A stretch of 64,000 bases of DNA from contig BOKR01000001.1 of NCBI GenBank assembly GCA_016861085.1, positions 195,271-259,270 of the forward strand, given 5' to 3'. How positions within the stretch are numbered: position 1 is the first letter of the stretch; each line of letters begins with the position of its first letter. This document shows, one piece after another, positions 1-64,000 of this stretch. This DNA is from Patescibacteria group bacterium. GTDB taxonomy: Bacteria > Patescibacteriota > Microgenomatia > UBA1400 > PJMF01. The position numbers and the translations under genes are program-made. The notes under the pieces are model-generated. The model saw only the letters and a program-made list of their open reading frames with translations. It was not told the DNA's origin and ran no database searches.

Positions 1-239
1 ACTATCATTGCTAAATCGTGTATTGTTTCACATTCATCTTCAATATCAGAAGTGTATAAATAAACTCCAAATGACTTACCGATAGCAACAACAACTCTTT
101 TTAAGTCTGGGCCGTATAAATTGAGGTCCTCAAGTAGGTTGTCTGGTCCGAGATCCTCAATATCATTTCCTGTCACTTCAGAAATAATGTGTTGGATTTT
201 GAGTAGTGTTTGTTCAAATTGAGCAGTTTTCGAGGTCAT
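1..239 (-). CDS. Hypothetical protein, N-terminal 79 aa only. The gene runs off the window start. Its ATG overlaps the nusB stop in an ATGA arrangement.
   Basis: Open minus-strand frame from an ATG at 237-239 (MTSKTAQFEQTLLKIQHIISEVTGNDIEDLGPDNLLEDL...). It is translationally coupled to nusB through the ATGA overlap. No family assignment. Confidence 0.3.
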   Translation of the reverse strand, partial: MTSKTAQFEQTLLKIQHIISEVTGNDIEDLGPDNLLEDLNLYGPDLKRVVVAIGKSFGVYLYTSDIEDECETIHDLAMI

Positions 240-631
240 ACTGATTCTTCTAATGTTTCTTCTGTTTCTGGGTCTAATATTATTTTAGCCAAAACTCCAT
301 TGACAAATCCAGGGGAGTTTTCAGCACTGTAATATTTCGCTAATTCAATCGCTTCATTTAATAAGACCTTTTTTGGGGTCTTTTTGCTGTCTGATTCATG
401 GACAATTAACCGTAAAATTGCTAGGTCAACCTTATTGATTTCTGAAAGTGGTCGTTCAGGAGCAGCCAAACGAATTCTTTCATCAATATCCTCAAGGTTG
501 TTAATAATCGCAATGACTGTTGAGTCAGCAGGTTTTTCTTCAAGACAAATTCGCGTGTTCTCTGGAGTAAAAGTACAGGCGAATAGATCTTGCATCAGTT
601 TTACCCGACGGTCATGTCTTTGATCTGACAT
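236..631 (-). CDS. nusB: Transcription antitermination factor NusB
   Basis: 131 aa with NusB-like length and sequence (..DLAILRLIVHE.., ..AIELAKYYS..GFVNGVLAKI). Confidence 0.75.
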   Translation of the reverse strand: MSDQRHDRRVKLMQDLFACTFTPENTRICLEEKPADSTVIAIINNLEDIDERIRLAAPERPLSEINKVDLAILRLIVHESDSKKTPKKVLLNEAIELAKYYSAENSPGFVNGVLAKIILDPETEETLEESV

Positions 632-654
632 TCTTTTCCTTTGTTTTTCTGATG

Positions 655-816
655 TTACTCAGATATTCCGAGAGATTTTAAGAATTGTGAAACGATTCCC
701 TTTTTGTGTGCAGGAACTGCAGTCACTTTTGGATCTTTCTTCAATGAAGGAGTATTTCCTTTTCTTCTTTTGCCTCTTTCGGCTCTTGTTATTTTATTTT
801 TTGGTAAAGCTCCCAT
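655..816 (-). CDS. Small basic ORF of 53 aa, possibly a small protein of unknown identity
   Basis: ATG at 814-816 and TAA at 655-657 in the nusB-recG intergenic region. Translation is MGALPKNKITRAERGKRRKGNTPSLKKDPKVTAVPAHKKGIVSQFLKSLGISE. It is Lys/Arg-rich but matches no ribosomal protein I can recall. Confidence 0.2.
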   Translation of the reverse strand: MGALPKNKITRAERGKRRKGNTPSLKKDPKVTAVPAHKKGIVSQFLKSLGISE

Positions 817-983
817 GGCTTCCTTTCAAGTAATTTCCATAATATCTCAACACACTATTCTAGCGTTTTTTTAGTTAAGTTAGCAATATCAGATAAACTT
901 GCATACACAAAAAACACCAGAACATGGCGTGAATGACCGATTTTAACGCTAAGTGTATGGAATTACAAGGGGGAATGTCTATC

Positions 984-3008
984 CTAGTTAGCTAACGGTT
1001 TTATGTCTTGCTCTTGAACGATCGGAGTAATAAACGGTTCCCAAGATTTTGGAAGCTTTTCGTAAATCTTTTTTGCCTGCCCAATTAATTCTAGATTAGT
1101 CCAAGAGGCAAATTGTAAATTTCCAAATCCACTCTGCTGAACACCAAAAATATCGCCACTCCCTCTTGCTTGTAAATCGATTTCAGCAAGTTTTAATCCA
1201 TTATTCTCTTTTGAGAATTGTTCCAGTCGCTGTTTTACTACTGGTGAGTTGCTGGTGCTAAACAGCAAACAATACCCCTGTTGGCCTGCTCTGCCCACTC
1301 TACCCCGAAGTTGGTGTAAACTGGCCATTCCGAAGCGCTCAGCGGCCTCTATAAGCATAATTGAAGCAGCGGGTAGATCAACGCCAACTTCCACAACTGG
1401 AGTTGTAACGAGTACATCAATTTTTTTGTCATATAGTTGTGAAATGATCGTGTTTTGCTCTTCTGGTTTCATTCTGCCGTGTAGTAATGCGATTCTGAAT
1501 GATTTTTGATATGTTTTACCCAATTGAGAAAATTTTGATTTAACTGCCTCAAGCGTTTCTTTCACAGAAGCAATGTTCTCAAATGCTGCGTGGTTGGAAG
1601 GGTCAATGAAAGGACAAACAATTAATGCAAGTTTTTCTCCAGTCAATTCTTTGGCTATCCAATCATATGCACTTTCACGCTTAGCTTCAGGAACGACCCA
1701 AGTTTTTGTAGGAATTCTGCCCTTTGGTAATTCATCTATAGTGCTTACTTTAAGGTGTGAAAAGATAGTAAGCATTAGACTTCTCGGGATTGGTGTAGCT
1801 GACATAGTGAGTGTGTGAGGAACAGTATGTAGTTTTGCAGATTCTGATCGCTGTGTAACCCCAAACCGATGCTGTTCGTCATAAATGATTAATCCGGGGT
1901 GTATTGATTCAAGTTTGTTAATCAATGCATGAGTGCCGACAAACAAGCAGGGGGCTTGTTGCATATTAGTATCTTCAATTTTTGGAGTTTTCCCGGTAAG
2001 TAGCTTGATTTCCAAATCTGGGAAAATGCTTCGTAAAGTTTGAGCATGTTGTTCCGCCAAAATTTTTGTTGGTGCAATAAAAGCCGCCGCTCTTCCCGAT
2101 TGTATGGTGTGGTATGCGGCAATACCGGCCACAACTGTTTTTCCTGAGCCGACATCTCCGATTAATACTCTATTCATTGGGCTAGTTGTGGCAATATCGG
2201 CCAAGATTTCGTTGACACACGTTTTTTGGGCCTGAGTTAACTCAAACGGTACTGAATGAGGAATTTGTGGTTCCTGCATGTTAATTGCCTGGGCGTTTTC
2301 TAATTGTTTCCAATATGTTTTTATTTGCTCGGAAACTTTAATCAACGAAAGGAGTTCTTCTATAGCTAAACGTTCGCGAGCTTTGATAATTTGTTCTTCA
2401 GTATCTGGAAAGTGCAGTTGTGTGAGTGCTTCTTTTATCAGTGGCAGATTGGGTGCGATATCATTTGAAATTTCAAAAAAACTGTCCCGATCACTCAGTT
2501 GGTATTTAGCTAACGCCTTTTTGAGAATACGACGAAGTGTTCCTTGTTGGATGGCTAGAGTGCTGGAATAGATTGGGACGAGTCTGCCCGTGTGGATTGT
2601 ATCTACAGCTCCGTCAGCAATCTTTTCTATGGTTGGCTGTACAATTGTTCCCCGATCATTGAGTTTTCCGCTAATCATGTATGTTGAGTCTGGCTTAACT
2701 GTTTGAGAAATAAATTTGTTGTTAAACCACATAAGTTTGACTTTTCCAGTTGCGTCTATTGCTGCAGCAGAATCAATTTTCCGTCTATTCTTGTAGAAAC
2801 TTTTAACTGTAGAAACTTTGGCAGAAAAACTGACAAGTTTGTTAGGCTCTAAATCTTTAATTTGAACGATGTTAGAACGATCTGAATAGCGTAGCGGTAA
2901 AAAAAGTAACAGATCTTTAAATGTATGTATTCCTTTCTCAGCAAATTTTTCTAGTAACTTTGGACCTATGCCTTCAATTGTGTCAATAGGTGTTGAAAGG
3001 GAGTACAT
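984..3008 (-). CDS. recG: ATP-dependent DNA helicase RecG
   Basis: Wedge-domain region, Walker A (GDVGSGKT), DExH region (IIYDEQHRFG) and C-terminal helicase motifs. I trimmed the ORF to the ATG at 3006-3008 (MYSLSTPIDTIEG..); the 108 aa upstream of that ATG is a spurious extension. Confidence 0.9.
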   Translation of the reverse strand: MYSLSTPIDTIEGIGPKLLEKFAEKGIHTFKDLLLFLPLRYSDRSNIVQIKDLEPNKLVSFSAKVSTVKSFYKNRRKIDSAAAIDATGKVKLMWFNNKFISQTVKPDSTYMISGKLNDRGTIVQPTIEKIADGAVDTIHTGRLVPIYSSTLAIQQGTLRRILKKALAKYQLSDRDSFFEISNDIAPNLPLIKEALTQLHFPDTEEQIIKARERLAIEELLSLIKVSEQIKTYWKQLENAQAINMQEPQIPHSVPFELTQAQKTCVNEILADIATTSPMNRVLIGDVGSGKTVVAGIAAYHTIQSGRAAAFIAPTKILAEQHAQTLRSIFPDLEIKLLTGKTPKIEDTNMQQAPCLFVGTHALINKLESIHPGLIIYDEQHRFGVTQRSESAKLHTVPHTLTMSATPIPRSLMLTIFSHLKVSTIDELPKGRIPTKTWVVPEAKRESAYDWIAKELTGEKLALIVCPFIDPSNHAAFENIASVKETLEAVKSKFSQLGKTYQKSFRIALLHGRMKPEEQNTIISQLYDKKIDVLVTTPVVEVGVDLPAASIMLIEAAERFGMASLHQLRGRVGRAGQQGYCLLFSTSNSPVVKQRLEQFSKENNGLKLAEIDLQARGSGDIFGVQQSGFGNLQFASWTNLELIGQAKKIYEKLPKSWEPFITPIVQEQDIKPLAN

Positions 3009-3048
3009 AGGAATTACTGTAGCACTGATGCTGTATACTGAATAGCAG

Positions 3049-3693
3049 ATGTCAACTTTTGAAAAAACTGTTGTTGGTGTTTTGGTTTTTATAGGTACAG
3101 GATTAGTAGTGCTCTTTTTTTGGTTATTTAGGTTGAATACTGAAGTTAAGCAATTAAGGTTTGGTGAAGCGACTGAAGTTGGGACTACTACTAATGGAGC
3201 AACTAATTCAGCAATACTTACGCAAATGCAGGAAAATTTAGATGCACTGCAAGCAAGCTCAGCTGCCTTATTGGAGCGGATACAAATTTTGGAAGACTCC
3301 GAACCGACAACAAAGATTATTACAACAAGCACAAAACAGACATTTCAAAAGCAAATAATTCACATTGGTTCAGCAAGTACCTCAAACACGGAATGGACAA
3401 ATACCGGTGTTGAAGTGACACTCAACAGTGCTGATTATCCAAGCGATGTGAACGCTTCGTTTGAAGTGGGACTTTCAATTATCGGTGGTGAAGCTTGGGC
3501 AAGATTGATTAACAAAACGACGGGAGCTATTTTATCAGTTACTGAAGTTTCAGCTGGATCAAGTACAACAACTTGGAAAACGTCTCCACAGTTCAAATTG
3601 CATGGCGGCTTAAACATGTATGAACTACAGGTACGGTCAAGCAGCAGTGAAGTTGCCAATGCATCAAGTGCTCGAATTATTTTGACTAAGTAA
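3049..3693 (+). CDS. Hypothetical membrane-anchored protein with an N-terminal TM helix and a Thr/Ser-rich extracellular part
   Basis: 214-aa ORF that fills the recG-tyrS gap. It has a single N-terminal hydrophobic helix (VVGVLVFIGTGLVVLFFWLF). Confidence 0.4.
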   Translation: MSTFEKTVVGVLVFIGTGLVVLFFWLFRLNTEVKQLRFGEATEVGTTTNGATNSAILTQMQENLDALQASSAALLERIQILEDSEPTTKIITTSTKQTFQKQIIHIGSASTSNTEWTNTGVEVTLNSADYPSDVNASFEVGLSIIGGEAWARLINKTTGAILSVTEVSAGSSTTTWKTSPQFKLHGGLNMYELQVRSSSSEVANASSARIILTK

Positions 3694-3805
3694 TTTTTTT
3701 GGTAGTTCTATAAGTAAAACAGCGCGCTTGCAAAGCTACTGACAACCATTCCAATTATAAAAATGATTGCAAAAACTTTAATTATTGTTTGTCTAGTTTT
3801 TCTTG

Positions 3806-4999
3806 TCATATAAGTTTGAAATATCTTCTCTTTCCAATTCTTATTGTTTCACCTTTATTCACAAAGACAGTTCTATATGGATCAGTTGGCTTTTCTCCAT
3901 TTTGTATAAGCTCGACTGCACTTTGTTCTATGAGCCTCCTCAAATTACTATTACTTTCTTCTGGCATGCAAAGTTGTACTAATTCCAAGACTGTAAGAGT
4001 TTTTTCGTTAACTGTAACTTCTGGAATGGTATCGGGAATCTCTTTTTCTTGCACAGTTTTCTGAAAATACTCTGCGGCTTGTTGTGCTAAATCAGTGTTG
4101 TGGTACAGCTGTGTAATGGTGAATGCAAGTTTTTTCTTAAATTGCATTGGATTTTCACCGCTAGCAATTTTTTGCTCCATCTCGTGGATTTCGCTCATTG
4201 GCACATTAGTCAACACTTCAAAGTAAGTAATGATTTCAGAATCTGCAGTCGACATAAGTTTGCCATACATGTCATTAGCATTTTCTGTGAGCGCTACAAA
4301 ATTGTTATATGATTTACTCATTTTTCTGCCATCAGTGCCATTAATTATTGGTGTTGTTAGCACCCATTTTTCGCGGTTGTTATATGCTTTTTGTAAGGTC
4401 CTGCCCATCATCATGTTAAACGTTTGATCAGTACCGCCAATTTCTAAATCAACGTCCATAACCACAGAATCGTACCCTTGTAAGAGTGGGTACATGATTT
4501 CATGACCATGAATTGGCTTGCCCTCTTCTAATCTTTTTTGAAACATGTCCCGTTCCATAAGCTGCTGAACAGTAGTTTTTGCCATGAGTTTTACAATGTC
4601 TGGCATTGTTAACTTGTCGAGCCAGTCACCATTGTAACGAATCTCAATTTTTTCAAAGTTAAGAACTTTGCTAGCCTGTTCTTTCCAACTTTTGAAGTTT
4701 TCTTTGATTTCTTCGTCTGTCAGTTCAGGGCGAGTCGAATCTTTACCGGTTGGATCGCCAATTCTAACTGTGCCGTTACCAATTAGTAAAATAACTTCAT
4801 GTCCAAGATCTGCAAACTGTTGCAATTTGCGTAAGACCACAGAATGTCCTAACGTTAACAAAGAGCCGGTTGGATCAATCCCTAAATACAATCTAATTTT
4901 CTTTTCTTGTAAGAGTTTTTGTAATGTTTCTTTGTTTGGCAAAACTTCCGCGACTCCTCTTGTGAGGACCTCATCAAGTTTTTGAGAATCTGTAATCAT
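3806..4999 (-). CDS. tyrS: Tyrosyl-tRNA synthetase
   Basis: Class I HIGH-region (GIDPTGSLLTLGH), GDPTGK, and KMSKS present as KMSKSYNN. Size is 397 aa. Confidence 0.85.
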   Translation of the reverse strand: MITDSQKLDEVLTRGVAEVLPNKETLQKLLQEKKIRLYLGIDPTGSLLTLGHSVVLRKLQQFADLGHEVILLIGNGTVRIGDPTGKDSTRPELTDEEIKENFKSWKEQASKVLNFEKIEIRYNGDWLDKLTMPDIVKLMAKTTVQQLMERDMFQKRLEEGKPIHGHEIMYPLLQGYDSVVMDVDLEIGGTDQTFNMMMGRTLQKAYNNREKWVLTTPIINGTDGRKMSKSYNNFVALTENANDMYGKLMSTADSEIITYFEVLTNVPMSEIHEMEQKIASGENPMQFKKKLAFTITQLYHNTDLAQQAAEYFQKTVQEKEIPDTIPEVTVNEKTLTVLELVQLCMPEESNSNLRRLIEQSAVELIQNGEKPTDPYRTVFVNKGETIRIGKRRYFKLI

Positions 5000-5031
5000 A
5001 AATGAGCTTTCTGTTAGTATTGTAGCAGGTT

Positions 5032-6171
5032 TTATTGAGTGATAAATTCAAAAAGTCCGCGTTCATATTCTAAACAAGAATCTAAGCTAATCCACTCAGT
5101 ATCTTCATGAATATCACCACCTGTTGGTTTCATCATCAAAACTGGGATATTGTATGACGCAAAATGTCTCGCGTCAGACCCGCCATAGTTAGGGACAATT
5201 TCAATAGTACTATGAGTATGTTTTTGCATGGTTGAAACAAACTTTTGTACAATTGGCAAATCAACATTTGTGTATGTTGCCAACCCGCTTGCCATAGTTT
5301 CAACAGTAACTTCAGCACCAACACTTGTGGCGATCTCTTTTACTTCGTTCACAATGTTTTCAATAGAAGTGGTTTCTGGATACCGAAAGTCGATTTCAAC
5401 AAGAGCGCCATCACAAACTTGATTAACTGACACTCCTCCTTTTATCACTCCAGGACTCATGGTTGTTCCCCAGTTTGGTTCAAAACTATTTTGTTCATAT
5501 TTTTCTAACAGTTTTGAAAGCATTTTGACCAGTAAAGAGATAGCATTTTTGCCCTGCCATGGTCGTGAGCCGTGTGCGGCTCTTCCTTTACAGCTTACTC
5601 TGATATGCAAAATACCTTTTGCTTTATTCACAAACTTCCAGTTATCTCCACCGTCAGGGACGATAAGATTTTGTGGGCGAAATTTTAGATTTTCGGCTAA
5701 GTACAGTGCTCCGTCAAACCCACCTCGTTCTTCATCTGTGGTAATTGCCAGAGTTATGGTTTTGTTAGATTTTTGTTTAATCAAGTCATTGAGAATAGAA
5801 ACACCAATTGGGACAGAATATTTCATGTCGCTGACACCTCTCCCAAGTGCGACAGTTTCTGTATTACTCTTTTCTCTAATTGTTCTCTCCCCTAACTTCA
5901 TTGTCCATAATTCTTCTTTTGCTGCGACAACATCTACATGTACTAAGTACCCAAATTCAGGGTTCATTAATTGTTCATCAGTTGCATTTTGAATATTTGA
6001 AATGAGCAAAATCTCAGCTGATTTATTTTTTATCCGTTTCACTGTAGCCTGTGGATTAACCAAAGTTTCAATTAAATCCAAAACAGCTGAGTTTTCTGGA
6101 ATTTGTCCACTGAGCGAGCGAATTGCAATAAGCTGTTGTAACTGTGTTTGTAGTGTTTTTTTATCTAACAT
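5032..6171 (-). CDS. M20-family metallopeptidase / deacylase (ArgE/DapE-like)
   Basis: GRGVSDMK metal-binding motif, ITTDEE, and AAHGSRPWQGKNAI typical of peptidase family M20. Confidence 0.7.
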   Translation of the reverse strand: MLDKKTLQTQLQQLIAIRSLSGQIPENSAVLDLIETLVNPQATVKRIKNKSAEILLISNIQNATDEQLMNPEFGYLVHVDVVAAKEELWTMKLGERTIREKSNTETVALGRGVSDMKYSVPIGVSILNDLIKQKSNKTITLAITTDEERGGFDGALYLAENLKFRPQNLIVPDGGDNWKFVNKAKGILHIRVSCKGRAAHGSRPWQGKNAISLLVKMLSKLLEKYEQNSFEPNWGTTMSPGVIKGGVSVNQVCDGALVEIDFRYPETTSIENIVNEVKEIATSVGAEVTVETMASGLATYTNVDLPIVQKFVSTMQKHTHSTIEIVPNYGGSDARHFASYNIPVLMMKPTGGDIHEDTEWISLDSCLEYERGLFEFITQ

Positions 6172-6186
6172 AGCATCCTTGAACCA

Positions 6187-8175
6187 TTACACAGTTCCAA
6201 CCAAGATTCCCTGATGTTTTTCTAGTTCTTGAACGATTTTTTTTCTTACTGGTTTGAGATCGTCAGACGCTATATTTTGTTTTGGGTCGTGGTAAGTGAT
6301 CGCAAAAGAATAGTTGCGATTGTAAATGTCTTTAAGCTCAACTTTAGTAATCAATGTGCTCACTTCGCTCATAACTTTCATAATTTCACCGACTCTGATC
6401 TTTTTAGGCAAAGTGAAAGTCATATCTTCTGTAACGATTGCTGTTTTTGGAATTGATTGGTAGGTTGGATGAGTTTTGAGAATCAGCAATAGTTGTGAAA
6501 ATTCAAGTTCGATTGCAACCCGGTTATTTGATTGCATAGTTACAATTCCCAAACCGATTTCTTTATCGTTTTCTGATACAAGAATAGTGCCAGTTGTGTC
6601 ACTATTTTGTGTTACTTGCAAGTTGGTGACAAAGAATTGTGCCAGCAGGCTTTCTAAAATCCCTCGCACTTCACGATATGGTTTGGTAGAAACAATTGAG
6701 AGTCTCAATGACTCATTTGGCAGGTCATTTTTTTTTGGTAAGTAAACATTTGCAATTTCAAATACTGATAGATCAGAAATGTGGGAATTCTGATCTAAAA
6801 TTTCATTCAGAGAAGGAATCAAAGATTTGCGCAAATAAATTCTGTCATCAGTTAGTGGATTCTGTAATTTGAGGTGATTTTCGAGAGAATCAGTTTGCAA
6901 CGCAATTTGTTCACTAACCATAGAATAAGAATATATTTCTTGTAAGCCGATGCTTGCTAAGAAACGTTTGATTCTGTTTTCAAGAGTAAAGTTGACTCCT
7001 TTTTGTTTTTCGGTTGGTATCTGTGTGTCCATGATGACAGAGGGTAATTTATGGTATCCATAGATACGAGCGATTTCTTCAACGATGTCTGCGGGGATAG
7101 TTAAGTCTGGCCTGAATGAAGGTGGCTGGATGATCAAAGTTTGGTTCTTACTTGTGACTGTACACTCAAGTTGCTCTAAAATTGAAATAATTTCTTGGGT
7201 GGTAAGTACCTGTTTGCCGGCTGCATCTGTTCCCAAATATTCATGTATCGTTTCTAACTTTACTTCAACGGGTTTTAGTGGCTGATTTCCTGGAAAATCA
7301 TCATAGATTTCACTTGCTATTTGAGCATTACATAGTTCTTGGTACAGTTGAGCCCCGCGAACCAACACATCTTTCGCCAAGTTTGGATCAACATTTTTTT
7401 CCATAAGTTGAGCAGCTACAGTTCTAATAGCGTGGGTCATGCTAGCAAAGCGGACTTTTTCTGCTTTGATAGATTCAAGCAACAACAACACATTTTGAGT
7501 GGTGTCATCAATAGAAGTATTAGCAGTGCCTTTGATTGAAGGAAGGTCAATGATATCTCCTTCTCCATTTTTAAATACTACTTCACCCCCTACTGTTTCA
7601 AACTCATTGGCATCTAAGGTAATGAATTTTTCACCAGCTTTTGCTTCTACCACATTAATTTCACCACCAGTTCGCATCAGTTTATCGTAATCAAATGCGT
7701 GACAAGGGTGTCCTAATTCGTGGGTAACATAGTTTGTGATATCAATAACTGCGTCATGAACATTCTGTTCGGTTTGTAGTAAGCGTTTGGCCATCCATTC
7801 TGGAGTTGGGTTACGTTGCACCCCTTTTAATACAACGCAGATAAGTCGTTTTGAGAGTTTAGGATCGTTGCTAATTTTTGGGAGAGGCAACACTTCTGTT
7901 TCTGGCCTAAGAGTTTGTGGCAAGTTGTTTGGTTTGAGTTTTGCTTTGATTCCAAATTGCTGCAAAATGACTGCTGCTTCACGAGCAATACCACGAATAG
8001 ACATTCCATCAACTCTATTGGTGGTGACTTCAATATCGTAGACTTTATCACTCTCTATGTCATAAATGCGTTCAACTGATGGACCACATAATGAGACATA
8101 TTCCTGAATTTTTTTAGGGTCTGCATCAGTATCTAAATGTTCAAGTAACCAAGTGTGCGGGATTAAAATGTTCAT
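6187..8175 (-). CDS. pheT: Phenylalanyl-tRNA synthetase beta subunit, a short form lacking the N-terminal tRNA-binding (EMAP-like) domain
   Basis: B3/B4 and B5 regions (DIEVTTNRVDGMSIRGIAREA) and a C-terminal FDX-like domain. It is 662 aa against about 800 aa for canonical bacterial PheT. Confidence 0.9.
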   Translation of the reverse strand: MNILIPHTWLLEHLDTDADPKKIQEYVSLCGPSVERIYDIESDKVYDIEVTTNRVDGMSIRGIAREAAVILQQFGIKAKLKPNNLPQTLRPETEVLPLPKISNDPKLSKRLICVVLKGVQRNPTPEWMAKRLLQTEQNVHDAVIDITNYVTHELGHPCHAFDYDKLMRTGGEINVVEAKAGEKFITLDANEFETVGGEVVFKNGEGDIIDLPSIKGTANTSIDDTTQNVLLLLESIKAEKVRFASMTHAIRTVAAQLMEKNVDPNLAKDVLVRGAQLYQELCNAQIASEIYDDFPGNQPLKPVEVKLETIHEYLGTDAAGKQVLTTQEIISILEQLECTVTSKNQTLIIQPPSFRPDLTIPADIVEEIARIYGYHKLPSVIMDTQIPTEKQKGVNFTLENRIKRFLASIGLQEIYSYSMVSEQIALQTDSLENHLKLQNPLTDDRIYLRKSLIPSLNEILDQNSHISDLSVFEIANVYLPKKNDLPNESLRLSIVSTKPYREVRGILESLLAQFFVTNLQVTQNSDTTGTILVSENDKEIGLGIVTMQSNNRVAIELEFSQLLLILKTHPTYQSIPKTAIVTEDMTFTLPKKIRVGEIMKVMSEVSTLITKVELKDIYNRNYSFAITYHDPKQNIASDDLKPVRKKIVQELEKHQGILVGTV

Positions 8176-8186
8176 ATGTTTTTTCC

Positions 8187-9227
8187 TTAAAATTGCTCCA
8201 AAAATCTGAGGTCACCGCTATACAGCAATCTAATATCATCAATATTGAGTCCTTGTTTGAGCGTGTAGGTTCTCTCGACTCCCCAGCCGAAAGCAAAGCC
8301 TGTATATTTTTCTGGATCTATGCCGCCTGCTTTAAGGACATTTGGATGCACCATGCCTGCTCCACCAACTTCATGCCAACCGGATTTACAGAACTTACAT
8401 TTTTCTTCGTTGATTTTTCCGGTTCCATTACAGATATGGCAAGAAAAATCTACTTCAAAAGAAGGCTCAGTAAATTGAAAATGAAATGGCCTGATTCTTG
8501 ATTTAGTTCCAGGACCATAGAATTGTTCAGCGAAGTAATCTAAAGTACCTTTGAGGTGTTGAATGTTAATGCCTGTATCTACAACTAAACCTTCAAATTG
8601 GTGGAACATTTGTGTGTGTGTTGCATCTTGTTGGCGTCTGTAACAGCGGGCAATGTTAATCATTCTAATTGGTGGTTTTGATTTGAGTCGTTCCATTTCC
8701 CGAACTTGGCCGTTTGAGGTGTGAGTGGTCAAGACTACTTTCCCTTTTTCTGGATCTACTGGAGCTTCAACAAAAAATGTTTCCCACTCGTCACGAGCTG
8801 GATGACTTTTTGGCATATTCAAGCTTTCAAATACATACCAGTCCCAGTCAACTTCAGGATAACGAGCGCGAGAAAAGCCAATGCGTTCAAAGATTTGGGT
8901 AATTTCTTCCATCGCTTGAGAAACAGGATGCATATGACCAACTTTTGGCTTTACTCCTGGTGCGGTTAAGTCTTCAAATGAAGCTTTTTTTGGAGATTTC
9001 TCTAATTTTTCAATAGTTTCTGTGAGATGAATTTTCAATTCATTTAACAATTTTCCAGCTTCTTTTTTTTGTTCAGGATCTATTTGTCCGATAGCTTTTG
9101 CAAGATCATTAAAACTACCTTTTTTCCCGAGGTATTTTGTTTGTAGCAGTTCTGAGTCAACAATAGACTCATTTTTAAGTTGCTCTTTTATTGTTTTAAT
9201 TTTTATTTGTAGTTCTTCTAGATTCAT
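8187..9227 (-). CDS. pheS: Phenylalanyl-tRNA synthetase alpha subunit
   Basis: Class II motifs (FRPSYFPFTEPSFEVD-like, GAGMVHPNVL, GFAFGWGVERT). It sits adjacent to pheT. Confidence 0.9.
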   Translation of the reverse strand: MNLEELQIKIKTIKEQLKNESIVDSELLQTKYLGKKGSFNDLAKAIGQIDPEQKKEAGKLLNELKIHLTETIEKLEKSPKKASFEDLTAPGVKPKVGHMHPVSQAMEEITQIFERIGFSRARYPEVDWDWYVFESLNMPKSHPARDEWETFFVEAPVDPEKGKVVLTTHTSNGQVREMERLKSKPPIRMINIARCYRRQQDATHTQMFHQFEGLVVDTGINIQHLKGTLDYFAEQFYGPGTKSRIRPFHFQFTEPSFEVDFSCHICNGTGKINEEKCKFCKSGWHEVGGAGMVHPNVLKAGGIDPEKYTGFAFGWGVERTYTLKQGLNIDDIRLLYSGDLRFLEQF

Positions 9228-9596
9228 ATGTTTATTTTACCAATATTTACAAGAAAACTCCCGTTTGTTTGGGAGTGTTTTCTATTTATTATACTTAAAA
9301 CCTGCTCCCATTACTTTTGGAAGTTAAAAAAGAAGCCGGTAAAGTATATATTTGTGAACATTACTAAACGGGATTATATACCTCATACTGTGACGATGCA
9401 AACGGACTTAGCGTTTGTCATCACTGAAAAATCAGGTATACTTGAAGTGTTATACTCATACGGTTATCCCAAGGGAGCATATACAGTGAAAATAAATATA
9501 ACCAAACTAAAGCAAAGGGCTACTCAATTAGCTCATGAATTAGTAGAAACTGCTCAAGAACAATTGGGTGTCAAGTTTCCCAAATTAAGGACTTTT

Positions 9597-12239
9597 ATGC
9601 CAAGATCAAGAAGTCGAAGATTTTCTGCACGGGGTTCAATTTTTGCTCCTCAGAACCGTCAATTACTATTTGCTAAATTATTGAGATTTTTTGCTTTCGG
9701 TAGTTTAGCCGCTGTCATTGGTGGGGTTGTCTTGTTTTTCGTGATGTTTGCATGGTTTTCTAGAAGTCTGCCAAAACCAGGTGAGATTGTTCGTCGTGAA
9801 GGATTTAGTACCAAAATCTATGATAGAAATGGCAAATTGCTTTATGATTTGTTTGATGATGAGCGTAGAACTCCAATCTCTATTGATCAAGTCCCTATAG
9901 AATTACAGCACGCGGTAGTAGCAATTGAAGATAAAGATTTCTACAAACACCAAGGGTTCGATTTTATGACTTTCTTGAGAATTCCATATAACGTTTTATT
10001 CAAGCAGCGTGTTATTGGTGGCTCTACTCTCACCCAGCAGTTGGTGAAGAATGCATTGTTAACTAACGAACGAAGTATCACCAGAAAATTTAAAGAACTG
10101 GTACTTTCATTGCAAATCGAACGCAAATTTACCAAAGACCAAATTTTGGAAATGTACTTGAATGAGGCCCCGTATGGAGGCACGGCTTGGGGTGTTGGTA
10201 CTGCAAGTGAATTGTATTTCAACAAGCAAGTCAGTGAGCTCAATCTAGTTGAATCAGCAATTTTAGCTGGTTTACCACAGCGTCCATCAGCATATTCTCC
10301 GTATGCCGGCAAAACTGATGATGATGGCGAACCGTTATGGAAAGTGCGTACAAAAGGGGTATTGCGCCGGATGCGCGAAGATGAATATATTTCAGAAGCA
10401 GCATACCAACAAGCGCTTGGCGATCTTGACACTGTAGTTTTTGAGAAAGCTGCTATTGATATCAATGCTCCACATTTTGTGTTTTATGTTCGCGATCTGC
10501 TGGCTGAAATGTATGGTGAGGAAGAAGTTGAAGCAGGTGGTTTTAAAGTCACTACAACTTTGAATTCAGAGTTGCAGGATGCTGCACAAGAGATTGTGAA
10601 ATCTGAGGTTGAAAAGGTTGAGAAATTAAATATTACGAATGGTGCTGCGTTAGTGATGGATCCGCGAAACGGCGAGATTCTAAGTATGGTTGGAAGTCGT
10701 GAGTATGCTAATTCTTCAATTAGCGGACAATTCAATGTTGTGGTAGATGGACTACGACAACCTGGGTCTTCTATCAAGCCAGTTACCTACTTAGCGATGC
10801 TACAACGAGGCTACACTCCTGCCAGTATGCTTATGGATGTGGAAACAATATTTGCTCCTCATGAAAATGCAAAAGAATACAATCCAAAAAACTATGACGG
10901 GAAATTCAGAGGCCCGGTTAGTTTGAGGAATAGTCTTGGCAGTTCGCTTAACATTCCAGCGGTTAAATCGTTAGCGATTGTTGGGGTTGATAATTTCTTG
11001 AGTTTAGCCTACGACATGGGTTTTGTAACACTTGAACCGACTAAAGAAAACATGAGCCGGTTTGGATTGGCTGTAACATTGGGTGGTGGTGAGGTGCATA
11101 TGATTGACACGGTAACTGCTTACTCTTCTTTTGCAAATTATGGACAAAAAGTTGAGCCAGTCGCAATTCTTAAAGTTGAAGATTCTGATGGTACTGTTTT
11201 GTTTGAACACAGACCAGTACAAGGCAGAAAAGTTATGGAAGAGGAAGAAGCTTTCTTAATCAATAATATTCTTTCTGATAACAACGCTCGTGCGATCGCA
11301 TTTGGTACTGGTTCTCTTTTGAATGTCAGTCCAAATGTGGCAGTCAAGACTGGTACTACAAACGACCAAAAAGATAACTGGGCAGTCGGTTGGAGCCAAG
11401 AGGTGATTGTTGGTGCTTGGGTTGGAAATAACGATAATACTTCAATGAAGAGTGTGGCATCAGGTGTTTCTGGAGCTACCCCGATTTGGCGTAACATTAT
11501 TTTAAAGGCGTTGGAAGTTGAGGGATACACTGCTCCAGCATGGCGAGTGCCAGACGGCGTTGAGCAAGTTCCAGTTGATAAGATTTCTGGATATCCTGAA
11601 CATGATGGTTTTGAATCTCGAACAGAATATGTAATCAAAGGTACTCTTCCAGGTTTGCCAGATCCAATTCATGCAAAGTTAAAACTTTGTCGAGGAGAAA
11701 ATAAGTTAGCTCCAAATGCTAGAGTTGCAAGTGGTGACTACGATGAGAAGGAGTTTTTGGTATTGAAAGAAGAAGACCCATTTAGTACAGATGGAGTAAA
11801 CAGGTGGCAGCAAGCAATTGATGCTTGGATAGCTTCCCAAACTGATGAAAAATATCATCCGCCGACTGAATATTGTGGTGATGAAGGGGAAATCTATGTT
11901 GAAATTATTGAACCAAAAGGACAAACTAATTTTCAAGGCGAAGACATAACGATTAAAATTCAGTCTGAGTCTCCTACCGGCATTGAGAAATTGGAAATTT
12001 TCGTAGATGGCTCTTTACGAGAAACAATTAAAGATAGAGTGCATACCGGTACATTACGTTTGGCTGCCGGTAAACATGTTATCTACGTGAAGGCATATAC
12101 TAAAGATAGCAAAGTAAAACAGACCGGTGACTTGAGAATTGGTACAGGTGGAGTTCCTTGGGATGCACCAGACCCAACGCCAACACCCTCTCCCACTCCA
12201 ACGCCGTCAGGGTCACCACTTCCGACAATTTTACCCTAA
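9597..12239 (+). CDS. Class A penicillin-binding protein (transglycosylase/transpeptidase, PBP1A-like) with a C-terminal Ig-like extension and a Pro/Thr linker
   Basis: GT51 motifs (IEDKDFYKHQG, RKFKE), transpeptidase SXXK (GSSIKP), SxN, KTGTT. The ORF finder starts at 9228. I prefer the ATG at 9597 (MPRSRSRR..), which has an AAGGA Shine-Dalgarno 6 nt upstream and is followed by a TM helix. The ATG at 9396 is an alternative. The start is uncertain. Confidence 0.8.
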   Translation: MPRSRSRRFSARGSIFAPQNRQLLFAKLLRFFAFGSLAAVIGGVVLFFVMFAWFSRSLPKPGEIVRREGFSTKIYDRNGKLLYDLFDDERRTPISIDQVPIELQHAVVAIEDKDFYKHQGFDFMTFLRIPYNVLFKQRVIGGSTLTQQLVKNALLTNERSITRKFKELVLSLQIERKFTKDQILEMYLNEAPYGGTAWGVGTASELYFNKQVSELNLVESAILAGLPQRPSAYSPYAGKTDDDGEPLWKVRTKGVLRRMREDEYISEAAYQQALGDLDTVVFEKAAIDINAPHFVFYVRDLLAEMYGEEEVEAGGFKVTTTLNSELQDAAQEIVKSEVEKVEKLNITNGAALVMDPRNGEILSMVGSREYANSSISGQFNVVVDGLRQPGSSIKPVTYLAMLQRGYTPASMLMDVETIFAPHENAKEYNPKNYDGKFRGPVSLRNSLGSSLNIPAVKSLAIVGVDNFLSLAYDMGFVTLEPTKENMSRFGLAVTLGGGEVHMIDTVTAYSSFANYGQKVEPVAILKVEDSDGTVLFEHRPVQGRKVMEEEEAFLINNILSDNNARAIAFGTGSLLNVSPNVAVKTGTTNDQKDNWAVGWSQEVIVGAWVGNNDNTSMKSVASGVSGATPIWRNIILKALEVEGYTAPAWRVPDGVEQVPVDKISGYPEHDGFESRTEYVIKGTLPGLPDPIHAKLKLCRGENKLAPNARVASGDYDEKEFLVLKEEDPFSTDGVNRWQQAIDAWIASQTDEKYHPPTEYCGDEGEIYVEIIEPKGQTNFQGEDITIKIQSESPTGIEKLEIFVDGSLRETIKDRVHTGTLRLAAGKHVIYVKAYTKDSKVKQTGDLRIGTGGVPWDAPDPTPTPSPTPTPSGSPLPTILP

Positions 12240-12263
12240 ATTATAGGGAGAGTGAGAATACAT

Positions 12264-13532
12264 TTATTTCTTACAGGCAAAAAGGATTGCTAAGAACAGC
12301 AACAAGAGACCCGATTGTAATGTGATGAGGTAATGGTCAAGCAATGCGATTGGCATAAGAGCCAAGATGTATTCTGGATGTTCACACTTGATTTTTTTTC
12401 TTAGCAGTGGCAGGACAATGATTCCTATAAGAGACAGACCGATGATTCCTGTCTCTGCTGTTAGTAGCAGTAATATGTTGTGTGCAGGTTGAGTGAAACG
12501 CACAACTTCTTGAGTTTGACTATACTTTTCAACTTGTGCTGTAAAGTTATGAAGTCCTACACCCCGAATTGGGTTATCTAAAATCATTGTGACGGCGGCT
12601 TCATTAAGATACGCTCTTCTAGTGATACTTGTTAAATCTTGAGTTTGTTTTGTTGAAAATTGGGCCAAAATACATATGACAATGAGGTTAAATGCCAGAA
12701 AGAAAGATAAAAACTGTTGAGTAGTAACAGTTAGTTTGAATCTTTTTAACAACAGTACCATCAAAAATCCTAGTGCCAACCCAACGATTGCAGAAAAGGA
12801 TTGAGTTAACAAAATGACAGAAATAGCGAACAAAATAGTGAGAATTCTAACTTTTCTTATTTTTCCATCTGCTGGCAATGAATTGAATAGTGCAAAGACA
12901 AATAGCACCAAAGATCCAGCCAATATATTTGGATGCGCTGTTGTGCCATAAGGTAAGATTTTTTGAGAACCAAGAAAAGTGCTTTGTGCAATTCCAGCAT
13001 ACGAATGTAGATTTGTTTCCCCTAAAAAATAATATCCATAGAAAGATTTTTGATTAAGAAACTGATACCAAGCCAAGAGAGACTGAAATAGAACGGTGCA
13101 AGTGATGGCAATGTTCATAATTTTTGATTGCAGTATGTTTTTTTGTTGGATCAGAACTGTACCAATGCATGTGAGTAATAGTACCCGCACAAAAAATAAA
13201 ACGGCAATAAGTGAATGTGCTAAGAATAGTTGATTTATAAACAAAACGAATAATAACAATACTACTAGAGGTACATAGGATACTTTTTTGAATGCAGAAA
13301 AAAGAGTGTCTCGATTTTTTTTAAACGCAAAAATGTACAGAAATAGGAATCCAATCAAGAAATCACTCAGGTGGATTTTTGGAATCAAGTAGTCAATCAA
13401 TAACCCATGTACATACGCTGTGTTTTCAAAAAACGTTTTAAACAAATTACTGGGAATTGTAAAAACTAGAATCGCTAACAGCATTTTTATGCTGGTCTCA
13501 ACTGTAGTAACTTTCTTAAAAAATGAATTCAT
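12264..13532 (-). CDS. O-antigen ligase / Wzy_C-family polytopic membrane protein
   Basis: More than 10 TM helices and a Wzy_C-like periplasmic loop motif (QPAHNILLLLTAETGIIGL). Confidence 0.5.
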   Translation of the reverse strand: MNSFFKKVTTVETSIKMLLAILVFTIPSNLFKTFFENTAYVHGLLIDYLIPKIHLSDFLIGFLFLYIFAFKKNRDTLFSAFKKVSYVPLVVLLLFVLFINQLFLAHSLIAVLFFVRVLLLTCIGTVLIQQKNILQSKIMNIAITCTVLFQSLLAWYQFLNQKSFYGYYFLGETNLHSYAGIAQSTFLGSQKILPYGTTAHPNILAGSLVLFVFALFNSLPADGKIRKVRILTILFAISVILLTQSFSAIVGLALGFLMVLLLKRFKLTVTTQQFLSFFLAFNLIVICILAQFSTKQTQDLTSITRRAYLNEAAVTMILDNPIRGVGLHNFTAQVEKYSQTQEVVRFTQPAHNILLLLTAETGIIGLSLIGIIVLPLLRKKIKCEHPEYILALMPIALLDHYLITLQSGLLLLFLAILFACKK

Positions 13533-13560
13533 CAGTACTTTGATTCTAACAGTGTAATAA

Positions 13561-13590
13561 GAAAAAACCCACTGTTTTCGCAGTGGGTTT
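13561..13590 (-). terminator. Rho-independent terminator downstream of rplT
   Basis: Hairpin AAACCCACTG-cgaaaa-CAGTGGGTTT followed by a T-run on the minus strand. Confidence 0.6.
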
Positions 13591-13614
13591 GAATTTCAAT
13601 GTGTAGAGCTGTTT

Positions 13615-13968
13615 TTATTTAACAGCTGCTTTGACGATATCTTTAAATGTTCTAAAATCACTGACAGCGATTTCAGCGAGCATCTTTCTATCAATAGAGA
13701 TATTTGCTTTTTTCAGAGCGTTGATGAATCTTGAATATTTAAGGCCTTCACCAAGTTCAGTTAGTGCTGCATTAATACGGATGATCCAAAGTTTACGCAT
13801 GTCACGTTTTCGAAGTCTTCTTCCGATATACGCATACATACCAGCGTGCATGTAAGCCTCATGAGCTCTTTTATAGAGTCTTGAGTTGGCACCTCTAAAC
13901 CCCTTGTTGGAGTCTAGAACTTTTTTATGTCTTTTTCTGCGGGTTATCCCTGTTTTTACTCTTGTCAT
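13615..13968 (-). CDS. rplT: 50S ribosomal protein L20
   Basis: MTRVKTGITRRKRHKKVL..GFRGANSRLYKRA.. is canonical bL20. Confidence 0.95.
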   Translation of the reverse strand: MTRVKTGITRRKRHKKVLDSNKGFRGANSRLYKRAHEAYMHAGMYAYIGRRLRKRDMRKLWIIRINAALTELGEGLKYSRFINALKKANISIDRKMLAEIAVSDFRTFKDIVKAAVK

Positions 13969-13987
13969 AGTTGTTGTCCTATCTGTA

Positions 13988-14191
13988 TTATGCTAGACCA
14001 AGCATTTGCTTGATTTTTTTTGCCCATTTTCCTTTTACTTCGACTGGTTTTCTATAGGCTCTAATAGCTTTTTTACTTTTAATTCTTCTTCTGTGACGCA
14101 TATTTTGTGAACGTCTCAAAACTTTACCAGTTGCAGTGATTTTGAATCTTTTTGCAACACCACTTCTGGTTTTTTGCTTAGTTTTTTTCAT
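13988..14191 (-). CDS. rpmI: 50S ribosomal protein L35
   Basis: MKKTKQKTRSGVAKRFKITATGKVLRR.. is canonical bL35. It sits between infC and rplT. Confidence 0.9.
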   Translation of the reverse strand: MKKTKQKTRSGVAKRFKITATGKVLRRSQNMRHRRRIKSKKAIRAYRKPVEVKGKWAKKIKQMLGLA

Positions 14192-14196
14192 GCTTC

Positions 14197-14745
14197 CTAT
14201 CCTTTTTTCTTTGCAGGCATTAACTGCGCAAGTAACTTCTTACCCATGAGTTTTGGCTGCATTTCAATGGTAGAAATATCCTCTGTAGCAGAGAAAACTC
14301 TCTTGAATGCTTCATATCCAAACTCTTTTTTGGTGATTTCTCTGCCTTTGAATTGCAAAGAAAGTCTCACTTTATCACCTTTTTCTAAGAATGTTCTCAC
14401 TTTCTTAGTTTTTGATTCAAAGTCGCCTTCTCCCATAAATGGGCTAAAACGAACTTCTTTAATATCTTGAGCTTTTGCGCTTTTCCTTGATTTAGCTGCT
14501 TTTTGTTGTTCTTGGTATTTGAACTTTGCTAAATCAATAATCTTAGCGATTGCAGGAGTTGCTTGATCATTGACTAATACGAGGTCTTTGTCAACTTCAC
14601 GCGCTCTTGTTAAAGCTTCAGATCTAGACATTACCCCAACCATTTCACCAAACTCGTTTAACACTCGTAAGTTTTGAGCGTTGATTCTTTCGTTAATTGT
14701 GTAATATTTTTTACCGAAAGAGTTGTTGTTATTTCTTGGATTCAT
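14197..14745 (-). CDS. infC: Translation initiation factor IF-3
   Basis: INERINAQNLRVLNEFGEMVGVMSRSEAL..DLVLV and the conserved operon order infC-rpmI-rplT. Confidence 0.9.
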   Translation of the reverse strand: MNPRNNNNSFGKKYYTINERINAQNLRVLNEFGEMVGVMSRSEALTRAREVDKDLVLVNDQATPAIAKIIDLAKFKYQEQQKAAKSRKSAKAQDIKEVRFSPFMGEGDFESKTKKVRTFLEKGDKVRLSLQFKGREITKKEFGYEAFKRVFSATEDISTIEMQPKLMGKKLLAQLMPAKKKG

Positions 14746-14949
14746 GCGTAGGTTGTTTATGTAATATCTTTCTTTTTTTTTACTTACTATTTTCGATACA
14801 ATGTATTGTACATCAAGATACTTGAAATATCATGTGTAGCATAAAATAGCAACGAACGTGTATTATATCATTATTTTGACTAATTGTTAAAGAGAATTTT
14901 TTTGCTATAATGTACAGCGTGTTTCATATTGAAACCAGACGATAACCAT

Positions 14950-15026
14950 GAATCTGTAGCTCAGTTGGTTAGAGCGCTTCGTTGACATCGAAGAGGTCAG
15001 AGGTTCGAGTCCTCTCAGATTCACCA
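14950..15026 (+). tRNA. tRNA-Val (anticodon GAC)
   Basis: Cloverleaf with acceptor GAATCTG/CAGATTC, anticodon loop TTGACAT, T-arm AGAGG-TTCGAGT-CCTCT, and an encoded CCA. Confidence 0.9.
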
Positions 15027-15027
15027 T

Positions 15028-15795
15028 TTATTTTCGAGGGATTTTAAATAGATTCATCCAACCATTAATTGTTTCATACATATCGCTATAAAATTGTTGG
15101 GCAACCTCTGGGTCTGCAAATGATTCGTCTGTTAGCGTTGTAAAGCTATCAGAAAGATGTGCTTGTTCTTGTCTGGGGATGAAAGTTCTTAGACCACCAG
15201 TTTCTTGCATTGGCGCAGTTACTTGATGACTCCTGCTTAGTCTAGATCTTCGTTTGTTTGATATTGCGTCGACCCCAATTACGAGAGTCTCAAATTCATT
15301 ACGTTGTTTTCTAGCCTCTCTGGCAGCAAAGATATTTCTTTTAACTATAACTGGGATAACAAAAATGTCACCTAAATGGGTACTGAGGTGTTCGATTTTA
15401 TATCTTTTACATAGTGGGTTTTTGTCACTTGGGGTCACGACTGACCCTGCCCTTATTTTGACTTCAGGGTTCTTCGACAGCGGGTTTCTTATAATTGGAC
15501 TTCTAGTTGGTGATTGATGTGGGAAAAGATAAGAGATACCACTGCCACTATTTTCTCGAAGTGCTTCATGTGCAAGTCTATATGCTTCTGGATAGTCTTG
15601 TGGAGTCAGCACATCGATAGCGGCTGGCATGAAAATATATTCATCAGCAAAATCTTGAAATAGGGCTAGGAAAATTTCGTTAATTTCAGGGATTCTAGAG
15701 GCTAAAACATGTTCGGGAGTAGTTGGAACGGGATGAGATGATACGAATCTTGATCCGTCAGGTGCTTCAACCACTGTCAAACTTTTCCTTAGCAT
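15028..15795 (-). CDS. Hypothetical protein
   Basis: 255-aa ORF tightly packed 3 nt downstream of the next hypothetical gene. No recognisable motifs. Confidence 0.4.
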   Translation of the reverse strand: MLRKSLTVVEAPDGSRFVSSHPVPTTPEHVLASRIPEINEIFLALFQDFADEYIFMPAAIDVLTPQDYPEAYRLAHEALRENSGSGISYLFPHQSPTRSPIIRNPLSKNPEVKIRAGSVVTPSDKNPLCKRYKIEHLSTHLGDIFVIPVIVKRNIFAAREARKQRNEFETLVIGVDAISNKRRSRLSRSHQVTAPMQETGGLRTFIPRQEQAHLSDSFTTLTDESFADPEVAQQFYSDMYETINGWMNLFKIPRK

Positions 15796-15798
15796 GTG

Positions 15799-16503
15799 TT
15801 ATTCTCCAAAATTATCTCCCCGTTCACTGTTGAAAAATTGGTCCATATTCGCTCTTTGTTCAAAACCAGAACTTTCAGACATTTGCTTTCCTAATCCTTT
15901 AGCGCGTTTGGCAACTTTTTTCTTTTTGGCTTGCGCTTGTTTCGCCCAGGTTCTTGCACTTCTAACACGTTGGGTTAAGAGAATAATGAAGGCACGAAGT
16001 CTATCAAAGAAGTTCTCGTCACCAATACCTTCAAAACCAGTATTCGTGACTCGACCCATTAAGGTAATATCAATTTCTTTGTGAAATTTTTTGATTTCTT
16101 TAGCCAAGTTTTTAAGATCTTTTCTGATCTGGTCTATTTTCTTTTTTGTTGCTTCTTCTCTGGCATCAAAAACATCTTTTGCATCAACCGGGTTAACTTT
16201 TTTATGAAGTTCAAGTCGTTTTTTTTCGTACTCCTGTTTTTTGAGTTCTTCTTGCTGTTTTTGCATAGCTCCAAATTCATTAGAGCCGCCAAAATTTTGC
16301 ATTGGGCCATTGGTGCCACCGTACTGATCAAGGTAACTATTGTTGAGTGTATTAAATGGATTGTTTTCGAATGGATTGCTGTTTTGGGAATTAAAAGACC
16401 CTGCTCTGCCTGAGGTACTCGAGAGAGCCTCTGTAAATGATCTGCTAGATTTGTTTCCTCCCGTAGAGCCTAAGGCTGCTGCAAAAGGATTTTTGTTTGA
16501 CAT
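15799..16503 (-). CDS. Hypothetical protein with a Gly/Asn/Ser-rich N-terminal region, a Lys/Glu-rich coiled-coil segment and a basic C-terminus
   Basis: 234-aa ORF with a low-complexity N-terminus (NPFENNPFNTLNN..) and predicted coiled-coil (KQQEELKKQEYEKKRLELHKK..). Confidence 0.4.
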   Translation of the reverse strand: MSNKNPFAAALGSTGGNKSSRSFTEALSSTSGRAGSFNSQNSNPFENNPFNTLNNSYLDQYGGTNGPMQNFGGSNEFGAMQKQQEELKKQEYEKKRLELHKKVNPVDAKDVFDAREEATKKKIDQIRKDLKNLAKEIKKFHKEIDITLMGRVTNTGFEGIGDENFFDRLRAFIILLTQRVRSARTWAKQAQAKKKKVAKRAKGLGKQMSESSGFEQRANMDQFFNSERGDNFGE

Positions 16504-16594
16504 ATCTTCAATAAAATTTCCTAATTATAGGATAATTTACCCGAAAAGTCAAGTCATCTTTTTAAGTATACTCGAGGGCAAGTGGTTTCCGCAA

Positions 16595-17518
16595 TTAGCG
16601 CAAATTAAGCAAATGGTCTGCTACTTTTTGTCTCAACAAAGTCTGGCTCATCATTTCAGTGTATTGTGGGTCAGATTGTTGTTGTTTTTTGAGCTGTTCA
16701 TCAGTAACTTTTGCAAATGCTTCATCCAAGTCAGCCTTCTCTACAGTCAATTTAGCAGATCTGGCGATTTCGTCAATTACAAAAGCAATTTGTAATCGTG
16801 CCAAGGCCCCTGCGGCCATTTCATTAGAAAGCTGTTCAAATGTCATTTTCCTTTGTTCAAGGAATTTTTCAAAAGGAATGTTAAATTGTTTGAGTTGTCT
16901 TGCCAGGTTTTCAAGATCATATCTAGTTTCTTCTTTTACCAACAACTCTTGGATTTGAGGTTTGATGTTAGAAACGAGTTCTCTATAGATAAATTGCACA
17001 ATATAATCTTTTTTTTCTTGTTCAGTTGGTTCTTCATGAGAATGAGCATGTTTTTCACCTTTACTTTCTTCGACATGTTTTTTCATGTCAGCAATCTGTT
17101 TTTCAAGTTCTTTTTGCGCGTCTTTTTGTGCTTTTGTGACAACTTTTTCATACCCTTTAATATCAAAAGTTGGTCTTTCAGCAACATGAGCTTCAACTAC
17201 CCAATCTTTCCCTTTTTCGAGTGAAACAGGGTTAAATTCTGGATATGTGAGTGGTTTTATACCAGATTTTTTCAATTCAGATGAGTAGAGTTCTGGGATA
17301 ACAATTTGTAATGCTTCTTCAATAACTGATTCAAGCTTCAAATGTTCTTCAGCAACTTTTGCTGGGACTTTACCTTTTCTAAATCCTGCAACACTAATTT
17401 TTTTTGCAAGTTTGTTTAAAGATTTAGTGTATGCAGCCTGCGCAACTTTTGCTGGGATCGTAAGGGTGATGATTGTATTGGGAGCAATTAATGGTTTTTC
17501 TAGTTTTGTATCTGTCAT
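16595..17518 (-). CDS. tig: Trigger factor, a short form lacking the FKBP/PPIase domain
   Basis: Ribosome-binding signature GFRKGKVP near the N-terminus and a trigger-factor-like N-terminal domain. It is only 307 aa and has no GxGxxIPGFE PPIase region. Confidence 0.7.
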   Translation of the reverse strand: MTDTKLEKPLIAPNTIITLTIPAKVAQAAYTKSLNKLAKKISVAGFRKGKVPAKVAEEHLKLESVIEEALQIVIPELYSSELKKSGIKPLTYPEFNPVSLEKGKDWVVEAHVAERPTFDIKGYEKVVTKAQKDAQKELEKQIADMKKHVEESKGEKHAHSHEEPTEQEKKDYIVQFIYRELVSNIKPQIQELLVKEETRYDLENLARQLKQFNIPFEKFLEQRKMTFEQLSNEMAAGALARLQIAFVIDEIARSAKLTVEKADLDEAFAKVTDEQLKKQQQSDPQYTEMMSQTLLRQKVADHLLNLR

Positions 17519-17642
17519 ATCTAATTATCCTTCTAACCTAAGACCACGTATTATACCCTAAAAAAAATAGTTTGTGATGTGATATAATAAAACGTACAAA
17601 TTAAGCCCTGTAAGGAGGGAATTTCAAAGAGGAAAATTCACA

Positions 17643-18467
17643 ATGAGTGAACACATTTTACTTCATCATATTGATGACTACGTTTCAGGTGGTCTCGAAT
17701 TCGCAGAAATCGATACTCGCCTCTATTCTAATAGTAAGAACCCAGAGAAGGTTTTGATCCATGATACCTCGGTGCCGTCACTTGATACTATGGCACTTGG
17801 ATTTGTTACAGGTCAATTGGCTTACGCTCCAACTGGTGACAGACGTGTTGTTATTTATGGTAACTGCGCTCCAAGAAGAACTAGCGATAAGGCAAGGTTA
17901 AATAATATTGATCATGGAATTAAGTACGCAAAATTAAAAAATGGTGTTGAGATCATTAATGTTTGGTCAGATCATGCCTTTGGATTTGTAAAAAAGGATA
18001 TTGTTGAGTTCAGAGATATTAATTGCCCGAATTCAGGTTCACAGTTTAGGTCTCGAGATTTTTTTCCATTGGCTGTTGCAAAGATAATTAATGGTGATTA
18101 TTCAGAGCTTGGTGAAACGCTCGATATCAATAACATTCCTGAGATTCCAAACAACATGGTTGCTTGGACAGATGGTTTTGGCAACATGAAAACAACGATG
18201 CGAATGTCTGATATTGAAAAATTAGGTCTCAAACCAGGTGACAAAGTGCAAGTTATTTTGAATAATGTCAGTATGGTTGGGGTTGTTTCTATTGGAGGCT
18301 TCCAGGTTGATAGAGGTGTGCTGGCGATTAATGCTGGTTCGAGTGGATATGAAAATCCGTTTATCGAATTCTTTTTGAGAGTACACCAAATTTCAGAGCA
18401 AACCGCAGCTGTTCGATTTGGCTATCCAGTTGGTGGGACAGAATTTGAGATTAAAGTTTTGAAGTAG
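17643..18467 (+). CDS. SAM hydroxide adenosyltransferase family protein (DUF62; SalL/fluorinase-like)
   Basis: FRSRDFFPLAVAKI matches the F-G-R-D-x-F-APVAA motif of DUF62 enzymes. The C-terminal domain motif is WTDGFGNMKTTM, compared with IDrFGNlitN in the family. Confidence 0.55.
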   Translation: MSEHILLHHIDDYVSGGLEFAEIDTRLYSNSKNPEKVLIHDTSVPSLDTMALGFVTGQLAYAPTGDRRVVIYGNCAPRRTSDKARLNNIDHGIKYAKLKNGVEIINVWSDHAFGFVKKDIVEFRDINCPNSGSQFRSRDFFPLAVAKIINGDYSELGETLDINNIPEIPNNMVAWTDGFGNMKTTMRMSDIEKLGLKPGDKVQVILNNVSMVGVVSIGGFQVDRGVLAINAGSSGYENPFIEFFLRVHQISEQTAAVRFGYPVGGTEFEIKVLK

Positions 18468-18486
18468 ATTATTATTTGAAATGAGT

Positions 18487-18519
18487 AAAACGGGAGATAA
18501 AATATGCCTCCCGTTTTTG
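18487..18519 (+). terminator. Rho-independent terminator after the SAM hydrolase-family gene
   Basis: AAAACGGGAG-ataaaatatg-CCTCCCGTTTTT. Confidence 0.6.
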
Positions 18520-18567
18520 AAGTCTTAGTTTATAATAGAGTGGTTCTTTGACTCTAAAGTTGCATTT

Positions 18568-18644
18568 GGCGCGATACCAGAGTGGCCCAATGGCTAGGTC
18601 TGCAAAACCTCAGTTCGCGGGTTCGAATCCCGCTCGCGCCTCCA
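18568..18644 (+). tRNA. tRNA-Cys (anticodon GCA)
   Basis: Acceptor GGCGCGA/TCGCGCC, anticodon loop CTGCAAA, T-arm GCGGG-TTCGAAT-CCCGC, discriminator U73 (a Cys identity element), encoded CCA. The D-arm is atypical, with a 3-bp stem and a long loop. Confidence 0.85.
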
Positions 18645-18681
18645 TAGACTATTGAAGGGCATCGAACAGCAGCATTTTCTC

Positions 18682-19554
18682 TTAGGCGAACTCAACTCGT
18701 TTTTTTGGCCTTTCAAGTTGAGAACTTCTATCTTCTCGTAAAAAAGAAATAGCCTGCTCAAGTCTAGAAGGCGTTGAAAAATTTTCTAGCAACAAAACTT
18801 TTCCTTCTCTCTGAATTTTTCTTTTAACTTCAATTGGTAATGTTTGAACATCAAAAGAAGGCAAAATGATTCCATCAACTTTCTCACGCAGAACCATACC
18901 TAAATCTGAAATTCTATCACCAACATAAATATATCTTTTATTTGGGAATTTATGTTTTGCTAAATACACAAGGTGCTCTCTAAACCAATCATCCTCACCA
19001 TGTAAAAAATATCCTCTGATAAAATCATCCTGCCCAAGATTTGCTTCACCATAGATAAGGTCATATAATCCCGACCTAAGAATTTTATCCTGAGCAATAC
19101 GATACGGATTCCCAGACGCTACAATAACATGACCTATCTCCACAGCCTTTTGAACAAATCTAAGAGCTCCAGGATTAAGTTCATATTTTGTTTCAGTCTC
19201 GAGGTTTCTCATGAGCTCAAAATAATATGAAACTGAGGCTGTTATGATATCTTTGGCTCGTAAGTTGATTTCTTGTCGATCGGGATCGTCTAACGTTTGA
19301 TAAACAGGAAGATGGTTTTTCTGTAGTAACCTATATAACCATCCTAAGTCGGTTGTTTCTCTAAGGTCTAAACTATCTTTAGGAAGTAAAGTTTTATTTA
19401 TTGGTGGATAGCCCCATTCAGCTCTACTTACAGTAACTAAGCTAATACAATACTCTATTCGTTTCATGTATGGTAAATCTGGGTTAGGATTTGCAGGGAG
19501 TAAGACACCATCAATATCAAGAATAATGAGGGTGTTCGTATTTTTACTATGCAT
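18682..19554 (-). CDS. HAD-superfamily hydrolase
   Basis: Motif I LDIDGVL near the N-terminus and motif IV YVGDRISD. The ORF finder extends to a TTG at 19584; the first ATG is at 19552-19554. Confidence 0.6.
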   Translation of the reverse strand: MHSKNTNTLIILDIDGVLLPANPNPDLPYMKRIEYCISLVTVSRAEWGYPPINKTLLPKDSLDLRETTDLGWLYRLLQKNHLPVYQTLDDPDRQEINLRAKDIITASVSYYFELMRNLETETKYELNPGALRFVQKAVEIGHVIVASGNPYRIAQDKILRSGLYDLIYGEANLGQDDFIRGYFLHGEDDWFREHLVYLAKHKFPNKRYIYVGDRISDLGMVLREKVDGIILPSFDVQTLPIEVKRKIQREGKVLLLENFSTPSRLEQAISFLREDRSSQLERPKKRVEFA

Positions 19555-19639
19555 GCTAGATATTGTACATTTCCATGTCAACAAATACCTTGTCTGAGTT
19601 ATAATAGAAAGAGATAAAGCGACAGCCTAAATTCTTTGT

Positions 19640-20293
19640 ATGACTATACATTTGCCTTTTTGGATACCCATTCACACAGTCCTTGCAACAAATCAAAAAA
19701 CTATTAAATCAGTTTTTTTTATTTTGTACCTGCTTGGTTTTTTAGGTATTGGTTTTGGTTTCTTTCTTTTTAACTCAAATCTAGAGCTATATGTCACTTT
19801 GGCAGAATTGGCAACTAAGTTTGGAACGATCTCGCTCTATCTTTTTTTGCTGACACTGGTGCCAGGAATTTTACAGCGGCTCAATGTTGTGGTGCTTTTG
19901 AGCACAAGTGTTGTGTTATTTAGAAGACAAATAGGAATAGTAATGTATATCCTTGCGTTGCTACATTCTTTTTATCTCTCAATCATCCCACAGGTAATGA
20001 CGAGCGATCTGCGTTTGCAAAATTTTGCAACCAGGGAAATATATGGTCTAATTGCAATATTGATTTTATTTCCAGTGTGGATCACGTCAAATGATGTGTC
20101 ACAAAAAAAGTTTGGAAGATTTTGGAAATCAATTCAACGACTTACGTATATAGCAATGTTTTTTATCTACTTACATGTTGCCGCAATTGAAAAATCTGCA
20201 CAGTTATTAACTGCCATCGTTATATTGCTTGAGATTATTTCTTGGATTAAGATTTGGTTAAGAAGACCGACTAGAACCAATTTAACTTCTTAA
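19640..20293 (+). CDS. Hypothetical polytopic membrane protein
   Basis: 217 aa with 5-6 hydrophobic helices. No motifs. Confidence 0.35.
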   Translation: MTIHLPFWIPIHTVLATNQKTIKSVFFILYLLGFLGIGFGFFLFNSNLELYVTLAELATKFGTISLYLFLLTLVPGILQRLNVVVLLSTSVVLFRRQIGIVMYILALLHSFYLSIIPQVMTSDLRLQNFATREIYGLIAILILFPVWITSNDVSQKKFGRFWKSIQRLTYIAMFFIYLHVAAIEKSAQLLTAIVILLEIISWIKIWLRRPTRTNLTS

Positions 20294-20818
20294 AAATTGT
20301 TTAATGACACCATTGGCTCTGCTCTCAAAGCTGACTCCGAGGCGCTCTAATACTATACCCTTTAAAATGGTATGTGTCATGCCAGGAATGGAGTGACTTT
20401 CTTCTCTGGCACTCTGAAATTTTTGTTCTTCGTTTAAACTCCAGACGTTATGTTGCCAGAGACAAGAACTTTGACCTTGAATTTCTATCGATTCAATATA
20501 ACCGATTGTTCCTTGAGCGGTCAGGTAGATCCAAACTCTGAGGGTATATTCAGCACTTTTTTTTCTGCCCTTCTCACCATTCTTTACGGTGGTTTTTCCT
20601 TTTGTTTCTTCGTGAAACAACTGGAGACCATCAAAGGTATTCCCGCTGCTTAATTGAGCATACTGCTCAGGAATATGAATTACTGCCTGCTTTTGTGTGA
20701 TCTTTTCTTTTAAATTAGTTTGAGAAGCGAACTTTACCAGCAGCCAACTAATCCTGTTCAAAAATCCATGTAGTGTGTCTTGTTGTCCTTCGATTTCATG
20801 TCTTAGTAGTTTTTTCAT
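20282..20818 (-). CDS. Hypothetical protein
   Basis: 178-aa ORF with no recognisable motifs. Confidence 0.35.
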   Translation of the reverse strand: MKKLLRHEIEGQQDTLHGFLNRISWLLVKFASQTNLKEKITQKQAVIHIPEQYAQLSSGNTFDGLQLFHEETKGKTTVKNGEKGRKKSAEYTLRVWIYLTAQGTIGYIESIEIQGQSSCLWQHNVWSLNEEQKFQSAREESHSIPGMTHTILKGIVLERLGVSFESRANGVIKQFLRS

Positions 20819-20901
20819 ATCAGTCCTTTACTATACTCACGAAGTATAGTTGTACGTAAATTCGGTTTACTTGTCAAATCGTGATAAAATATAGCTTCAT
20901 T

Positions 20902-22059
20902 ATGAAGCAAAAATCGTATTATATTCATACTTTTGGTTGCCAATCCAATAAAAGTGATTCTGAGCGCATCGCTGGAGACTACGAAGCTCGTGGATTTGTG
21001 GAAGCAAAAAACTGGCGAGAATGTGACGAACTGATTGTGAATACTTGTGCTGTTCGTCAACGAGCTGAAGACAGAGCGCGTGGGTTCTTATATAACGTTG
21101 TAGTGTATTTTCATGACAAAGGTTTACAAAGACCAAAAATTATTTTAACTGGTTGTATGGTGCATCATGGCAATGAGAAGTTGTACGAGATGATGCCAAT
21201 GATCGATGAAATTTTGCCAATCAATGAAGTTGGATTTAATAATGCAACGGTTAGGAAAGACAAAAAAAATGCATGGATTCCAATCTCAGTTGGTTGCAAT
21301 TCATTCTGTACATACTGTATTGTGCCCTACTCTCGTGGTCGTGAAAAATCTCGAAGCATGGAATCAATTTTGCAAGAAGTAGAAAAACTTGCAAATGAAG
21401 GATTTGAAGAAATTACATTATTGGGAATGAATGTTAATTCTTGGGGTTTAGAAAAACTAGGGATTGGCTTTAGAAAATTGATGATGGAAAACAAGAATTT
21501 CACAAGAGAAGATTTGCCCGATAATCAATCTCAATATTTACAGCCAGAAGGTACACCTCCTTTCGTAAAATTGTTGCAGGAAGTTTCAAAATTTGATCAA
21601 ATCAAAAAAATTAGGTTTATGAGCAGTAACCCATGGGATTTTCACGATGAGTTAATTGCAGAAATTGGTAGAAATAAAAAAATTGACAGATATGTTCACT
21701 TACCAATTCAATCTGGAAGTAATGGAGTTTTGTACCGAATGAACCGTGGTTATACAAAAGAGCGATATGTTGAAGTTGTTGAAAAATTGCGGAAAGCTGA
21801 TCCAGAGATTGTGATTGGTACCGACATTGTGGTTGGCTTTGCAAATGAGTCTGAAGCAGAGTTTGAGGAAACGGTAGCTTTGGCAAAACAAATTGATTGG
21901 AAAGTTGGATTTGTGGCAATGTATTCTCCCCGTCCTGGGACAGCTGGCTGGAGAATCTACCCAGACAACATTCCACATAAAGAAAAGAAACGTCGTTGGG
22001 AAATTTTGGACCAAATAATCAATAAAGATAACTTACATCAGCGACCAATTGTGATTTAG
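20902..22059 (+). CDS. miaB: tRNA methylthiotransferase, MiaB/RimO family radical SAM
   Basis: N-terminal MTTase Cys motif (HTFGCQSN), radical-SAM CxxxCxxC (CNSFCTYC), and miaA immediately downstream. The first ATG is at 20902; the ORF finder began at a GTG at 20881. Confidence 0.8.
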   Translation: MKQKSYYIHTFGCQSNKSDSERIAGDYEARGFVEAKNWRECDELIVNTCAVRQRAEDRARGFLYNVVVYFHDKGLQRPKIILTGCMVHHGNEKLYEMMPMIDEILPINEVGFNNATVRKDKKNAWIPISVGCNSFCTYCIVPYSRGREKSRSMESILQEVEKLANEGFEEITLLGMNVNSWGLEKLGIGFRKLMMENKNFTREDLPDNQSQYLQPEGTPPFVKLLQEVSKFDQIKKIRFMSSNPWDFHDELIAEIGRNKKIDRYVHLPIQSGSNGVLYRMNRGYTKERYVEVVEKLRKADPEIVIGTDIVVGFANESEAEFEETVALAKQIDWKVGFVAMYSPRPGTAGWRIYPDNIPHKEKKRRWEILDQIINKDNLHQRPIVI

Positions 22060-22079
22060 CTGAGAGTAAAAGGAATATC

Positions 22080-23066
22080 ATGTCTATACAACATGAACAA
22101 AAAATAAACAAAATAGTTTCTGTGGTTGGTCCAACTGCTTCAGGGAAGACTCATTTTGCTCTTAAAATTGCCCAGCAGGCATTGAACGCTTTGAATGAAA
22201 TAAGATTTTCTGGCATCGATATCATTTCCGTTGATTCAAGACAGGTCTACAAAGGTTTAGAGATTCTCACTGGTGCTGATATCCCCAATGGATTTGAACA
22301 AGTAGCAGCGCATGGAAATTTTGAATTTCCTTACTTTAGAAATACCAGTCTGCCAATTTCATTGCATGGTATTTCAATTATTGATTTTAAACAAGAATGG
22401 TCAGTTGCGCATTTCAAAGATTTTGCAACAAAAATTATTTTAAACAGTTTTGAAAATAATCGATTACCAATTCTCGTTGGTGGCACAGGTTTATATCATC
22501 AATATCTATTTAGTTCAGATAGTAATTTATATGTTCCACCAAACGCTCGTGTCAGAAAAGCAGCCGTTCACTTAGGACTCAATGAGTTGCAACATTGGCT
22601 GGAAAAAGTAGCCGCAAAAAAACTCGCAGAAATGAATAATTCTGATAGAAACAATCCAAGAAGATTGGTAAGAGCTATCGAAATTGCTTTGGGAGCACCA
22701 AATACTACACAAACACTCAGTTTACCAGCGAATCATTGGAGAGAAATGTATGGAATGAATGTGCCTTTGGAACAGCTACAAAGCAACATAGTGCTAAGAG
22801 TTAAAGAGCGATTCAGGAATGGTGCTATTACAGAAGTTAAGACCCTTTTACAAGCTTGTGAGAAACAAGATCTGCCAATCTGTTCGACCTTGGGTGTTGG
22901 TGATATTTCGGATTTTTTGTCTGGAAAGAGCAGTGAAAAGGAATGCCAAGAGAACTGGGCTCTGCATGAGTTCCAGTATGCCAAGCGCCAATTAACCTGG
23001 TTTCAAAAACAAAAAGACATTATTTGGTTGGACGATTTGCAAAAAAAACAGTATACTTTTAGGTAA
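22080..23066 (+). CDS. miaA: tRNA dimethylallyltransferase
   Basis: P-loop GPTASGKT and the DSRQVYKGLEILTG signature. Confidence 0.85.
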   Translation: MSIQHEQKINKIVSVVGPTASGKTHFALKIAQQALNALNEIRFSGIDIISVDSRQVYKGLEILTGADIPNGFEQVAAHGNFEFPYFRNTSLPISLHGISIIDFKQEWSVAHFKDFATKIILNSFENNRLPILVGGTGLYHQYLFSSDSNLYVPPNARVRKAAVHLGLNELQHWLEKVAAKKLAEMNNSDRNNPRRLVRAIEIALGAPNTTQTLSLPANHWREMYGMNVPLEQLQSNIVLRVKERFRNGAITEVKTLLQACEKQDLPICSTLGVGDISDFLSGKSSEKECQENWALHEFQYAKRQLTWFQKQKDIIWLDDLQKKQYTFR

Positions 23067-23070
23067 GACT

Positions 23071-24084
23071 ATGAAAAAACTGTTTTTTAGCGATCACATG
23101 GTAAGTATTTCCCCTTTTTCGATTATGTTTGCGATACTCTTCATACTGGGTTTGTATGGCGTGTATTATATTCGATCCGTTTTGGTTCTCATTTTTTTAT
23201 CTTTCATTTTGATGGTGGCGCTTAATCCGATTGTGAGGTTTTTAAACACCAAAGTTAAGATCCCAAAAATCCCGAGTATTGCGATAGCGTATTTTTTAGT
23301 GTTGCTTGGTTTCACTGCGCTACTTGGAGCCTTAATTCCCCCATTAGCCCGTGAGGTTGTTCAACTTATTAATAATCTCAATCTTCCTTTTTTACAGGAG
23401 TCTTTACGGTCGTTCAATTTTACTTTGCAAGAACTGAGTAATGTGGTCAGTAACTTTGGTGGCGGATTTAATGTCGTATTTAACGTTGTAAATATGACAT
23501 TCACTGGGGTATTTACAGTATTTACTGTTGTAGTTTTATCTTTTTATTTGATGCTTGAAAGGTCAGACTTACACAAAAAGGCAATTTGGTTTACCAGAAG
23601 AACTGAGTACATTACTCAGTTTAAGGATTTTATTGATTCTGTCGAGGTACAGCTGGGTGGTTGGGTTCGGGCACAGTTGATTTTAATGCTCTCCATTTTC
23701 ACTATCACCTTAGTGAGCTTGAGTTTGATCTCTGTTCCTTACGCATTGCCATTAGCACTTTTAGCCGGATTTCTAGAAATTGTGCCTAATCTAGGACCAA
23801 CAATTGCAATGATCCCAGCAGCATTCATAGCATATATAACGTTTGGGCCAGTCATGTGTGGAATTGTTATTTTGTTATACATAGTTATTCAGCAGTTAGA
23901 AAATAACATCTTGGTTCCAAAGGTGATGCGTGAAAGCGCTAATGTTAATCCACTTATTTCTATTGCAAGCATTTTAATTGGTCTTAAAGTCGGTGGTATT
24001 ATGGGTGCATTGCTTGCCATTCCCATTTACATACTGGGAAGAACAATATTTTCGACCTTTATTCAACCTAAAATTAGAGATTAG
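23071..24084 (+). CDS. AI-2E family transporter (UPF0118/PerM-like)
   Basis: 8-TM protein with the LGGWVRAQLIL..EIVPNLGPTIAMIPAA family signature. Confidence 0.75.
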   Translation: MKKLFFSDHMVSISPFSIMFAILFILGLYGVYYIRSVLVLIFLSFILMVALNPIVRFLNTKVKIPKIPSIAIAYFLVLLGFTALLGALIPPLAREVVQLINNLNLPFLQESLRSFNFTLQELSNVVSNFGGGFNVVFNVVNMTFTGVFTVFTVVVLSFYLMLERSDLHKKAIWFTRRTEYITQFKDFIDSVEVQLGGWVRAQLILMLSIFTITLVSLSLISVPYALPLALLAGFLEIVPNLGPTIAMIPAAFIAYITFGPVMCGIVILLYIVIQQLENNILVPKVMRESANVNPLISIASILIGLKVGGIMGALLAIPIYILGRTIFSTFIQPKIRD

Positions 24085-24113
24085 ACTGTAATAGTCCTCT
24101 TTACTTTCTATGT

Positions 24114-24490
24114 TATAGGATATATAATAGCATTTGGTTTACATTCGAGACAATGGCTTTTACCTTGTGTAAAAGAGGAAAGTCCGGACAGCTGAACAGA
24201 GGGTGCTTTGCGAAGCGTAAGCGAGCAAAGGGCAAGGAAGCAATTTCTTGGACAGTTAGAGCAACAGTGACGAATTGGGGTTGCGCCCAAGTGAAACGAC
24301 CCGAGCTTTACGGGTGCAGATGATTACTTTTGTTTTCATCAGCGGCAATCCTCCCTGCTGCAACTGACGAATTTCACCGCTTAATGGATCTGTTCCCCAT
24401 TCGCTTTTGGTGGATCGGTGATAAAGTCTCAGGCATAGATAGATCATTGTCAAATACAGAATCCGGCTTATTGAATGTCAACTATTATCA
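24114..24490 (+). ncRNA. rnpB: RNase P RNA (bacterial type A-like)
   Basis: P4 5' strand AGAGGAAAGTCCGGAC and P4 3' strand ACAGAATCCGGCTTA, with a P1 helix (ATAATAG/CTATTAT and ACATTC/GAATGT). Length is about 377 nt. Three reported ORFs (24108-24533) fall inside it and are spurious. Confidence 0.8.
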
Positions 24491-24494
24491 GGAA

Positions 24495-24527
24495 ACGTCA
24501 GTCAAAATTGAGACTGACGTTTTTTGT
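24495..24527 (+). terminator. Rho-independent terminator after rnpB
   Basis: Perfect 10-bp hairpin AACGTCAGTC-aaaattga-GACTGACGTT followed by TTTTTT. Confidence 0.8.
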
Positions 24528-24564
24528 ATTTAAGCCGTATAATGGAAAAAAATAAGGAGTGTTT

Positions 24565-25257
24565 ATGACAGCAAAATTATATGAAACATTAGTATTTTTA
24601 AGTAACCAAGTCTTAACTGATTTGGTGATTTTTCTTCCAAAACTTATTACAGCTTTTTTAGTTTTGGTTGTTGGGGCTGCTCTTGCTAGAACATTTAAAA
24701 AGGTTGTTGTTAAATTAATGGAAGCTTTACGACTTTCAAAAGCATTTCAAAAAACACCAGTTGAACACTTTCTTGCAGATGCAGAACTAGGTGGGAAGGT
24801 CGAAGAAATCGTTGGATCAGTTCTCTACTGGTTAGTGATGCTTGTTGTTATTCATACAACGGTCAGCATCTTAGGACTGACTTCTCTCACTGTTTTAATT
24901 GGTAGAATTTTAGCGTATTTACCAAGTCTTTTCTCAGCACTCATTATTCTATTCTTTGGATTGCTGATCGCAGGTATTGTTGAGAGTTTGGTGAAAGGTG
25001 CAATCAAAAGTGTTGATGGAAGAAGTTCAAGATTACTTGGAAAAATTTCATCTTACTCTGTTATGGCAGTGACAGTTCTTGCTGCTATCAGTGAACTTGG
25101 AATAGCACAAGAATTTATTTTTATTCTGTTTGTTGGGTTTGTTATTATGGTTTCTTTAGCTTTTGGTTTAGCTTTTGGTCTTGGTGGAAAAGATGTAGTG
25201 AACATGGCTCTCACTGAGTGGTATAAGAAAACAAAGTCTGAGGTATCAAAGAAGTAG
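24565..25257 (+). CDS. Membrane protein with two 'conserved TM helix' repeats of the kind seen N-terminal to MscS-like channels
   Basis: Two repeats of the pattern LPKLITAFLVLVVGAALAR../LAYLPSLFSALIILFFGLLIAGIVE... AAGGAG Shine-Dalgarno 6 nt upstream of the ATG at 24565. Confidence 0.45.
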   Translation: MTAKLYETLVFLSNQVLTDLVIFLPKLITAFLVLVVGAALARTFKKVVVKLMEALRLSKAFQKTPVEHFLADAELGGKVEEIVGSVLYWLVMLVVIHTTVSILGLTSLTVLIGRILAYLPSLFSALIILFFGLLIAGIVESLVKGAIKSVDGRSSRLLGKISSYSVMAVTVLAAISELGIAQEFIFILFVGFVIMVSLAFGLAFGLGGKDVVNMALTEWYKKTKSEVSKK

Positions 25258-25273
25258 TTAGAATTTTTCACCT

Positions 25274-26041
25274 ATGAATTTTTTTCAAGCGGCAGTTCTG
25301 GGTGTGGTTCAAGGATTTTCGGAGTTTTTACCCGTCTCAAGTTCTGGACACCTGGTGTTAGTACAAAACTTTTTTGGTATAACAGAAGACGGCCTAGCCT
25401 TTGATGTGTTTCTGCATTTTGCAACCTTGCTAGCAGTTATCATTTACTTTAGAAGTGATCTCCTTAAACTATCAAAAAAAATGATCTATGCAATTTTTAT
25501 TGCAAGTATACCAGCTGGATTAGTAGGTATATTTTTAGAAGATTACATTACTGCAGCGTTTAACTCTCTCACGTTAGTTGGGGTTGGATTGATAATCACT
25601 GGGATTTTTAACTTTATAACTGAACACAGACTAAAGTCTGCAAAAGACCCAAAAACGTCTATAAGTACTACTCAAGCGTTAATAATAGGTTTGTTTCAGG
25701 CGTTTGCAGTACTACCTGGTGTTTCAAGGTCTGGATCTACCGTTTTTGCTGGAGTATCACAAAACCTAGAAAGAAAACTTGCATTCCGGTTTTCTTTTAT
25801 TATGTCATTACCCGTAGTGTTTGGTGCTAATTTAATTCATGTTTCTAGAATAGTTAATGGAAATAGCTATGAGGGAAATCTTTTTGCACTAATGATAGGT
25901 GGAGCTTTAGCTTTTATTACTGGATTACTTAGTCTAAAAATTCTTGAAATCGTAATGGTTAAAGCAAAGATGAACTATTTTGGGATGTATTGTACTGTTA
26001 TTGGTTTACTTGTGATCTTGTTTAGTATATTACAGTTCTAA
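25274..26041 (+). CDS. uppP: Undecaprenyl-diphosphatase
   Basis: GFSEFLPVSSSGHL and PGVSRSGST motifs. 8 TM helices. Confidence 0.9.
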   Translation: MNFFQAAVLGVVQGFSEFLPVSSSGHLVLVQNFFGITEDGLAFDVFLHFATLLAVIIYFRSDLLKLSKKMIYAIFIASIPAGLVGIFLEDYITAAFNSLTLVGVGLIITGIFNFITEHRLKSAKDPKTSISTTQALIIGLFQAFAVLPGVSRSGSTVFAGVSQNLERKLAFRFSFIMSLPVVFGANLIHVSRIVNGNSYEGNLFALMIGGALAFITGLLSLKILEIVMVKAKMNYFGMYCTVIGLLVILFSILQF

Positions 26042-27019
26042 TTTTCTATATTGTAAAGCTTCAGCAATATTTTCAACTGAGATTTCACTCTTCTGGGAAA
26101 GATCTGCAATCGTTTGGGCTACTTTGATAATTCTAAAGAACGACCGCGTTGAAAGCTGGTACTTTTGATTTGATCGTTTGAGTAATTTTTCTGCTTCTAT
26201 TGTTAGGTTACAAAATTTACTTATTAATCTCGTTGTCAGTTGGCTATTAGTTAAAATACATTCATCTTTATATCTCTCAACTTGTATTCTTCTAGCTATC
26301 CCCACTTTTTTTCTTATGTCGCTTGAAGTAGCATTTTGTTGCAGACTTGTTGTGGTTAACAATTTAGTTTCAACTGGCTGAACGAAGACCCTTATATCAA
26401 TTCTATCTATGATTGGTCCGGACATTTTTTTCTTGTACGCGATGTACTGATTCTGTGTACATGAACATGTTTTCATTTGACTGAATCGGTAACCACAAGG
26501 ACAGGGATTACTTGCTGCTATCAGCATACATTCACAAGGGTATGTTGAGTTGCCTGATATTCTTGAAATTGTGATAGTCCCATCTTCAAGTGGTTGTCGT
26601 AAGGATTCTAATATATTTGTTGGAAATTCAAAAAATTCATCCATGAATAGAATTCCCCTATGAGCGAGTGATATTTCACCAGGGTTGAGTGATTTTCCTC
26701 CTCCAATCATTGCTGTACTAGAAATAGTATGATGTGGTGTTCGAAATGGTCTTTGTGAAATAAGATTCCGATCTAGTAAACCTGAAATTGAGTAAATACT
26801 ATTTACTGCAAGTAATTCCTCTGACTCTAAATCAGGTAGAATACTCACTATAGATTTAGCGAGCAAACTTTTTCCAGTTCCCGGTGGTCCAGTCAATAGA
26901 ACGTTATGGCCACCAGCTGCTGCAATTTCCAATGCACGTTTAGCTTCATGTTGCCCGTAGATTTCCTCAAAAGTATACTGGAATGATGTTTCACTGATTT
27001 TTATTGGTTTTTTCTTCAA
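26030..27019 (-). CDS. comM: Mg-chelatase-like AAA+ ATPase ComM/YifB, C-terminal 329 aa
   Basis: Walker A (LLTGPPGTGKS), AAA+ core, Cys cluster (PCECMLIAASNPCPCGY) and a C-terminal ChlI-like region. It is separated from the N-terminal fragment by one in-frame TAA. The fragment frame begins on a TTG. Confidence 0.75.
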   Translation of the reverse strand: MKKKPIKISETSFQYTFEEIYGQHEAKRALEIAAAGGHNVLLTGPPGTGKSLLAKSIVSILPDLESEELLAVNSIYSISGLLDRNLISQRPFRTPHHTISSTAMIGGGKSLNPGEISLAHRGILFMDEFFEFPTNILESLRQPLEDGTITISRISGNSTYPCECMLIAASNPCPCGYRFSQMKTCSCTQNQYIAYKKKMSGPIIDRIDIRVFVQPVETKLLTTTSLQQNATSSDIRKKVGIARRIQVERYKDECILTNSQLTTRLISKFCNLTIEAEKLLKRSNQKYQLSTRSFFRIIKVAQTIADLSQKSEISVENIAEALQYRKLEL

Positions 27020-27046
27020 AGGTGCTAATCGTGATAGCTTTTGTAT

Positions 27047-27538
27047 TTATAACAAATCTTTCAAATGTGAAATTGCATAGACAGTAATTCCCTCAATAAT
27101 GCTTATTTCAATTTCATTATCTTTAGGGATAACTACTTTAGTACAACCAATTTTTTTAGCGTGAAGTAGTAGCGGTACTATACCTCTTACTTTTTTAATG
27201 CTGCCATCTAACGATAACTCGCCAAAGAACAATGTGTGTGAGATATCATATCCGATTACTGTATAGGCTTTCAGCATTGCGATAGTGATTGCTAAGTCAA
27301 ACCCAGTACCTGACTTTTTTATATCAGCAGGAGCTAAATTAACAACAGTTCTCTTTGCTTTGGGAATTATCCCACAATTAAGTAGTGCAGAAGTAATTCT
27401 CTCTTTTGATTCACTAACAGCTTGTGTTGCTAAACCAATAATAATGAGTTGGGGTTTCCCACGACTCAAATCTACTTCTACTCTGACTGTGGAGGATTCC
27501 AGACCTGAAATGGTGGCGGTGTTTGCGCATGCAAGCAT
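27047..27538 (-). CDS. comM: ComM/YifB N-terminal (Lon-like/ChlI N) domain fragment, 163 aa. It is in frame with 26030..27019 and ends at a TAA at 27047-27049.
   Basis: MLACANTATISGLES..VRVEVDLSRG is the typical YifB N-terminus. Both fragments share one reading frame and are separated by the TAA plus 9 sense codons. Confidence 0.7.
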   Translation of the reverse strand: MLACANTATISGLESSTVRVEVDLSRGKPQLIIIGLATQAVSESKERITSALLNCGIIPKAKRTVVNLAPADIKKSGTGFDLAITIAMLKAYTVIGYDISHTLFFGELSLDGSIKKVRGIVPLLLHAKKIGCTKVVIPKDNEIEISIIEGITVYAISHLKDLL

Positions 27539-27580
27539 ACCTCAACTATACGAGGTAATTCTTACAAGAAGTGTAGGACC

Positions 27581-28201
27581 TTATTTTTGCAGCGTATCTT
27601 CTGGTTTGAATGTTGTATTGTACCCGGGATTATTCTGGGGTCTGAACTGATTTGGATATTCGATATCAGATTTTACAGCATGAGAGATTTCTTTGAAGAA
27701 TTTAAACACTTCATATGGATCTGCAATATGACTCAAAGTATATGGTCGTTGAGACATACCATTTTTTGTGTATACGACTGTGCCTGCTGTAGAAATCTGG
27801 ATACTACCTGATTTTCTGCCAAACAAGATATCCAAGAGTCCAACTTTTACATCTGCATTTGTCACTTTATCAAAATCAATGATTTGAAAATCTCTACCAA
27901 TAAGTCCTTTTTGGAATAGAACTCGTTTATTGGTAATCATATAAAATATGTGTCTATATACCAAAGCTGTATATAGTGGTGCACCAAAAACGAATAGAAA
28001 TCCAATCCAAAAATGAGGGAACAGTATCATAAAGTAATTTCCAGATTTAATTCCTTGGATCAGTGGAACACTTCCAGCAGCCATGAATATCAGTCCAAAA
28101 ATAATACCGGCAAAACTACTAATGAAGAATGGCCAGAACGCAGGTTTACCCTCCCATAGTATTTCTTCACCAGAATTAAGAATTTTATTGAGTTCGTTCA
28201 T
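27581..28201 (-). CDS. Membrane protein with a bacterial PH domain (bPH_2/YdbT-like)
   Basis: Two TM helices followed by ITNKRVLFQKGLIGRDFQIIDFDKV, the bPH_2 signature. Confidence 0.55.
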   Translation of the reverse strand: MNELNKILNSGEEILWEGKPAFWPFFISSFAGIIFGLIFMAAGSVPLIQGIKSGNYFMILFPHFWIGFLFVFGAPLYTALVYRHIFYMITNKRVLFQKGLIGRDFQIIDFDKVTNADVKVGLLDILFGRKSGSIQISTAGTVVYTKNGMSQRPYTLSHIADPYEVFKFFKEISHAVKSDIEYPNQFRPQNNPGYNTTFKPEDTLQK

Positions 28202-28213
28202 AATTGCTTTCTT

Positions 28214-29254
28214 CTAGATAATTTCAAGCTGATCAACTAGCCGCATACAGTACCCCCATTCGTTATCATACCAGCTAATAACTTTGACTAAGTTACCACC
28301 AATCACCTGAGTTAAAGAGAGATCAACTATAGATGATTCAGTTCTGCCAACTACGTCTGAAGAAACTATCTCATCAGTTGTGACAGCCAGAATACCTTTC
28401 CAACGGTCTTGTGTGCTTGCATCTATAAATGCTTGATTAACTTCGGCTACGGTAACTGGTCGTTTTGTGACAAAAACCATATCAGAAAGTGATCCGACTG
28501 GAACAGGCACACGCACAGCTAAACCGTCAAACATCCCTTTTAATTCAGGGATGATTTCGGTGACTGCAATTGCCGCTCCGGTTGAAGTTGGAATAATATT
28601 TTGAGCAGCCGTTCTTGATCTTCTCAAGTCTTTATGTGAATTATCTTGGGTATTCTGATCATCAGTATATGCATGGATTGTGGTTAACATTGCTTTTTCA
28701 ACACCAAATACTGAGTGCATAATTTGAGCTACAGGAGCTACACAGTTTGTGGTACAAGAAGCATTTGAGAGAACGTTGACTCCCTCTGCATATTGGTTAA
28801 CACCAATGACTGAAGTAGAAACAGTTCCACCTTTAGCTGGAGCAGTAATCATTACTTTTTTTGCTCCACCGGCAAAATGTTGAGCGGCTTTTTCTTCAGA
28901 GGTAAAAGCACCGGTTGCTTCAATGACAACCTCTACACCATATGCTCCCCAAGGAATTAATTTTGGATCTCGTTGAGCTGTAACTACAACTTTGTGACCT
29001 GCTATGGTTATTGTTCCAATTACTGGGTTTTCATCAGTAGCATCTTTTGCAGATTGTGTTTTTTCTACAGTGATTTCTCCTTGAAACGGACCATAATTGG
29101 TGTCGTACTTGAGTAAATGAGCCCATCCTTCAATTTCCATTGAACCTGAAGTATTGATAACAGCTAATGATAAATCAGGATTGTTTTTACTAATCCAAGC
29201 ACGAACAAATGTTCTGCCAATTCTACCAAAGCCGTTTACACCAAATTGTTTCAT
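28214..29254 (-). CDS. gap: Glyceraldehyde-3-phosphate dehydrogenase
   Basis: NGFGRIGR NAD-binding motif and active-site SNASCTTNCVAPV. AAGGAG Shine-Dalgarno 8 nt upstream of the ATG at 29252-29254. Confidence 0.9.
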   Translation of the reverse strand: MKQFGVNGFGRIGRTFVRAWISKNNPDLSLAVINTSGSMEIEGWAHLLKYDTNYGPFQGEITVEKTQSAKDATDENPVIGTITIAGHKVVVTAQRDPKLIPWGAYGVEVVIEATGAFTSEEKAAQHFAGGAKKVMITAPAKGGTVSTSVIGVNQYAEGVNVLSNASCTTNCVAPVAQIMHSVFGVEKAMLTTIHAYTDDQNTQDNSHKDLRRSRTAAQNIIPTSTGAAIAVTEIIPELKGMFDGLAVRVPVPVGSLSDMVFVTKRPVTVAEVNQAFIDASTQDRWKGILAVTTDEIVSSDVVGRTESSIVDLSLTQVIGGNLVKVISWYDNEWGYCMRLVDQLEII

Positions 29255-29305
29255 ATAATTTCTCCTTACAATTAACACTTATTAATATTTACGATCGTTA
29301 GTTTG

Positions 29306-29371
29306 CAAATCATATCAACAAGCATATTCGTTCGGACCGAAGGCTCGCAATGTGCGGTTGATTATGATTTG
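29306..29371. repeat. Imperfect 14-15-bp inverted repeat with an internal TTCGG-A-CCGAA hairpin in the pyrH-gap intergenic region
   Basis: CAAATCATATCAAC ... GTTGATTATGATTTG enclosing CGTTCGGACCGAAGG. Confidence 0.5.
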
Positions 29372-30112
29372 TTAAACCAACTTTGTCTCTACGTCATTAG
29401 CAATCAAGGTGCCAACATGTTCGCCACTGACTGCTTGCATCAAATTATCATCTCTAAAAAGTGCAAATACTAAAATAGGTAAATCATTTTCACTCGCCAT
29501 GGAAAGGGCTGCAGTATCTATTATTTTTAAATCACCAATTTCGATGGCATCTTTAAAGTTGAGTGTCTCAAAGCGTTTAGCCTCAGGGTTTTTTTCAGGA
29601 TCAGATTCATAGACACCATTCACTTTTGTAGTTCTCATAAGGATGTCACAATGGAGCTCAAGTGCATGCAGAGCTGAACCAGCATCTTGTGTGACAAATG
29701 GTACTCCAGTGCCAGCACACAAAATGACTACCCTACCCTTTTCCATATGGCGGATCGCTTTTCTTCTGATAAAACTTTCAGCAACCGCTGGCATTTGAAG
29801 AGCAGACTGCATGCGGGTAGGAATACCCATTTTTTCAAGTTCATCTTGTAGTGTTAGTCCGTTCATGACAGTAGCCATCATTTCAATATAATCGGCGGTA
29901 GTTCTGTCAAAACCTTCTTTGTATGCTTTAGCACTTTTAAAGATATTTTTTCCTCCCACAGAAACAACTATTTGAACATGTTGTGTATACACTGATTTTA
30001 TTTGTTCGGCAAGTTGTCTTACTGCATTGAGGTCAATTCCTGACTCTTTTTCTCCTAGTAATGCATTGCCACTTACCGCTATCATTATTCTTTTGTACTT
30101 AATCTGTGCCAT
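29372..30112 (-). CDS. pyrH: Uridylate (UMP) kinase
   Basis: KRIMIAVSGNALLGE.. N-terminus and the GTGVPFVTQDAGSALHALEL..TKVNGVYESDP signature. Confidence 0.9.
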   Translation of the reverse strand: MAQIKYKRIMIAVSGNALLGEKESGIDLNAVRQLAEQIKSVYTQHVQIVVSVGGKNIFKSAKAYKEGFDRTTADYIEMMATVMNGLTLQDELEKMGIPTRMQSALQMPAVAESFIRRKAIRHMEKGRVVILCAGTGVPFVTQDAGSALHALELHCDILMRTTKVNGVYESDPEKNPEAKRFETLNFKDAIEIGDLKIIDTAALSMASENDLPILVFALFRDDNLMQAVSGEHVGTLIANDVETKLV

Positions 30113-30127
30113 ACAAGTCCTCTATTT

Positions 30128-31159
30128 TTAGATTTTTAATTTTGCTTTCAATCTTAAGAATTTCCAACGAAGTGAGTCACCAATTTTAAATATTTGATAC
30201 AGTGGAAAGTCGACCACATAGTCAAATGTGCCCAAAAACTCTACTAGGTCTCCACCATATCCTTTTTTGAATCGGTGAAACCCAAACCAAGGATCTTTCT
30301 CATTTGGCTCTGGTCCAAGGGATCCCCACATATCAAACAAAGTGCAACCCTGTTGTTTGCCAAACCGAATCATTTCCCACATCATAAGATTGCTAGCCAT
30401 CACGTCACGATGCAGGTCTCGAGAAGCTCCGTATGGATAGTACAGAACTCCATTAAAAATGAACATAATCCATGATGTTAAGATTTCACCCTCATAGACT
30501 GCATTGAAGATCTTGAGCATTCCGGAATTACCAAGTTCTTTCCACATTTTTCTGAAATATTCTGGAGAGTGAGCATAAAATCCTTGACGTTTTGTTGTTT
30601 CTTCAAGAACTGCGATATATTGTTCCATTCCCTCAGCAGAAGTATTTTCAAAAATTTGTACACCTTTTTTGTAGGCTACGTTAACGTTATATCTAGTTTT
30701 ACTTGAGAGATTTTTAAAAAGAATATCTTCCTCTTGGGTTAAATCAAGCTGGAACGTATATTTGGTAAAAAGAGGTTTTCCTGGGACACAGTCGTTATCA
30801 AGTAAAAATTTTGCAATGTTGCTATGTGCAGAGGGAGCTCCTACTTTACTTGCCACATTTGGTTCAAGCTTGATAAAAATAGCGTTGTGTTCTTTGGCAA
30901 CGGTTCTGAGGACCCCGAGTTGATCTGCGTCTGGCATGTAGCCTTTTGGCAAGTATCCGATGTTTTTATTAAGTATTGGGACGGGATGAAACGTGACCTG
31001 TAATGCTTTTACTAATTTCGATTTGTCGAAAATGCCAATTCTTTCAAGTTCAAGTCCGGTAGTCTGGCGAAATTGACCCCATTCCCAAGATTGTAGCGGG
31101 TGGCCAACTGCTGCATTATATGCTTCTTTTTCTTCAGGTCTGATTTTTCGAATAAACAT
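30128..31159 (-). CDS. FemAB-family peptidyltransferase (lipid II aminoacyl-tRNA-dependent cross-bridge formation, FemX/MurM-like)
   Basis: KTRYNVNVAYKKGVQI (FemAB 'KTRYNIRKA' signature), a GNAT-like duplicated fold, and a length typical of the family at 343 aa. Confidence 0.65.
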   Translation of the reverse strand: MFIRKIRPEEKEAYNAAVGHPLQSWEWGQFRQTTGLELERIGIFDKSKLVKALQVTFHPVPILNKNIGYLPKGYMPDADQLGVLRTVAKEHNAIFIKLEPNVASKVGAPSAHSNIAKFLLDNDCVPGKPLFTKYTFQLDLTQEEDILFKNLSSKTRYNVNVAYKKGVQIFENTSAEGMEQYIAVLEETTKRQGFYAHSPEYFRKMWKELGNSGMLKIFNAVYEGEILTSWIMFIFNGVLYYPYGASRDLHRDVMASNLMMWEMIRFGKQQGCTLFDMWGSLGPEPNEKDPWFGFHRFKKGYGGDLVEFLGTFDYVVDFPLYQIFKIGDSLRWKFLRLKAKLKI

Positions 31160-31182
31160 ATACGTTACTTATTATACAGTAC

Positions 31183-33159
31183 TTAACTGTTTATGAGTTT
31201 GTCGATATCAAAGTCACCATTGATTACTCCTTCAAGGATATCATCATCAACAACAATTTTTCTTGTTTCAGTTTGCTTGATTGGGTTTTGAGTTTTCTTC
31301 TTATATGGATAATAACTCTGATTCGTAAACGAATCTTTATATGAATAGTGTTTTTTTTCAATTTCCACAGCAAGCAAATTTTCTGGAATATCAAACAAAA
31401 ATCTGCTGGTAACGCTTTCACTTGGCACACCGTATTGTGTTCGAGTTCTGCAGTAGGTGAAATACAATTTTGATTTTGCGCGTGTAATGCCAACATAACA
31501 GAGTCTTCGTTCTTCTTCCATTTGTTCAGGGTCAACAAGTGATCGTGAATGTGGGAGTAGTCCGTCTTCCATACCAACTAAGAAAACTACTTCAAATTCA
31601 AGTCCTTTTGCAGAATGTAGACTCATCAAATTGACGCTGCGTTTACTGTCAATTTCTGTGTTTCCGTCAGCAAATTCATTGTCTTGGATGAGGGCAATAT
31701 TTTCCAAAAATTGCGCTGTAGTTTCAAACTGAACAGCAACTGAAAGCAGTTCTTCAACGTTGGCGATTCTTTCTCCATTTTCTTCTGTTTGGCGTTTAAA
31801 TTTTTCCAAATAATTAGTTGTTTCTAGAATATCTTTTAAAGTTGCGCTGGGGTTTTGCTGTGTCAGTTCGGTGACATTTTGTTGTTTGAGCCACTGCAAA
31901 AATGAATCAAACCGACGTTTTCCTAGTTTTGAAATACGCTGGAAACTGACAAGATCAAAGCTGTTAATTGCATATCGTAAGTATGCAATCACATCTTTGA
32001 CTTCTTTTCGCTCGTAGAATTTTGTTCCGCCAATTAAGGTATATGGAATACCAGCTTGCATCAATGCTTCTTCAAAAACACGTGATTGTGCATTGGTTCG
32101 GTACAAAATCGCGATTTCACCCAATTGAATTTCTTTTGCATGATCCCGGATATATGAGACAATTTTTTTTGCCTCGGTGTTACCATTTTCTGCTTCAAAA
32201 CAGGTAATCTTTGCTCCACTAGGTTTAGTGGTCCATAACTTTAAAATGGGATGTGTTTTATTTTGTGAGATGACTTCTGTTGCAGCGTCTAAAATAGTTT
32301 GGTTAGAACGGTAATTTTGTTCAAGTTTATATTCAGCGATTTTAGGGAAACTCGTTTTGAGTTGCAACATGTTTTTATAATCAGCCCCTCTCCATGCATA
32401 AATACTTTGACAAAAATCACCAACCACAAATAGATTATTTTGTGGGGTTGCTAGTAGCTTTGTAAGTTTGTATTGTGCTTTGTTTGTATCTTGATATTCA
32501 TCTACTAAGACATGCTGAAATCTTTTTTGGTATTTCTCTCTAATAATTTGGTCATTTTGTAAGAGCTGTAATGTTTTTGAAAGTAAGTCGTCAAAATCAA
32601 CAGCTGATGCTTTGGTGAGTTCATATTGATATATGCTATATACTTTGGCAACATGCTCCGGAAAAGTTCCGGAGGCTGTTTCAGCATACATTTGTGGTGT
32701 GAGTAATTCATTTTTTGCGTTTGAGATCATAGCCTGTACAGCTTTAATATTGAATTCTTCCTTGTCAAAATGATTTTTTTCATAGATATCTTTCAGCAGT
32801 GCAAGTTGATCTTGTGAGTCATAAATCACAAAATTTTGTGACAAGCCAATGGATTGTCCATCGATTCGTAATATCTTTGCGCATAAGCTGTGGAAAGTCC
32901 CGCTCCACGGCAAATCCATTCCGGTTACTACAGAAATACGCTCTTTAATCTCTTTGGCTGCTTTGTTGGTAAATGTGACAACTAAGATGCTAAAAGGTGA
33001 AACATTTTGTTCAGAAATCAACCAAGCAACTCTGGTTGTTAAAACCGTAGTTTTTCCTGATCCAGCCCCGGCAAGAACGACAGCTGGTCCAGATTCATGT
33101 AAGACTGCTTTTTGTTGATCTGGGTTGAGTTTTTCTAATAAGTTTGACACGGAACTCAT
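31183..33159 (-). CDS. uvrD: ATP-dependent DNA helicase UvrD/PcrA family
   Basis: LNPDQQKAV, Walker A GAGSGKT, DEYQDT, helicase motifs IV-VI (VGITRAK). I took the start at the ATG 33157-33159. Confidence 0.85.
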   Translation of the reverse strand: MSSVSNLLEKLNPDQQKAVLHESGPAVVLAGAGSGKTTVLTTRVAWLISEQNVSPFSILVVTFTNKAAKEIKERISVVTGMDLPWSGTFHSLCAKILRIDGQSIGLSQNFVIYDSQDQLALLKDIYEKNHFDKEEFNIKAVQAMISNAKNELLTPQMYAETASGTFPEHVAKVYSIYQYELTKASAVDFDDLLSKTLQLLQNDQIIREKYQKRFQHVLVDEYQDTNKAQYKLTKLLATPQNNLFVVGDFCQSIYAWRGADYKNMLQLKTSFPKIAEYKLEQNYRSNQTILDAATEVISQNKTHPILKLWTTKPSGAKITCFEAENGNTEAKKIVSYIRDHAKEIQLGEIAILYRTNAQSRVFEEALMQAGIPYTLIGGTKFYERKEVKDVIAYLRYAINSFDLVSFQRISKLGKRRFDSFLQWLKQQNVTELTQQNPSATLKDILETTNYLEKFKRQTEENGERIANVEELLSVAVQFETTAQFLENIALIQDNEFADGNTEIDSKRSVNLMSLHSAKGLEFEVVFLVGMEDGLLPHSRSLVDPEQMEEERRLCYVGITRAKSKLYFTYCRTRTQYGVPSESVTSRFLFDIPENLLAVEIEKKHYSYKDSFTNQSYYPYKKKTQNPIKQTETRKIVVDDDILEGVINGDFDIDKLINS

Positions 33160-33213
33160 ACTAACATACACTTTTGATTTAGTGATATAGTGAGTTTGCA
33201 AGTCTAAAACGTT

Positions 33214-33906
33214 ATGAAAAAATTATTGATCTCAAATTTTAAGTCGAATAAGTCTGTTGACGAATCAAATGAATGGCTAGATGAATTAGTGAAAACTGTT
33301 GATTGGAATTCGCTGGGTAACTTCGAGGTTGGTGTTGCTCCAGCATTTCCTTCAGTTGAAGAATTTTCACATAGGATTATGGAAGCACAAGTACCTCTAA
33401 AACTTACTACTCAAGACTTAAGTGCTTACCCAGCCGGCAGCTATACTGGAGCAGTTTCTGCACGTAACTTAGCTGATCTACACGTAAAGTATGCAATTGT
33501 TGGTCACTCAGAAAGAAGGAGATATTTTGAAGAAACTTCTGAATTGGTTGCAATGAAAGTTGTGCAAGCATTAGACAACCATATAATCCCCTTAGTTTGC
33601 ATTGATGAGCCCTACTTAGAAGAGCAAATCAAACTTTTAGATACCGCAACACTCTCAAAATGCGTGTATGTGTATGAACCTCTTTCTGCAATTGGCACTG
33701 GTGACAATGTTGGTGTTGGTAAGGTTGCAGAAGTTTTTGAAAAGATCACAAAATTATGCGGAGACGTACGTTGTATGTATGGAGGTAGTGTTACCGATCA
33801 AAATGTTTCTGAATATTTGCTCATAGCTCATGGCGTTTTAGTTGGCTCTTTTTCCTTAAAAGCGAATGATTTTGCAAAGTTAGTTGCTACTGCCACAGCG
33901 CTCTAG
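33214..33906 (+). CDS. tpiA: Triosephosphate isomerase
   Basis: VGHSERR, YEPLSAIGTGDNVG (catalytic Glu loop) and MYGGSV motifs. Confidence 0.9.
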   Translation: MKKLLISNFKSNKSVDESNEWLDELVKTVDWNSLGNFEVGVAPAFPSVEEFSHRIMEAQVPLKLTTQDLSAYPAGSYTGAVSARNLADLHVKYAIVGHSERRRYFEETSELVAMKVVQALDNHIIPLVCIDEPYLEEQIKLLDTATLSKCVYVYEPLSAIGTGDNVGVGKVAEVFEKITKLCGDVRCMYGGSVTDQNVSEYLLIAHGVLVGSFSLKANDFAKLVATATAL

Positions 33907-35599
33907 TGTCATAGACAACTGTATCTTCGTTTTGAAATGCTACCGGAAATTGTTGCAAGTATTGAGAGTTAATTACCAGTGTTCCCCTTTCCTTTGGTCC
34001 CACGAAAATATAACTAATTTTGTTTTCTTTAAGTATCTGATTTGCTTGTGAACTCCCACTAAACACAAGGTAAACTTGCTTATCTCTGAGTGTATGATCA
34101 AACCCAAAATTCCTGACCCAACCAAGATATCCTAAGAATATTGGTCGATTAGCCCACAACGGAATCGGGTGATTATGAATGGTACTGGTGAGGAAAACGG
34201 CCTCAGTATCAGTACGTTCTGCAATAGATGTAGCCAAAGCGATTTCTGAGGTTGTTGAGAGTAGATGAGTGTTTTGAGTAAAATTGGCAATTCTGAAAAG
34301 TTCTACTAAACCTGTCGTGCTTAATAAAAAAACGAGTATGCCTGTGAGTATTTTATGTGTGACATGTGAGTTCCAGAGTTTGAGAATAAGTTTCGCAACC
34401 AAGATTGAAAGACCAAGGTATACCCAAGCGAATAGCTTTGTGTTATCCCACCGCGTGGGTTGAAAAATGAGTACGTTTGCGAGCAAAAATACGACAAGAA
34501 AACCACAGTAAAATGAGAATACTTTTTGTTTTATTATTTCTTTCCTAAAAAGCCAGAACGCAAATAGTACTGCTGGTAAAAATGCTCCCCAGAGTTTTAG
34601 CCACATAAATATCCAAGCAAAAAAATCGGCTAATACAAAGCCAGTTTTAGGAACAGTCCACCCTAAAGATAGTGTCATAAAATTATCAATTTCTATGCCG
34701 CCATGAACGAACGTTATATACAACAGTATTGAGAGCATTGCTGCCGGTGTTACAAAGTATCTAAATAATAGTTGAAACTTTGATCGATTAAACCAACACA
34801 TACAGCCAGTGACGATGACTATAGTAATAAAGCTATGCATATGAGCTATCGGTAAAATTCCAGCTAAAAATCCAGCAGTTAAGAGCAACTTCTTTGCTGT
34901 TCTTTGACTTGTTTTTTTTTGCAAACTCCATAATAAAATTGCCAGGACCCAAACACCAATGGTCACTCCAATAAAAAATGCTCTTTGTGGTATGAGCATG
35001 GCTGCTGGAATATTTCCAGCAAGCCAATCGTATTCTAAAAACCGTGAATAATCTTGAACTGGTGCTAAGATTTCGTTCCATGAGAGGTGTTTCCAGAATC
35101 GAAAAAACCCTATCCCAGACGAAGTAAAAAATATGAAAATTCCAAGGACCGACTCTCTTCTTGAATTACTCAACTGAAAATATAAAAAATACAATCCAAC
35201 CAAAAAACAGAATAGTAGCAAAACTGAAACTACAAAAAAAGCTCCTGGAAGTGAAAGTCCGATCCTCATGAAAAAGGCAGTGATCAAATGAACCAAAAAA
35301 CCATAGGTTAATTTTCCGTATGCAAAGAATGGGTGGTACAAAAACCATTCTGACACTGGTTTTTTCGCAAAAATATTTGTGATACTTATATGCACTACCC
35401 AGTCACTCCATGCGTTTGGTTGACCAATATAAACACCGTCAGGTTTTACTAAAAGCAACTTAGAGAAAACATAGGTGAAAAAACCACCACAAACCCCAAA
35501 GATAATAAATAGGGCTAATTTATGAAACTGGATTATTTTTCGCACATTGTTACTGTACCAGCTGTGCATATTGATTGCTAACCCAACCTGATTGGCCAT
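33887..35599 (-). CDS. Large polytopic membrane protein, possibly a GT-C-fold glycosyltransferase-like (PMT/ArnT-like) protein
   Basis: 570 aa, more than 12 TM helices, and a C-terminal soluble domain. The family assignment is tentative. Confidence 0.35.
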   Translation of the reverse strand: MANQVGLAINMHSWYSNNVRKIIQFHKLALFIIFGVCGGFFTYVFSKLLLVKPDGVYIGQPNAWSDWVVHISITNIFAKKPVSEWFLYHPFFAYGKLTYGFLVHLITAFFMRIGLSLPGAFFVVSVLLLFCFLVGLYFLYFQLSNSRRESVLGIFIFFTSSGIGFFRFWKHLSWNEILAPVQDYSRFLEYDWLAGNIPAAMLIPQRAFFIGVTIGVWVLAILLWSLQKKTSQRTAKKLLLTAGFLAGILPIAHMHSFITIVIVTGCMCWFNRSKFQLLFRYFVTPAAMLSILLYITFVHGGIEIDNFMTLSLGWTVPKTGFVLADFFAWIFMWLKLWGAFLPAVLFAFWLFRKEIIKQKVFSFYCGFLVVFLLANVLIFQPTRWDNTKLFAWVYLGLSILVAKLILKLWNSHVTHKILTGILVFLLSTTGLVELFRIANFTQNTHLLSTTSEIALATSIAERTDTEAVFLTSTIHNHPIPLWANRPIFLGYLGWVRNFGFDHTLRDKQVYLVFSGSSQANQILKENKISYIFVGPKERGTLVINSQYLQQFPVAFQNEDTVVYDTRALWQ

Positions 35600-36479
35600 T
35601 AAATTGAATATTTAGCCAACCGTTTTGTGAATTTCCAATATATGGATGCAAGCTGCCAACATCAGCAAAACCAAGCTCTTTTCCGCTGGAGTTCGGGGCA
35701 TCTCTTACCCGAAGCACCTCTTTACCCTCAACAAAAAAATTTGTGGATGTAATTTGTACCTGTCTTCCAGTTGTATTTAGTTTTGGTGTAGCAGAGTCTG
35801 TTGCTGCTACTGGTGTGGCAGATGCTGTTGCGAGTGGAGCTGGTGTTGTCGCAGCATTAGTTGCCTGTTGTTCTGTTTCGTCAGAGCTTGAGGTCACCGC
35901 TGCCCCCGCGACATTTTCCTTAGCAAGTTTAACAGTGACGAGCATTCTGTAGCCTGGAATGGCATTAATTGTGTGTTTCTGAATTCCGTATGAAGGAAGT
36001 GAAACTTCAAACTCAACATGCCCAGGATTGATGTCCGACATAATTACCGGTGAAAACGTCTTCTCTTTTCCGGCAACAGTTACAATTGCACCATCAGGTA
36101 TTGTAACAAAAGAGACTTCTGATTTTCCTTTTGCGTTGATTGGTTCCATTTCATACATAACTCCCCCACTAAATTCAGGTCGTTCTGCCAGTTTCCAGGT
36201 TACAACTGTCAAAAGCCCAGGTTTAAGTGAAATTCTAGTTTCATATGGAATCAATTTTGGATCATCTGGTTGAATTTTTAGGGTGTACTCTCCTGGATTC
36301 AATTCTCGACTAATAAATGGAGTTTTTTCTACGTATGTTTCATCTAAATAGACTGAAGCAGCAACGCCGTCCGTAATTTGTACCTGCAAACCAGACTTTG
36401 CTTTTTTAGCCAAAGGGTTACAAGCACTCAACAAAAAGCTTGCAGTTATCAAAACAAGTAGTAAGAGTAAACGCTTCAT
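35550..36479 (-). CDS. Lipoprotein with PEGA-type beta domains and a C-terminal bacterial SH3 (SH3b) domain
   Basis: Signal peptide with lipobox (FLLSAC), PEGA-like repeats (TIPDGAIVTVAGKEKTF), a Thr/Ala-rich linker, and C-terminal SH3b (LRVRDAPNSSGKELGFADVGS..GWLNIQFNGQSGWV). Confidence 0.55.
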   Translation of the reverse strand: MKRLLLLLVLITASFLLSACNPLAKKAKSGLQVQITDGVAASVYLDETYVEKTPFISRELNPGEYTLKIQPDDPKLIPYETRISLKPGLLTVVTWKLAERPEFSGGVMYEMEPINAKGKSEVSFVTIPDGAIVTVAGKEKTFSPVIMSDINPGHVEFEVSLPSYGIQKHTINAIPGYRMLVTVKLAKENVAGAAVTSSSDETEQQATNAATTPAPLATASATPVAATDSATPKLNTTGRQVQITSTNFFVEGKEVLRVRDAPNSSGKELGFADVGSLHPYIGNSQNGWLNIQFNGQSGWVSNQYAQLVQ

Positions 36480-36507
36480 AACTATAAGTAGTGTAACATG
36501 AACTCTA

Positions 36508-38946
36508 TTATTTGAGAGGTTTGAGCTTTTTAGTTAATGCGAGGGCCAAAACTTCTGCAACATCAGCTATCGGGACAAAGGTAATATCTTTTTTAACGAT
36601 GTCTGGAATTTTTTCAATGTCTCGCTCGTTATCTTTTGGAATCAAAACAGTTTTGCTACCAGCCATGTGTGCCCCAATGCTTTTTTCTTTGAGTCCACCA
36701 ATTCGAAGCACCCTACCTCTAAGCGTCACCTCACCAGTCATTGCCACATCTCTTTTAACCGGAATGTTAGTAAATGCCGAGACAATTGCCGTAGTCATGG
36801 TTACACCTGCGGACGGGCCATCTTTTGGAACAGCACCTTCGGGAACATGAACATGGACATCGGTTTCTTTAAGGACTTTTGGAGGGATTCCTAGTTTTGC
36901 GTGATTTGCTTTCACGTAAGTATATGCAGCTTGTGCTGATTCTTTCATCACGTCACCCAATTTTCCTGTAAGTTGGATAGTTCCTTTTCCAGGAGTGAGT
37001 GCTACCTCTATGAACAAAACTTCACCACCAACAGAAGTCCAGGCAAGTCCCGTGGCTTGTCCTACAACATCATCTTTCTCTGTGATTTCGACATCAAATT
37101 TTTCAGGTCCTAAATACTCTCTGATAACCTTAGCATCAACGGCAATAGATTTTATCTTTGACTTAGAAATAATTTCTTTGGCAGCTTTGCGCATGATGCT
37201 GCTCATGGTTCGTTCCAAAGTACGAACACCAGCTTCTCTGGTATATCGATGAATAATTGTGGTAATAGCCTCATCAGACATACTGATTTGCTTGCGCGAG
37301 AGTCCGTTTGCTTTCAAAACTTTTTCAAATAGGTAGTCTTTGGCAATATGGAACTTCTCTTCCCAGGTGTAGCCTGAATACCGAATGATTTCCAGACGGT
37401 CTTTGAGGGCTGGAGGGATAGTGTCGAGAGTATTGGCTGTAGTAATGAAGATGACTTGTGATAAATCAAATGGCATATCAAGATAGTGGTCTTCAAAACT
37501 GTTATTTTGTTCAGGGTCTAGCGCTTCAAGCAACGCGGCTGAAGGATCGCCTTTGTAATCTGAGCCAATTTTATCGATTTCATCAAGCATAAAGACAGGA
37601 TTCATAGTCTTTGCTTGTCTCATACCACTGATGATTTTTCCTGGCATAGCGCCAACATAGGTGCGGCGATGCCCTCTGATTTCTGATTCATCTTTAACTC
37701 CGCCAAGGGAAACCTTAATAAATTTTCTCCCAAGGGCTTGAGCGATTGACTTACCAATACTGGTTTTACCAACTCCTGGTGGGCCAACGAAACACAAAAT
37801 AGTTGGCAAACTTTGATCTTCTTTCTTTGCATTTTTTTGTTTGAGAGATAAAACTGCGATATACTCTAAAATTCTATCCTTGACTTCTTCTAGACCAAAA
37901 TGGTTTTCGTCTAGGATTTTTTGGGCTTTTTCTATTTCCAAAATAGATTTGGAATATTTGTTCCACGGCAACTCAAAAACGGTGTCGAGCCAACTCCTCA
38001 TGTATCCTGACTCAGGATTGTTTTGGGACATGGTTCTTAAGCGCTTAATTTCTTTTTTGATCTTTGCCATTAAATCAGTATTGAGTTTGAGCTTTCCTAA
38101 TTTTAGCTGGTAATCATCGGCTGCCTCTTCTTCATCATCAATGTCACCCAATTCTTTTTGGATTGTTTTGAGTCTTTCACGCAATATGTTCTCACGCATG
38201 TGTTTGTCGAATTTTTCTTGGGTTTTGTGAACCACGTCTTTTTCGATTTCAAGGACCTTGATTTCGTGTGTGAGGTGGGAAAGCACCATCTTAAGACGTT
38301 GTGTAACATCAAGGGTCTCTAACAGTTCTTGTTTTTCTTCAGTACTGATAGTGAGTGTGCTGGCGATCTGATCTATGAGTTCACCATTAGTAACACCACC
38401 CATTAGTTTCATAAAACTCAAAAACTCAACTGGTTTACCCATATGGACTGCTTTTCTGAATTCATTCTGGAGGTGCGTAACAAGGGCTTTATTTTCTTCT
38501 GCGTTTTCTTCTGTCTCTTCAAGCTTTTCTACTTCAACCACTAATTTTGGTGAGGTTGAGATGAAACGAATGATTTTAACTCTACTTATACCCTTAACCA
38601 GTGCGTTGATGTTGTCGTCCGTTTCTAGTTTTTTTTCAACGACAGCGAGCGTTCCCACTTGGAAAAGGTCTTTTGCTTCTGGGAGGTTAACCTGAGGGTC
38701 TCTTTGTGAAATCAAGACGACAGTTTTTTTACTGGTGCCTAGATTTTTGATTGCATTGAGTGAAAGCTGTCTACCAAATGAGAGTACAGATTCAGTACTT
38801 GGGAACAACAGCCCTTCTCGAATTGGGATTGCATCTAAAACCATAACTTCAGGGTTTTGTGGTTGTAAAATAATTGGTTCCTGAGCTTTTGATTCTTGGG
38901 TTGATAACTCTGGTATTTTTTTATCTTTTTGGTCAATATCTGTCAT
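36508..38946 (-). CDS. lon: ATP-dependent Lon protease
   Basis: Lon N domain, Walker A GPPGVGKTS, and the S16 catalytic region DGPSAGVTMTTA with a Ser-Lys dyad. Confidence 0.9.
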   Translation of the reverse strand: MTDIDQKDKKIPELSTQESKAQEPIILQPQNPEVMVLDAIPIREGLLFPSTESVLSFGRQLSLNAIKNLGTSKKTVVLISQRDPQVNLPEAKDLFQVGTLAVVEKKLETDDNINALVKGISRVKIIRFISTSPKLVVEVEKLEETEENAEENKALVTHLQNEFRKAVHMGKPVEFLSFMKLMGGVTNGELIDQIASTLTISTEEKQELLETLDVTQRLKMVLSHLTHEIKVLEIEKDVVHKTQEKFDKHMRENILRERLKTIQKELGDIDDEEEAADDYQLKLGKLKLNTDLMAKIKKEIKRLRTMSQNNPESGYMRSWLDTVFELPWNKYSKSILEIEKAQKILDENHFGLEEVKDRILEYIAVLSLKQKNAKKEDQSLPTILCFVGPPGVGKTSIGKSIAQALGRKFIKVSLGGVKDESEIRGHRRTYVGAMPGKIISGMRQAKTMNPVFMLDEIDKIGSDYKGDPSAALLEALDPEQNNSFEDHYLDMPFDLSQVIFITTANTLDTIPPALKDRLEIIRYSGYTWEEKFHIAKDYLFEKVLKANGLSRKQISMSDEAITTIIHRYTREAGVRTLERTMSSIMRKAAKEIISKSKIKSIAVDAKVIREYLGPEKFDVEITEKDDVVGQATGLAWTSVGGEVLFIEVALTPGKGTIQLTGKLGDVMKESAQAAYTYVKANHAKLGIPPKVLKETDVHVHVPEGAVPKDGPSAGVTMTTAIVSAFTNIPVKRDVAMTGEVTLRGRVLRIGGLKEKSIGAHMAGSKTVLIPKDNERDIEKIPDIVKKDITFVPIADVAEVLALALTKKLKPLK

Positions 38947-39003
38947 ACGTTTAGCATTCTATTGTGTTGTCTGCTAAATTTCAAGAGGGAAATAAAAATA
39001 TCG

Positions 39004-40356
39004 TCAATATCGCAGGGCAGTTGTTGAGTTCTCTTGCTCATCAAACTGTATCCTGGTGATAATGTCAGATACGACTTGTCCGAATTTTTCTGGGTTGAAT
39101 GAATGTGGCTTATGACCTAAGTTCTCTACGACTACATCATATAGTTTACTTGCCTTATTAAATACCTTTGAAAGTAGCCCAGTCCTAGTTTGAGCTTTTT
39201 GTGCTGGAAAGACGGCATCTTGCTGACTCCAGGCAACAGCAACAGGAAAATCAAAATTTTCAGCAAGATCCACCTGAACTTGTTTATTGATTTTTCGTTT
39301 TGATAGGAATGATTCTCTCCCGGCTTCAATCAGAACACTTAATGGTTTCCAGGTATTACCGATCACAGGATCTGCCACAAGGTGATTCACAATTTCCATG
39401 AGTAATTTTCTTCTCAGTGCCTGTGCTCTTTTAATCGCCTTGTAGTCATATTGCGTCTCTGGTGATTCAGTTTCTTGTGAGGTAGTTCTTTGTTCTATCT
39501 CAGTAGTTAATTGCTCAATTTTTTGGAATAGACTTTCAATTTTTTTATGACCAATTCTTGAAGCTGGTAGTCCTTTTTTTCCTGGTACTGTTCGTTCAGT
39601 TTCAGCAAGGGCGTTTTGTTTTAGTTGTGCGTATTTTGCGTTGTAGTTTGCTTTCATTTGTTCTAAGTCTTGGGTGAGTTTCAAAGCTAGACCTGTATCA
39701 TACTTATTTTTTGCTTCACGAATACGTTCTTCTAGTTCTGAGATATCCAGTTTTGTAGGAAAATTTTGAGCTAATTCGTGTTCAAGCTGATTACTTTTTC
39801 CTAAACCCTGATTAAATTCGGCGATCCCTTGTTCAAAAAGTCCCCCCGATTGGAAAAAAACTGAGCCGGCGATTGTAATATTAGGAAATTGAGTTTTAAA
39901 CAGAGAAACAAGTTCCGGTAAATTTTGCCCTCCCATTGACTGACCAACAAGGAATACTTTTTGAGCTGGGTGTTCCTTGAGTACAGCTGCAATCATTTTT
40001 ACAAATCCCTGCATTTTCGTGTCTCTATCCCCAGAAGCATCGATGACATCTTTACTTACGAGTGACGGCATATGAATTGCCGCTGCGACTTTAAAATTCC
40101 CATCAATTGCATATTTTTGTCGTCTCACTTGTTCTTGTAGTAAATTTTGAACAACCGATTCAGACATCTTTTCTGAAACAGCCGCCGTATCACCTGCCCC
40201 AGGAAAAACAATCACAGCGATTTGTTCGCCTTGGATTGTTTCCTGTTTTCTTAATTGTTCTTTATTAGGGGTGAAAGTGGTCACTGTAAAACCTAGTTCA
40301 CTCTTTCTTTGTTCTTTTACAAGTGACCCTGGTTGAGGACTAAGGTTTTCGAGCAT
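39004..40356 (-). CDS. Alpha/beta-hydrolase-fold protein with a long helical/coiled-coil insertion
   Basis: Nucleophile elbow GQSMGG, a C-terminal His (NLGHKPH), and about 150 aa of Lys/Glu/Gln-rich predicted helix inserted between the core strands. Confidence 0.45.
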   Translation of the reverse strand: MLENLSPQPGSLVKEQRKSELGFTVTTFTPNKEQLRKQETIQGEQIAVIVFPGAGDTAAVSEKMSESVVQNLLQEQVRRQKYAIDGNFKVAAAIHMPSLVSKDVIDASGDRDTKMQGFVKMIAAVLKEHPAQKVFLVGQSMGGQNLPELVSLFKTQFPNITIAGSVFFQSGGLFEQGIAEFNQGLGKSNQLEHELAQNFPTKLDISELEERIREAKNKYDTGLALKLTQDLEQMKANYNAKYAQLKQNALAETERTVPGKKGLPASRIGHKKIESLFQKIEQLTTEIEQRTTSQETESPETQYDYKAIKRAQALRRKLLMEIVNHLVADPVIGNTWKPLSVLIEAGRESFLSKRKINKQVQVDLAENFDFPVAVAWSQQDAVFPAQKAQTRTGLLSKVFNKASKLYDVVVENLGHKPHSFNPEKFGQVVSDIITRIQFDEQENSTTALRY

Positions 40357-40404
40357 AGTTTATTATACAACGAGCGATTTGAATGAGATTTGGAAATAAA
40401 AAAG

Positions 40405-40478
40405 TGGGTGTACATCGACTCGAACGATGGACCTCAGTCTTATCAGGACTGCGCTCTAACCAGCTGAGCTATACACCC
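40405..40478 (-). tRNA. tRNA-Ile (anticodon GAU); CCA not encoded
   Basis: Reverse complement gives GGGTGTA-TA-GCTC-AGCTGGTTA-GAGC-G-CAGTC-CTGATAA-GACTG-AGGTC-CATCG-TTCGAGT-CGATG-TACACCC-A. Confidence 0.85.
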
Positions 40479-40706
40479 ATGTGAGTTGGTAGATTCTCAT
40501 CTGCAACAGAAACATATTTTATCATATTCAGATAAAAATGCACAATTAAAAATTAATTTGACGGTTTTTTTGGTTTTGTCTGTATTAGCAGTCAACAAGT
40601 AACTTTGCTAATTAGAGTAGAAAACAAAATGAGTTGCTGTACCAGACTAAAATGATGTATTTTGAAATACTTAATAATATTTTGATACTTTTTTATCTAG
40701 ATAAAA

Positions 40707-41273
40707 TTATAAAAACAAGTTAACGTCTGATTGAGTTTCTTCTTGTTTTACTTGCAGCAATCGTTTTTTTTCAGCATTCGAGGTACAGTCACCAGAATCA
40801 TCACAAGTAGTGATATCACTGTAGTATACTTTTGTTTCTGAAGGTGGTAATAATGCAAAGACTTCATACGTGCCTTGGGGAATATCGAGTGTGTAGTCAT
40901 ACTCGTTTTTTATTGAGTCTAGAACAAAATCTACACAAATTTCCTGCTCTGTCCTAACTTCTCGTGCGCATACAATAACTGCTTCTGTTTGAGGTATTTT
41001 TGAGAATCGTATAGTTCCAGAAATTGTTGCAGTTGTAGTTTCACCTAAGACTTCCCCAATCTGTATTACATCGGCAGGAGTTGGTTGTACTGCTATTTGG
41101 GATTCAAGTGCTGCAATCTGTTCTTGCTGTGTCTGAATTTGAGATTCGTACTCTTTTTTTTCTCTATCTGCCTGCCAGATATACACAATTGAAGAAAAAG
41201 TTATCGCAAAGACAAGTACTAAAAAGCTAGCGTTTATTTTTGACATAGCTAGGGCAAGTATATCATACTCCAA
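40707..41273 (-). CDS. Hypothetical membrane-anchored protein
   Basis: 188 aa with an N-terminal TM helix (FLVLVFAITFSSIVYIW), a coiled-coil segment and a Cys-containing C-terminal domain. Confidence 0.35.
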   Translation of the reverse strand: MEYDILALAMSKINASFLVLVFAITFSSIVYIWQADREKKEYESQIQTQQEQIAALESQIAVQPTPADVIQIGEVLGETTTATISGTIRFSKIPQTEAVIVCAREVRTEQEICVDFVLDSIKNEYDYTLDIPQGTYEVFALLPPSETKVYYSDITTCDDSGDCTSNAEKKRLLQVKQEETQSDVNLFL

Positions 41274-41523
41274 GGAAGGCTACTTGGGTTTTTCTAGAAA
41301 TTCTTTGTCCAGGTTGGAACATGTTTCTGAGTGTATTCACAATTGCACCAGCGTGAGCTTCAAGGTTTTGGGTAACTGCTTTGCCAGTTTCGTAGGCTTC
41401 TTCGATCAGTTCACAAAAGGCAAAAAACCCCATGGCGTCTAATAAGGTTACTAAACTCTGGTCTCCCTTGAGTCTTTCGACTTTTTCTAGCAATGCTTGT
41501 AATTTCTCGTTTCCAATTGACAT
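41263..41523 (-). CDS. Hypothetical small protein of 86 aa
   Basis: ORF between the 16S terminator and the next gene. Its stop overlaps the downstream gene's start. Confidence 0.3.
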   Translation of the reverse strand: MSIGNEKLQALLEKVERLKGDQSLVTLLDAMGFFAFCELIEEAYETGKAVTQNLEAHAGAIVNTLRNMFQPGQRISRKTQVAFLGV

Positions 41524-41564
41524 ATATTGATGTATTTAGATCGATAGTATATCACTAAAATACT

Positions 41565-41587
41565 AAAAAACCACCGGTTATGGTGGT
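41565..41587 (-). terminator. Putative rho-independent terminator about 170 nt downstream of the 16S 3' end
   Basis: Minus strand reads ACCACC-ataacc-GGTGGT followed by TTTTTT. Confidence 0.5.
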
Positions 41588-41756
41588 CTGTTATTGTGCC
41601 AAGCACAAGGATTTTCAAGTTAAGAATGACAGAATCTGATACAAACATGGTGATAGAGCCGACCTGGATATGGTGGTCTCAGGATTTTGAAAGGTAATTC
41701 GTTTCGTATTGCTACAAAACGGGAATGGGAGGTCGTGATACTCCTACCCATCTCCT

Positions 41757-43240
<1,484 letters not shown>

Positions 43241-43706
43241 AAAAAAAGTTTGAGACTCATTTCTTGCGAAATGAGTTTAGGCTCTTATATTATTATCTAG
43301 ATTTATTTAAAAAATTAACGGATTGTACACATAACATATAAACTATATGTATGTATTTTGTAACATCATCAATAAATTGGGATATTACTGTACAATCCAC
43401 TTAATTATTTAAGTCGAATCTAGTATTTCAGTTCTATCACCATGTTTATTTCAGATATCTGTCATGAAATTTATATTGCTATATATAAATTTCTCTTAAC
43501 TTGTTAATGTTCGATTTGTTTTTCTGTCTATTTCAGGCACAAAAAACACAAGAACGGTAGTATAGTTCTTGTTTTTTATTTTGTAAACTCTCAATATTGT
43601 GAGTTTGTGAAGATGAGTATCTGCCTTGCGGCGGACTTTATCTTTGAAGATTAGTATTGTAACACACTCCAGAAGAAAAAGTCAAAGGGGGAATTTTTAT
43701 TAGGAA

Positions 43707-44744
43707 CTAGATTTCTGGAAACATAACTCGAAGAAATTCTTGAGCAACGTCTTTCTTTTTTCCGACCAATGGGTATTGATTCCAGTCCAAGCTTGGCGAA
43801 GAATTAATTTCAATTATTTTATATGAGTCCCTATTTTGATTAGTAAAAATATTTTTCGACATGAAATCGATACCGCATAATGCTAAGCCAGGTATAGCTC
43901 TAATTGTCTTCAAAGCAATTTTAAGCACGCTTGGGTGGACAGAATCTGTTAAATCAATAGTATCTCCCCCAAGACTAACATTCATGGCACTTTGCGGACG
44001 TAATAAAATTTGTTCATTCTTTTTTGGAATACTTTTTGGAGTCAAATTTTGATTTTTTAGGAAGCTTATGACTTCATCGTCAATAATGAGTTCATGATAT
44101 GTTGGAATGCTTTGCCTGATTGTATTTGTATTTTTCTTCTTGATGAGTTCGTGAATTGTTGATTTCCCATTACCTATAACATTTGCAGCAACTCTTTTGA
44201 TAATACTTAATACCTTTGCTTGAGTTGCTAGAATTCTAAATTCTTCGCCAATGAACATTTCTTCAATCAAAAGGTCAACTGATTTTTCTCCATAATAAGT
44301 TCGAACATTCATAATAGCTTGTTGAAATTTCTCAAAGGAATTCAAGTTTAAATGTACATTATTTCCTCGTTCATCGGAAATTGGTTTAATAACCAGTGGC
44401 TTTTTCATACCATCAAACAACTGCTGATAACATTCAATAGCATCGCCACTTTCAAGCAGAAATCCATGAGTTACCGATATGCCAGCTCGTTGCAACATGT
44501 GTTTGGCTATTCGTTTATCTTTACAGCAATAGTGCGCAAATGCGGTAGTTTCAGAAGGAACTTGTCCATAAAAGTATTTTTCGGTGTTTTTGTATTGTAG
44601 TCTGAACATTGCGGTATATGGAATTATTTCCCAAGAGATTCCCAATTTCTCAGCCTCTTCTATGACAAGAAGCGTGCTCTTACTGATTTTTTTTAGTTTA
44701 TCTTTTCCTAAAATAGTTTTTCTCTTTTGAAATATATCGTTCAT
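43707..44744 (-). CDS. Cyanophycin-synthetase-like ATP-grasp ligase: the CphA G-domain only, with no Mur-ligase domain
   Basis: VIKPISDERGNNVHL, NVIGNGKSTIHELIKKKN (CphA HVIGDGRSTIRELIEKEN), VSLGGDTIDLTDSVHP (CphA LSTGGTAIDRTDEIHP) and IIEINSSP (ATP-grasp Mg site). The protein stops after the grasp domain at 345 aa. Confidence 0.65.
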   Translation of the reverse strand: MNDIFQKRKTILGKDKLKKISKSTLLVIEEAEKLGISWEIIPYTAMFRLQYKNTEKYFYGQVPSETTAFAHYCCKDKRIAKHMLQRAGISVTHGFLLESGDAIECYQQLFDGMKKPLVIKPISDERGNNVHLNLNSFEKFQQAIMNVRTYYGEKSVDLLIEEMFIGEEFRILATQAKVLSIIKRVAANVIGNGKSTIHELIKKKNTNTIRQSIPTYHELIIDDEVISFLKNQNLTPKSIPKKNEQILLRPQSAMNVSLGGDTIDLTDSVHPSVLKIALKTIRAIPGLALCGIDFMSKNIFTNQNRDSYKIIEINSSPSLDWNQYPLVGKKKDVAQEFLRVMFPEI

Positions 44745-44928
44745 ACAAAAAATCCCCCTTAATCCGGCTTAAAAAAGCTACACTGTTTTGAAGTTATAAA
44801 TAACTAAGTATTAACGTGGTATCCACGAGAATTGGGAAAAATTATCCCATAACAGAGGTTCATTGTATCACAAATGGTCTGTATTAGCCAATTTTTCTGC
44901 TATATGTTGGATTGGTTTGAGTCGGGAT

Positions 44929-46053
44929 CTAGGAGATTACACCTCCACCCAAACAAATAAATTCATCATTTATTTTTTTATAAAATACGGCAGATTGGCC
45001 TTGTGCAATTCCTTTAGTTGGCTTTGTCAGCGTTACTGTACTTGCAGTTTTAATGTCATCTTTTACTTTGATTTTGCACTTCAATAAATCGCCAGTATGG
45101 CGGATCCTTACAAATAAATTAGTGCTATTTAAGGCCAATTTATCGTTGTTATTAACAATCCAATGCATATCTCTGACATCAAAAGTGTCTGTCAAAGTTT
45201 CATGACCAAAACCAACCACGAGCTGATTTTTTTCTGGATTTTTTCGAATAACATAAAATGGTGGAATATTGTGCTTATCTATTGTAGTTCCATCGTCCAT
45301 TTTAATGACGGTTTTTGCATTGATTTGGAAGCCGTTTCTTTGGCCTACAGTATAAAACCACAAGCCTTTGTGTGTACCAATGACATTTCCAGCGGTATCA
45401 ACAACCGCACCAGGGTTTTCGCCCAATCGTTCTTTCAAAAAATTATGCACATTAATATCGCCAATAAAACAAATTCCAACAGAATCTTTTTTATTGCTTA
45501 CATGGAGCTTGCGCTTCTCTGCTTCTGTTCTGACTTCTGACTTAAGCATGTTTTGAAGCGGAAACAATGTGTGGTCAATTTGGCCCTCGTTCAACAAATA
45601 TAAAAAGTACGTCTGATCTTTATGGGCATCTTTTGGAATTGCAAGTTGTTTGATAGTAGTGCCATCTTCAGTTTCATTCTCACTAATTTTGGCATAGTGA
45701 CCTGTTGCCACAAAATCAAAACCTTCCTTCATTGCCCAATCATAAAACATGCCGAATTTAATTTCTTTGTTGCACATTACATCTGGATTTGGAGTTCTGC
45801 CAGCTTCATATTCTGTAAAAAAATATTCCACAACTTTGTCACGGTACTCTTGTTTGAAATCTAAAACTTTGAATGGGATACCAAGATCAAGGGCGACTTT
45901 GAGTGCGTCTTTACGATCTTCTTCACTACGGCACCCTGGGGCACGCCAACACTCAAGGTATACTCCGGTAACAGCATATCCTTGTTCGAGTAGTAAGTGG
46001 GCGCAGACTGAAGAATCAACTCCGCCACTCATGCCAAGTGCTACTTTTTTCAT
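44929..46053 (-). CDS. mnmA: tRNA 2-thiouridine(34) synthase MnmA
   Basis: PP-loop ALGMSGGVDSSV, catalytic Cys region, and VATGHYA. I took the start at the ATG 46051-46053. Confidence 0.9.
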   Translation of the reverse strand: MKKVALGMSGGVDSSVCAHLLLEQGYAVTGVYLECWRAPGCRSEEDRKDALKVALDLGIPFKVLDFKQEYRDKVVEYFFTEYEAGRTPNPDVMCNKEIKFGMFYDWAMKEGFDFVATGHYAKISENETEDGTTIKQLAIPKDAHKDQTYFLYLLNEGQIDHTLFPLQNMLKSEVRTEAEKRKLHVSNKKDSVGICFIGDINVHNFLKERLGENPGAVVDTAGNVIGTHKGLWFYTVGQRNGFQINAKTVIKMDDGTTIDKHNIPPFYVIRKNPEKNQLVVGFGHETLTDTFDVRDMHWIVNNNDKLALNSTNLFVRIRHTGDLLKCKIKVKDDIKTASTVTLTKPTKGIAQGQSAVFYKKINDEFICLGGGVIS

Positions 46054-46063
46054 AAGTCCTATA

Positions 46064-46825
46064 TTATAGCAGATTTTGACAGTCTTTTTGACTGAATTGG
46101 CCATTTTTTGTTCGAGTAATAGAATATGTAGTTGCGGGAATATCGAGAACTTTGCTCAAGTCTCTCACGAAAGCTCGAACATACGTTCTGGTTGAAACTT
46201 CAATGTGTAGCGTGATAAATGGTAGTTGGGATATATTCTTTTTTTTCAGTGTTCTGAAAGTTTCCCCCCATTGTTCAGTGATTTTTTGTTGTCTGAAATC
46301 TCCTGAAACAAGTTGAATCCTATCAAAGATATTATTTTGCAAGACTGTTATATCAACAGAATCTACTTTTTTACAATCAATTGAAAAAATAGTGACCCTG
46401 TTTTTTTTCTGTTCAAACGTTTCACCTTTTTTTGCTAGGTCAAATCCTGATTTTCCTTTCACACGTTGTGCAGAAAAATTCGGCTGTATTTGTATTTGTG
46501 CACCTAAAAAATTTTGCAAGAGCGTTTTTAGTTTTTCACCAATTTCTACTTCGTTGAGAGGTTGTTTAGTGAGATCTTTCGTTATACCTAAGAGGTCTAA
46601 ACTATCAGTACTAACTCCAAATAGGATTTCAAAAGTATATGTTTTTTTTGCATCCTTAAACTCACCTTTTTTAAATCTATCATCACCAGTTAGTACTACT
46701 ACAATACCCTCTGCCATAGGGTCCAGAGTACCAGTATGAGTAGCCTTTTGGTGAATTTTTTCCCCAACTTTTTGTGCTAATAAATGTGTTGATTCGCCAA
46801 CTTTTTTCCAAATAGGAATAATCAT
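46064..46825 (-). CDS. truB: tRNA pseudouridine(55) synthase TruB
   Basis: Catalytic motif HTGTLDPMAEGIVVVLTG and TruB-family length. Confidence 0.85.
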   Translation of the reverse strand: MIIPIWKKVGESTHLLAQKVGEKIHQKATHTGTLDPMAEGIVVVLTGDDRFKKGEFKDAKKTYTFEILFGVSTDSLDLLGITKDLTKQPLNEVEIGEKLKTLLQNFLGAQIQIQPNFSAQRVKGKSGFDLAKKGETFEQKKNRVTIFSIDCKKVDSVDITVLQNNIFDRIQLVSGDFRQQKITEQWGETFRTLKKKNISQLPFITLHIEVSTRTYVRAFVRDLSKVLDIPATTYSITRTKNGQFSQKDCQNLL

Positions 46826-46858
46826 AGCTCTATATTATAGTATAATCTTGCAACCATT

Positions 46859-47713
46859 ATGAAAATATTAATTCTAACTACAGATACTGGAGCCACGCAT
46901 ACTGGCACCAGTGTTAGTTCGAGTACGGGTTTACTTCTTGACAGTTTGAAAAAAAATCACGAAGTGACACTCGCACTTTTTTCACAACTCTCACTGACGA
47001 TTGCAAAAGACAGCATACACATTGCGTACAAATCAACAGACATAAAATTGTTTGATTTCATTATTTTCAGATCAACAGATGATACTGAATTTAATATGGA
47101 ATGGTTGGCACAGATTGTTGGCGACTACTGTCTGGCAAATAACATAAAAAATATTAATGCTCAACATTATGCTTCTTTTGGTAATAGATGGAATAAATTG
47201 CAGCAAATCGAATTTTTTACTAGAAATGGTTTTTTAGTTCCTCACACCAAGTTCGGATACATTGAAAACTCACACTTTCCGCTCATTGCCAAGCCTTTAA
47301 TAGGAAGCCAAGGCAAAGGCATTCATATGGTAGCTTCAAAGAAAGAGCTAGTTCCACATTTAGGTACAATATATCAAGAGGTGCTTCCAAATAGACAAGA
47401 TTATAGAGTTCTTGTTTTGGGAGAAAAAATTCTTGGAGTTATGCTTAGAAAAGCCAATACTAATTCAGTAGTGAGTAATATCTCTGCAGGTGGAATAGGA
47501 GAAAAATCTGTAATTGACCCTCAGTTACAAGAAATCTCACTTCGTCTTGCACGGCTAAGCCGGCTCGATTTCTGTGGCATAGATCTAATGAAAAATAAGG
47601 ATGATGAATATGCTGTTCTGGAAGTCAATAGAAATCCAGGTTTTTTGGGATTTCAGAAAGTGACGGGTATTGAGGTTACTGCAGAAATTGAGGCACACTT
47701 ATCTGCATCGTGA
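46859..47713 (+). CDS. rimK: RimK-like ATP-grasp alpha-L-glutamate ligase (paralog A)
   Basis: IAKPLIGSQGKGIHMV, YRVLVLGEKILGVMLR, and the EVNRNPGFLGFQKVTG Mg-binding region. Confidence 0.75.
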   Translation: MKILILTTDTGATHTGTSVSSSTGLLLDSLKKNHEVTLALFSQLSLTIAKDSIHIAYKSTDIKLFDFIIFRSTDDTEFNMEWLAQIVGDYCLANNIKNINAQHYASFGNRWNKLQQIEFFTRNGFLVPHTKFGYIENSHFPLIAKPLIGSQGKGIHMVASKKELVPHLGTIYQEVLPNRQDYRVLVLGEKILGVMLRKANTNSVVSNISAGGIGEKSVIDPQLQEISLRLARLSRLDFCGIDLMKNKDDEYAVLEVNRNPGFLGFQKVTGIEVTAEIEAHLSAS

Positions 47714-48568
47714 AATGAGATACTCAATTATTTTGAGTGGAATGTCAATTCCCGTTGCTTGCATGAAGCCATTAAACTGAGGGGCTCTGTTCACCTCCAT
47801 AACCATGAGTTTTCCATTCATATCTTTGATTAAGTCAACACCTGCTATTTCATATTGCATGCTCTGTGCTGCAGCAAGAGTAAGGTTTTTTTCTTCATCT
47901 GAGAGATTGTATATTTCTGCCGAACCTCCCAGTGATACATTATTTCTAAATTCAGATTCATCTTGGCGGTATCTTTTGATTGCTCCTTGAATTGTATTCC
48001 CGATAACAAACACACGAATATCACCCTCATTGTCAACAAATTTTTGGATTATCAAAGATTGGTTTTCACTCTCAAACACATCAAGCAATTCATCAAGGGA
48101 ATGACACTTATATACACCTTCACCTTTTGAACCATCAGTGACTTTTGCGATAACAGGATACGTAATTTTTTCTTTGATCATCTCAAATGATTTTTTTGAT
48201 ACAAAATAGCTATCGATGATTGGAATATTATTCTGTCTCAGCCTCTGGTATTCAAAGCTTTTTCGATCAATCCATGGTCTGTTATGACAAAAGACGCTGT
48301 CAATAACTGGAATAGAATGTGATAAACAAAATTCTGAAATGAGAGCTTCTTCTTCGATGTATGGTCCAACAGTTCTAAAGAAAACGATATCAAAATCAAG
48401 TATGTTGTGTTCACCGATATACAACTCATGATTTTGCTGGGAGTATTTTATTAGTAATTCATCAAGTTTTTTGATAACAAGTTCCACTCCTAATTTTTTT
48501 GCAGCTTCAGTAAAAAGTGGCTCATGCAAGTATTGTGTTTTTTTAACTAAAAAAAGAATTTTTTTCAT
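47699..48568 (-). CDS. rimK: RimK-like ATP-grasp alpha-L-glutamate ligase (paralog B, convergent with paralog A with a 15-nt overlap of their 3' ends)
   Basis: PVIAKVTDGSKGEGVYK, DIRVFVIGN, EVNRAPQFNGFMQATGIDIP. Confidence 0.75.
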   Translation of the reverse strand: MKKILFLVKKTQYLHEPLFTEAAKKLGVELVIKKLDELLIKYSQQNHELYIGEHNILDFDIVFFRTVGPYIEEEALISEFCLSHSIPVIDSVFCHNRPWIDRKSFEYQRLRQNNIPIIDSYFVSKKSFEMIKEKITYPVIAKVTDGSKGEGVYKCHSLDELLDVFESENQSLIIQKFVDNEGDIRVFVIGNTIQGAIKRYRQDESEFRNNVSLGGSAEIYNLSDEEKNLTLAAAQSMQYEIAGVDLIKDMNGKLMVMEVNRAPQFNGFMQATGIDIPLKIIEYLISRCR

Positions 48569-48584
48569 AGATTCTTATATACTA

Positions 48585-49541
48585 TTATAGTTCGTTGTAG
48601 TCTCCTATTTTTTTAATTTCTTGTGCGTATTTTTCTTTGCTCAGTGAAAGGAAACTGGGTAGTTGAGGGTGAAACTTGGGGTTGAGTAAGATAGCTTTTT
48701 CTACGTCTTCTAGAGCCAGTTTTCCAAAATACAAATTTGTGCTGTCAAAATTATTTTTTTTCAGCCACCCATAAACGTCTATAAGTCCTTCAAAATAAAC
48801 TAGGTCCTTAGTATAGCCTCCAGGTTTACTGGTGTCAGTAAGTCCCCTTTTTTTCTTGAGTGCCATTAGCCAGCGTCGTTCTGGATTTTGGATATATGTT
48901 CCAAGGAAATTCCAAATTTCAACAAACGATGCATGCTGTGCTTTGGATACTGTTATGTAGTCAAGAGCAGACCAATAAGCAAACTTAAAGCTACGAGGCA
49001 TAAGAAAATGTAGTGTTGCTAATCCTTCTTCTGTTTTTAAGTAATCTGAGAACCCATATTTTTTTTTGCTTTTGAACCACGGTTGTTTTTCGTAGTTAAT
49101 TCTTCGTAATGCGTGTGTACCAACTTCGTGATACAGCATGCCCAGTAATCCTTCTTTTCTAAAATCAGGTGGGAGTCTCAATTTTATAGTATCAGCTGTA
49201 ATGCTTGTTCTTGAAACGAATGATGAGGACCATACAATTTTGAATCGTTTTTGCAAATTATGCATATGCAAAAATGTATAAATTGTTTTTTCAATATCAC
49301 GCTGTGAAACAACTGGACCTTCCATTTTTTGCAGGTCATCTTCTGTTTTGCCAAAGTATGCTTTTTCAACAATATTTTCTGCTATTTTGAGATATGCATT
49401 TGTAGTTGGTCCATATTTTTCTAATTTGTTTTGGTCAATTGATTCTGCATATCTAAATTGTGGATTGTAGGTTTGGTCGGCAAAAAACTTTTCTTTTTCT
49501 TGGTTGAGATTTTTAGGAATAAGTGAGGTTACAAAAGACAT
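48585..49541 (-). CDS. DUF1704 / MATCAP-family putative metallopeptidase ('QEGLA-motif' protein)
   Basis: Atypical HExxxH zinc motif (YHEVGTH) and the TEEGLATL equivalent of the QEGLA signature. Confidence 0.6.
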   Translation of the reverse strand: MSFVTSLIPKNLNQEKEKFFADQTYNPQFRYAESIDQNKLEKYGPTTNAYLKIAENIVEKAYFGKTEDDLQKMEGPVVSQRDIEKTIYTFLHMHNLQKRFKIVWSSSFVSRTSITADTIKLRLPPDFRKEGLLGMLYHEVGTHALRRINYEKQPWFKSKKKYGFSDYLKTEEGLATLHFLMPRSFKFAYWSALDYITVSKAQHASFVEIWNFLGTYIQNPERRWLMALKKKRGLTDTSKPGGYTKDLVYFEGLIDVYGWLKKNNFDSTNLYFGKLALEDVEKAILLNPKFHPQLPSFLSLSKEKYAQEIKKIGDYNEL

Positions 49542-49547
49542 AGATTT

Positions 49548-50837
49548 TTATTCTATTTCGTCGTCGCCAACAAGAAATCCCTGAAGATCTTTTCGGCCCA
49601 ACTCAATTTTGTGTTTTAATTTATTTAATTTCTTCACAACAATCATCGCGGTTGTAATCTTTTTATCTTTGATTTTTATCTTAACTTCAATAACTGGTAC
49701 TTTGCCCTCAATGATTTCTTGTTGTCTCCATAACAAATCATCAATGTCAAATAACCCAAGGTCATGAGCAAATTTTTCACTAATCGCACTGCGATATCTA
49801 CCTGTATTGACTAAAGTTTCAGACTCGTGTTCCTTATTATTTTCGTCATAGACTATAATAGTTGGTTGGGTTGAGATAACTTGTACTCCTGCATCAATTT
49901 TTATTTGATCTGAAAAATTATGTGTAAATAAAGCCTGAGCAACTTTTACCCCATGTTTTGGACTGGTAATTTCCAAGCCCTCTACTCGCTCAATTCTTCG
50001 TTTTAACCCTGCTCTATTACAAATTTGAATAGAAAGCCCCGGGAAACCGTTCAGTTCTACGATCATGGGACCTTTTTCAGGGTGAATAAAAATATCAGCT
50101 CCCATAAACTTATATCCAGCCACACTGGCTGCTTTCACAGCGGTTTCAAGTACCCTATTCCAGTGTGGGATTTTGATCCCAGAGACTTTTTTTTTGGTTC
50201 CTGGAAAATGTGTAATTCGCTCTTTTTTTCCTTTGACAGCATAGGTTGTCAATCCTGTTGCAATGTCTATTCCAAGGCCAATAGCTCCCTGGTCTAGGTT
50301 AGCTTTGCCTTCTGACTCTTTGGTTGGAATACGAGCCATGGCCATAACTGGGACAGAGTTAAACACGACGACTCGAATGTCAGGCGTCCCTTTGTATGAA
50401 TATTTGCTTAGGTCTGGATGAGCTGGTATTTTTTCTTCTAAAATTGCTTTGTGTGCGCTGCCCCAAGTGCTAAACTCGCCATCAAGGATGTTGTTAACAT
50501 GGAGGTTTAGGTCATCTTCAGAAATAGTTGCCCCTGTAGACAGTTTCCACTGTGCTTTGTTTGTCAGTTTTTTTGTGACTACCCAAATTCCTTTACCCGC
50601 ACTGCCGCTGGCAGGTTTCAAAACGAACGGAACAGGAATAATTTCCCAATTAATATTGTCTATATCTTGCAATGTTTCAAAGACATGAAACACTTGTGCT
50701 GTTGCTATATTATTCTCGATAAGCAACTCTTTTGTTTTGAGTTTAGAAAAACCATAGTTTTTGGCTTTGATAGAGTTCAATTTGGTGTACTGATACCTGG
50801 CGTTCATGCCAAGGATATGAGATGGTTTAACTGACAT
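49548..50837 (-). CDS. Fusion of a RimK-related ATP-grasp ligase (alpha-L-glutamate ligase-like) with a C-terminal retropepsin-like 'ATP-dependent Zn protease' (PF05618-like) domain
   Basis: The ATP-grasp carries LKPASGSAGKGIWVV, DIRVVVFNSVPVMAMARIP and IVELNGFPGLS. The C-terminal approx. 100 aa align to the RimK-associated retropepsin-like domain (..LVNTGRYRSAIS.. versus family ..DTGAxTSxL..; C-terminal ELGRKDLQGFLVGDDE versus LLGRxAL.GxFLVDP). Confidence 0.6.
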   Translation of the reverse strand: MSVKPSHILGMNARYQYTKLNSIKAKNYGFSKLKTKELLIENNIATAQVFHVFETLQDIDNINWEIIPVPFVLKPASGSAGKGIWVVTKKLTNKAQWKLSTGATISEDDLNLHVNNILDGEFSTWGSAHKAILEEKIPAHPDLSKYSYKGTPDIRVVVFNSVPVMAMARIPTKESEGKANLDQGAIGLGIDIATGLTTYAVKGKKERITHFPGTKKKVSGIKIPHWNRVLETAVKAASVAGYKFMGADIFIHPEKGPMIVELNGFPGLSIQICNRAGLKRRIERVEGLEITSPKHGVKVAQALFTHNFSDQIKIDAGVQVISTQPTIIVYDENNKEHESETLVNTGRYRSAISEKFAHDLGLFDIDDLLWRQQEIIEGKVPVIEVKIKIKDKKITTAMIVVKKLNKLKHKIELGRKDLQGFLVGDDEIE

Positions 50838-50842
50838 GGACG

Positions 50843-51802
50843 TTATTCTTCCTCTTCAATTAAAGACCTAAAACGTAATCGCTCGCTGATTCTTAAACCG
50901 ACGAACTTTCCAATCAAAATGTTAATAAAGCCTGAAAAGAACATAAGAAGTTCTGGTTCTGATAATGCAAATTGCTGGAGTGGCTCCCATTTTAGTAAGA
51001 ACCCAGAAACCACAGCCAAAGCAATTGTTTCAATTGTCAACGCAAGTGCTTCACTCTGCTTAGTCCTTGCTTGAGCATCTAAGAAGTTTTCTGCCAAAAG
51101 GATCAAAATTAAAATTGGGAATATATTGACACTTAATAAAGTGTTTAGTTTCACAAATGGTGCTACGACCAATGTGACAAAAATACCGATAGAAACTATC
51201 CAAAGTAGTAACGCAGTTCGGGGGAGATATGAAATTTTCGCAAGTTTAAGGAAGCGTTTTGCAATTAAAGCAGCAATGGCAATCACAAAGAAAATTAACA
51301 AGCCTTCAATAACACCTGTTGAGACAAGTGCAACCGAAAGAACAGCAGGAATGTAAATTCCAAAACCTCTCAGACCAATAATGTGTCTAGATGCGGCAAT
51401 AAAAGATGCAATCAATGGGAACAAGAGCAACAACACAAGCACGTTCACTGGTAAACCATTAGCAACAGCTTGTCTAATAGCATGTTGCAAAAAATTATTC
51501 CAATTTAACTTTTCTGGAGGGTTTTCATCAAGATATGCCTCAAGCCTACTTTTTTGTTTACCTCCAGTTTCGGTAATGTCTTGATCTTTTTTTTCTTGGA
51601 TTTTTTCAACGATTTCGGCAGAAGGAGTGGCTAATCTAGCGCTATCAGTGGCTTCCCCTGCTTGTGTAGCGACAGAAGTGGTGTCTATCACAATTTCTGC
51701 ATCTTCTAGGGTCACTGCGTAAGAAATTTTTGGGTTGAGAACTAGCGCAAAGGAAGTAAAGAACGCAAAAAAAACTACTACTGCTAATTGGCTGATCTTC
51801 AT
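50843..51802 (-). CDS. Seven-TM membrane protein, a 7TM_transglut-like module without a transglutaminase domain
   Basis: N-terminal signal/TM, an approx. 90-aa extracytoplasmic segment, then seven hydrophobic helices. It lies immediately upstream of the ATP-grasp/retropepsin gene with a 5-nt gap. I preferred the start at the ATG 51800-51802. Confidence 0.5.
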   Translation of the reverse strand: MKISQLAVVVFFAFFTSFALVLNPKISYAVTLEDAEIVIDTTSVATQAGEATDSARLATPSAEIVEKIQEKKDQDITETGGKQKSRLEAYLDENPPEKLNWNNFLQHAIRQAVANGLPVNVLVLLLLFPLIASFIAASRHIIGLRGFGIYIPAVLSVALVSTGVIEGLLIFFVIAIAALIAKRFLKLAKISYLPRTALLLWIVSIGIFVTLVVAPFVKLNTLLSVNIFPILILILLAENFLDAQARTKQSEALALTIETIALAVVSGFLLKWEPLQQFALSEPELLMFFSGFINILIGKFVGLRISERLRFRSLIEEEE

Positions 51803-51821
51803 AGGTATATTATACCTTACA

Positions 51822-52217
51822 TCACAAAATCTTGCTGATAATGGAATGGACGAAGCCAAGTAAAATCGATACAAATACAAGTGACCAAAATTGAGACAAT
51901 TGTGTGCCAAATACTATCATTTCTTGAATATGAAATCCTGGGACTAAATAGGTGGCTAGCCAAAGGAGAAAAATATTGATTATTCCAGAGAATAATCCAA
52001 GTGTGATTATATTTATAGGAAGAAATAGTAATTTGAGTACTGGTCTGACCAATGAATATAGGATTGTGAGAACGATACTTGCAATTATTAAGGTTGCCAA
52101 ACTGGTGAAACCAACAGTAGGCAACGCCCAAGCCAGGACACCTAATGTAAAAGCTGTTATTAGTATTGCTCGCAACATATTACTATGTAGTATAGCAAAT
52201 TGTGAAACGCTACTCAA
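51822..52217 (-). CDS. DUF360 (phage holin 4_2-like) small 4-TM membrane protein
   Basis: VRPVLKLLFLPINIITLGLFSGIINIFLLWLAT matches the DUF360 core (RPxL..LxLP...LTLGLF..V.NA). Confidence 0.5.
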   Translation of the reverse strand: MSSVSQFAILHSNMLRAILITAFTLGVLAWALPTVGFTSLATLIIASIVLTILYSLVRPVLKLLFLPINIITLGLFSGIINIFLLWLATYLVPGFHIQEMIVFGTQLSQFWSLVFVSILLGFVHSIISKIL

Positions 52218-53655
52218 ACATTGCTGTTAACCGCTTTTTCTTGTGTTGCTTTTGTGCAAAGCGATGTGACTCATCTCTAATCTGCTGAATTAGTTTTAGT
52301 GTTGGATGACTTGAATCAAGTTTAACGAGGTGGTATTTAAGGTTACTTATTTTTCTACCATGTTCCACTTGTGTTTCGTAATATGGCAAGACTAGCCTAT
52401 CTGGATTCTTAGCGATCCCGATTACAGGTACGTACCATTTCCATAGTTTCAAAACTGATTTTACTTGTCCTTTACCACCGTCAATCAAGACTAAATTTGG
52501 AGTCCCCCACTCTGGGTGGTTTTGTCTTCTAACGATTGCTTCTTGCAACATATGAAAATCATTTGGCGTATTAAGCGTTTTAATGTTAAAAATGCGGTAT
52601 TGGTCTGTGTCTGGTTGTCCATTAGTAAAGGTAACCAACGAAACAGCTGGATTTGTACCTTGGATGTTGCTGACGTCGTAACCTTCTATTCTAGTAAGTG
52701 GCATTTGCTTTGGAAGGCCTAAATATTGGGAAAGAATTTTTTGTAAGTAAATAACGCCATCCTCACTAATTTGTTCTTTGAGTGCTGCAGTTGTGAGTTC
52801 AGGCTTTAGTTTGTGTTGCTTGCTGGTAACTTCTGCAATCAATTTAAGTTGATCTCGCACAACTGCAGCCTCCTCATAATTTTGGGTTTCGATTGCTTGC
52901 CCCATTTTTTGTTGCAGTGAGTCGGTAACTAACTTTTTTTTACCTCTCAAAAAATGAATTAAATTTTGAATATTTTCGTTATATTTTCCTGGGGAAATCT
53001 CACCAATACAGGCACCTGGACACAAATCTAAGTGGTAATAAAAGCATGGTTGATTATCCTTGTTTCTTCTATTTTCGTGTGCTAGTTTTTTATTGCACCA
53101 AGGAAAAATTTTTCGAGCAATGTTCAAGACTTCATTTGTTTTATAGGCACTGGGAAATGGTCCAAGGACTGTTGTCCCATTTCGTTGTTTTTTTTGTAAC
53201 TCTTTTTTTCTAACTTTTAATACCCTAGGATAAACTTCATCGGTAATTTCTATGTATAGTGGACTCTTGTCGTCTTTTAAAAGTGTGTTGTATTCTGGTT
53301 GGTAGGTTCGAATCAGTTCAGCTTCAACCAACAATGCTTGTAGTTCACTTTCAAGTACTTTGTGTTTGACGGTTTGAGCGAGTGAAACCATCTGTTTTAT
53401 TTTGCTTGTTAGCAGTGGATATTTGGCGTACGAACTAACTCTGTTCTTGAGTTTCTTGGCTTTTCCGACGTATAAGACTTGAGAGTTTTGGCCGATAAAC
53501 CAATACACTCCCGGTGACAAGGGTAATGATGATAAAGCCGACTCCCAAATAAAGGTAGGTTTCTTGTTTTTGGAGGGCGGTAATGAGCTGTGGTCCGCTG
53601 ACGATTTGTTGTTGGGCTGGTTCATAAAGTGCTTCTCCAGTGTTTTTCCATACAT
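52210..53655 (-). CDS. uvrC: Excinuclease ABC subunit C, a short form without the C-terminal (HhH)2 domain
   Basis: GIY-YIG (PGVYWFIGQNSQVLYVGKAKKLKNRVSSY), UvrBC-interaction region, and RNase H-like endonuclease domain. The true start is uncertain: the ATG-defined N-terminus overlaps the upstream gene by about 220 nt, and a TTG at 53518-53520 just before the GIY-YIG domain is an alternative. Confidence 0.8.
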   Translation of the reverse strand: MYGKTLEKHFMNQPNNKSSADHSSLPPSKNKKPTFIWESALSSLPLSPGVYWFIGQNSQVLYVGKAKKLKNRVSSYAKYPLLTSKIKQMVSLAQTVKHKVLESELQALLVEAELIRTYQPEYNTLLKDDKSPLYIEITDEVYPRVLKVRKKELQKKQRNGTTVLGPFPSAYKTNEVLNIARKIFPWCNKKLAHENRRNKDNQPCFYYHLDLCPGACIGEISPGKYNENIQNLIHFLRGKKKLVTDSLQQKMGQAIETQNYEEAAVVRDQLKLIAEVTSKQHKLKPELTTAALKEQISEDGVIYLQKILSQYLGLPKQMPLTRIEGYDVSNIQGTNPAVSLVTFTNGQPDTDQYRIFNIKTLNTPNDFHMLQEAIVRRQNHPEWGTPNLVLIDGGKGQVKSVLKLWKWYVPVIGIAKNPDRLVLPYYETQVEHGRKISNLKYHLVKLDSSHPTLKLIQQIRDESHRFAQKQHKKKRLTAMFE

Positions 53656-55378
53656 AGTTTACCGTGATTTCGCTTCTTTTTGGAACTGACAAACCTTTTG
53701 TGAAGAACGTTGCTGAAAAGGTTTTTGTTTGATATGGCAATAATACTGCTAAAGTACTATTTTCTCCCAGTGCTACATCTATTTCAGGATCCTGCGCTAT
53801 AATCTGTGGTTGTATATCATACCAGGCCTGTCCAGTGTCGTTACTAATTGAAATAGTGAACATGCCCGGAATAGGAATAAAAAAGAATTTTTTTTGCTCA
53901 ACTTTTGTTGAAATTGCTGGGCCGATATTTGGGAACGGTTCGTCACTAATAGTGACGTCTACGTCTTTCGTTTCCTCTTGTGAAAGTGCTTTATAGCTTC
54001 CTGCTGGGTTGGGAAGGGTGCTGGAATTACCATTAATTGCAAACACAATATGGTTGAGATCAAATAGGTTGAAGTAGTCTACTCCTCCAGTGGTGTTTCC
54101 CCATGTGGGATCAATAGGAATCCAACGATTCTGTTGCTGATCAAAATATTCTGGCCAAGAATGTAGGATATCACCTGCAAAACTGAGTGGTCGTAGGATT
54201 GAGTTTTCTGAGTACGCATACCCTACTAATCTTCGAGCGGGTATATTTGCTGCTCTGGCAATCGCAATAAAGCTATCTGTGAATTCTTGACAGACCGCAT
54301 CTTCACTGTTCTTAAATGCGTCGACAGCTCCATAGCGAGTTAGTGTCTCTAGAGTGATTTCCCTTCTAGAGTACTGTAGGGTATCAACTACATGATCATA
54401 TATAGATTCAGCGGTTGGAAACGACTGTGCTTTTTCTTTGATTATTGAGTTATTACTCTCCCAGTATTTATCATTTTGGGTATGATTTTTTTGCACCGGG
54501 ACTCCTGGAACGATTATATTTGGTTCAAGGGTTACTTGGGCTACTGCTGTTAAATGTACTACAGTTACAGATGAAGCAGGAATTTTATATGAGGCGATCC
54601 AATTCCCATCGGCATCTTGTTTTATTTCTTCAGGAAGTGGATCAAGATCATGGTAGTGGAGCTTTTGATATTGTGTGTCTGGCGGTAAGGCAATTTGTGC
54701 AATAGCTGGACTACTAGAGGGATTTTCTAGGTGATATCTTAGTGTCATTTTGTAATTTTGTTCCGTGCCAAAGATTGCTGAAATTGGTTCACCTTTTGGG
54801 AGGTCAAATACAATTTTGGCTTCAGTCTGAACAAACTCTGACGAGGTTGGGGTTGGGGTAACCCTAACGGGAAGCGAGAAAAAAACTGGAGTGTAGAGAA
54901 TTGTTCTATTTGAATCGAATGTATTTTCATCTCCAAGTTGAGGAATATGGACTTCTAGAACTCTTCCGGCTACTAAAGCCACATCTGGATTTGAGTACTC
55001 AATAGTGAAATCTCTGACTTTTCCTTGGCCAACAACTTCATCTTCAAAAGTAATTCCAATACTTGTCCCACTTTCGTTACTGACAATGTTTGCTGGAATC
55101 TCTTTTGACCCCGATTTTACTATGATATTTTGCAAGCCAAAATAAGTTGTCTTTAGCGCATATTGTTTAAGATAAATAGTTGGTGTTTTATTGGTTATTC
55201 GTATATGGTGAGAAACGAACGTATTGCCATCTCTTGAAACTCTATATGTCGTTTCAATGGTTGTATTAAAATTTTCTTTTGCAGTATTTTCTTGTGCCAA
55301 AACAGATGAAGCGCTAAAAGGTAGCGTCAAAAAGAACAAGAAAAAAACAGTAAAAATACCACGTAATAATTGACGCAT
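53435..55378 (-). CDS. Secreted/membrane-anchored transglutaminase-like cysteine protease (TGc) with a large N-terminal beta-rich domain
   Basis: Signal peptide, a TGc core with Cys (VCQEFTD), His (LHSWPEY) and Asp (IPIDPT) in canonical order and spacing, and a C-terminal TM helix with a basic tail. Confidence 0.65.
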   Translation of the reverse strand: MRQLLRGIFTVFFLFFLTLPFSASSVLAQENTAKENFNTTIETTYRVSRDGNTFVSHHIRITNKTPTIYLKQYALKTTYFGLQNIIVKSGSKEIPANIVSNESGTSIGITFEDEVVGQGKVRDFTIEYSNPDVALVAGRVLEVHIPQLGDENTFDSNRTILYTPVFFSLPVRVTPTPTSSEFVQTEAKIVFDLPKGEPISAIFGTEQNYKMTLRYHLENPSSSPAIAQIALPPDTQYQKLHYHDLDPLPEEIKQDADGNWIASYKIPASSVTVVHLTAVAQVTLEPNIIVPGVPVQKNHTQNDKYWESNNSIIKEKAQSFPTAESIYDHVVDTLQYSRREITLETLTRYGAVDAFKNSEDAVCQEFTDSFIAIARAANIPARRLVGYAYSENSILRPLSFAGDILHSWPEYFDQQQNRWIPIDPTWGNTTGGVDYFNLFDLNHIVFAINGNSSTLPNPAGSYKALSQEETKDVDVTISDEPFPNIGPAISTKVEQKKFFFIPIPGMFTISISNDTGQAWYDIQPQIIAQDPEIDVALGENSTLAVLLPYQTKTFSATFFTKGLSVPKRSEITVNYVWKNTGEALYEPAQQQIVSGPQLITALQKQETYLYLGVGFIIITLVTGSVLVYRPKLSSLIRRKSQETQEQS

Positions 55379-55418
55379 GCTTTTATTGTAACTGCTTTGT
55401 TAAGAAATTGGCAGACCG

Positions 55419-58385
55419 TTATCGGTGAGAAGTGTTGAGTTCTTCCCTAAGATATGTTCCTGTTGCTGAATTAGGATTGTTACTAATATTTTCAACGGTA
55501 CCCTGCGCAACAATTTCACCACCATTATCACCACCCTCTGGTCCTAAATCAATAATCCAATCTGAATTCTTGATAACATCTAAGTTATGTTCAATAAGGA
55601 TGACAGTGTTATTTTGTTTGACGAGCTGATCTAAAACTTGAAGTAATTTTTGTACGTCTTCAAAATGTAAACCAGTTGTGGGTTCGTCCAACAAATATAA
55701 AACGTGATCAAGAGTTCTGGTTGAAAGTTCTTTGGCGAGTTTGACTCTTTGCGCTTCTCCACCACTCAGTGTGGGGGCAGGTTGGCCAAGCTTTATGTAT
55801 CCCAACCCTACTTCTTGTAGAGTTGTGACTTTTTTGCTGATTCCCGACTGACTTTTGAAAAAGTTTGCTGCTTCATCAATGGTCATGTCCAAAACTTCGG
55901 CAATATTTTTATCTTTGTACCTCACTTCTAAGGTTTCTTCATTGTAACGTTTTCCATTACAGACATCACAGGTGACATAGACATCTGGCAAGAATTGCAT
56001 TTCAATTTTAATTTGCCCGTCACCTTGACATGCCTCACAGCGTCCACCTTTTACATTGAAACTAAATCTTCCTGATTTGTACCCGCGCATTTGGGCATCT
56101 TTTGTATTAGCAAAAATGGTTCTGATAATATCAAAAATTTTTGTGTATGTTGCGGGATTTGATCTTGGAGTTTTACCAATTGGACTTTGATCAATTAAAG
56201 TGATTCGTTTGACTTCTTCAGGGATTGTGATGGAGTCTATATTGCCCTGCATTCGCTTAGTAGATTTACCGAGCTGTTTTGCAACGTTTGTATACAAAGT
56301 ATCATGGAGCAAGGTTGATTTTCCGGAGCCAGAAATACCGGTGATACAAACAAGTTTTCCAAGCGGAAAATCGACATCAAGATTTTTGAGGTTATGATGT
56401 GTAGCTCCAGTTATTTTTATAGCTGAATGTTTGAGTGGTTCATCATCGCTCACCAATTTTCTTTCTTTAGTATCCTTGTTTCTGGTAATATCCTTTTTTC
56501 GAGCTAAATACTTACCGGTAATAGAATTGTTGCTTGCCATGATTTCTTCTGGTGTTCCCATTGCAACAATTTCACCACCATGGACCCCGGCTTTAGGACC
56601 AATATCCAAAATATAATCGGCTGCCAGCATTACATCACGATCGTGTTCAACGACAATAACGGTATTGCCTTTTTCTTGCAGATTTTTAAGAGTATCGATT
56701 AATTGATGGTTGTCTCTTTGGTGCAGTCCGATGGTTGGTTCATCCAAAATATACAGCACACCAGTTAATCCAGTTCCGATTTGAGAAGCTAGGCGGATTC
56801 TTTGTGCTTCACCACCTGCTAATGTTGATGCTTCACGGCTTAAAGTCAAATAATTGAGACCAACTGAATTCAAAAATCCTAATCGAGTTACAATTTCTTT
56901 TAAAATTGACTCTGCAATAAATGCTTCTTTTTGTGTGATTGATTGTGTATTTTTTTTGAGTGATTGGCTCCATTCGAGTACATTTTTGATTGACAATTTC
57001 GTCACATCTGCAATGCTTTTATTATCAACATGGATGCTTAGAGCCTCTTTTTTCAAGCGATCTCCATTGCAGGTCGGACAAACTTGTTTATGCATGTACT
57101 GACCGATTTCTTTTCTGATAAATTCGGAGTCAGTTTCGTGATAGCGTCGTTCCAAGTTTTTGATGAAGCCTTCAAACTGTTCGTGAACTACAGTCTGTTT
57201 TCCAAAACGGTTTTCACCTTCTACTCTATAGACTGTATCCCCACCATATAACAACATATTTTGAGCTTCTGGACTCATTTCTTCGTAAGCAGTTTTCCTA
57301 AAATCATAGCCAGCTGTCTCAACCACTGCTTTTACCAATCTAGACCACCAAGTGTCAGTACCCATCATTCGGGCAAATGGAATAATTGCTCCTTCACTTA
57401 AAGTGAGGCTTGGAGCAACAATTTTTTCAATATCAATTTTTTGCAGTGTTCCTAACCCATTACAAGTTTCACATGCACCTTGTGGTGAGTTAAAAGAAAA
57501 TAGTCTTGGTTCGATTTCTGAAATAGAAATACCACAATCACTACAGGCTCGTTTTTCACTAAACAATTTATTGGTGTATTGTTGTGGGTTTTCTGGGAAC
57601 TGCAAAGAATCATCTTCAATAAAGCTGGCAATCACCAATCCATCAGCAAGTTTTAAGGATTCTTCAACAGATTGTGCAATTCTACTGCGAAGTGTTTTTC
57701 TTTCTTCTGTATTTCGTAATTGCTGTTTTGAAGCAACAATACGATCGATCACGATATTGATATCATGTTTATTTGTTTTGATAATCGTCAAGTCTTCGTC
57801 AAGTGAGTACATTCTGCCATCAATTTGTGCACGTAAGTATCCCTTTTTTCGTAACGTTTCAAACAGACCAGAAAATTCACCTTTTTTTTGTCTGATAACT
57901 GGAGAAAGTAACACCAGGCGAACTGCTGTTCCAGCCGAACGCAGTTCAACTTCATCAAGGATCTGGTTAACGATCTGATCAATTGATTGGGTGGCAACTT
58001 CTTTACCACAGTTTGGACAGTGTGGGCGGCCAATTCTGGCAAATAGGAGCCGCAAGTAATCGTAGATTTCAGTGATGGTTCCTACAGTTGAACGAGGATT
58101 ATGTGAAGTGGTTTTTTGGTCAATTGAAATCGCGGGAGACAACCCGTCGATTTGGTCGACTTCTGGCTTATGCATCACTCCCAAAAATTGGCGAGCATAT
58201 GAGCTTAAGGATTCTACATAACGTCTTTGGCCTTCTGCATATAAGGTATCAAAGGCTAATGAGCTTTTTCCACTGCCTGAAATCCCGGTAAAAACAACTA
58301 ATTTATTTTTTGGGATTTCGACAGAAATATCTTTGAGGTTATGTTCTCGTGCACCAGTGATTTTGATAGTATCGCGTGTACTCAT
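55419..58385 (-). CDS. uvrA: Excinuclease ABC subunit A
   Basis: Two ABC ATPase modules (GISGSGKSS, twice), zinc-finger Cys clusters, LSGGEAQR signature motifs, 988 aa. Confidence 0.95.
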
Positions 58386-58471
58386 ATGAAGTAGGTATTA
58401 TACCGTAAAATCAACGAAAATTGGAGGGTGAAATACGTTTTACATCTTAGTATGGTATAATATCGTTTGAT

Positions 58472-58702
58472 ATGATAAAAGAAATTGTTGATTATTCGAA
58501 ATTAAATACAGAGCATCCTTTTTTGTCAGTTCTTCTGAGAAGAATGCAAACTGATGGAAGTCCTGTTAAGGCATCTGATCAGTTATTTCAAGTATATATG
58601 TTGGCTCAGCAAGTCGGCCTTATTCAAAGAACTGGCGCTGATTTGAAAACATTTGCTTTGACAAAATCGGGTGAAGACTTTTTGGCTGCAATTAGTAAAT
58701 AA
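58472..58702 (+). CDS. Hypothetical small protein of 76 aa
   Basis: ORF that exactly fills the uvrA-uvrB gap on the opposite strand, with TATAAT 9 nt upstream. Confidence 0.35.
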   Translation: MIKEIVDYSKLNTEHPFLSVLLRRMQTDGSPVKASDQLFQVYMLAQQVGLIQRTGADLKTFALTKSGEDFLAAISK

Positions 58703-61030
58703 CTAAGTCAATTCCCTAATAATATCCCTAATAATCGCCGCCAGCTCAAAATCCATGTCCTTCACCGCTTGATTCATGCGTCGCTGTAGTTTTTTTGTTA
58801 ACTTTATTTTATCGTCTGGAGTGAGTGCATTTGAATCTATCTTGAGCAAATCTATTTGTTCACCCTTATTAAGACTGACAACCAACTTACTATCCTCTGA
58901 TTCAAGATCAAGACCACTGCCCCTCTTTTTCTTTTTGTTCTTGTTTTGTTGTTGAATCAATTTCTCTCTGATTGGTTTGGTGATAGATTGCGGATCAATG
59001 CCATGCTCTTGATTAAAGGTAATCTGAATTTTTCTTCTGCGCAGCGTTTCTTCGATGGCTAGCTTCATCGAACCAGTTAAGCGATCTGCATATAAAATCG
59101 AATGTCCCTCTACATGACGTGCAGCTCTTCCCATGGTTTGAATCATAGAGGTTCTTGAACGCAAAAAGCCTTCTTTGTCAGCATCTAGAATCGCTACCAA
59201 AGAAACTTCTGGTAAATCAAGACCTTCACGAAGCAAGTTAATTCCCACCAACACGTCATATTCTCCCCTACGCAGGTCATCCAGAATATCAGAACGCTCT
59301 AAGGTGTCTATATCTGAGTGCAGATATGCCACTTTTGGGTATTCAAACTCGTCTAAGTTAACCTGGTCAGCAGTTTTTACCTGCGAGCGAATATGTGAAA
59401 AGAACTTTTCATCAATTTTACCGATTTCCATTTGTTCGATTGGCAGATCTTCTTGTTGCCAAATAGTCGTTTCCAGTTCATCTTGTTCTTGTGCTGTAGT
59501 TTTACCCTGTTGTTTCTTTTTATATGAGGCAATCAAAGTGTCAATTTTGTTTTTGTCGTTTAAATAATCAGTCAACGCTTCAGCCATTTTTTTTGTTAGG
59601 GTTGTAACGAGGGTTCTTTGCCCTATTTGCTTGCGTTTAATTACTTCAACAACAAGATCCTCAATTTGCCCAGCGGTTGGTCGCAGTTCTATGGTTGGGT
59701 CCACCAACCCTGTTGGGCGAATCAACTGCTCAACAATTTTATTTTCACTTAACTTTATTTCGGTCTCATTTGGCGTAGCTGAAACATAGGTCATGATGTC
59801 GGTTTTACCCATGAACTCTTCAATAGTAAGTGGGCGGTTATCTATGGCACTTGGCAATCTGAAACCATAGTCAATGAGCGTTTGTTTGCGAGATTGGTCA
59901 CCATGATACATGCCTTTAATTTGTGGCAGTGTCATGTGGCTTTCGTCAATGATAGTTAAAAACTGCCCTCCAGAAAACTCGTCAGCATTGTGTTGCAGAT
60001 AGTCAATAAGCGTAAATGGTGGATCACCTGGCTTACGATTATCAAAATATCTTGAGTAATTTTCAATTCCATTCACGAACCCAAACTCTTGCATTTGTCC
60101 AAGATCATAGGTAACTTTTTGTTCTAATCGATATGCCTCAACGATTTTTCCTGCTTCTCGCAGTTCTTTGAGTCGTAGTTGTAGGTCAGCTTTAATTTCT
60201 GCAATAGCTTGAGTTTGACTTTTTGGATCCATTAAATAGTGTTTGGCTGGATAGATGATAAAGCGTTTTTGCTCTGGATTGTATTTGATACCCGAATTAC
60301 TTTCACTTTGGTGAATGTTTGCATTTCCGGGAGCAACAACTAAGCCGCTGATAGGATCAATCCACTTAATTGATTCAATTACATTCTCAAAAGTATCGAT
60401 TCGCAGGGCCTTATCTTCATATGCTGGCCAGAGTTGAATACTATCGCCACGAATTCTATAGGTGCCGCGAGCAAATTCTGTTTCAGAACGATCATATTGT
60501 AAATTAGCAAGTTGAAGCAGTAAAGATTCCCGGGACAACACTTGTCCGACCACTAATTCAAGTGTGTACTTTCCATACTCTACTGGAGAACCCAGGTTAT
60601 AGATACATGAAACTGAAGCAATCACAATACAATCTGGCCTGGTTAACAGATTCGTTGTTGCACTTAAACGCAGTTTATCAATTTCGTCATTAATGGTAGC
60701 TTCTTTTTCGATGTATGTGTCTGTGGTTGGAATATATGCCTCTGGTTGATAGTAATCGTAGTAAGAGACAAAATAACTGACGGCATTTTCTGGGAAAAAG
60801 TCGCGGAACTCCTGATATAGTTGGGCGGCTAAGGTTTTGTTATGGGCGATGATGAGTGTTGGTTTTTGAATTTGTTCAATTACATTAGCCATAGTAAATG
60901 TTTTACCTGACCCGGTTACACCTAACAACGTATGATGACGCTTGCCAAACTGAATGTCAGCAACGAGCTCGCGAATCGCTTGTGGTTGATCTCCAGTTGG
61001 TTGAAATCTGGATTGTAACTTAAATTTCAT
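58703..61030 (-). CDS. uvrB: Excinuclease ABC subunit B
   Basis: FKLQSRFQPTGDQPQAI, Walker A GVTGSGKT, helicase motifs, beta-hairpin region, and a C-terminal UVR domain (ELAAIIRDII). I took the start at the ATG 61028-61030. Confidence 0.9.
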   Translation of the reverse strand: MKFKLQSRFQPTGDQPQAIRELVADIQFGKRHHTLLGVTGSGKTFTMANVIEQIQKPTLIIAHNKTLAAQLYQEFRDFFPENAVSYFVSYYDYYQPEAYIPTTDTYIEKEATINDEIDKLRLSATTNLLTRPDCIVIASVSCIYNLGSPVEYGKYTLELVVGQVLSRESLLLQLANLQYDRSETEFARGTYRIRGDSIQLWPAYEDKALRIDTFENVIESIKWIDPISGLVVAPGNANIHQSESNSGIKYNPEQKRFIIYPAKHYLMDPKSQTQAIAEIKADLQLRLKELREAGKIVEAYRLEQKVTYDLGQMQEFGFVNGIENYSRYFDNRKPGDPPFTLIDYLQHNADEFSGGQFLTIIDESHMTLPQIKGMYHGDQSRKQTLIDYGFRLPSAIDNRPLTIEEFMGKTDIMTYVSATPNETEIKLSENKIVEQLIRPTGLVDPTIELRPTAGQIEDLVVEVIKRKQIGQRTLVTTLTKKMAEALTDYLNDKNKIDTLIASYKKKQQGKTTAQEQDELETTIWQQEDLPIEQMEIGKIDEKFFSHIRSQVKTADQVNLDEFEYPKVAYLHSDIDTLERSDILDDLRRGEYDVLVGINLLREGLDLPEVSLVAILDADKEGFLRSRTSMIQTMGRAARHVEGHSILYADRLTGSMKLAIEETLRRRKIQITFNQEHGIDPQSITKPIREKLIQQQNKNKKKKRGSGLDLESEDSKLVVSLNKGEQIDLLKIDSNALTPDDKIKLTKKLQRRMNQAVKDMDFELAAIIRDIIRELT

Positions 61031-61073
61031 TAATCTTGTATTATACTGTATCCGGGTATAAAATGCGGGTGCT

Positions 61074-61853
61074 ATGCAAAAACAAACACAACTTACCCCC
61101 AAGAGAAAAGAAGTTGAGGGATCAGTGGTTACTGGAAGGCAAACACTTTCTGAGCTACCAAAGATTAAAGAAGTAATAAGTCAAGTTCCTGAGGTCAAGT
61201 TTGGCCGAATTAATCAATTAGCCCAAGATTTAGCCAATGAAATTTATCACCAACTTAGGTACTCAGGTCTCTACTCTGCTGTAGGTCAGGGTTCATTCCG
61301 AGTTGCTGGTAAAAATGAAGAAATTATTATTGGAAGTCCGGTACACCAAATGATTCAAGAGTTCTTTGCTCTTTCGCGGTTACTAGCTTCTCACCAAATG
61401 GCACCAAGAGGAACAGTTTTATTAAACACGATGTGTATTTATTTGGGGTTAGCTCTTGTGAATGATCAGAGTCTGGTTAGAAATGAGAGCCGCAAAAGAC
61501 TCTTACTTGAAACTTTAAACTTGTATCAAATGCCAGTGGGGCTCTATAGTCCCCGAGGGGAAATGGCCCACCCTGAAGCAGTGCAACCGGCGGTACTTTT
61601 TGATATGCAGGAAATCGAAAAGCAATTATTGGTTTTTAGACGGAAAACTGGAAAAGTCAAAGTAGATGTAATTGCATATAATGCTTTGGTGAACAGACTA
61701 AGCTTGCTCTTAAAGACTCATAAAAAAGATCGAGTCATTCAGGATTGGTGTGAGCACAAATTAAAGGAGCTTGAGGTTTTTGCGCAAAGTTTGGCAGCAA
61801 AGATGCAAATCATGGAACTCAATAAGAGGAGCTTATATCGATGGCAAAAGTAA
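61074..61853 (+). CDS. Hypothetical protein
   Basis: 259-aa ORF divergent from uvrB. No motifs. Confidence 0.4.
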   Translation: MQKQTQLTPKRKEVEGSVVTGRQTLSELPKIKEVISQVPEVKFGRINQLAQDLANEIYHQLRYSGLYSAVGQGSFRVAGKNEEIIIGSPVHQMIQEFFALSRLLASHQMAPRGTVLLNTMCIYLGLALVNDQSLVRNESRKRLLLETLNLYQMPVGLYSPRGEMAHPEAVQPAVLFDMQEIEKQLLVFRRKTGKVKVDVIAYNALVNRLSLLLKTHKKDRVIQDWCEHKLKELEVFAQSLAAKMQIMELNKRSLYRWQK

Positions 61854-62404
61854 CTTCAATTACAACAAAAAAAGGCGATGCAGGTGAAAGCTATTTAGCA
61901 GATGGCAAAAAGTTGCCTAAAGATAATTTGGTATTTGAAGTGTTGGGCAATATTGACGAGTTAAATTCACACATTGGCATGGTTGTGGCCCAGCTACGAG
62001 CCACGGTTGTGGTTCAGAAAGAACTGTTGATTGAGCAGCTAGAAGAAGCACAATCAAACTTATATTTGTTAAGTGGAATGGTTGCAGATGCACCAAAGTT
62101 GAGTTTTCCAAAATCAAAGCTAGACAAAATCGAAAAGAACGCAGATGCATTGCAGCAGCAAATGGCCGAAGGATGGACAACCAAGTTTTTATATCCGGGT
62201 GGCAGTGTGATCGGTGCTTATGTGGATATTACTAGAAGTGTGTGTCGCAGATGCGAACGAGTTATTGTGGCTTACTCAAGAGAACAGGCCGTGAAGCCAA
62301 TTGTTTTACAATATGTTAATCGATTGTCGGATTACCTTTTTATTTTGCGCTGCTTTGTAAATCTCCAATTTGGGGTGCGAGAGAAGCAGTTTTCAAAAGG
62401 GTAA
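61841..62404 (+). CDS. PduO-type ATP:cob(I)alamin adenosyltransferase family protein
   Basis: TKKGDAGESYL..DELNSHIG and a C-terminal R..E motif typical of PF01923. Confidence 0.55.
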   Translation: MAKVTSITTKKGDAGESYLADGKKLPKDNLVFEVLGNIDELNSHIGMVVAQLRATVVVQKELLIEQLEEAQSNLYLLSGMVADAPKLSFPKSKLDKIEKNADALQQQMAEGWTTKFLYPGGSVIGAYVDITRSVCRRCERVIVAYSREQAVKPIVLQYVNRLSDYLFILRCFVNLQFGVREKQFSKG

Positions 62405-62473
62405 TTTGCGATAATTTTTATCACAAAATATATCAAATAGAATCAAAAAATATCAAAACAGGACTAAATTGGC

Positions 62474-62549
62474 CTGGTATAGAGCGTAATTTTTTTTGTA
62501 GCGAGAATTAGCAATATATATCTTTGTCTGCTAATTCTCGCTATACCAG
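62474..62549. repeat. Long inverted repeat (15-bp perfect core plus 6-bp outer arms) between lexA and the adenosyltransferase gene
   Basis: TAGCGAGAATTAGCA (62499-62513) / TGCTAATTCTCGCTA (62529-62543), with outer CTGGTA/TACCAG arms and a 19-nt T-rich bulge. Confidence 0.6.
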
Positions 62550-62580
62550 TGTTAAAAAAGTTTGTACTAGCTTTCTACTT

Positions 62581-63201
62581 TTAATACGTAAATCTACGGA
62601 TTAATCCCACTACTCTACCCTGAATTTTTACGTTGGTTGCGTAAATTGGGCTCATACTTGAATTTGCTGGTTCAAGTCTAATTCTGGTAACTTCTTTGTA
62701 GTATCGTTTGAGTGTTGCAAGGCCATTATCAAGCAGTGCAACCACGATGTCACCATTATTTACAGCTGAAGTTTCTTCTATGACCACATAGTCTCCGTCA
62801 TCAATGTGATCCTCAATCATTGAAAGACCTTTAACCTGCAAGACATAAGAGCGTTTTTTCCCGCTGACAATTTCTGGGGAAACTTTAAACGTAGCATCTT
62901 GGTCTGGGTGTGGGTCTATTGGAGAACCAGCAGCGATGAATCCAAGAAATGGTAGATCAATGCTATCAGACATTTTAATGAAGGTCCTGTCTAGTAACTC
63001 GATACCTCGGACTGCTCCTTCATGTTTTCTGATCACTTTTTTGCGAATCAAAGCTTGAATATGCTCATGTACTGTAGCAAGGGAGGAAACACCAATTGAA
63101 TCAGCAATTTCTCGCAGAGTTGGGGAGTAACCATTCTTTTGTATATATTGAGCAATAAAATCAACGATCTGTCTTTGGCGTTTGTATAGAGTAATTGCCA
63201 T
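62581..63201 (-). CDS. lexA: LexA repressor (S24 peptidase)
   Basis: N-terminal wHTH (LTLREIADSIGVSS), a cleavage-site region, a Ser nucleophile (KGLSMIED) and a Lys (LATLKR). Confidence 0.85.
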   Translation of the reverse strand: MAITLYKRQRQIVDFIAQYIQKNGYSPTLREIADSIGVSSLATVHEHIQALIRKKVIRKHEGAVRGIELLDRTFIKMSDSIDLPFLGFIAAGSPIDPHPDQDATFKVSPEIVSGKKRSYVLQVKGLSMIEDHIDDGDYVVIEETSAVNNGDIVVALLDNGLATLKRYYKEVTRIRLEPANSSMSPIYATNVKIQGRVVGLIRRFTY

Positions 63202-63459
63202 AGTTGTTTTTCCCCTTTTTGATACTTTCTGTTTGTTTTGGTTCGGGCGTATCTATCCCGAAGTTGACTCAGCATAACCGAAGTAGTAGCGAACATTCAA
63301 CTAGATCTTTAGAAATCAAAACAGATCAAAAATCAACAGTGTCGAGGAAACTATTAATTTTGGGTATTTCTAACTATTGCATTGGTAGAGGGGATAGAGT
63401 TTGTAAAAGCAAACATGACGAGCTTGTGTCAGGTCGTTTGCGTTGTAAACTCCTGCCCC

Positions 63460-64000
63460 CTATATCAGTGCTCTACCTGTCATAGACGCAGGCTTTGAAA
63501 TTCCCATAATTTTGAGCATGGTAGGCGCGATATCTGCCAGTATTCCTGTTGGTAACATCATGGGTTGGTTTAAATATTGTTTTCCAATAATGATTAATGG
63601 GACTGGGTATGCTGAGTGCTCTGTGTCGATTTCACCAGTCTCATTATTAATCATTTCTTCAACATTCCCATGGTCAGCGGTAATTAAGAGCACCCCACCT
63701 TTGGCCATAATAATGGTAGCAATTTTTCCAATAACTTCATCAACAATTTCACAGGCTTTGATAGCTGCTTCAAGGTTACCAGTGTGTCCAACCATATCGC
63801 CATTACAGATGTTTGCAATGATCACGTCATATTTATCTTGTTGAATTCTATCTATCATCTCGTTGGCGATCTCATAAGCGCTCATTTCTGGAGCCTGATC
63901 ATAAGACTTCACCCCTTTAGATGGAATAATAATTCGATCTTCTCCTGGATACATCACGTCTTGCTGACCATTCATATAGTATGTAACAAAGCGCTCTTTT
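63460..64000 (-). CDS. gpmI: 2,3-bisphosphoglycerate-independent phosphoglycerate mutase, C-terminal part; the gene continues past the window end
   Basis: CNGDMVGHTG and ITADHGN motifs of the iPGM phosphatase domain. TAG stop at 63460-63462. Confidence 0.8.
   Translation of the reverse strand, partial: KERFVTYYMNGQQDVMYPGEDRIIIPSKGVKSYDQAPEMSAYEIANEMIDRIQQDKYDVIIANICNGDMVGHTGNLEAAIKACEIVDEVIGKIATIIMAKGGVLLITADHGNVEEMINNETGEIDTEHSAYPVPLIIIGKQYLNQPMMLPTGILADIAPTMLKIMGISKPASMTGRALI

Follow-up and report, generated by a model that had tools for sequence, protein, structure and literature searches.

A Patescibacterial rloABC variant with a probable role in making and shortening Glu chains on the cytoplasmic side of the membrane

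By sequence, a compact group of genes from a Patescibacteria genome represents a previously undescribed form of rloABC, and its core is thus not unprecedented. Short Glu chains are probably assembled and cut back by the module on the inner side of the membrane. The reading favored here, a Patescibacterial Rlo-type variant with a ligase paired to a 7TM protein, Glu-chain ligation and trimming by a MATCAP peptidase, is given a probability of about 0.6. The conserved unit comprises DUF360, 7TM_transglut, an RloC-type ligase fused to a retropepsin fold, and MATCAP/DUF1704, and it is smaller than the cluster outlined in a first-pass annotation of the window (the whole stretch of 64,000 nucleotides that was analyzed). 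That annotation had suggested a dedicated, membrane-associated ligation/trimming pathway. The idea is well supported because the 7TM, ligase and MATCAP genes adjoin in 51 to 54 of 52 to 55 related species, three independent gene fusions join parts of the module, and a multi-ligase cluster recurs in rearranged form in Saccharibacteria.

Gene layout and conservation of the core

The four core genes lie on the minus strand. The first encodes DUF360, a small membrane protein with four TM helices (51822-52217; PF04020, 73.5 bits). It is followed after 19 nt by the gene of a 7TM_transglut-family membrane protein, which represents the RloB-like 7TM module (50843-51802; PF14402, 81 bits), and after a further 5 nt by the gene of an RloC-type ATP-grasp ligase ("alpha-L-glutamate ligase-like") with a C-terminal retropepsin-like domain (49548-50837). 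A spacer of 6 nt leads to the gene of the MATCAP/DUF1704 metallocarboxypeptidase (48585-49541) and one of 16 nt to RimK-B. On the other side, uvrC overlaps the DUF360 gene by 8 nt and also overlaps the gene of a transglutaminase-like (TGase) protein, both on the minus strand. The host is Patescibacteria bacterium BroJett025, which has a tiny genome.

Every open reading frame of the first-pass annotation was found in place, and each of its domain calls was upheld. Profile HMM searches support the ATP-grasp, MATCAP, 7TM, DUF360 and TGase assignments; Pfam is silent on the retropepsin-like domain, for which the fold was supplied by a structural model. As for the cluster layout, all genes are present, but the CphA-like gene is parted from the rest by mnmA and truB.

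The four core genes adjoin in about 50 of 55 related species. The ligase gene is directly followed by that of MATCAP in 54 of 55 loci, the 7TM gene accompanies the core in 51 of 52, and the DUF360 gene lies immediately 5′ of the 7TM gene in 49 of 50 loci from related species. The neighborhood recurs in the same order in about 58 species-level genomes, across which MATCAP identity falls from 68% to 34%, so that chance is by far too weak an explanation of the adjacency. As one broad clade accounts for most of these 58 genomes, common descent explains part of the conserved order. The core is nevertheless kept where the flanking synteny is broken (loci L028, L046, L039 and L058).

Parts of the module are joined by three independent gene fusions. 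The ligase–retropepsin fusion is found in all members, that is, in more than 120 homolog clusters with 64–89% identity and an architecture of 426–430 residues. A 7TM–ATPgrasp_ST fusion occurs in Halobacterium sp. DL1, and in a Gracilibacteria locus (L079) ATPgrasp_ST, a degenerate retropepsin and MATCAP form one chain, preceded by a PKD–7TM gene. Saccharibacteria and Dojkabacteria show another arrangement, consisting of 7TM, RloC–retropepsin with an intact DTG motif, two CphA-like proteins, one RimK-like protein and MATCAP. DUF360 is absent from the Saccharibacteria and Gracilibacteria versions. Gammaproteobacteria have the canonical order rloA-rloB-rloC, and the 7TM–ligase pair is also retained in Proteobacteria and Archaea.

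The fused ligase and its retropepsin-fold domain

The ligase consists of an ATP-grasp part (residue 1 to about 300) and a C-terminal domain of about 115 residues. It matches PF14397 (ATPgrasp_ST) with 204 bits at a cutoff of 31, and TIGR02291 with 257 bits. As equivalogs of the latter must reach 314 bits, the protein belongs to the same family but is not an equivalog.

The C-terminal domain (49551-49892, minus strand) escapes Pfam, where gag-asp_proteas is the only match (E = 0.036); a profile HMM search returned Ddi1 alone and weakly (E = 0.3). An AlphaFold2 model of the domain reached a pLDDT of 81.8. The top 50 Foldseek matches of this model in the PDB are all retropepsins, with a probability of 1.0 and TM-scores of 0.5–0.6, and they include Ddi1 (E = 5e-5), RloA (9g58) and RloA2 (9g59). 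The retropepsin-like domain proposed from the sequence is thus borne out in its fold but not in its catalytic motif, which reads Asn344-Thr-Gly (Asn codon 49806-49808) instead of Asp-Thr-Gly. Among 184 homologous sequences, NTG occurs 110 times, NTS 33 times, DTK 17 times and DTG 6 times; five of the six DTG sequences come from Saccharibacteria or Dojkabacteria. Lys or Arg is conserved at positions 298, 347, 349, 379, 390, 402, 403, 406, 410 and 415.

RloA of Pseudomonas cuts runs of at least eight Glu residues, and its D48N variant is inactive (PMC12239564). Because Asn344 is found in the motif here, the retropepsin-fold domain is almost certainly catalytically dead, which leaves MATCAP as the likely working peptidase. 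Neither the ligase–retropepsin protein nor MATCAP carries a signal peptide, and both peptidase modules are accordingly placed in the cytoplasm.

The MATCAP peptidase

The predicted cytoplasmic MATCAP protein matches PF08014 with 78 bits at a cutoff of 27. Residues H138, E139, H143, E171, E172, G173 and A175, which make up the HExxxH and EEGLA motifs, do not vary among 26 sequences. The protein shares 33% identity with a starfish KIAA0895L (E = 6e-47) along the full catalytic domain (310 residues). Animal MATCAP1/2 score against a profile of the Patescibacterial MATCAP proteins as high as the most divergent members of the clade itself; a new finding is that, by this measure, the clade is as near to the animal enzymes as to its own outermost bacterial members.

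Animal MATCAP/TMCP enzymes take off C-terminal Tyr and Glu and shorten poly-Glu chains, and carboxypeptidase activity of the family on acidic C-terminal tails has been demonstrated for the animal and Tetrahymena enzymes only (PMC10499314). Within the module, the MATCAP protein is likely the trimmer.

The 7TM protein and its oligo-Glu tail

The 7TM protein begins at M37, in agreement with the 319-residue NCBI protein P0241. An N-terminal signal or anchor is followed by an exposed region of about 90 residues, seven TM helices and a cytoplasmic tail. The C terminus is placed in the cytoplasm because of the 7TM–ATP-grasp fusion of Halobacterium. The AlphaFold2 model shows the seven TM helices and an exposed region that is short and partly disordered, and the fold has no match among solved transporters or receptors. 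Compared with the RloB model NF052267, the protein aligns at positions 314-507 of 508 only. PF14400 was found neither in a scan of the whole protein nor in one of the N-terminal 159 residues, the latter of which gave sub-threshold matches to unrelated families only. The pairing of 7TM and inactive TGase that had been invoked for this gene therefore does not apply, as the 7TM protein here has no transglutaminase domain.

The 7TM gene ends in four Glu codons, GAA GAG GAA GAA (50846-50857, minus strand), so that the protein terminates in ...RFRSLIEEEE. A terminal run of two to five Glu residues is found in 117 of 120 clusters of 7TM homologs, compared with a background of about 1% among other ORFs. 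The tail is not a by-product of a Shine-Dalgarno sequence, since GAG is not enriched among its codons and the tail persists even where the following start codon lies at a distance of over 25 nt. It is lacking in the canonical RloB of Legionella and Aeromonas and in the Saccharibacteria 7TM proteins, and in Halobacterium the 7TM C terminus is fused to the ligase; hence, it cannot be a family-wide acceptor. In the present clade, this newly found tail is a candidate primer or docking site. Glu tails occur in 49 of 55 loci of the clades with a degenerate retropepsin motif; in Saccharibacteria, where DTG is intact and the end of the 7TM protein can be seen in four loci, none has such a tail.

Accessory ligases and flanking genes

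The two RimK paralogs and the CphA-like ligase had been counted as parts of the system. They prove to be variable accessories, as any extra downstream ATP-grasp gene is present in 14 of 50 relatives. In at least 10 species, an extra ATP-grasp gene comes immediately 3′ of MATCAP, and three ligase types are found in this position.

RimK-B (47699-48568, minus strand) is a RimK-family alpha-L-glutamate ligase that scores 166 bits against TIGR00768, above the curated cutoff of 143, and weakly (24.9 bits) matches TTL. Its homologs directly follow MATCAP in loci L008, L019, L020, L023, L046, L054, L061 and L076, and in L066 after an intervening CphA-like gene. RimK-A (46859-47713, plus strand) is a divergent ATP-grasp protein with 84 bits against PF08443 and 100 bits against TIGR00768, which is under the same cutoff and makes it RimK-like only. 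The two proteins are 27% identical and their genes are convergent. Homologs of RimK-A lie near MATCAP in L008, L013, L016 and L057, and the RimK-B/RimK-A pair recurs as here in L008 only among 50 relatives. No gene for S6 was found within the window.

The CphA-like ligase (43707-44744, minus strand) resembles the ATP-grasp G domain of cyanophycin synthetase CphA1, which there elongates the poly-Asp backbone. It was considered as a cyanophycin synthetase and rejected, as it matches only the G-domain region of TIGR02068 (positions 153-473 of 862) with 219 bits at a cutoff of 850; unlike CphA1 (N, G and M domains, about 870 residues), it has neither the N domain nor the Mur-ligase-like M domain. 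The gene follows mnmA in L009 and L028 as well, and directly follows MATCAP in L013, L065 and L066; each of the Saccharibacteria clusters has two such genes.

The TGase protein (53435-55378, minus strand; PF01841, Transglut_core, 56.7 bits) has a signal peptide, an intact Cys-His-Asp triad (AVCQEF, HSWPEY and IPIDPTW) and a C-terminal TM anchor; it is predicted to be secreted and anchored. No similarity was found between it and the inactive TGase domain of RloB. Its gene lies upstream of the core in 42 of 45 loci, where uvrA and uvrC enclose it. Some loci have the core but not this gene, and the Saccharibacteria and Gracilibacteria versions lack it as well. The genes of uvrC and the extracellular TGase, which had been counted in the apparent operon, are linked to the module by synteny alone; this synteny is confined to one clade, and the core outlasts its loss.

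Relationship to known systems

The association of Rlo genes was reportedly predicted earlier by Iyer, Abhiman, Burroughs and Aravind in 2009. The rloABC systems of Pseudomonas aeruginosa and P. fluorescens have been characterized genetically (Lormand et al., mBio 2025; PMC12239564); tolerance of hypo-osmotic stress and envelope phenotypes of Rlo are known from Pseudomonas only (PMC12239564). The present module shares with rloABC an RloC-type ATP-grasp gene (PF14397/TIGR02291) directly after a 7TM_transglut gene, as in Legionella and Aeromonas, a retropepsin-fold partner with a basic surface, and the conserved juxtamembrane motif G-[LY]-[RK]-x-S-E-x-x-R-F. RloA, however, is a separate, secreted protein with a signal peptide and Asp-Thr-Gly, whereas its counterpart here forms one chain with the ligase, lacks a signal peptide and carries Asn-Thr-Gly. 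RloB has a periplasmic inactive transglutaminase domain (PF14400, seen in Legionella RloB) that the 7TM protein lacks. Conversely, MATCAP, DUF360, extra RimK-like and CphA-like ligases and the 7TM oligo-Glu tail are added, and the scores stay under the NCBIfam equivalog cutoffs (257 against 314 and 57 against 900).

RimK/RimB (with RimA) is reported to serve S6 polyglutamylation, with a retropepsin-type partner that binds the ligase and poly-Glu (PMC4741518, PMC10092738). Both systems pair an ATP-grasp ligase for Glu (putative in the module) with a retropepsin-type partner in the cytoplasm; both also have a bona fide RimK family member (RimK-B in the module) and an acceptor whose C terminus already ends in Glu-Glu, which in the module is a candidate acceptor. 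Here, in contrast, the main ligase is RloC-type, the partner is fused and predicted to be inactive, and the system is coupled to the membrane, with a MATCAP metallopeptidase as putative trimmer.

In the tubulin tail cycle (TTL/TTLL, MATCAP/TMCP and CCP), an ATP-grasp ligase puts Glu or Tyr on acidic C-terminal tails and is opposed by a zinc carboxypeptidase of the MATCAP family (PMC10499314), much as would be the case here. The module differs in having no tubulin, RloC/RimK instead of TTL ligases, and a 7TM protein as candidate acceptor, and it is known by sequence.

Proposed function and alternative readings

For amino acid specificity, acceptor, direction of flow and physiological role, we infer the following scheme. 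The cytoplasmic RloC-like ligase would bind the 7TM protein, work on the inner side of the membrane and use ATP to add alpha-linked Glu, or other acidic residues, onto a C terminus, creating an oligo- or poly-Glu chain. The fused retropepsin-fold domain, having lost the catalytic Asp and kept its basic surface, would bind this acidic chain. MATCAP would take residues off the C terminus of the chain, whose length would be set by the balance of ligase and trimmer. Where present, the extra RimK-like and CphA-G-like ligases may lengthen or diversify the chain.

The likeliest acceptor or docking element may be the 7TM protein's own cytoplasmic oligo-Glu tail, an assignment that is tentative; a free peptide passed to the 7TM/DUF360 membrane proteins is about equally probable. 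A specific version, for which the odds are rather poor, is that the 7TM protein is reversibly polyglutamylated, with the tail as primer, the RloC-like ligase (aided by the RimK paralogs where they occur) as writer, the dead retropepsin as reader and MATCAP as eraser. If so, bacteria would have a "tail code" of their own, written on a membrane protein that resembles a receptor.

RimK and CphA G domains are known polymerizing ligases, and the three or four ligases could thus make a free acidic peptide (poly-alpha-Glu or a Glu/Asp heteropolymer) for the envelope. Herein, the 7TM protein and/or DUF360 would export the peptide, MATCAP would proofread it in the cytoplasm and the active TGase would attach or remodel it at the surface. 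This is rather doubtful. In its favor, the intact-triad TGase is a conserved, secreted neighbor, multi-ligase clusters recur in Saccharibacteria, and in Pseudomonas the protease is periplasmic and its null phenotype is suppressed by loss of rloB or rloC, implying that the RloB/RloC product reaches the periplasm (PMC12239564). However, both peptidase modules are cytoplasmic, the retropepsin even being fused to an ATP-dependent enzyme; the TGase gene sits inside the uvrA-uvrC block and is missing as described above; 36 of 50 relatives have no extra ligases; and the 7TM model is unlike any known exporter.

A free ...EE C terminus beside a RimK-type ligase is the substrate configuration of S6 and RimK. 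The 7TM tail matches it exactly, which argues against the unlikely reading that the tail is a docking motif only. In that case, its binding to the basic, inactive retropepsin domain would hold ligase and 7TM protein together without a covalent bond, in the way that the Halobacterium fusion does with one, and the true substrate would be another. The existence of this covalent fusion is consistent with docking, and so is the way in which Glu tails track the degenerate motif, although this correlation rests on essentially two clades. RloA binds poly-Glu via conserved Arg/Lys (PMC12239564), and ten basic positions are conserved in the domain here; the two to five Glu residues are nonetheless shorter than the run that RloA needs.

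Less probable still is that two unrelated functions adjoin in a compact genome, with RimK-A and RimK-B as ordinary Glu ligases for S6 (or a cofactor) and the CphA-like enzyme making a small metabolite. RimK-B does reach the curated family threshold, most relatives have no RimK genes, which differ in strand and place where they do occur, and truB and mnmA part the CphA-like gene from the core. Yet the recurrent use of the slot after MATCAP by three ligase types, in genomes of roughly 1000 genes, makes repeated chance placement very unlikely, and in the Saccharibacteria clusters all ligase types are found together with 7TM and RloC. That the genes adjoin by chance or by inheritance only, with no function in common, is highly improbable: housekeeping genes (uvrA, uvrC, truB and mnmA) are equally conserved in the same block and scans for promoters and terminators were uninformative, but the three independent fusions, the core that outlives its flanking synteny, the reordered parts in Saccharibacteria and the pair retained in Proteobacteria and Archaea contradict it.

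MATCAP genes in other contexts

If the reversible polyglutamylation of the 7TM protein outlined above holds true, the eukaryotic tubulin-tail enzyme MATCAP would have its origin in a prokaryotic module of this kind. A ligase does not accompany MATCAP everywhere, since homologs in other Patescibacteria adjoin genes of PD-(D/E)XK nucleases or Schlafen-AlbA_2 proteins and are remote from any ligase gene. MATCAP and ATP-grasp are paired independently in the gammaproteobacterial QEGLA (TIGR02421)/GshB-like system, as in Photobacterium, where the gene of a GshB-like amidoligase is directly followed and overlapped by that of a MATCAP fused to N-formylglutamate amidohydrolase (FGase). This system differs from the module by its GSH-S type ligase, by the amidohydrolase fusion and by having no 7TM protein. 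The MATCAP protein of the window scores 74 against the QEGLA equivalog (cutoff 339), and its similarity to QEGLA is low, with 28% identity over 64% of the query and 83 bits.

Architecture of the locus

The minus strand of the locus carries a four-gene core encoding a DUF360 protein (51822-52217), a 7TM_transglut protein (50843-51802), an ATPgrasp_ST/TIGR02291 ligase with an additional C-terminal domain (49548-50837), and a MATCAP/DUF1704 peptidase (48585-49541). Further ATP-grasp ligases are encoded nearby, namely the RimK-type ligases RimK-A (46859-47713, plus strand) and RimK-B (47699-48568, minus strand) and a CphA-G-domain-like protein (43707-44744). A Transglut_core protein (TGase; 53435-55378, minus strand), uvrC, and uvrA belong to the same gene block. 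The first-pass annotation had placed all ORFs correctly, and each of its family assignments is upheld by Pfam and NCBIfam profile searches; its remark on a reduced genome is likewise correct, since the sequence comes from a MAG with a 1.17-Mb contig. The ligase, MATCAP, and the 7TM protein are 100% identical to BroJett025_02280, BroJett025_02270, and BroJett025_02290, respectively. From uvrC through RimK-B, adjacent minus-strand genes either overlap or lie 5-19 nt apart. Promoter and terminator scans returned the same counts as shuffled sequence.

The association of 7TM, ATP-grasp, and retropepsin modules was reportedly first predicted in a 2009 survey from the Aravind group (Iyer et al.), to which Pfam family names trace back. 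A literature search found no paper linking MATCAP or DUF1704 with RimK-type ligases and none describing this Patescibacterial module; Patescibacteria combined with ATP-grasp gave nothing relevant.

The genes mnmA and truB separate the CphA-like gene from the core, and a complete 16S rRNA gene (41760-43245) adjoins the CphA-like gene. The 64-kb window contains no 23S or 5S rRNA gene, and the rRNA genes are therefore unlinked. Ribosomal protein S6 was searched for in the window and not found.

Conservation of the core and the accessory slot

A profile of the MATCAP protein was scanned against one genome per GTDB species, yielding 80 loci, whose six-frame ORFs were then searched with the proteins of the window. 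Sixty loci carry the MATCAP clade of the window. The fused ligase lies directly upstream of MATCAP in 54 of the 55 loci with available sequence, and the 7TM gene is present in 51/52, DUF360 in 49/50, uvrC in 45/48, and TGase in 42/45. Metagenomic contigs show the identical gene order. Four loci (L028, L046, L039, and L058) keep the four-gene core despite a missing or altered uvr/TGase flank, which sets the core apart from housekeeping synteny. The core order thus recurs across related species, and chance adjacency is untenable for it.

What follows MATCAP varies between loci. In 14/50 loci, this slot holds one or two additional ATP-grasp genes of the RimK-B-like, RimK-A-like, or CphA-like type, and in ten of these they directly adjoin MATCAP, on either strand. 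The RimK-B/RimK-A pair of the window is repeated only in locus L008 among these 50, and a CphA-like gene follows mnmA also in L009 and L028. About 25 loci in addition to L008, L015, L017, and L023 come from species-representative MAGs whose public records are titled "Pseudomonadales bacterium" (also "Methylococcaceae" and "Flavobacteriaceae"); these taxonomic labels are probably incorrect. In the plasmid collection, only five distant matches were obtained, which served solely as outgroups.

Related arrangements in other lineages

In Saccharibacteria and Dojkabacteria (L083-L087), MATCAP adjoins a divergently transcribed ligase array consisting of a RimK-like ligase, two CphA-like ligases, an ATPgrasp_ST-retropepsin fusion with an intact DTG motif, and a bare 7TM_transglut protein. 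In Gracilibacteria, locus L079 has a gene for a PKD-7TM protein and, following it, one for a single 810-aa protein that combines ATPgrasp_ST, a degenerate retropepsin-like stretch, and MATCAP. An archaeal 7TM_transglut-ATPgrasp_ST fusion of 589 aa is found on the Halobacterium sp. DL1 plasmid CP007061 (L007, 5155-6921) and places the C terminus of the 7TM domain on the cytoplasmic side; its ORF is without gene annotation in the record. Legionella and Aeromonas show the canonical order of secreted RloA, RloB (inactive TGase plus 7TM), and RloC. Finally, a Photobacterium sp. GJ3 replicon (L005, 4639-7642) carries a GshB-like (glutathione-synthetase-like) ATP-grasp gene overlapping a gene for a 665-aa fusion of N-formylglutamate amidohydrolase and MATCAP. 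This is a second, unrelated, and independent ligase/MATCAP pairing, in Gammaproteobacteria. Together, these arrangements also render chance adjacency untenable for the core, and they lend real, if weaker, support to the link between the accessory ligases and the core.

The 7TM protein differs between lineages in its exposed N-terminal part but retains the 7TM core and the juxtamembrane motif. The N-terminal part is a PKD domain in Gracilibacteria (L079, 4149-5750), a short low-complexity region in the window (50843-51802), and an inactive transglutaminase domain in Proteobacteria (L006, 4463-5989). Such swapping of N-terminal parts on a constant 7TM core is more typical of a sensor or receptor than of a transporter. 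Compared by fold with the PDB, the 7TM model matched no structure below E=1, neither a transporter nor a receptor.

The retropepsin-like domain of the ligase

Sequence profiles barely detect the C-terminal domain of the ligase. A search for PF05618 failed, Pfam returning gag-asp_proteas only (E=0.036), and PF05618 was not matched even in the DTG-bearing Saccharibacteria protein. The domain profile reached E=0.3 against the PDB, and hhalign aligned it with Legionella RloA at a probability of 1%. The question was settled by structure prediction: an AlphaFold2 model of residues 295-429 (pLDDT 81.8) yielded only retropepsins among its top 50 Foldseek hits in the PDB, including the crystal structures of Pseudomonas RloA and RloA2 and Legionella Lpg0085. 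The retropepsin-like domain proposed from sequence is hence borne out at the level of predicted fold.

The position of the catalytic Asp is occupied by Asn344. Among 184 ligase homologs, the motif is NTG in 110, NTS in 33, DTK in 17, and canonical DTG in only 6, of which 5 are from Saccharibacteria or Dojkabacteria. As the RloA variant D48N is catalytically dead (PMC12239564), the domain in the window is most likely a noncatalytic module. It contains ten conserved Lys/Arg positions, which fits the basic poly-Glu-binding channel described for RloA (PMC12239564).

The ligase ends right after this domain in a short, acidic, often Glu-terminated stretch (49551-49571), which reads DDEIE in the window and GEIEE, GDIEE, or EIEEE in homologs. 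This tail could bind to, or be modified by, the ligase itself.

The oligo-Glu tail of the 7TM protein

The 7TM protein terminates in ...RFRSLIEEEE, its final 20-30 residues containing ...GLRISERLRFRSLIEEEE. Two to five terminal Glu residues are found in 117/120 clusters of 7TM homologs (58-100% identity), with two in 35 clusters, three in 36, four in 44, and five in 2; the species loci show the same pattern. By comparison, about 1% of other ORFs end in Glu-Glu. The length of the tail is stable between close relatives and drifts with divergence.

A Glu tail encoded by GAG codons might be a by-product of a Shine-Dalgarno sequence for the ligase gene, which starts 5 nt downstream. This origin was rejected: the Glu codons of the tail show no enrichment in GAG (30% vs 29% in the gene body), and the tail is kept when the next start codon is 25-30 nt off and also where a separate GGAGG motif occupies the spacer. 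A translational-signal artefact is therefore unlikely. The protein has an exported N terminus followed by seven transmembrane helices, which, together with the Halobacterium fusion, places the Glu tail in the cytoplasm beside the ligase and MATCAP. The tail is absent from canonical RloB proteins and from Saccharibacteria 7TM proteins. It co-occurs with the degenerate retropepsin motif, a correlation resting on few independent lineages.

Proposed mechanism and significance

The locus represents a variant of Rlo-type systems and shares features with RimK/RimB. In the best-supported mechanism, a ligase/trimmer pair would work at the membrane on a C-terminal acidic chain. The dead retropepsin domain would bind this chain, and the extra ligases, where present, would extend it. 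As the acceptor, the tail of the 7TM protein (in the role of primer or docking site) is about as likely as a free peptide.

Rlo influences antibiotic tolerance, biofilm formation, and cell shape in Pseudomonas, and the only known bacterial polyglutamylated proteins are S6 and Legionella SdeA (PMC12239564). To the question of the Rlo substrate raised there, the Patescibacterial variant supplies a concrete, cheaply testable candidate, namely a partner protein with an encoded oligo-Glu C terminus whose gene lies 5 nt upstream of the ligase gene. It also identifies MATCAP as a second, unsuspected peptidase partner, and its naturally inactivated retropepsin may be a poly-Glu reader. The oligo-Glu-tailed 7TM partner and the eukaryote-like MATCAP as a candidate eraser are thus two specific testable leads. 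Many ultra-small genomes that shed most nonessential genes retain the module, and it is therefore probably important for the envelope or host-attachment biology of their bearers.

The transglutaminase and uvr neighbors

The TGase carries a signal peptide and a C-terminal anchor, and its Cys/His/Asp motifs are intact. A fission of RloB, in which this separate active TGase would represent the missing N-terminal domain, is not supported: in BLASTP the TGase matched Legionella RloB only at E=0.62, and the Saccharibacteria and Gracilibacteria clusters have no TGase nearby. The position of the gene between uvrA and uvrC is conserved in over 40 related genomes. Until shown otherwise, uvrC and the extracellular TGase are regarded as neighbors rather than components. 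The interpretation in the first-pass annotation, which had proposed a system for ligating and trimming a C-terminal tail, holds for the core and is over-inclusive. The TGase and uvrC genes share at least about 100 nt at the 3' end of the former and the 5' end of the latter (53435-53655), and the GIY-YIG motif of uvrC starts within this overlap.

Relationship of MATCAP to animal enzymes

A profile of the Patescibacterial MATCAP clade retrieved 2685 relatives from 1.84 billion representative proteins. Animal MATCAP1/2 (KIAA0895 and KIAA0895L) score 196-216 bits, on a par with the ligase-linked bacterial members that diverge most (213-228 bits). Lower scores are obtained by Patescibacterial paralogs beside PD-(D/E)XK nucleases or Schlafen-AlbA_2 proteins (137-194 bits), DPANN archaea (106-130 bits), Saccharibacteria and Dojkabacteria (77-107 bits), and Photobacterium (83 bits). 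The window's MATCAP shares 33% identity over 310 residues with starfish KIAA0895L. The MATCAP/TMCP enzymes of animals and ciliates cut Tyr and Glu off C termini and also shorten poly-Glu chains (PMC10499314). These profile scores suggest a close evolutionary link between the Patescibacterial clade and the eukaryotic tubulin-tail peptidase. The prokaryotic proteins apparently closest to the animal tubulin detyrosinase/deglutamylase would then be in an operon with ATP-grasp Glu-type ligases, which is relevant to how the eukaryotic tubulin-tail modification machinery arose.

Elsewhere in Patescibacteria, paralogs of MATCAP (L067, L068, L070, and L071; L069, L072, L074, and L077) lack ligase neighbors and occur in two additional conserved contexts, directly following, with a 4-nt gap, either a PD-(D/E)XK nuclease or a protein of ~550 aa with a Schlafen AlbA_2 domain.

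Follow-up and report, generated by a model that had tools for sequence, protein, structure and literature searches.

A free-standing CphA-G/GshF-type ATP-grasp ligase in Patescibacteria, probably with a specificity other than that of CphA1 or GshF

The window, by which we mean the whole 64-kb stretch of Patescibacteria DNA that was analysed, carries on its minus strand an open reading frame (43707-44744) that begins with ATG and encodes a product of 345 amino acids. This gene has a Shine-Dalgarno-like sequence and a promoter-like site of its own, the latter taken from a consensus scan that is weak, as the region yielded 11 sites where 7.7 were expected. Downstream, a spacer of only 460 bp separates it from the 16S rRNA gene, while upstream the genes truB and mnmA stand between it and an Rlo-like cluster about 3 kb away. 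The features of the locus are as follows:

41760-43245, minus strand: 16S rRNA gene (Rfam RF00177, 1432 bits), downstream of the ligase gene.
43707-44744, minus strand: stand-alone G-type (CphA-G/GshF-type) ATP-grasp ligase gene of the 'SDW' orthogroup, assigned from the open reading frame, profiles and fold.
44753-44760, minus strand: Shine-Dalgarno-like AAGGGGGA, 8 nt 5' of the ligase ATG, read from the sequence.
44862-44891, minus strand: promoter-like site TTGGCT-18-TACAAT with TG, from the consensus scan, within the 184 bp that separate the ligase gene from mnmA.
44929-46104, minus strand: mnmA, a tRNA-modification gene (Pfam).
46064-46825, minus strand: truB, a tRNA-modification gene (Pfam).
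46859-51910, no single strand: Rlo-like cluster (Pfam and NCBIfam), in which membership of the ligase is uncertain, made up of the genes below.
46859-47713, plus strand: RimK-like ligase.
47699-48568, minus strand: RimK-family ligase.
48585-49541, minus strand: MATCAP/DUF1704 metallopeptidase.
49548-50837, minus strand: ATPgrasp_ST/RloC-like ligase (PF14397, TIGR02291).
50843-51910, minus strand: 7TM_transglut/RloB-like membrane protein (PF14402, NF052267).

Profile searches place the product among ATP-grasp enzymes of one particular type. The best NCBIfam match is the CphA profile TIGR02068 (E 1.1e-64, 218.9 bits, below the curated cutoff of 850), in which residues 16-344 align with positions 153-473 of 862; it is followed by the GshAB profile NF002688 (1.1e-54, 186 bits, cutoff 425), matched at positions 430-755 of 756, and by the NAGGN profile TIGR03103 (2.4e-36, 125.4 bits, cutoff 569), whose match with residues 19-344 covers profile positions 239-543 only. 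The Pfam RimK profile scores 26.1 bits against a cutoff of 21. A phmmer search of the PDB returned CphA1 (8.7e-35) and GshF (1.9e-31), with residues 20-343 aligning with TeCphA1 163-481, and the CphA2 entries 7ta5 and 8fxh were matched in their G domains only (query 80-342). The AF2 model of the ligase has a pLDDT of 92.9, and all 50 Foldseek matches listed for it are ATP-grasp enzymes, headed by 7wae (4.7e-28, TM 0.76), 7ta5 (9.6e-28) and 3ln6 (3.4e-27), the last of these, a GshF, having the highest TM score (0.80). An initial annotation of this DNA had proposed a CphA-like ligase and had named Ddl or another non-CphA family as the competing assignment. The Ddl profile NF002378 reaches just 4.8e-10, over residues 72-184 only, and in the fold search Ddl and RimK form the next class at ~1e-11 or weaker (Ddl TM 0.40-0.47), so that identity as a Ddl is ruled out by both profile and fold scores. 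The label 'CphA-like' had the G module type right, but it is too narrow, given that GshF scores 186 bits against 219 for CphA and that the protein falls outside CphA1 in the tree described below. The ligase is an intact free-standing CphA-G/GshF-type ATP-grasp module.

The domains that accompany this module elsewhere are missing, as the ligase lacks the N domain (~160 residues in CphA), the M domain and the gamma-GCS domain. The initial annotation had seen correctly that the protein stands alone and ends after the grasp fold without an M domain, the TIGR02068 match stopping at position 473 and the rRNA gene following, and that a lone G module is not a canonical CphA1; the absent N domain had gone unmentioned. 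Since the 16S rRNA gene lies right after the 460-bp spacer, no split-off M-domain reading frame is present downstream. The M-domain partner that had been suggested as a check was likewise not encountered, there being no Mur-ligase-like, Peptidase_S51 or GshA-like sequence among the window's reading frames of at least 150 aa; neither a cyanophycinase or isoaspartyl dipeptidase gene nor a gamma-GCS domain or gene was found in the 64-kb window. A truncated or pseudogenised CphA was considered and is ruled out by the conserved length of the family, the GshF-like C-terminus, the pLDDT of 92.9 and the adjoining rRNA gene.

A protein identical to the ligase has been recorded from the Patescibacteria MAG BroJett025. 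Full-length homologs, with 335-399 aa and 35-58% identity to the ligase, number about 60, and the match goes well past what chance would give. Approximately 37 cluster representatives of 341-360 aa are spread across Patescibacteria, and the gene is retained over very small genomes of this group. At the C-terminus the sequence closes with MFPEI/L, just where GshF itself naturally ends. The ligase gene is a member of a real gene family and no gene fragment. For the module type as a whole, a profile search returned 4,995 cluster representatives at E<1e-30, and a neighbour-joining tree, a rough distance method, was computed from 296 domain copies comprising the 150 best profile matches and earlier matches. 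A stand-alone clade takes up ~137 of the 296 copies, and the split that groups the ligase with 80% or more of the solo proteins, to the exclusion of three CphA1 references, has a bootstrap of 100/100. The ligase therefore sits in a large stand-alone clade outside CphA1, and this clade probably lies outside GshF as well (67/100), while monophyly of the core SDW orthogroup reaches 47/100. The stand-alone G-type ligases represent a radiation that stems mostly from Patescibacteria and in which the acceptor pockets have diversified. Of ten outgroup proteins looked up, two carry a name, one as 'cyanophycin synthetase' by JGI and one as a hypothetical protein of a Pacebacteria MAG.

Across the family members, JGI names vary between cyanophycin synthetase, Ddl-like and glutamate-cysteine ligase, an inconsistency which suggests that the names were assigned automatically on the strength of partial matches. 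In the literature on stand-alone G domains, papers on CphA1 and CphA2 were the only relevant matches, and no publication was found that joins an ATP-grasp enzyme with acylphosphatase and cyanophycin, or DUF1704 with ATP-grasp.

Alignment of the ligase with its characterised relatives defines three stretches that bear on its function:

44142-44174, minus strand: motif GNGKSTIHELI, residues 191-201, aligned to TeCphA1 330-340.
43932-43973, minus strand: motif LGGDTIDLTDSVHP, residues 258-271, at and after the G-omega 'large loop' (TeCphA1 389-399).
43779-43793, minus strand: loop S318-L-D320-W321-N322, the orthogroup signature in the alignment, replacing G456-F-R458-M-H460 of CphA1.

The first motif matches TeCphA1 GNGKSTIAELI at 10 of 11 positions and belongs to a stretch that is inserted relative to plain ATP-grasp enzymes; the counterparts of LGGDTIDLTDSVHP are STGGIAVDRTDEIHPE in TeCphA1 and STGGDSIDMTDEMHES in PmGshF. 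Both motifs, which had been quoted as a motif-for-motif match with CphA, are present in the reading frame and do align, but the second and most of the first are common to GshF, so that they are diagnostic of the CphA-G/GshF module type as a whole rather than of CphA. In every group compared, G191, G193 and L200 are conserved, G259 and G260 are universal, and K77, K120, E161, R170, D293, E312 and N314, which align with TeCphA1 K220, K261, E300, R309, D431, E450 and N452, are retained at 80-90% or more; R184 (TeCphA1 R323) is invariant in the family alignment. The lysines for the ATP phosphates, the acidic/Asn triad for Mg2+ and the arginine for the acyl-phosphate are thus all present, the roles of the TeCphA1 catalytic and recognition residues being those given in PMC9427784.

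A different picture emerges for the residues with which TeCphA1 recognises its substrates, where E215 holds the primer Arg side chain, H267 takes part in P-loop catalysis, G456 provides the oxyanion site and the alpha-carboxylate of the Asp to be added is bound by R458, each of the four mattering by mutagenesis (PMC9427784). In the ligase these are swapped for Y72, R126 (Q in most orthologs), S318 and D320, respectively. When the Asp-site residues N394 and S396 are added to this set, they are the only two of the six to be matched, as N255 (D in most orthologs) and S257. The residues specific to the orthogroup cluster in the 318-322 loop and beside the G-omega loop: S318, W321 and N322 occur in at least 92% of the SDW orthogroup and at most 12% of other groups. 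Asp at position 320 is frequent in other solo subfamilies too, and D320 is therefore not unique to the orthogroup. Taken from the alignment, Y72, Q/R126, D/N255, S318, D320, W321 and N322 would make up an orthogroup-specific pocket, acidic and aromatic where CphA1 has Arg458. A cationic nucleophile, for instance an amine or a basic amino acid, would suit such a pocket, a suggestion that we make with low confidence.

The replaced residues weigh on two alternative explanations. A minimal cyanophycin-type polymerase, in which the G domain alone would polymerise Asp or beta-Asp-Arg as in CphA2, would accord with CphA1 and CphA2 being the best profile and fold matches and with the retained N255 and S257. 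We regard this as very improbable, in view of the exchange of E215, H267, G456 and R458, the position outside the CphA1 clade (100/100), the 219 bits against a cutoff of 850 and the lack of a Peptidase_S51 gene in the window; the missing N domain also argues against it, as tethering in CphA1 and stability in CphA2 depend on this domain. Equally hard to credit, if not slightly more so, is a stand-alone GshF-type synthetase of glutathione or a thiol tripeptide that would join Gly to gamma-Glu-Cys, as some of the JGI names imply. NF002688 does match over the whole ATP-grasp half, 3ln6 has the top TM score, the C-terminus ends exactly as in GshF and the tree separation from GshF is modest in bootstrap terms; yet the score of 186 bits falls under the cutoff of 425, a gamma-GCS domain or gene is absent from the window, the JGI names are inconsistent across members, and at the sites of E215, H267 and R458, where GshF has Leu, Tyr/Phe and Met/Tyr, the ligase has Y72, R/Q126 and D320.

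Because the residues that recognise primer and Asp (Gly in GshF) are replaced, the substrates of the ligase should differ from those of CphA1 and GshF, and the enzyme is very probably not a cyanophycin maker. For the same reason nothing supports the Asp ligation or the cyanophycin-type primer that the initial annotation had considered, while its other proposal, addition of an Arg-like residue, survives with low confidence in the wider form that the enzyme may add an Arg-like or other basic residue. We think it likely that the gene encodes an ATP-grasp carboxylate-amine ligase which has a specificity distinct from those of CphA1 and GshF and is normally encoded alone. By analogy with the CphA G domain, GshF and NAGGN synthetase, a functional ligase would bind Mg-ATP and phosphorylate a donor carboxylate to an acyl-phosphate, the most likely donor being a short or N-blocked peptide or amino acid that reacts through its C-terminal alpha-carboxylate; attack of an amine on the acyl-phosphate would then yield an amide bond.

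The genomic context was examined for a possible partner system. At eleven loci, all-versus-all comparison of the flanking reading frames revealed housekeeping synteny only, and a conserved partner gene beside the orthologs is accordingly ruled out: an FtsH-exonuclease-enolase-DHH-gene-SecA block accompanies the orthologs in four related genomes, and a DEAD-box helicase recurs, at variable distance, in four others. PADLOC gave no match for the ligase gene and its six neighbours, and a role in anti-phage defence was set aside. G-type paralogs, on the other hand, do occur inside Rlo-like clusters, namely at L006, L007 (three), L019 (two), L026, L027 (three), L028 and L030, that is, at six of the 11 non-SDW loci plus L030, the sole locus obtained from a metagenome scan with an ATPgrasp_ST neighbour and not with the ligase. 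mnmA adjoins or lies near the paralogs at L006, L007, L019, L026 and L027. The Rlo-like cluster of the window itself contains no G-type paralog; the slot after MATCAP is taken by a RimK-type gene.

It is possible, though unlikely, that the ligase works in the neighbouring Rlo-like system, where it would attach one specific residue to what the ATPgrasp_ST and RimK-type ligases make, a peptide or C-terminal tail, with the MATCAP-like carboxypeptidase trimming the product and the 7TM protein handling it. The distance of ~3 kb on the same strand, the paralogs placed directly in clusters at the seven loci above and the missing G-type paralog in the window's cluster would all be in keeping with such a role, as would the cluster at L028, which sits in a different chromosomal neighbourhood and so points to functional linkage and not mere synteny. 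However, most of the cluster examples were found via the ligase itself, which introduces ascertainment bias, and truB and mnmA intervene in the window, with the promoter-like site ahead of the ligase gene. The SDW pocket is furthermore unlike that of every cluster-embedded paralog seen, whose signatures include xHNSGRM, KHNMEDM and xHNSMSM among others, none of them SDW. At none of the ten other non-redundant loci of the SDW orthogroup do the surrounding 6-10 kb include a gene of the 7TM, ATPgrasp_ST or MATCAP kind. The locus search used a narrower family alignment, which was biased towards SDW-type genes. The earlier suggestion that neighbouring ligases supply the primer thus gains a little from the cluster-embedded paralogs and loses by these ten loci without a cluster. 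The SDW orthogroup probably acts independently of Rlo-like operons; in this particular genome an independent role is not certain, given that the gene lies 3 kb from a cluster of the type that carries paralogs, and it may still be at the edge of an ancestral cluster.

A broader scheme, which we advance as doubtful, would combine these elements into a ribosome-independent line for peptide assembly and trimming in Patescibacteria, composed of stand-alone ATP-grasp ligases, the MATCAP-like carboxypeptidase and the RloB-like 7TM protein. Its ligases would be one RloC-like enzyme, RimK-type enzymes and several G-type enzymes with different acceptor pockets, in formal analogy to the tubulin ligation/detyrosination cycle and to stem-peptide synthesis by Mur ligases. 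The SDW enzyme would add a basic residue or amine and, having left the operon in most lineages, would have taken on a general housekeeping role there, modifying the C-terminus of a protein or some component of the envelope.

The genome also contains peptidoglycan genes, among them PBP1 (9228-12239), a FemAB-family gene (30128-31159) and BacA. The Enterococcus ATP-grasp D-aspartate ligase Aslfm provides the model for one further explanation, in which the ligase would be a cell-wall precursor enzyme and the basic residue of the peptidoglycan stem peptide the point to which, or through which, it attaches an amino acid. A pocket as acidic and aromatic as the one predicted would suit the amine of Lys, Orn or DAP, and retention of the gene in very small Patescibacteria genomes, the peptidoglycan genes just listed and the envelope and morphology phenotypes of P. 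aeruginosa rlo mutants described in PMC12239564 could be read in the same direction. This explanation is nonetheless purely inferential and strikes us as most improbable, as there is no linkage to mur, fem or ddl genes at any locus examined and no Aslfm-like protein among the sequence or fold matches listed.

To our knowledge, the CphA-G/GshF module has been known from three enzyme types only, all of them multidomain. It now proves to exist free-standing in a large radiation concentrated in the reduced genomes of Patescibacteria, for which the names 'cyanophycin synthetase', 'glutamate--cysteine ligase' and 'Ddl-like' are unjustified and should be corrected; for the ligase described here, the predicted activity is that of an ATP-grasp amide ligase of non-cyanophycin specificity. 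Should the substrates of these enzymes come to light, a peptide or tail modification of importance to organisms with very small genomes could be uncovered, and new specificities would become available among ATP-grasp peptide ligases as tools. Through their link to MATCAP/Rlo-like operons, the paralogs also offer a concrete entry point to the chemistry of the rlo system, which is of importance for the stress tolerance of Pseudomonas.

With regard to known systems, CphA1 (7wac/7wae, 7lg5) and CphA2 (7ta5, 8fxh) share with the ligase the ATP-grasp module, the GNGKSTIxELI insert and the NxSxGG G-omega loop, at 21-27% identity and TM 0.71-0.77 in Foldseek alignments of the CphA PDB chains, and K220, K261, E300, R309, R323, D431, E450 and N452 are identical. 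CphA1 is built as N-G-M with a Mur-ligase-like M domain, and CphA2 as N, G and a truncated M domain with G as the sole catalytic domain, whereas the ligase consists of the G module without flanking sequence. The GshF module (3ln6, 3ln7) has the same hybrid ATP-grasp fold (TM 0.74-0.80) and the same C-terminal end (MFPEL), with nothing after the grasp fold; GshF differs in its N-terminal gamma-glutamylcysteine ligase domain and in its P-loop Tyr/Phe, Leu and Met/Tyr pocket residues, which the ligase has not kept. NAGGN synthetase (TIGR03103), which extends an N-blocked amino acid at its alpha-carboxylate, has a fused GNAT domain that the ligase lacks, and a separate GNAT gene lies beside G-type paralogs at L028 only. 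Compared with RloABC of P. aeruginosa as described in PMC12239564, the window's cluster shares the RloB-like and RloC-like genes; clusters in Patescibacteria contain, beyond the three-gene rloABC arrangement described there, a MATCAP/DUF1704 peptidase and several extra ligases. The ligase itself is neither RloC-like nor RimK-like, and is set apart from both by its G-type insertion.

The ligase gene of the window encodes an intact ATP-grasp module of the CphA-G/GshF type with a complete catalytic set. Both motifs quoted in the initial annotation were located in its product, and P0001, a protein of the Patescibacteria MAG 'BroJett025', matches this product at 100% identity. Such a genome would accord with the low G+C content of the window, its 16S rRNA gene lacking a 23S partner, and its gene content. 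The gene and its surroundings present the following features:

43707..44744, (-), ligase ORF, ATG start, 345 aa
8 nt upstream of the ligase ATG, (-), Shine-Dalgarno AAGGGGGA, read from sequence
44891-44862, (-), sigma-70-like site inside the 184-bp gap between mnmA and the ligase gene, weak evidence
41760-43245, (-), 16S rRNA gene, next feature downstream of the ligase gene
Residues 191-201 of the window protein, motif GNGKSTIHELI
Residues 258-271 of the window protein, motif LGGDTIDLTDSVHP

The top NCBIfam match was TIGR02068 (cyanophycin synthetase; 1.1e-64, 218.9 bits), covering profile positions 153-473 of 862 only, which represent the G domain, followed by GshAB (1.1e-54, across its C-terminal ATP-grasp half) and NAGGN synthetase (2.4e-36); Ddl matched as a fragment only (4.8e-10), and Pfam returned only a generic RimK-type ATP-grasp. 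Sequence matches in the PDB were to CphA1 (7wac, 8.7e-35; 7lg5, 2.4e-32), GshF (3ln7, 1.9e-31) and CphA2 (7ta5, 8fxh), with Ddl at 0.92. An AlphaFold2 model computed from 24 family members was confident (mean pLDDT 92.9, pTM 0.88), and Foldseek analysis against the PDB retrieved TeCphA1 (7wae, 4.7e-28, TM 0.76), CphA2 (7ta5, 9.6e-28) and GshF (3ln6, 3.4e-27, TM 0.80), approximately 16 orders of magnitude separating the CphA/GshF matches from Ddl, RimK and LysX. Because CphA leads the NCBIfam, PDB and Foldseek rankings alike, a best match to Ddl or another non-CphA family, the outcome that the initial annotation had named as contrary to its assignment, was rejected. Its 'CphA-like' label is correct as to the G-type module but too narrow, as GshF also has the second motif and most of the first, and the protein stops (…MFPEI) exactly where GshF naturally ends (…MLFPEL-756 of 757).

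The N-terminus lies 16-20 residues ahead of the start of the CphA1 G domain (residue ~163), while the C-terminus falls at the point where the CphA1 M domain would begin; the protein is therefore devoid of both N and M domains, as had been proposed for the latter. No Mur-ligase domain was found among the ORFs of at least 150 aa in the 64-kb window, nor were Peptidase_S51 or gamma-GCS domains. A truncation artefact was rejected, since approximately 60 homologs (35-58% identity) are of the same length (335-399 aa). These derive from Woesebacteria, Pacebacteria, Jacksonbacteria, Parcubacteria and other Patescibacteria, and their names disagree ('cyanophycin synthetase', 'D-alanine-D-alanine ligase-like', 'glutamate--cysteine ligase' and 'hypothetical').

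When 1.84 billion cluster representatives were searched with a profile, 4,995 proteins matched at E<1e-30. The best 150 divide into stand-alone proteins (316-384 aa) and longer proteins that carry the module two or three times in tandem; many of the latter include an acylphosphatase domain, and some a TPR, LPG_synthase_C or MmgE/PrpD domain. Proteins with such tandem CphA-G/GshF-type modules, all outside the window and reaching 2,393 aa, include P0083-P0099, P0105, P0113, P0131 and others, and may be ATP-grasp 'assembly lines'. Neighbour-joining of 296 domain copies placed the window protein in a group of approximately 37 stand-alone proteins sharing Y-Q/R-D/N-S-S-D-W ('SDW'), nested within an almost exclusively stand-alone clade of about 137 proteins whose pocket signatures vary widely; PmGshF and the three CphA1 G domains fall outside this clade. 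Bootstrapping (100 replicates, 78-80 taxa) recovered a split uniting the window protein with at least 80% of the solo proteins, without CphA1, in 100/100 replicates, and the separation from CphA1 is therefore solid. The remaining topology is provisional: the same split excluding GshF as well was recovered in 67/100 replicates, and a monophyletic core SDW group in 47/100.

Active site residues were mapped by alignment to TeCphA1, the reference cyanophycin synthetase, using its substrate complex, mutants and residue roles (PMC9427784).

Residues of TeCphA1, their role or conservation, and their counterparts in the window protein
K220, ATP phosphates: K77
K261, ATP phosphates: K120
E300, universally conserved: E161
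R309, acyl-phosphate and oxyanion: R170
R323, near gamma-phosphate, in CphA1 holding the Asp beta-carboxylate: R184
D431 and E450, Mg2+ ligands: D293 and E312
N452, universally conserved: N314
E215, primer Arg side chain: Y72 (orthologs mostly Y)
H267, essential P-loop His: R126 (orthologs mostly Q)
N394, beta-carboxylate of incoming Asp: N255 (orthologs mostly D)
G456, oxyanion: S318 (S in 95% of orthologs)
R458, alpha-carboxylate of incoming Asp: D320 (D in all orthologs)

R184 is invariant in the broad family alignment A1, and the other catalytic residues are conserved at 80-90% or higher across all three comparison groups. The CphA-specific recognition residues are mostly not kept. GshF possesses Leu, Tyr/Phe and Met/Tyr at the E215, H267 and R458 positions, where the window protein has Y72, R126 and D320; with both the CphA1 and GshF residues differing here, it fits neither enzyme. 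Residues conserved in the orthogroup and rare elsewhere (N129, S180, T215, T262, L289, S318, W321, N322) map to the 318-322 loop and beside the P-loop and G-omega loop, the region where CphA1 binds the incoming amino acid. These gap-free local alignments suggest an active enzyme whose acceptor differs from that of CphA1. Of the proposed ligation of Asp or Arg-like residues, the former fits poorly with the replaced pocket; the acidic and aromatic residues (D/N255, D320, W321) might suit a cationic nucleophile, perhaps an Arg-like or other basic residue, though with low confidence.

CphA1/2 extends the alpha-carboxylate of a C-terminal Asp, GshF acts on gamma-Glu-Cys at the carboxylate of Cys, and Ngg (NAGGN synthetase) extends N-acetyl-Gln. 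The window protein would work like a CphA-G/GshF module: by analogy with these enzymes, Mg-ATP would phosphorylate a short or N-blocked peptide at its C-terminal alpha-carboxylate, R170 would stabilise the acyl-phosphate, and an amine would attack it, the acceptor presumably being neither Asp nor Gly, perhaps cationic.

Close to the ligase gene lies an Rlo-like cluster with extra parts (46859-51910):

50843-51910, (-), 7TM_transglut, RloB-like
49548-50837, (-), ATPgrasp_ST/TIGR02291, RloC-like ligase
48585-49541, (-), MATCAP/DUF1704/QEGLA metallopeptidase
47699-48568, (-), RimK-family ligase
46859-47713, (+), RimK-like ligase

Thereafter follow, on the (-) strand, truB, mnmA, the ligase gene and the 16S rRNA gene. 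PMC12239564 links the P. aeruginosa rlo operon genetically to osmotic tolerance, antibiotic resistance and cell shape. The RloB similarity of the 7TM_transglut protein is limited to its 7TM part. Several ATP-grasp ligases beside a homolog of tubulin tyrosine carboxypeptidase suggest a bacterial 'add and trim' system for C-terminal tails. Past its ATP-grasp domain, the ATPgrasp_ST protein ends in a 130-aa extension (49551-49940, -) whose only match is a faint one to retropepsin-like gag-asp_proteas (E 0.04), and its 466-aa counterpart at locus L028 has a clear PF05618 RimB-like domain; the ATPgrasp_ST ligase of the window may therefore carry a fused protease of the RloA/RimB type, possibly in degenerate form. 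Directly ahead of the cluster (52210-58385) are UvrA, a 647-aa Transglut_core protein, UvrC and a Phage_holin_4_2-like membrane protein, a block also present within the fetched ranges of L007 (from Transglut_core) and L027 (from UvrA). As the Transglut_core ORF (53435-55378) and the listed UvrC ORF (52210-53655) overlap by ~220 nt, the true UvrC start is probably further downstream.

The initial annotation suggested that the ligase might extend a primer supplied by the neighbouring ligases, or else belong to a separate pathway. Such functional coupling to the Rlo-like cluster in this genome appears unlikely: none of the 10 other non-redundant SDW-orthogroup loci (L001, L003, L004, L009, L011-L016) has cluster genes within 6-10 kb, their recurrent neighbours being housekeeping genes only, among related lineages. 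Other solo subfamilies do reside inside Rlo-like clusters (L006, L007 with three copies, L019 with two, L026, L027 with three, and L028, in a different chromosomal neighbourhood with an added GNAT gene). The ligase itself served to retrieve most of the cluster examples, an ascertainment bias. L029 has three tandem G-type copies without a 7TM gene, and the cluster was not found at L017, L018, L020 or L021. Synteny from UvrA, Transglut_core, UvrC, holin_4_2 and 7TM through to mnmA is common to the window and L027 and, from Transglut_core onwards, to L007. The simplest reading is that G-type ligases diversified at an Rlo-like locus by tandem duplication, the SDW branch then becoming independent in most lineages but, in this genome, still bordering the ancestral block.

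In L030, a close relative of the window retrieved via its ATPgrasp_ST gene, MATCAP is directly followed by a G-type paralog (8893-9870) whose pocket, G..R.M, is CphA-like. The same slot holds such paralogs in L007 (6171-7154), L019 (7250-8233) and L027 (6999-7991); all four keep the CphA-like Gly and Arg (x-[H/Q/A]-N-S-G-R-M) and are the best candidates for an acidic-amino-acid-adding ligase. In the window, this slot is occupied by the RimK-family gene 47699-48568.

Elsewhere in the 64-kb window, no 23S or 5S rRNA genes accompany the 16S gene, which is separated from tRNA-Ile-GAT (40404-40478) by two hypothetical ORFs (41263-41523, 40707-41273); the listed ORF 41725-42111 (+), inside the 16S gene, was rejected as spurious. 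A ComM/YifB-type Mg-chelatase-like ATPase is split over two adjacent ORFs (26030-27538, -), which could reflect a frameshift, a sequencing error or a genuine split:

27047-27538, (-), N-terminal ChlI/Lon-like part
26030-27019, (-), Mg_chelatase and C-terminal part

Genes for a class A PBP, undecaprenyl-diphosphatase BacA and a FemAB-family transferase (9228-12239, 25274-26041, 30128-31159) indicate that the organism builds a wall, its cross-bridge probably being tRNA-dependent.

Among the papers searched, there was no description of stand-alone G-type ligases, of a bacterial MATCAP/ATP-grasp association, or of an Rlo-like cluster combined with MATCAP and RimK-type ligases. The enzyme class and chemistry are familiar; the family is large, misannotated and concentrated in minimal genomes and, via its paralogs, provides a handle on Rlo-like systems. 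Compared with CphA1, CphA2, GshF, Ngg and Ddl, the window protein falls outside each on architecture, curated score cutoffs and specificity residues, in agreement with the earlier view that it is not a canonical cyanophycin synthetase.

What the first reader, a model, noticed from the sequence alone, without database searches (positions are those of the whole stretch)
49548..50837. ATP-grasp ligase fused to a retropepsin-like domain whose catalytic Asp appears replaced by Asn
The C-terminal approx. 100 aa align to the RimK-associated retropepsin-like (PF05618) domain, but the position of the D-T/S-G catalytic motif reads N-T-G (LVNTGRY). An Asn substitution would inactivate an aspartic protease. 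The domain may therefore serve as a substrate-binding or dimerisation module, or the alignment register may be off by a few residues. Fusion of ligase and peptidase-like domains in one polypeptide is itself notable.
Basis: inference. Interest (0 to 1): 0.55.

Follow-up and report, generated by a model that had tools for sequence, protein, structure and literature searches.

The report
Ligase fused to a dead retropepsin domain
A peptide-ligase gene of an ultrasmall (Patescibacteria) bacterium carries a C-terminal retroviral-type protease domain whose catalytic aspartate is replaced by asparagine. This loss occurs in the lineages where a different, metal-dependent peptidase (a relative of the human tubulin-trimming enzyme MATCAP) has joined the same gene cluster.

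Summary
ORF 49548..50837 (-) encodes 429 aa. Residues 1-306 are an RloC/TIGR02291-type ATP-grasp ligase. Residues ~319-424 fold as a retropepsin: all top Foldseek hits are Ddi1, RloA, 2pma or retroviral proteases.

Pfam PF05618 does not hit the window protein directly. A profile of the domain does retrieve 129 relatives, and about 100 of them carry DTG/DSG in the column of N344. 94 of the 129 match PF05618. The register is therefore right: DTGA has become NTGR.

The fusion is not rare. It is the standard form in Patescibacteria, always downstream of an RloB-like 7TM gene, and 62 of 80 species loci keep DTGA. The window belongs to one clade in which the motif is degenerate (N in 107 of 119 orthologs). 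A MATCAP-like metallopeptidase gene sits directly downstream only in that clade. About 800-aa ligase-retropepsin-MATCAP triple fusions show the same decay (DTGA in 5 of 120).

The domain stays well conserved. I read it as a catalytically dead but functional module that binds acidic peptide, dimerises or activates the ligase, with hydrolysis handed to the MATCAP-like enzyme. It is a new variant of the Rim/Rlo systems. Interest is moderate.

The parts
49920..50837 (-). ATP-grasp ligase domain (aa 1-306) of the 429-aa protein. It is RloC-like (alpha-L-glutamate ligase-like).
   Evidence: TIGR02291 E 2.4e-76 (256.7 bits, below the 314.2 equivalog cutoff). PF14397 E 3.8e-60. The full-length AF2 model has pLDDT 88.7. 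Its nearest solved folds are ArgX/LysX, RimK and the cyanophycin synthetase ATP-grasp domain. K74, G81, G83, D248, E261 are invariant and N263 nearly invariant across divergent homologs.
49884..49919 (-). Interdomain linker (aa 307-318).
   Evidence: pLDDT below 50 for residues 308-317 in the full-length model. Mean pairwise identity over the wider 300-325 segment is 59%, the lowest of the regions measured.
49566..49883 (-). Retropepsin-like (clan AA, PF05618-related) domain, aa 319-424. The catalytic motif DTGA is replaced by NTGR.
   Evidence: Foldseek PDB top hits are Ddi1 RVP (E 5.7e-5), RloA2 9g59, RloA 9g58 and 2pma (TMq 0.53-0.55), and EIAV protease. The profile search finds DTGA-bearing PF05618 relatives. 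The C-terminal IELGRKDL aligns with the family's hydrophobic-G-R-x-D-L motif.
49794..49814 (-). LVNTGRY (aa 342-348). N344 (codon AAT, 49806..49808) occupies the catalytic Asp column. T345 is the 'fireman's grip' Thr. R347 replaces the usual Ala.
49551..49565 (-). Short acidic C-terminal tail DDEIE (aa 425-429).
   Evidence: Tails in this subclade average 4.6 aa and 58% D/E, and 62 of 116 end in Glu. DTGA-clade tails are basic (VNK, VSK, AKK). The significance is unknown.
50843..51910 (-). RloB-like 7TM membrane protein gene, 5 nt upstream. The real start is probably the internal MKISQ... It has no recognisable inactive-transglutaminase domain.
   Evidence: PF14402 E 1.1e-22 (profile positions 54-247). 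NF052267 RloB E 1.6e-15, matching only profile positions 314-507 of 508. A 7TM gene lies immediately upstream of the fusion gene in 79 of 80 related loci.
48585..49541 (-). MATCAP-like (DUF1704/QEGLA) metallocarboxypeptidase gene, 6 nt downstream. Its catalytic motifs are intact.
   Evidence: PF08014 E 1e-21. Human MATCAP/KIAA0895L, PDB 7z5g, E 3.7e-40 over aa 5-312. HEVGTH (HExxxH) and TEEGLA are present. Among the 80 loci it is found downstream only in degenerate-motif loci L001-L013.
47699..48568 (-). RimK-family ATP-grasp ligase, 16 nt downstream of the MATCAP-like gene and the last gene of the minus-strand operon.
   Evidence: TIGR00768 E 9.9e-49 (166 bits, above the 143.4 cutoff). PF08443 E 6.9e-37. 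In most of the DTGA loci, one or two RimK-like genes lie just downstream of the fusion gene.
46859..47713 (+). Second RimK-like ATP-grasp ligase, convergent, overlapping the other RimK gene's 3' end by 15 nt.
   Evidence: PF08443 E 1.5e-23. TIGR00768 E 1.4e-28. The same convergent pair is present in L001.
43707..44744 (-). Cyanophycin-synthetase-like ATP-grasp protein (matches the ATP-grasp region of cyanophycin synthetase). It is a possible peripheral member, separated from the cluster by mnmA and truB.
   Evidence: TIGR02068 E 1.1e-64, profile positions 153-473. Homologs lie directly downstream of the fusion gene in several distant loci, and three tandem copies occur in L010.

Best explanation
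The gene encodes a cytoplasmic RloC-type ATP-grasp peptide ligase with a C-terminal retropepsin domain of the RimB/RloA lineage. It sits in a Patescibacteria version of the Rim/Rlo systems, in the order 7TM (RloB-like), ligase::retropepsin, MATCAP-like peptidase, RimK.

The ancestral state of the fusion is an intact DTGA protease. By analogy with RimB/RimK, that protease would trim or release the acidic, probably alpha-glutamate-rich, chain made by the ligase.

In the window's clade the active site was remodelled from DTGA through DTGR to NTGR. The domain can therefore no longer hydrolyse peptide bonds. It is nevertheless kept under purifying selection.

I infer that it now works non-catalytically. 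It may act as a dimerisation and activating module for the ligase, as RimB does for RimK. It may also act as a clamp that holds the acidic product or substrate tail in a still basic cleft.

The hydrolytic step is carried out instead by the MATCAP-like HExxxH metallocarboxypeptidase encoded 6 nt downstream.

Shown here: domain identities, the position of the Asn, conservation, gene order, and the co-occurrence of MATCAP with motif decay. Inferred: inactivity (from D-to-N mutants of relatives), the binding or activating role, the handover to MATCAP, and the chemical nature of the product.
For: Fold and homology:
- The retropepsin fold is confirmed.
- A domain profile retrieves relatives down to E about 1e-21 that carry AK(I/V)DTGAxR(S/T)SID in register with LVNTGRYRSAIS.
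- 94 of the 129 relatives match PF05618. P0136, P0182, P0137, P0188, P0179 and P0234 score above its gathering cutoff.

Inactivity:
- RloA D48N and D48A were used as catalytically inactive controls (PMC12239564).
- RimB D31E shows no detectable proteolysis yet still titrates down wild-type RimB, presumably by forming inactive heterodimers (PMC11957791).

A precedent for a non-proteolytic role:
- RimB binds RimK directly, raises its ATPase activity about fourfold, and is needed for efficient poly-alpha-Glu synthesis (PMC11957791).

Selection on the domain among 119 orthologs:
- Mean pairwise identity is 61% for the retropepsin domain and 71% for the ligase domain. It is 69% for the motif segment and 75% for the flap-equivalent segment.
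- T345, R349 and D367 are invariant, and R347 and S350 are nearly invariant.

Context in 80 species-representative loci:
- A 7TM gene is directly upstream in 79.
- 62 loci have DTGA and 2 have DTGR, and none of these has a MATCAP gene downstream.
- 13 of the 15 assessable degenerate-motif loci (L001-L013), plus the window, have MATCAP immediately downstream.

Phylogeny:
- In an NJ tree built on the ligase domain only, all xTGR forms make one clade. The MATCAP-less DTGR members are early branches within it.

Second lineage:
- In ~800-aa ligase-retropepsin-MATCAP triple fusions, DTGA survives in 5 of 120 and D[TS]G in 57 of 120.

Other points:
- The MATCAP-like protein keeps HExxxH and EEGLA and matches human MATCAP at E 3.7e-40.
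- The ligase motifs are intact.
- No second retropepsin ORF exists in the 64-kb window.
Against: - No biochemical data exist for any member of this clade.
- The MATCAP correlation within the 80 loci is essentially one evolutionary event (one clade), so its statistical weight is small.
- L014 (NTKR) and L076 (NPSY) lost the motif without a MATCAP gene in the flank.
- A small subgroup of triple fusions (P0179, P0251, P0252, P0256, P0267) keeps DTGA together with MATCAP, so MATCAP does not force decay.
- About half of the triple fusions keep D-T/S-G followed by a charged residue and might still be active.
- Two RloA poly-Glu-contacting positions are not basic here (K46 corresponds to L342, R114 to V380). 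Poly-Glu binding is therefore not assured, although K379, K402, R347 and R349 are basic.
- Dimerisation and the interdomain arrangement could not be tested. Only a monomer model was available, with no PAE.
- Only 64 kb of the genome was examined, so an active stand-alone retropepsin elsewhere cannot be excluded.
Confidence: 0.6

Rival explanations
1. The domain is still a working protease. It would use an unconventional mechanism, for example another carboxylate such as D364 or D367 from the flap-equivalent segment, or an Asn-dependent lyase-type self-cleavage, or it would act as a heterodimer with an Asp-bearing partner encoded elsewhere.
For: - The site is highly conserved rather than decayed: T345 invariant, G346 in 85 of 119, R347/R349/S350 nearly invariant.
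- Clade-specific conserved acidic residues D364, D367, E374 and E377 lie in the flap-equivalent segment.
- 9 of 119 orthologs have Asp at the position.
Against: - D-to-N at this position was used as a catalytically inactive control for RloA, and even D-to-E kills RimB.
- 8 of the 9 Asp-bearing orthologs have Lys in place of the motif Gly (DTKR). Those sampled in the tree (L004, L005) nest inside NTGR sequences, so they look like reversions in an already remodelled site.
- No second retropepsin ORF lies in the window.
- No precedent is known to me for a retropepsin using a flap carboxylate.
Confidence: 0.08
2. The retropepsin domain is a functionless evolutionary remnant, retained only because deleting it would destabilise the ligase.
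For: - The catalytic residue is lost.
- The domain is somewhat less conserved than the ligase domain (61% against 71%).
- The motif is highly variable in the triple fusions.
Against: - 61% mean pairwise identity across orthologs whose overall identity goes down to 64% is far from neutral decay.
- The remodelled site itself and the flap-equivalent segment are among the best conserved stretches (69% and 75%), with several invariant residues.
- The domain is present in all 80 of the best loci and in all 120 triple fusions examined, with no truncated variants other than those at contig ends.
Confidence: 0.12
3. The register is off or the domain is not a retropepsin, so NTG is a chance tripeptide.
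For: - Direct Pfam, PDB-sequence and small-profile comparisons fail. There is no PF05618 hit, 0 PDB sequence hits, and hhalign probability is 0.9% against three PF05618 structures.
Against: - Foldseek hits are exclusively retropepsins.
- HMMER alignment to 129 relatives puts DTG or DSG in the same column in 103 of the 138 aligned domain stretches, with flanking AK.DTGAxRSSI aligned to LVNTGRYRSAI and matching C-terminal RPV...IGRxDL motifs.
- Those relatives are PF05618 members by Pfam's own threshold.
Confidence: 0.02

Closest known systems
rloABC operon of Pseudomonas (RloA secreted retropepsin, RloB inactive-transglutaminase-7TM protein, RloC ATP-grasp); Lormand et al., mBio 2025 (PMC12239564)
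   Same: - The ATP-grasp type is the same: TIGR02291/PF14397 is the best hit for the window ligase.
- A PF14402 7TM partner gene is adjacent.
- A PF05618-lineage retropepsin is part of the system.
   Different: - Here the retropepsin is fused to the C-terminus of the cytoplasmic ligase, with no signal peptide, instead of being a separate secreted enzyme.
- Its Asp is replaced by Asn.
- The 7TM protein matches only the C-terminal 7TM part of RloB, so no inactive transglutaminase domain is recognisable.
- The cluster adds a MATCAP-like peptidase and RimK-type ligases.
- The host is Patescibacteria, whereas the paper reports RloB as 96% proteobacterial.
- The ligase scores below the TIGR02291 equivalog cutoff (256.7 against 314.2 bits).
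RimB/RimK and the RimBK hybrid (Little et al., JBC 2025, PMC11957791)
   Same: - A retropepsin-like domain is physically coupled to a RimK-related ATP-grasp ligase.
- RimB has a non-proteolytic role as an activator of RimK ATPase and poly-alpha-Glu synthesis, which is the model for what a dead domain could still do.
   Different: - In RimBK the protease domain is N-terminal to a true RimK and is proteolytically active with DTG.
- Here it is C-terminal to an RloC-type ligase and lacks the Asp.
- RimBK is reported mainly in Flavobacteriales and Rhodobacterales.
Pfam PF05618 (Zn_protease/DUF785; structures 2pma, 9g58, 9g59)
   Same: - Same fold: TMq 0.53-0.55.
- Shared C-terminal RPV...(L/I)G(R)xxL motifs.
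- Intermediate DTGA relatives score above the PF05618 threshold.
   Different: - The window domain itself gives no PF05618 hit.
- The region between the post-motif helix and the RPV strand is about 22 aa here, against about 50 aa (long flap) in the RloA and 2pma sequences.
- DTGA has become NTGR.
MATCAP (KIAA0895L) / TTL tubulin detyrosination-tyrosination cycle (background is my own knowledge; the homology is tested)
   Same: - The operon pairs ATP-grasp C-terminal ligases with a MATCAP-family HExxxH carboxypeptidase. This is the same enzyme pairing that writes and erases the acidic tubulin tail modification.
- The window peptidase matches the human MATCAP catalytic domain at E 3.7e-40.
   Different: The system is bacterial, has no tubulin, and its substrate is unknown. 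The ligase is RloC/RimK-type, not TTL.
Engineered D25N HIV-1 protease and other pseudoproteases (own knowledge)
   Same: An Asp-to-Asn retropepsin keeps its fold and substrate binding but not catalysis. This is the behaviour proposed here.
   Different: D25N is a laboratory mutant. Here the change is natural, fixed in a clade, and accompanied by A-to-R remodelling of the pocket.

Membership tests
Clan AA retropepsin-like fold | Single-lobe beta-barrel retropepsin fold | tested here: met
   The AF2 domain model has pLDDT 80.8, above 90 over most of the folded core. All 28 Foldseek PDB hits with E<=0.001 are retropepsin-type: Ddi1, RloA, 2pma, EIAV protease, APRc.
Clan AA retropepsin-like fold | Catalytic hydrophobic-hydrophobic-D-T/S-G-(A/S/T) motif | tested here: not met
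   The motif reads L-V-N-T-G-R. The Asn lies in the Asp column of 103 DTG/DSG-bearing aligned domain stretches.
Clan AA retropepsin-like fold | Second conserved motif, hydrophobic-hydrophobic-Gly (here I-E-L-G-R-x-D-L), near the C-terminus | tested here: met
   IELGRKDL aligns with (L/I)IGRRDL of the DTGA relatives. G414 is nearly invariant and D417 invariant.
Clan AA retropepsin-like fold | Homodimer with the active site at the interface | not testable with these tools
   Only monomer prediction is available. T345, the fireman's-grip Thr, is invariant, which is compatible with dimerisation but does not prove it.
Pfam PF05618 (RimB/RloA family) | Score at or above the PF05618 gathering threshold (27 bits) | tested here: not met
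   The window protein or its isolated domain gives no PF05618 hit at E<=10. Relatives reached by its profile do pass, with 29.9-51.5 bits. It is therefore a divergent offshoot, not a Pfam-level member.
Pfam PF05618 (RimB/RloA family) | Endoproteolysis of poly-alpha-glutamate stretches | not testable with these tools
   This needs an enzyme assay. It is predicted to be absent because RloA D48N was used as an inactive control.
RloC / TIGR02291 alpha-L-glutamate ligase-like ATP-grasp | Match to the family models | tested here: inconclusive
   PF14397 gives 203.9 bits, well above its 31.4 cutoff. TIGR02291 is the best NCBIfam hit, but its 256.7 bits fall below the 314.2 equivalog cutoff. It belongs to the same subfamily but is not a certified equivalog.
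RloC / TIGR02291 alpha-L-glutamate ligase-like ATP-grasp | Intact ATP-grasp nucleotide and Mg-binding residues | tested here: met
   K74, G81, G83, D248 and E261 are invariant and N263 nearly invariant across homologs of 35-89% identity. Assigning these residues to ATP and Mg binding is by analogy with RimK (inference).
rloABC system | Adjacent RloB: inactive transglutaminase domain fused to 7TM | tested here: not met
   The adjacent 355-aa protein matches only the 7TM part: PF14402 positions 54-247, and NF052267 positions 314-507 of 508. No transglutaminase-like N-domain was detected.
rloABC system | Separate secreted RloA with a signal peptide and DTGA | tested here: not met
   The retropepsin is fused to the cytoplasmic ligase and carries NTGR. 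No other retropepsin ORF lies in the window.
RimBK hybrid | RimB domain N-terminal to a RimK-family ligase, proteolytically active | tested here: not met
   The domain order is reversed, the ligase is PF14397-type rather than TIGR00768, and the Asp is absent.
MATCAP / PF08014 (neighbour gene 48585..49541) | HExxxH zinc motif plus the conserved EEGLA glutamate, and a family HMM match | tested here: met
   PF08014 gives 77.8 bits against a 27-bit cutoff. HEVGTH and TEEGLA are present. Human MATCAP 7z5g matches at E 3.7e-40.

The most novel reading that the evidence does not exclude
In this Patescibacteria clade the retropepsin has been converted from an 'eraser' into a non-catalytic 'reader' or clamp for the acidic peptide tail that the ATP-grasp 'writer' builds. 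A MATCAP-type carboxypeptidase has been recruited as the new eraser. Together with the 7TM partner, this would be a bacterial writer-reader-eraser module for C-terminal amino-acid addition, using the same enzyme pairing (ATP-grasp ligase plus MATCAP) as the eukaryotic tubulin tail cycle. It would also give a direct handle on the still unknown product of RloC.
Probability: 0.25. Interest if true: 0.7.

Novelty: new variant of a known kind. Interest (0 to 1): 0.5.

Why it matters
The substrates and products of the RloABC system are unknown. [quoted passage not shown]

The Patescibacteria genes act as natural 'Rosetta stone' fusions. They show that the RloC-type ligase and the retropepsin work on the same molecule in the same compartment. 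They also show that the 7TM protein is an obligatory partner even without its transglutaminase-like domain.

A C-terminal metallocarboxypeptidase of the MATCAP family appears able to take over from the retropepsin. That points to a product with a free acidic C-terminus and suggests concrete assays.

The clade also offers a naturally occurring, conserved pseudo-retropepsin. It could be used to separate the activating or binding role of RimB/RloA-type domains from their proteolytic role.

Finally, these are prokaryotic ATP-grasp plus MATCAP gene pairs and fusions. I could not find them described in the searchable literature.

Tried and rejected
Tests that failed or gave nothing:
- Direct hmmscan of the protein and of the isolated C-terminal 130 aa against Pfam and NCBIfam gave only sub-threshold clan AA hits and no PF05618.
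- A profile of 55 orthologous domains against PDB sequences gave 0 hits at E<=10.
- hhalign of that profile against an alignment of three PF05618 structure sequences (9g59, 9g58, 2pma) gave probability 0.9% over 14 columns. The three-sequence profile is too thin, so I dropped this as a test rather than treating it as evidence against homology.
- Model coordinates are not exposed, so I could not superpose N344 on D48 of RloA. I used sequence register and secondary structure instead.

Literature searches:
- Searches for DUF1704 or MATCAP together with ATP-grasp, and for this system in Patescibacteria, found nothing relevant.
- The 2009 Iyer/Aravind amidoligase paper is not held under the PMC id I tried. 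From memory it predicted ATP-grasp / 7TM-transglutaminase / aspartyl protease neighbourhoods. I therefore do not cite it as evidence.

Ideas rejected:
- Sequencing error at N344. It is N in 107 of 119 orthologs.
- A second, active retropepsin nearby. None was found in six-frame ORFs of the window.
- Treating Fisher-type statistics on the 80 loci as independent evidence. The NJ tree shows the degenerate forms are one clade. I therefore looked for an independent lineage, the triple fusions, as a refutation attempt. The trend held, with a minority of exceptions.
Full report
**What is there**

The ORF at 49548..50837 on the minus strand is real and encodes 429 aa. An identical protein is on record as 'MAG: hypothetical protein BroJett025_02280 [Patescibacteria group bacterium]', on a contig of 1.17 Mb. 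The window has about 38% G+C.

Residues 6-306 are an ATP-grasp ligase. The best hits are TIGR02291 'alpha-L-glutamate ligase-like protein' (E 2.4e-76) and PF14397 (E 3.8e-60). The TIGR02291 score of 256.7 bits is below that model's equivalog cutoff of 314.2.

In a full-length AF2 model (mean pLDDT 88.7, pTM 0.81) this part most resembles three kinds of solved structure: ArgX/LysX, RimK and the ATP-grasp domain of cyanophycin synthetase. All three enzymes extend a carboxylate of a peptide or protein. Residues 308-317 are predicted to be disordered, forming a linker.

**Is the C-terminal domain a retropepsin, and is the Asn in the catalytic column?**

Direct sequence tests are weak:
- There is no PF05618 hit at all. 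The only hits are TIGR03698 clan_AA_DTGF at E 0.0057 and PF13975 at E 0.04.
- A profile of 55 orthologous domains finds nothing among PDB sequences.
- hhalign against three PF05618 structure sequences is insignificant.

Structure settles the fold. The AF2 model of aa 300-429 (pLDDT 80.8, above 90 over most of the folded core) hits only retropepsin-type proteins in the PDB. These include Ddi1 RVP domains (best E 5.7e-5), Pseudomonas RloA2 and RloA (9g59, 9g58) and Legionella 2pma (TMq 0.53-0.55), EIAV protease and Rickettsia APRc.

A full HMMER scan of 1.84 billion representative proteins with the domain profile settles the register. It returned 129 proteins at E<=1e-3. Of the 138 aligned domain stretches from these proteins, the column of N344 reads DTG in 97 and DSG in 6. 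The flanks agree too: AK(I/V)DTGAxR(S/T)SID aligns with LVNTGRYRSAIS. The C-terminal RPVIEV...IGRRDLxGFLV aligns with VPVIEV...ELGRKDLQGFLV.

Ninety-four of the 129 proteins match PF05618. Individually scanned examples exceed its gathering score, at 29.9-51.5 bits against 27. The window's domain is thus a divergent offshoot of the RimB/RloA family in which DTGA has become NTGR.

The substitution is fixed, not an error. It is N in 107 of 119 close orthologs, D in 9 and S in 3. Eight of the nine Asp-bearing orthologs have Lys in place of the motif Gly (DTKR).

**How common is the fusion?**

A scan of one genome per species (GTDB) found 598 relatives. The best 80 loci are Patescibacteria-type MAGs: Woese-, Shapiro-, Pace-, Moran-, Dojka-, Kerfeld- and Saccharibacteria. 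Some records are titled 'uncultured Pseudomonadales/Gammaproteobacteria/Bdellovibrionales bacterium'. They share the window's synteny, so these titles look mislabelled.

All 80 loci encode the ligase-retropepsin fusion, and 79 have a PF14402-type 7TM gene immediately upstream. Sixty-two carry DTGA and two carry DTGR. The fusion is therefore the normal architecture of this system in Patescibacteria, and its ancestral state is a canonical protease motif.

A related hybrid with the opposite domain order, RimB-RimK, has been published and is proteolytically active (PMC11957791).

**The gene cluster**

On the minus strand, separated by 5, 6 and 16 nt, lie four genes:
- A 7TM protein that matches only the C-terminal 7TM part of RloB.
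- The ligase-retropepsin gene.
- A 318-aa MATCAP/DUF1704 protein.
- A RimK-family ligase.

A second RimK-like gene converges on the operon from the plus strand.

The MATCAP-like protein matches the catalytic domain of human MATCAP (PDB 7z5g) at E 3.7e-40. It keeps the HExxxH (HEVGTH) and EEGLA motifs.

The closest described system is rloABC of Pseudomonas (PMC12239564). It comprises a secreted retropepsin RloA, the inactive-transglutaminase-7TM protein RloB and the ATP-grasp RloC. The products of that system are unknown. RloA cleaves stretches of eight or more glutamates in vitro, and RloA D48N was used there as a catalytically inactive control.

**The pattern that gives the Asn its meaning**

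Among the 80 loci, a MATCAP gene lies immediately downstream of the fusion gene only in L001-L013. All 13 have a degenerate motif: NTGR, KTGR, NTSR or DTKR. None of the 64 DTG loci has a MATCAP gene. Most of those have RimK-like or cyanophycin-synthetase-like ATP-grasp genes downstream instead.

An NJ tree built from the ligase domain alone shows all xTGR forms as one clade. DTGR members without MATCAP (L017, L052, P0128) branch early within it. The DTKR forms nest among NTGR forms. The likely order of events is DTGA, then DTGR, then NTGR with MATCAP.

Because that is essentially one event, I looked for an independent lineage as an attempt to refute the idea. There is a large family of ~800-aa ligase-retropepsin-MATCAP triple fusions in Peregrinibacteria and other Patescibacteria. 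They lie elsewhere in the tree. They keep DTGA in only 5 of 120 and any D-T/S-G in 57 of 120. The rest read DTSK, DPxx, DSSQ, NTGK and so on.

The trend therefore recurs, with exceptions. A small subgroup around P0179 has both DTGA and MATCAP. L014 and L076 lost the motif without MATCAP in the flank.

**Is the dead domain still functional?**

Mean pairwise identity among the 119 orthologs is 61% for the retropepsin domain and 71% for the ligase. The remodelled motif segment (69%) and the flap-equivalent segment (75%) are among the best conserved parts. T345 (the fireman's-grip Thr), R349 and D367 are invariant, and R347 and S350 are nearly so. The domain is never missing in the loci or fusions examined. 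This argues against a decaying remnant.

**Mechanism proposed**

Shown: the protein is a cytoplasmic ligase with intact ATP-grasp motifs, joined to a retropepsin scaffold that lacks the catalytic carboxylate.

Inferred: it cannot cleave peptides. The basis is RloA D48N, RimB D31E and, from my own knowledge, HIV-1 PR D25N.

Inferred by analogy with RimB: the domain serves as a dimerising and activating module, and/or as a clamp for the acidic chain. RimB binds RimK, raises its ATPase activity about fourfold and is needed for efficient poly-alpha-Glu synthesis. RimB D31E also still titrates down wild-type RimB, presumably by forming inactive heterodimers.

New basic residues R347 and R349, with K379 and K402, line the former active site. 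Two RloA poly-Glu contacts are not conserved, however (K46 corresponds to L342, R114 to V380).

Inferred from gene order and co-occurrence: the MATCAP-like carboxypeptidase supplies the hydrolytic step. The 7TM protein is an obligatory partner of unknown role, possibly export or membrane anchoring.

**Comparison and novelty**

This is a Rim/Rlo-type system, but it fails several defining features of each named family:
- It is not a Pfam-level PF05618 member.
- It has no DTG.
- It has no secreted RloA.
- It has no transglutaminase-like domain on the 7TM protein.
- Its domain order is reversed relative to RimBK.

I file it as a new variant of a known kind.

I found three things described nowhere in the searchable literature:
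- The Patescibacteria-wide ligase-retropepsin fusion.
- The conserved pseudo-retropepsin clade.
- The link between MATCAP-family genes or fusions and decay of the retropepsin motif.

Absence from this library is not proof of novelty.

**Limits**

- There is no biochemistry for any member of the clade.
- Only monomer models were available, without coordinates or PAE.
- The tree is NJ on 300 columns.
- Neighbourhoods were judged within flanks of 6 kb or less.
- Only 64 kb of the genome was inspected.

Noticed in passing
window 48585..49541 (-): The 318-aa protein is a close homolog of the catalytic domain of human MATCAP/KIAA0895L, the tubulin detyrosinase (PDB 7z5g, E 3.7e-40). HExxxH and EEGLA are intact. 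It lies in an operon with three ATP-grasp ligases, which is a prokaryotic ligase plus MATCAP pairing.
   Followed up: partly
proteins P0179, P0249-P0367: There is a large family of ~800-aa triple fusions, ATP-grasp_ST + retropepsin + MATCAP, in Peregrinibacteria and Patescibacteria. The retropepsin motif is canonical DTGA in only 5 of 120. P0179 is named 'ketopantoate hydroxymethyltransferase' in NCBI, which is evidently a misannotation.
   Followed up: partly
proteins P0188, P0192, P0221, P0225, P0248, P0234: In these proteins a DTGA retropepsin domain is fused N-terminally to the PF14402 7TM domain, where RloB has its inactive transglutaminase. P0234 has two tandem retropepsin domains before the 7TM, which could form a pepsin-like pseudo-dimer in one chain.
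   Followed up: no
window 43707..44744 (-); L010 8218..11217; L042, L057, L064, L076, L078: A stand-alone ATP-grasp protein resembles the ATP-grasp region of cyanophycin synthetase (TIGR02068 E 1.1e-64). Homologs sit directly downstream of the ligase-retropepsin gene in several distant loci, with three tandem copies in L010. The cluster may therefore assemble a hetero-peptide rather than plain poly-Glu.
   Followed up: partly
window 49551..49565 (-), aa 425-429: The window protein ends in an acidic tail, GDDEIE. In its subclade the tails are 58% D/E and 62 of 116 end in Glu, whereas DTGA-clade tails are basic (VNK, VSK, AKK). A possibility is a self-substrate or a mimic of an RpsF- or tubulin-like acidic C-terminus. 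This is untested.
   Followed up: no
L001, L002, L005, L008-L010 and others: Records titled 'uncultured Pseudomonadales / Gammaproteobacteria / Bdellovibrionales bacterium ... binchicken' encode proteins up to 86% identical to the window's. They share its uvrA-transglutaminase-uvrC-...-7TM synteny. The titles look like taxonomic mislabels of Patescibacteria MAGs.
   Followed up: partly
window 53435..55378 (-): A 647-aa secreted or membrane protein has a transglutaminase-core domain (PF01841, E 3.3e-15). It is conserved two genes upstream of the cluster in L001-L009 and L020, in the order uvrA, TGase, uvrC, PF04020 protein, 7TM. It is unclear whether this is functional linkage or plain synteny. 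Its ORF overlaps the listed uvrC ORF by about 220 nt, so one of the two listed start codons is probably too far upstream.
   Followed up: partly
L034, L036, L038, L042-L080 (Moranbacteria-type); P0216: Many DTGA-type fusions have an insertion of about 35-50 aa in the flap region of the retropepsin domain, which splits the HMM match in two. The window clade instead has a shortened, acidic flap-equivalent segment (DIDDLLWRQQEIIEGK).
   Followed up: no
window 46859..47713 (+) and 47699..48568 (-): Two RimK-family genes converge and overlap by 15 nt at their 3' ends. The same arrangement is seen in L001.
   Followed up: no
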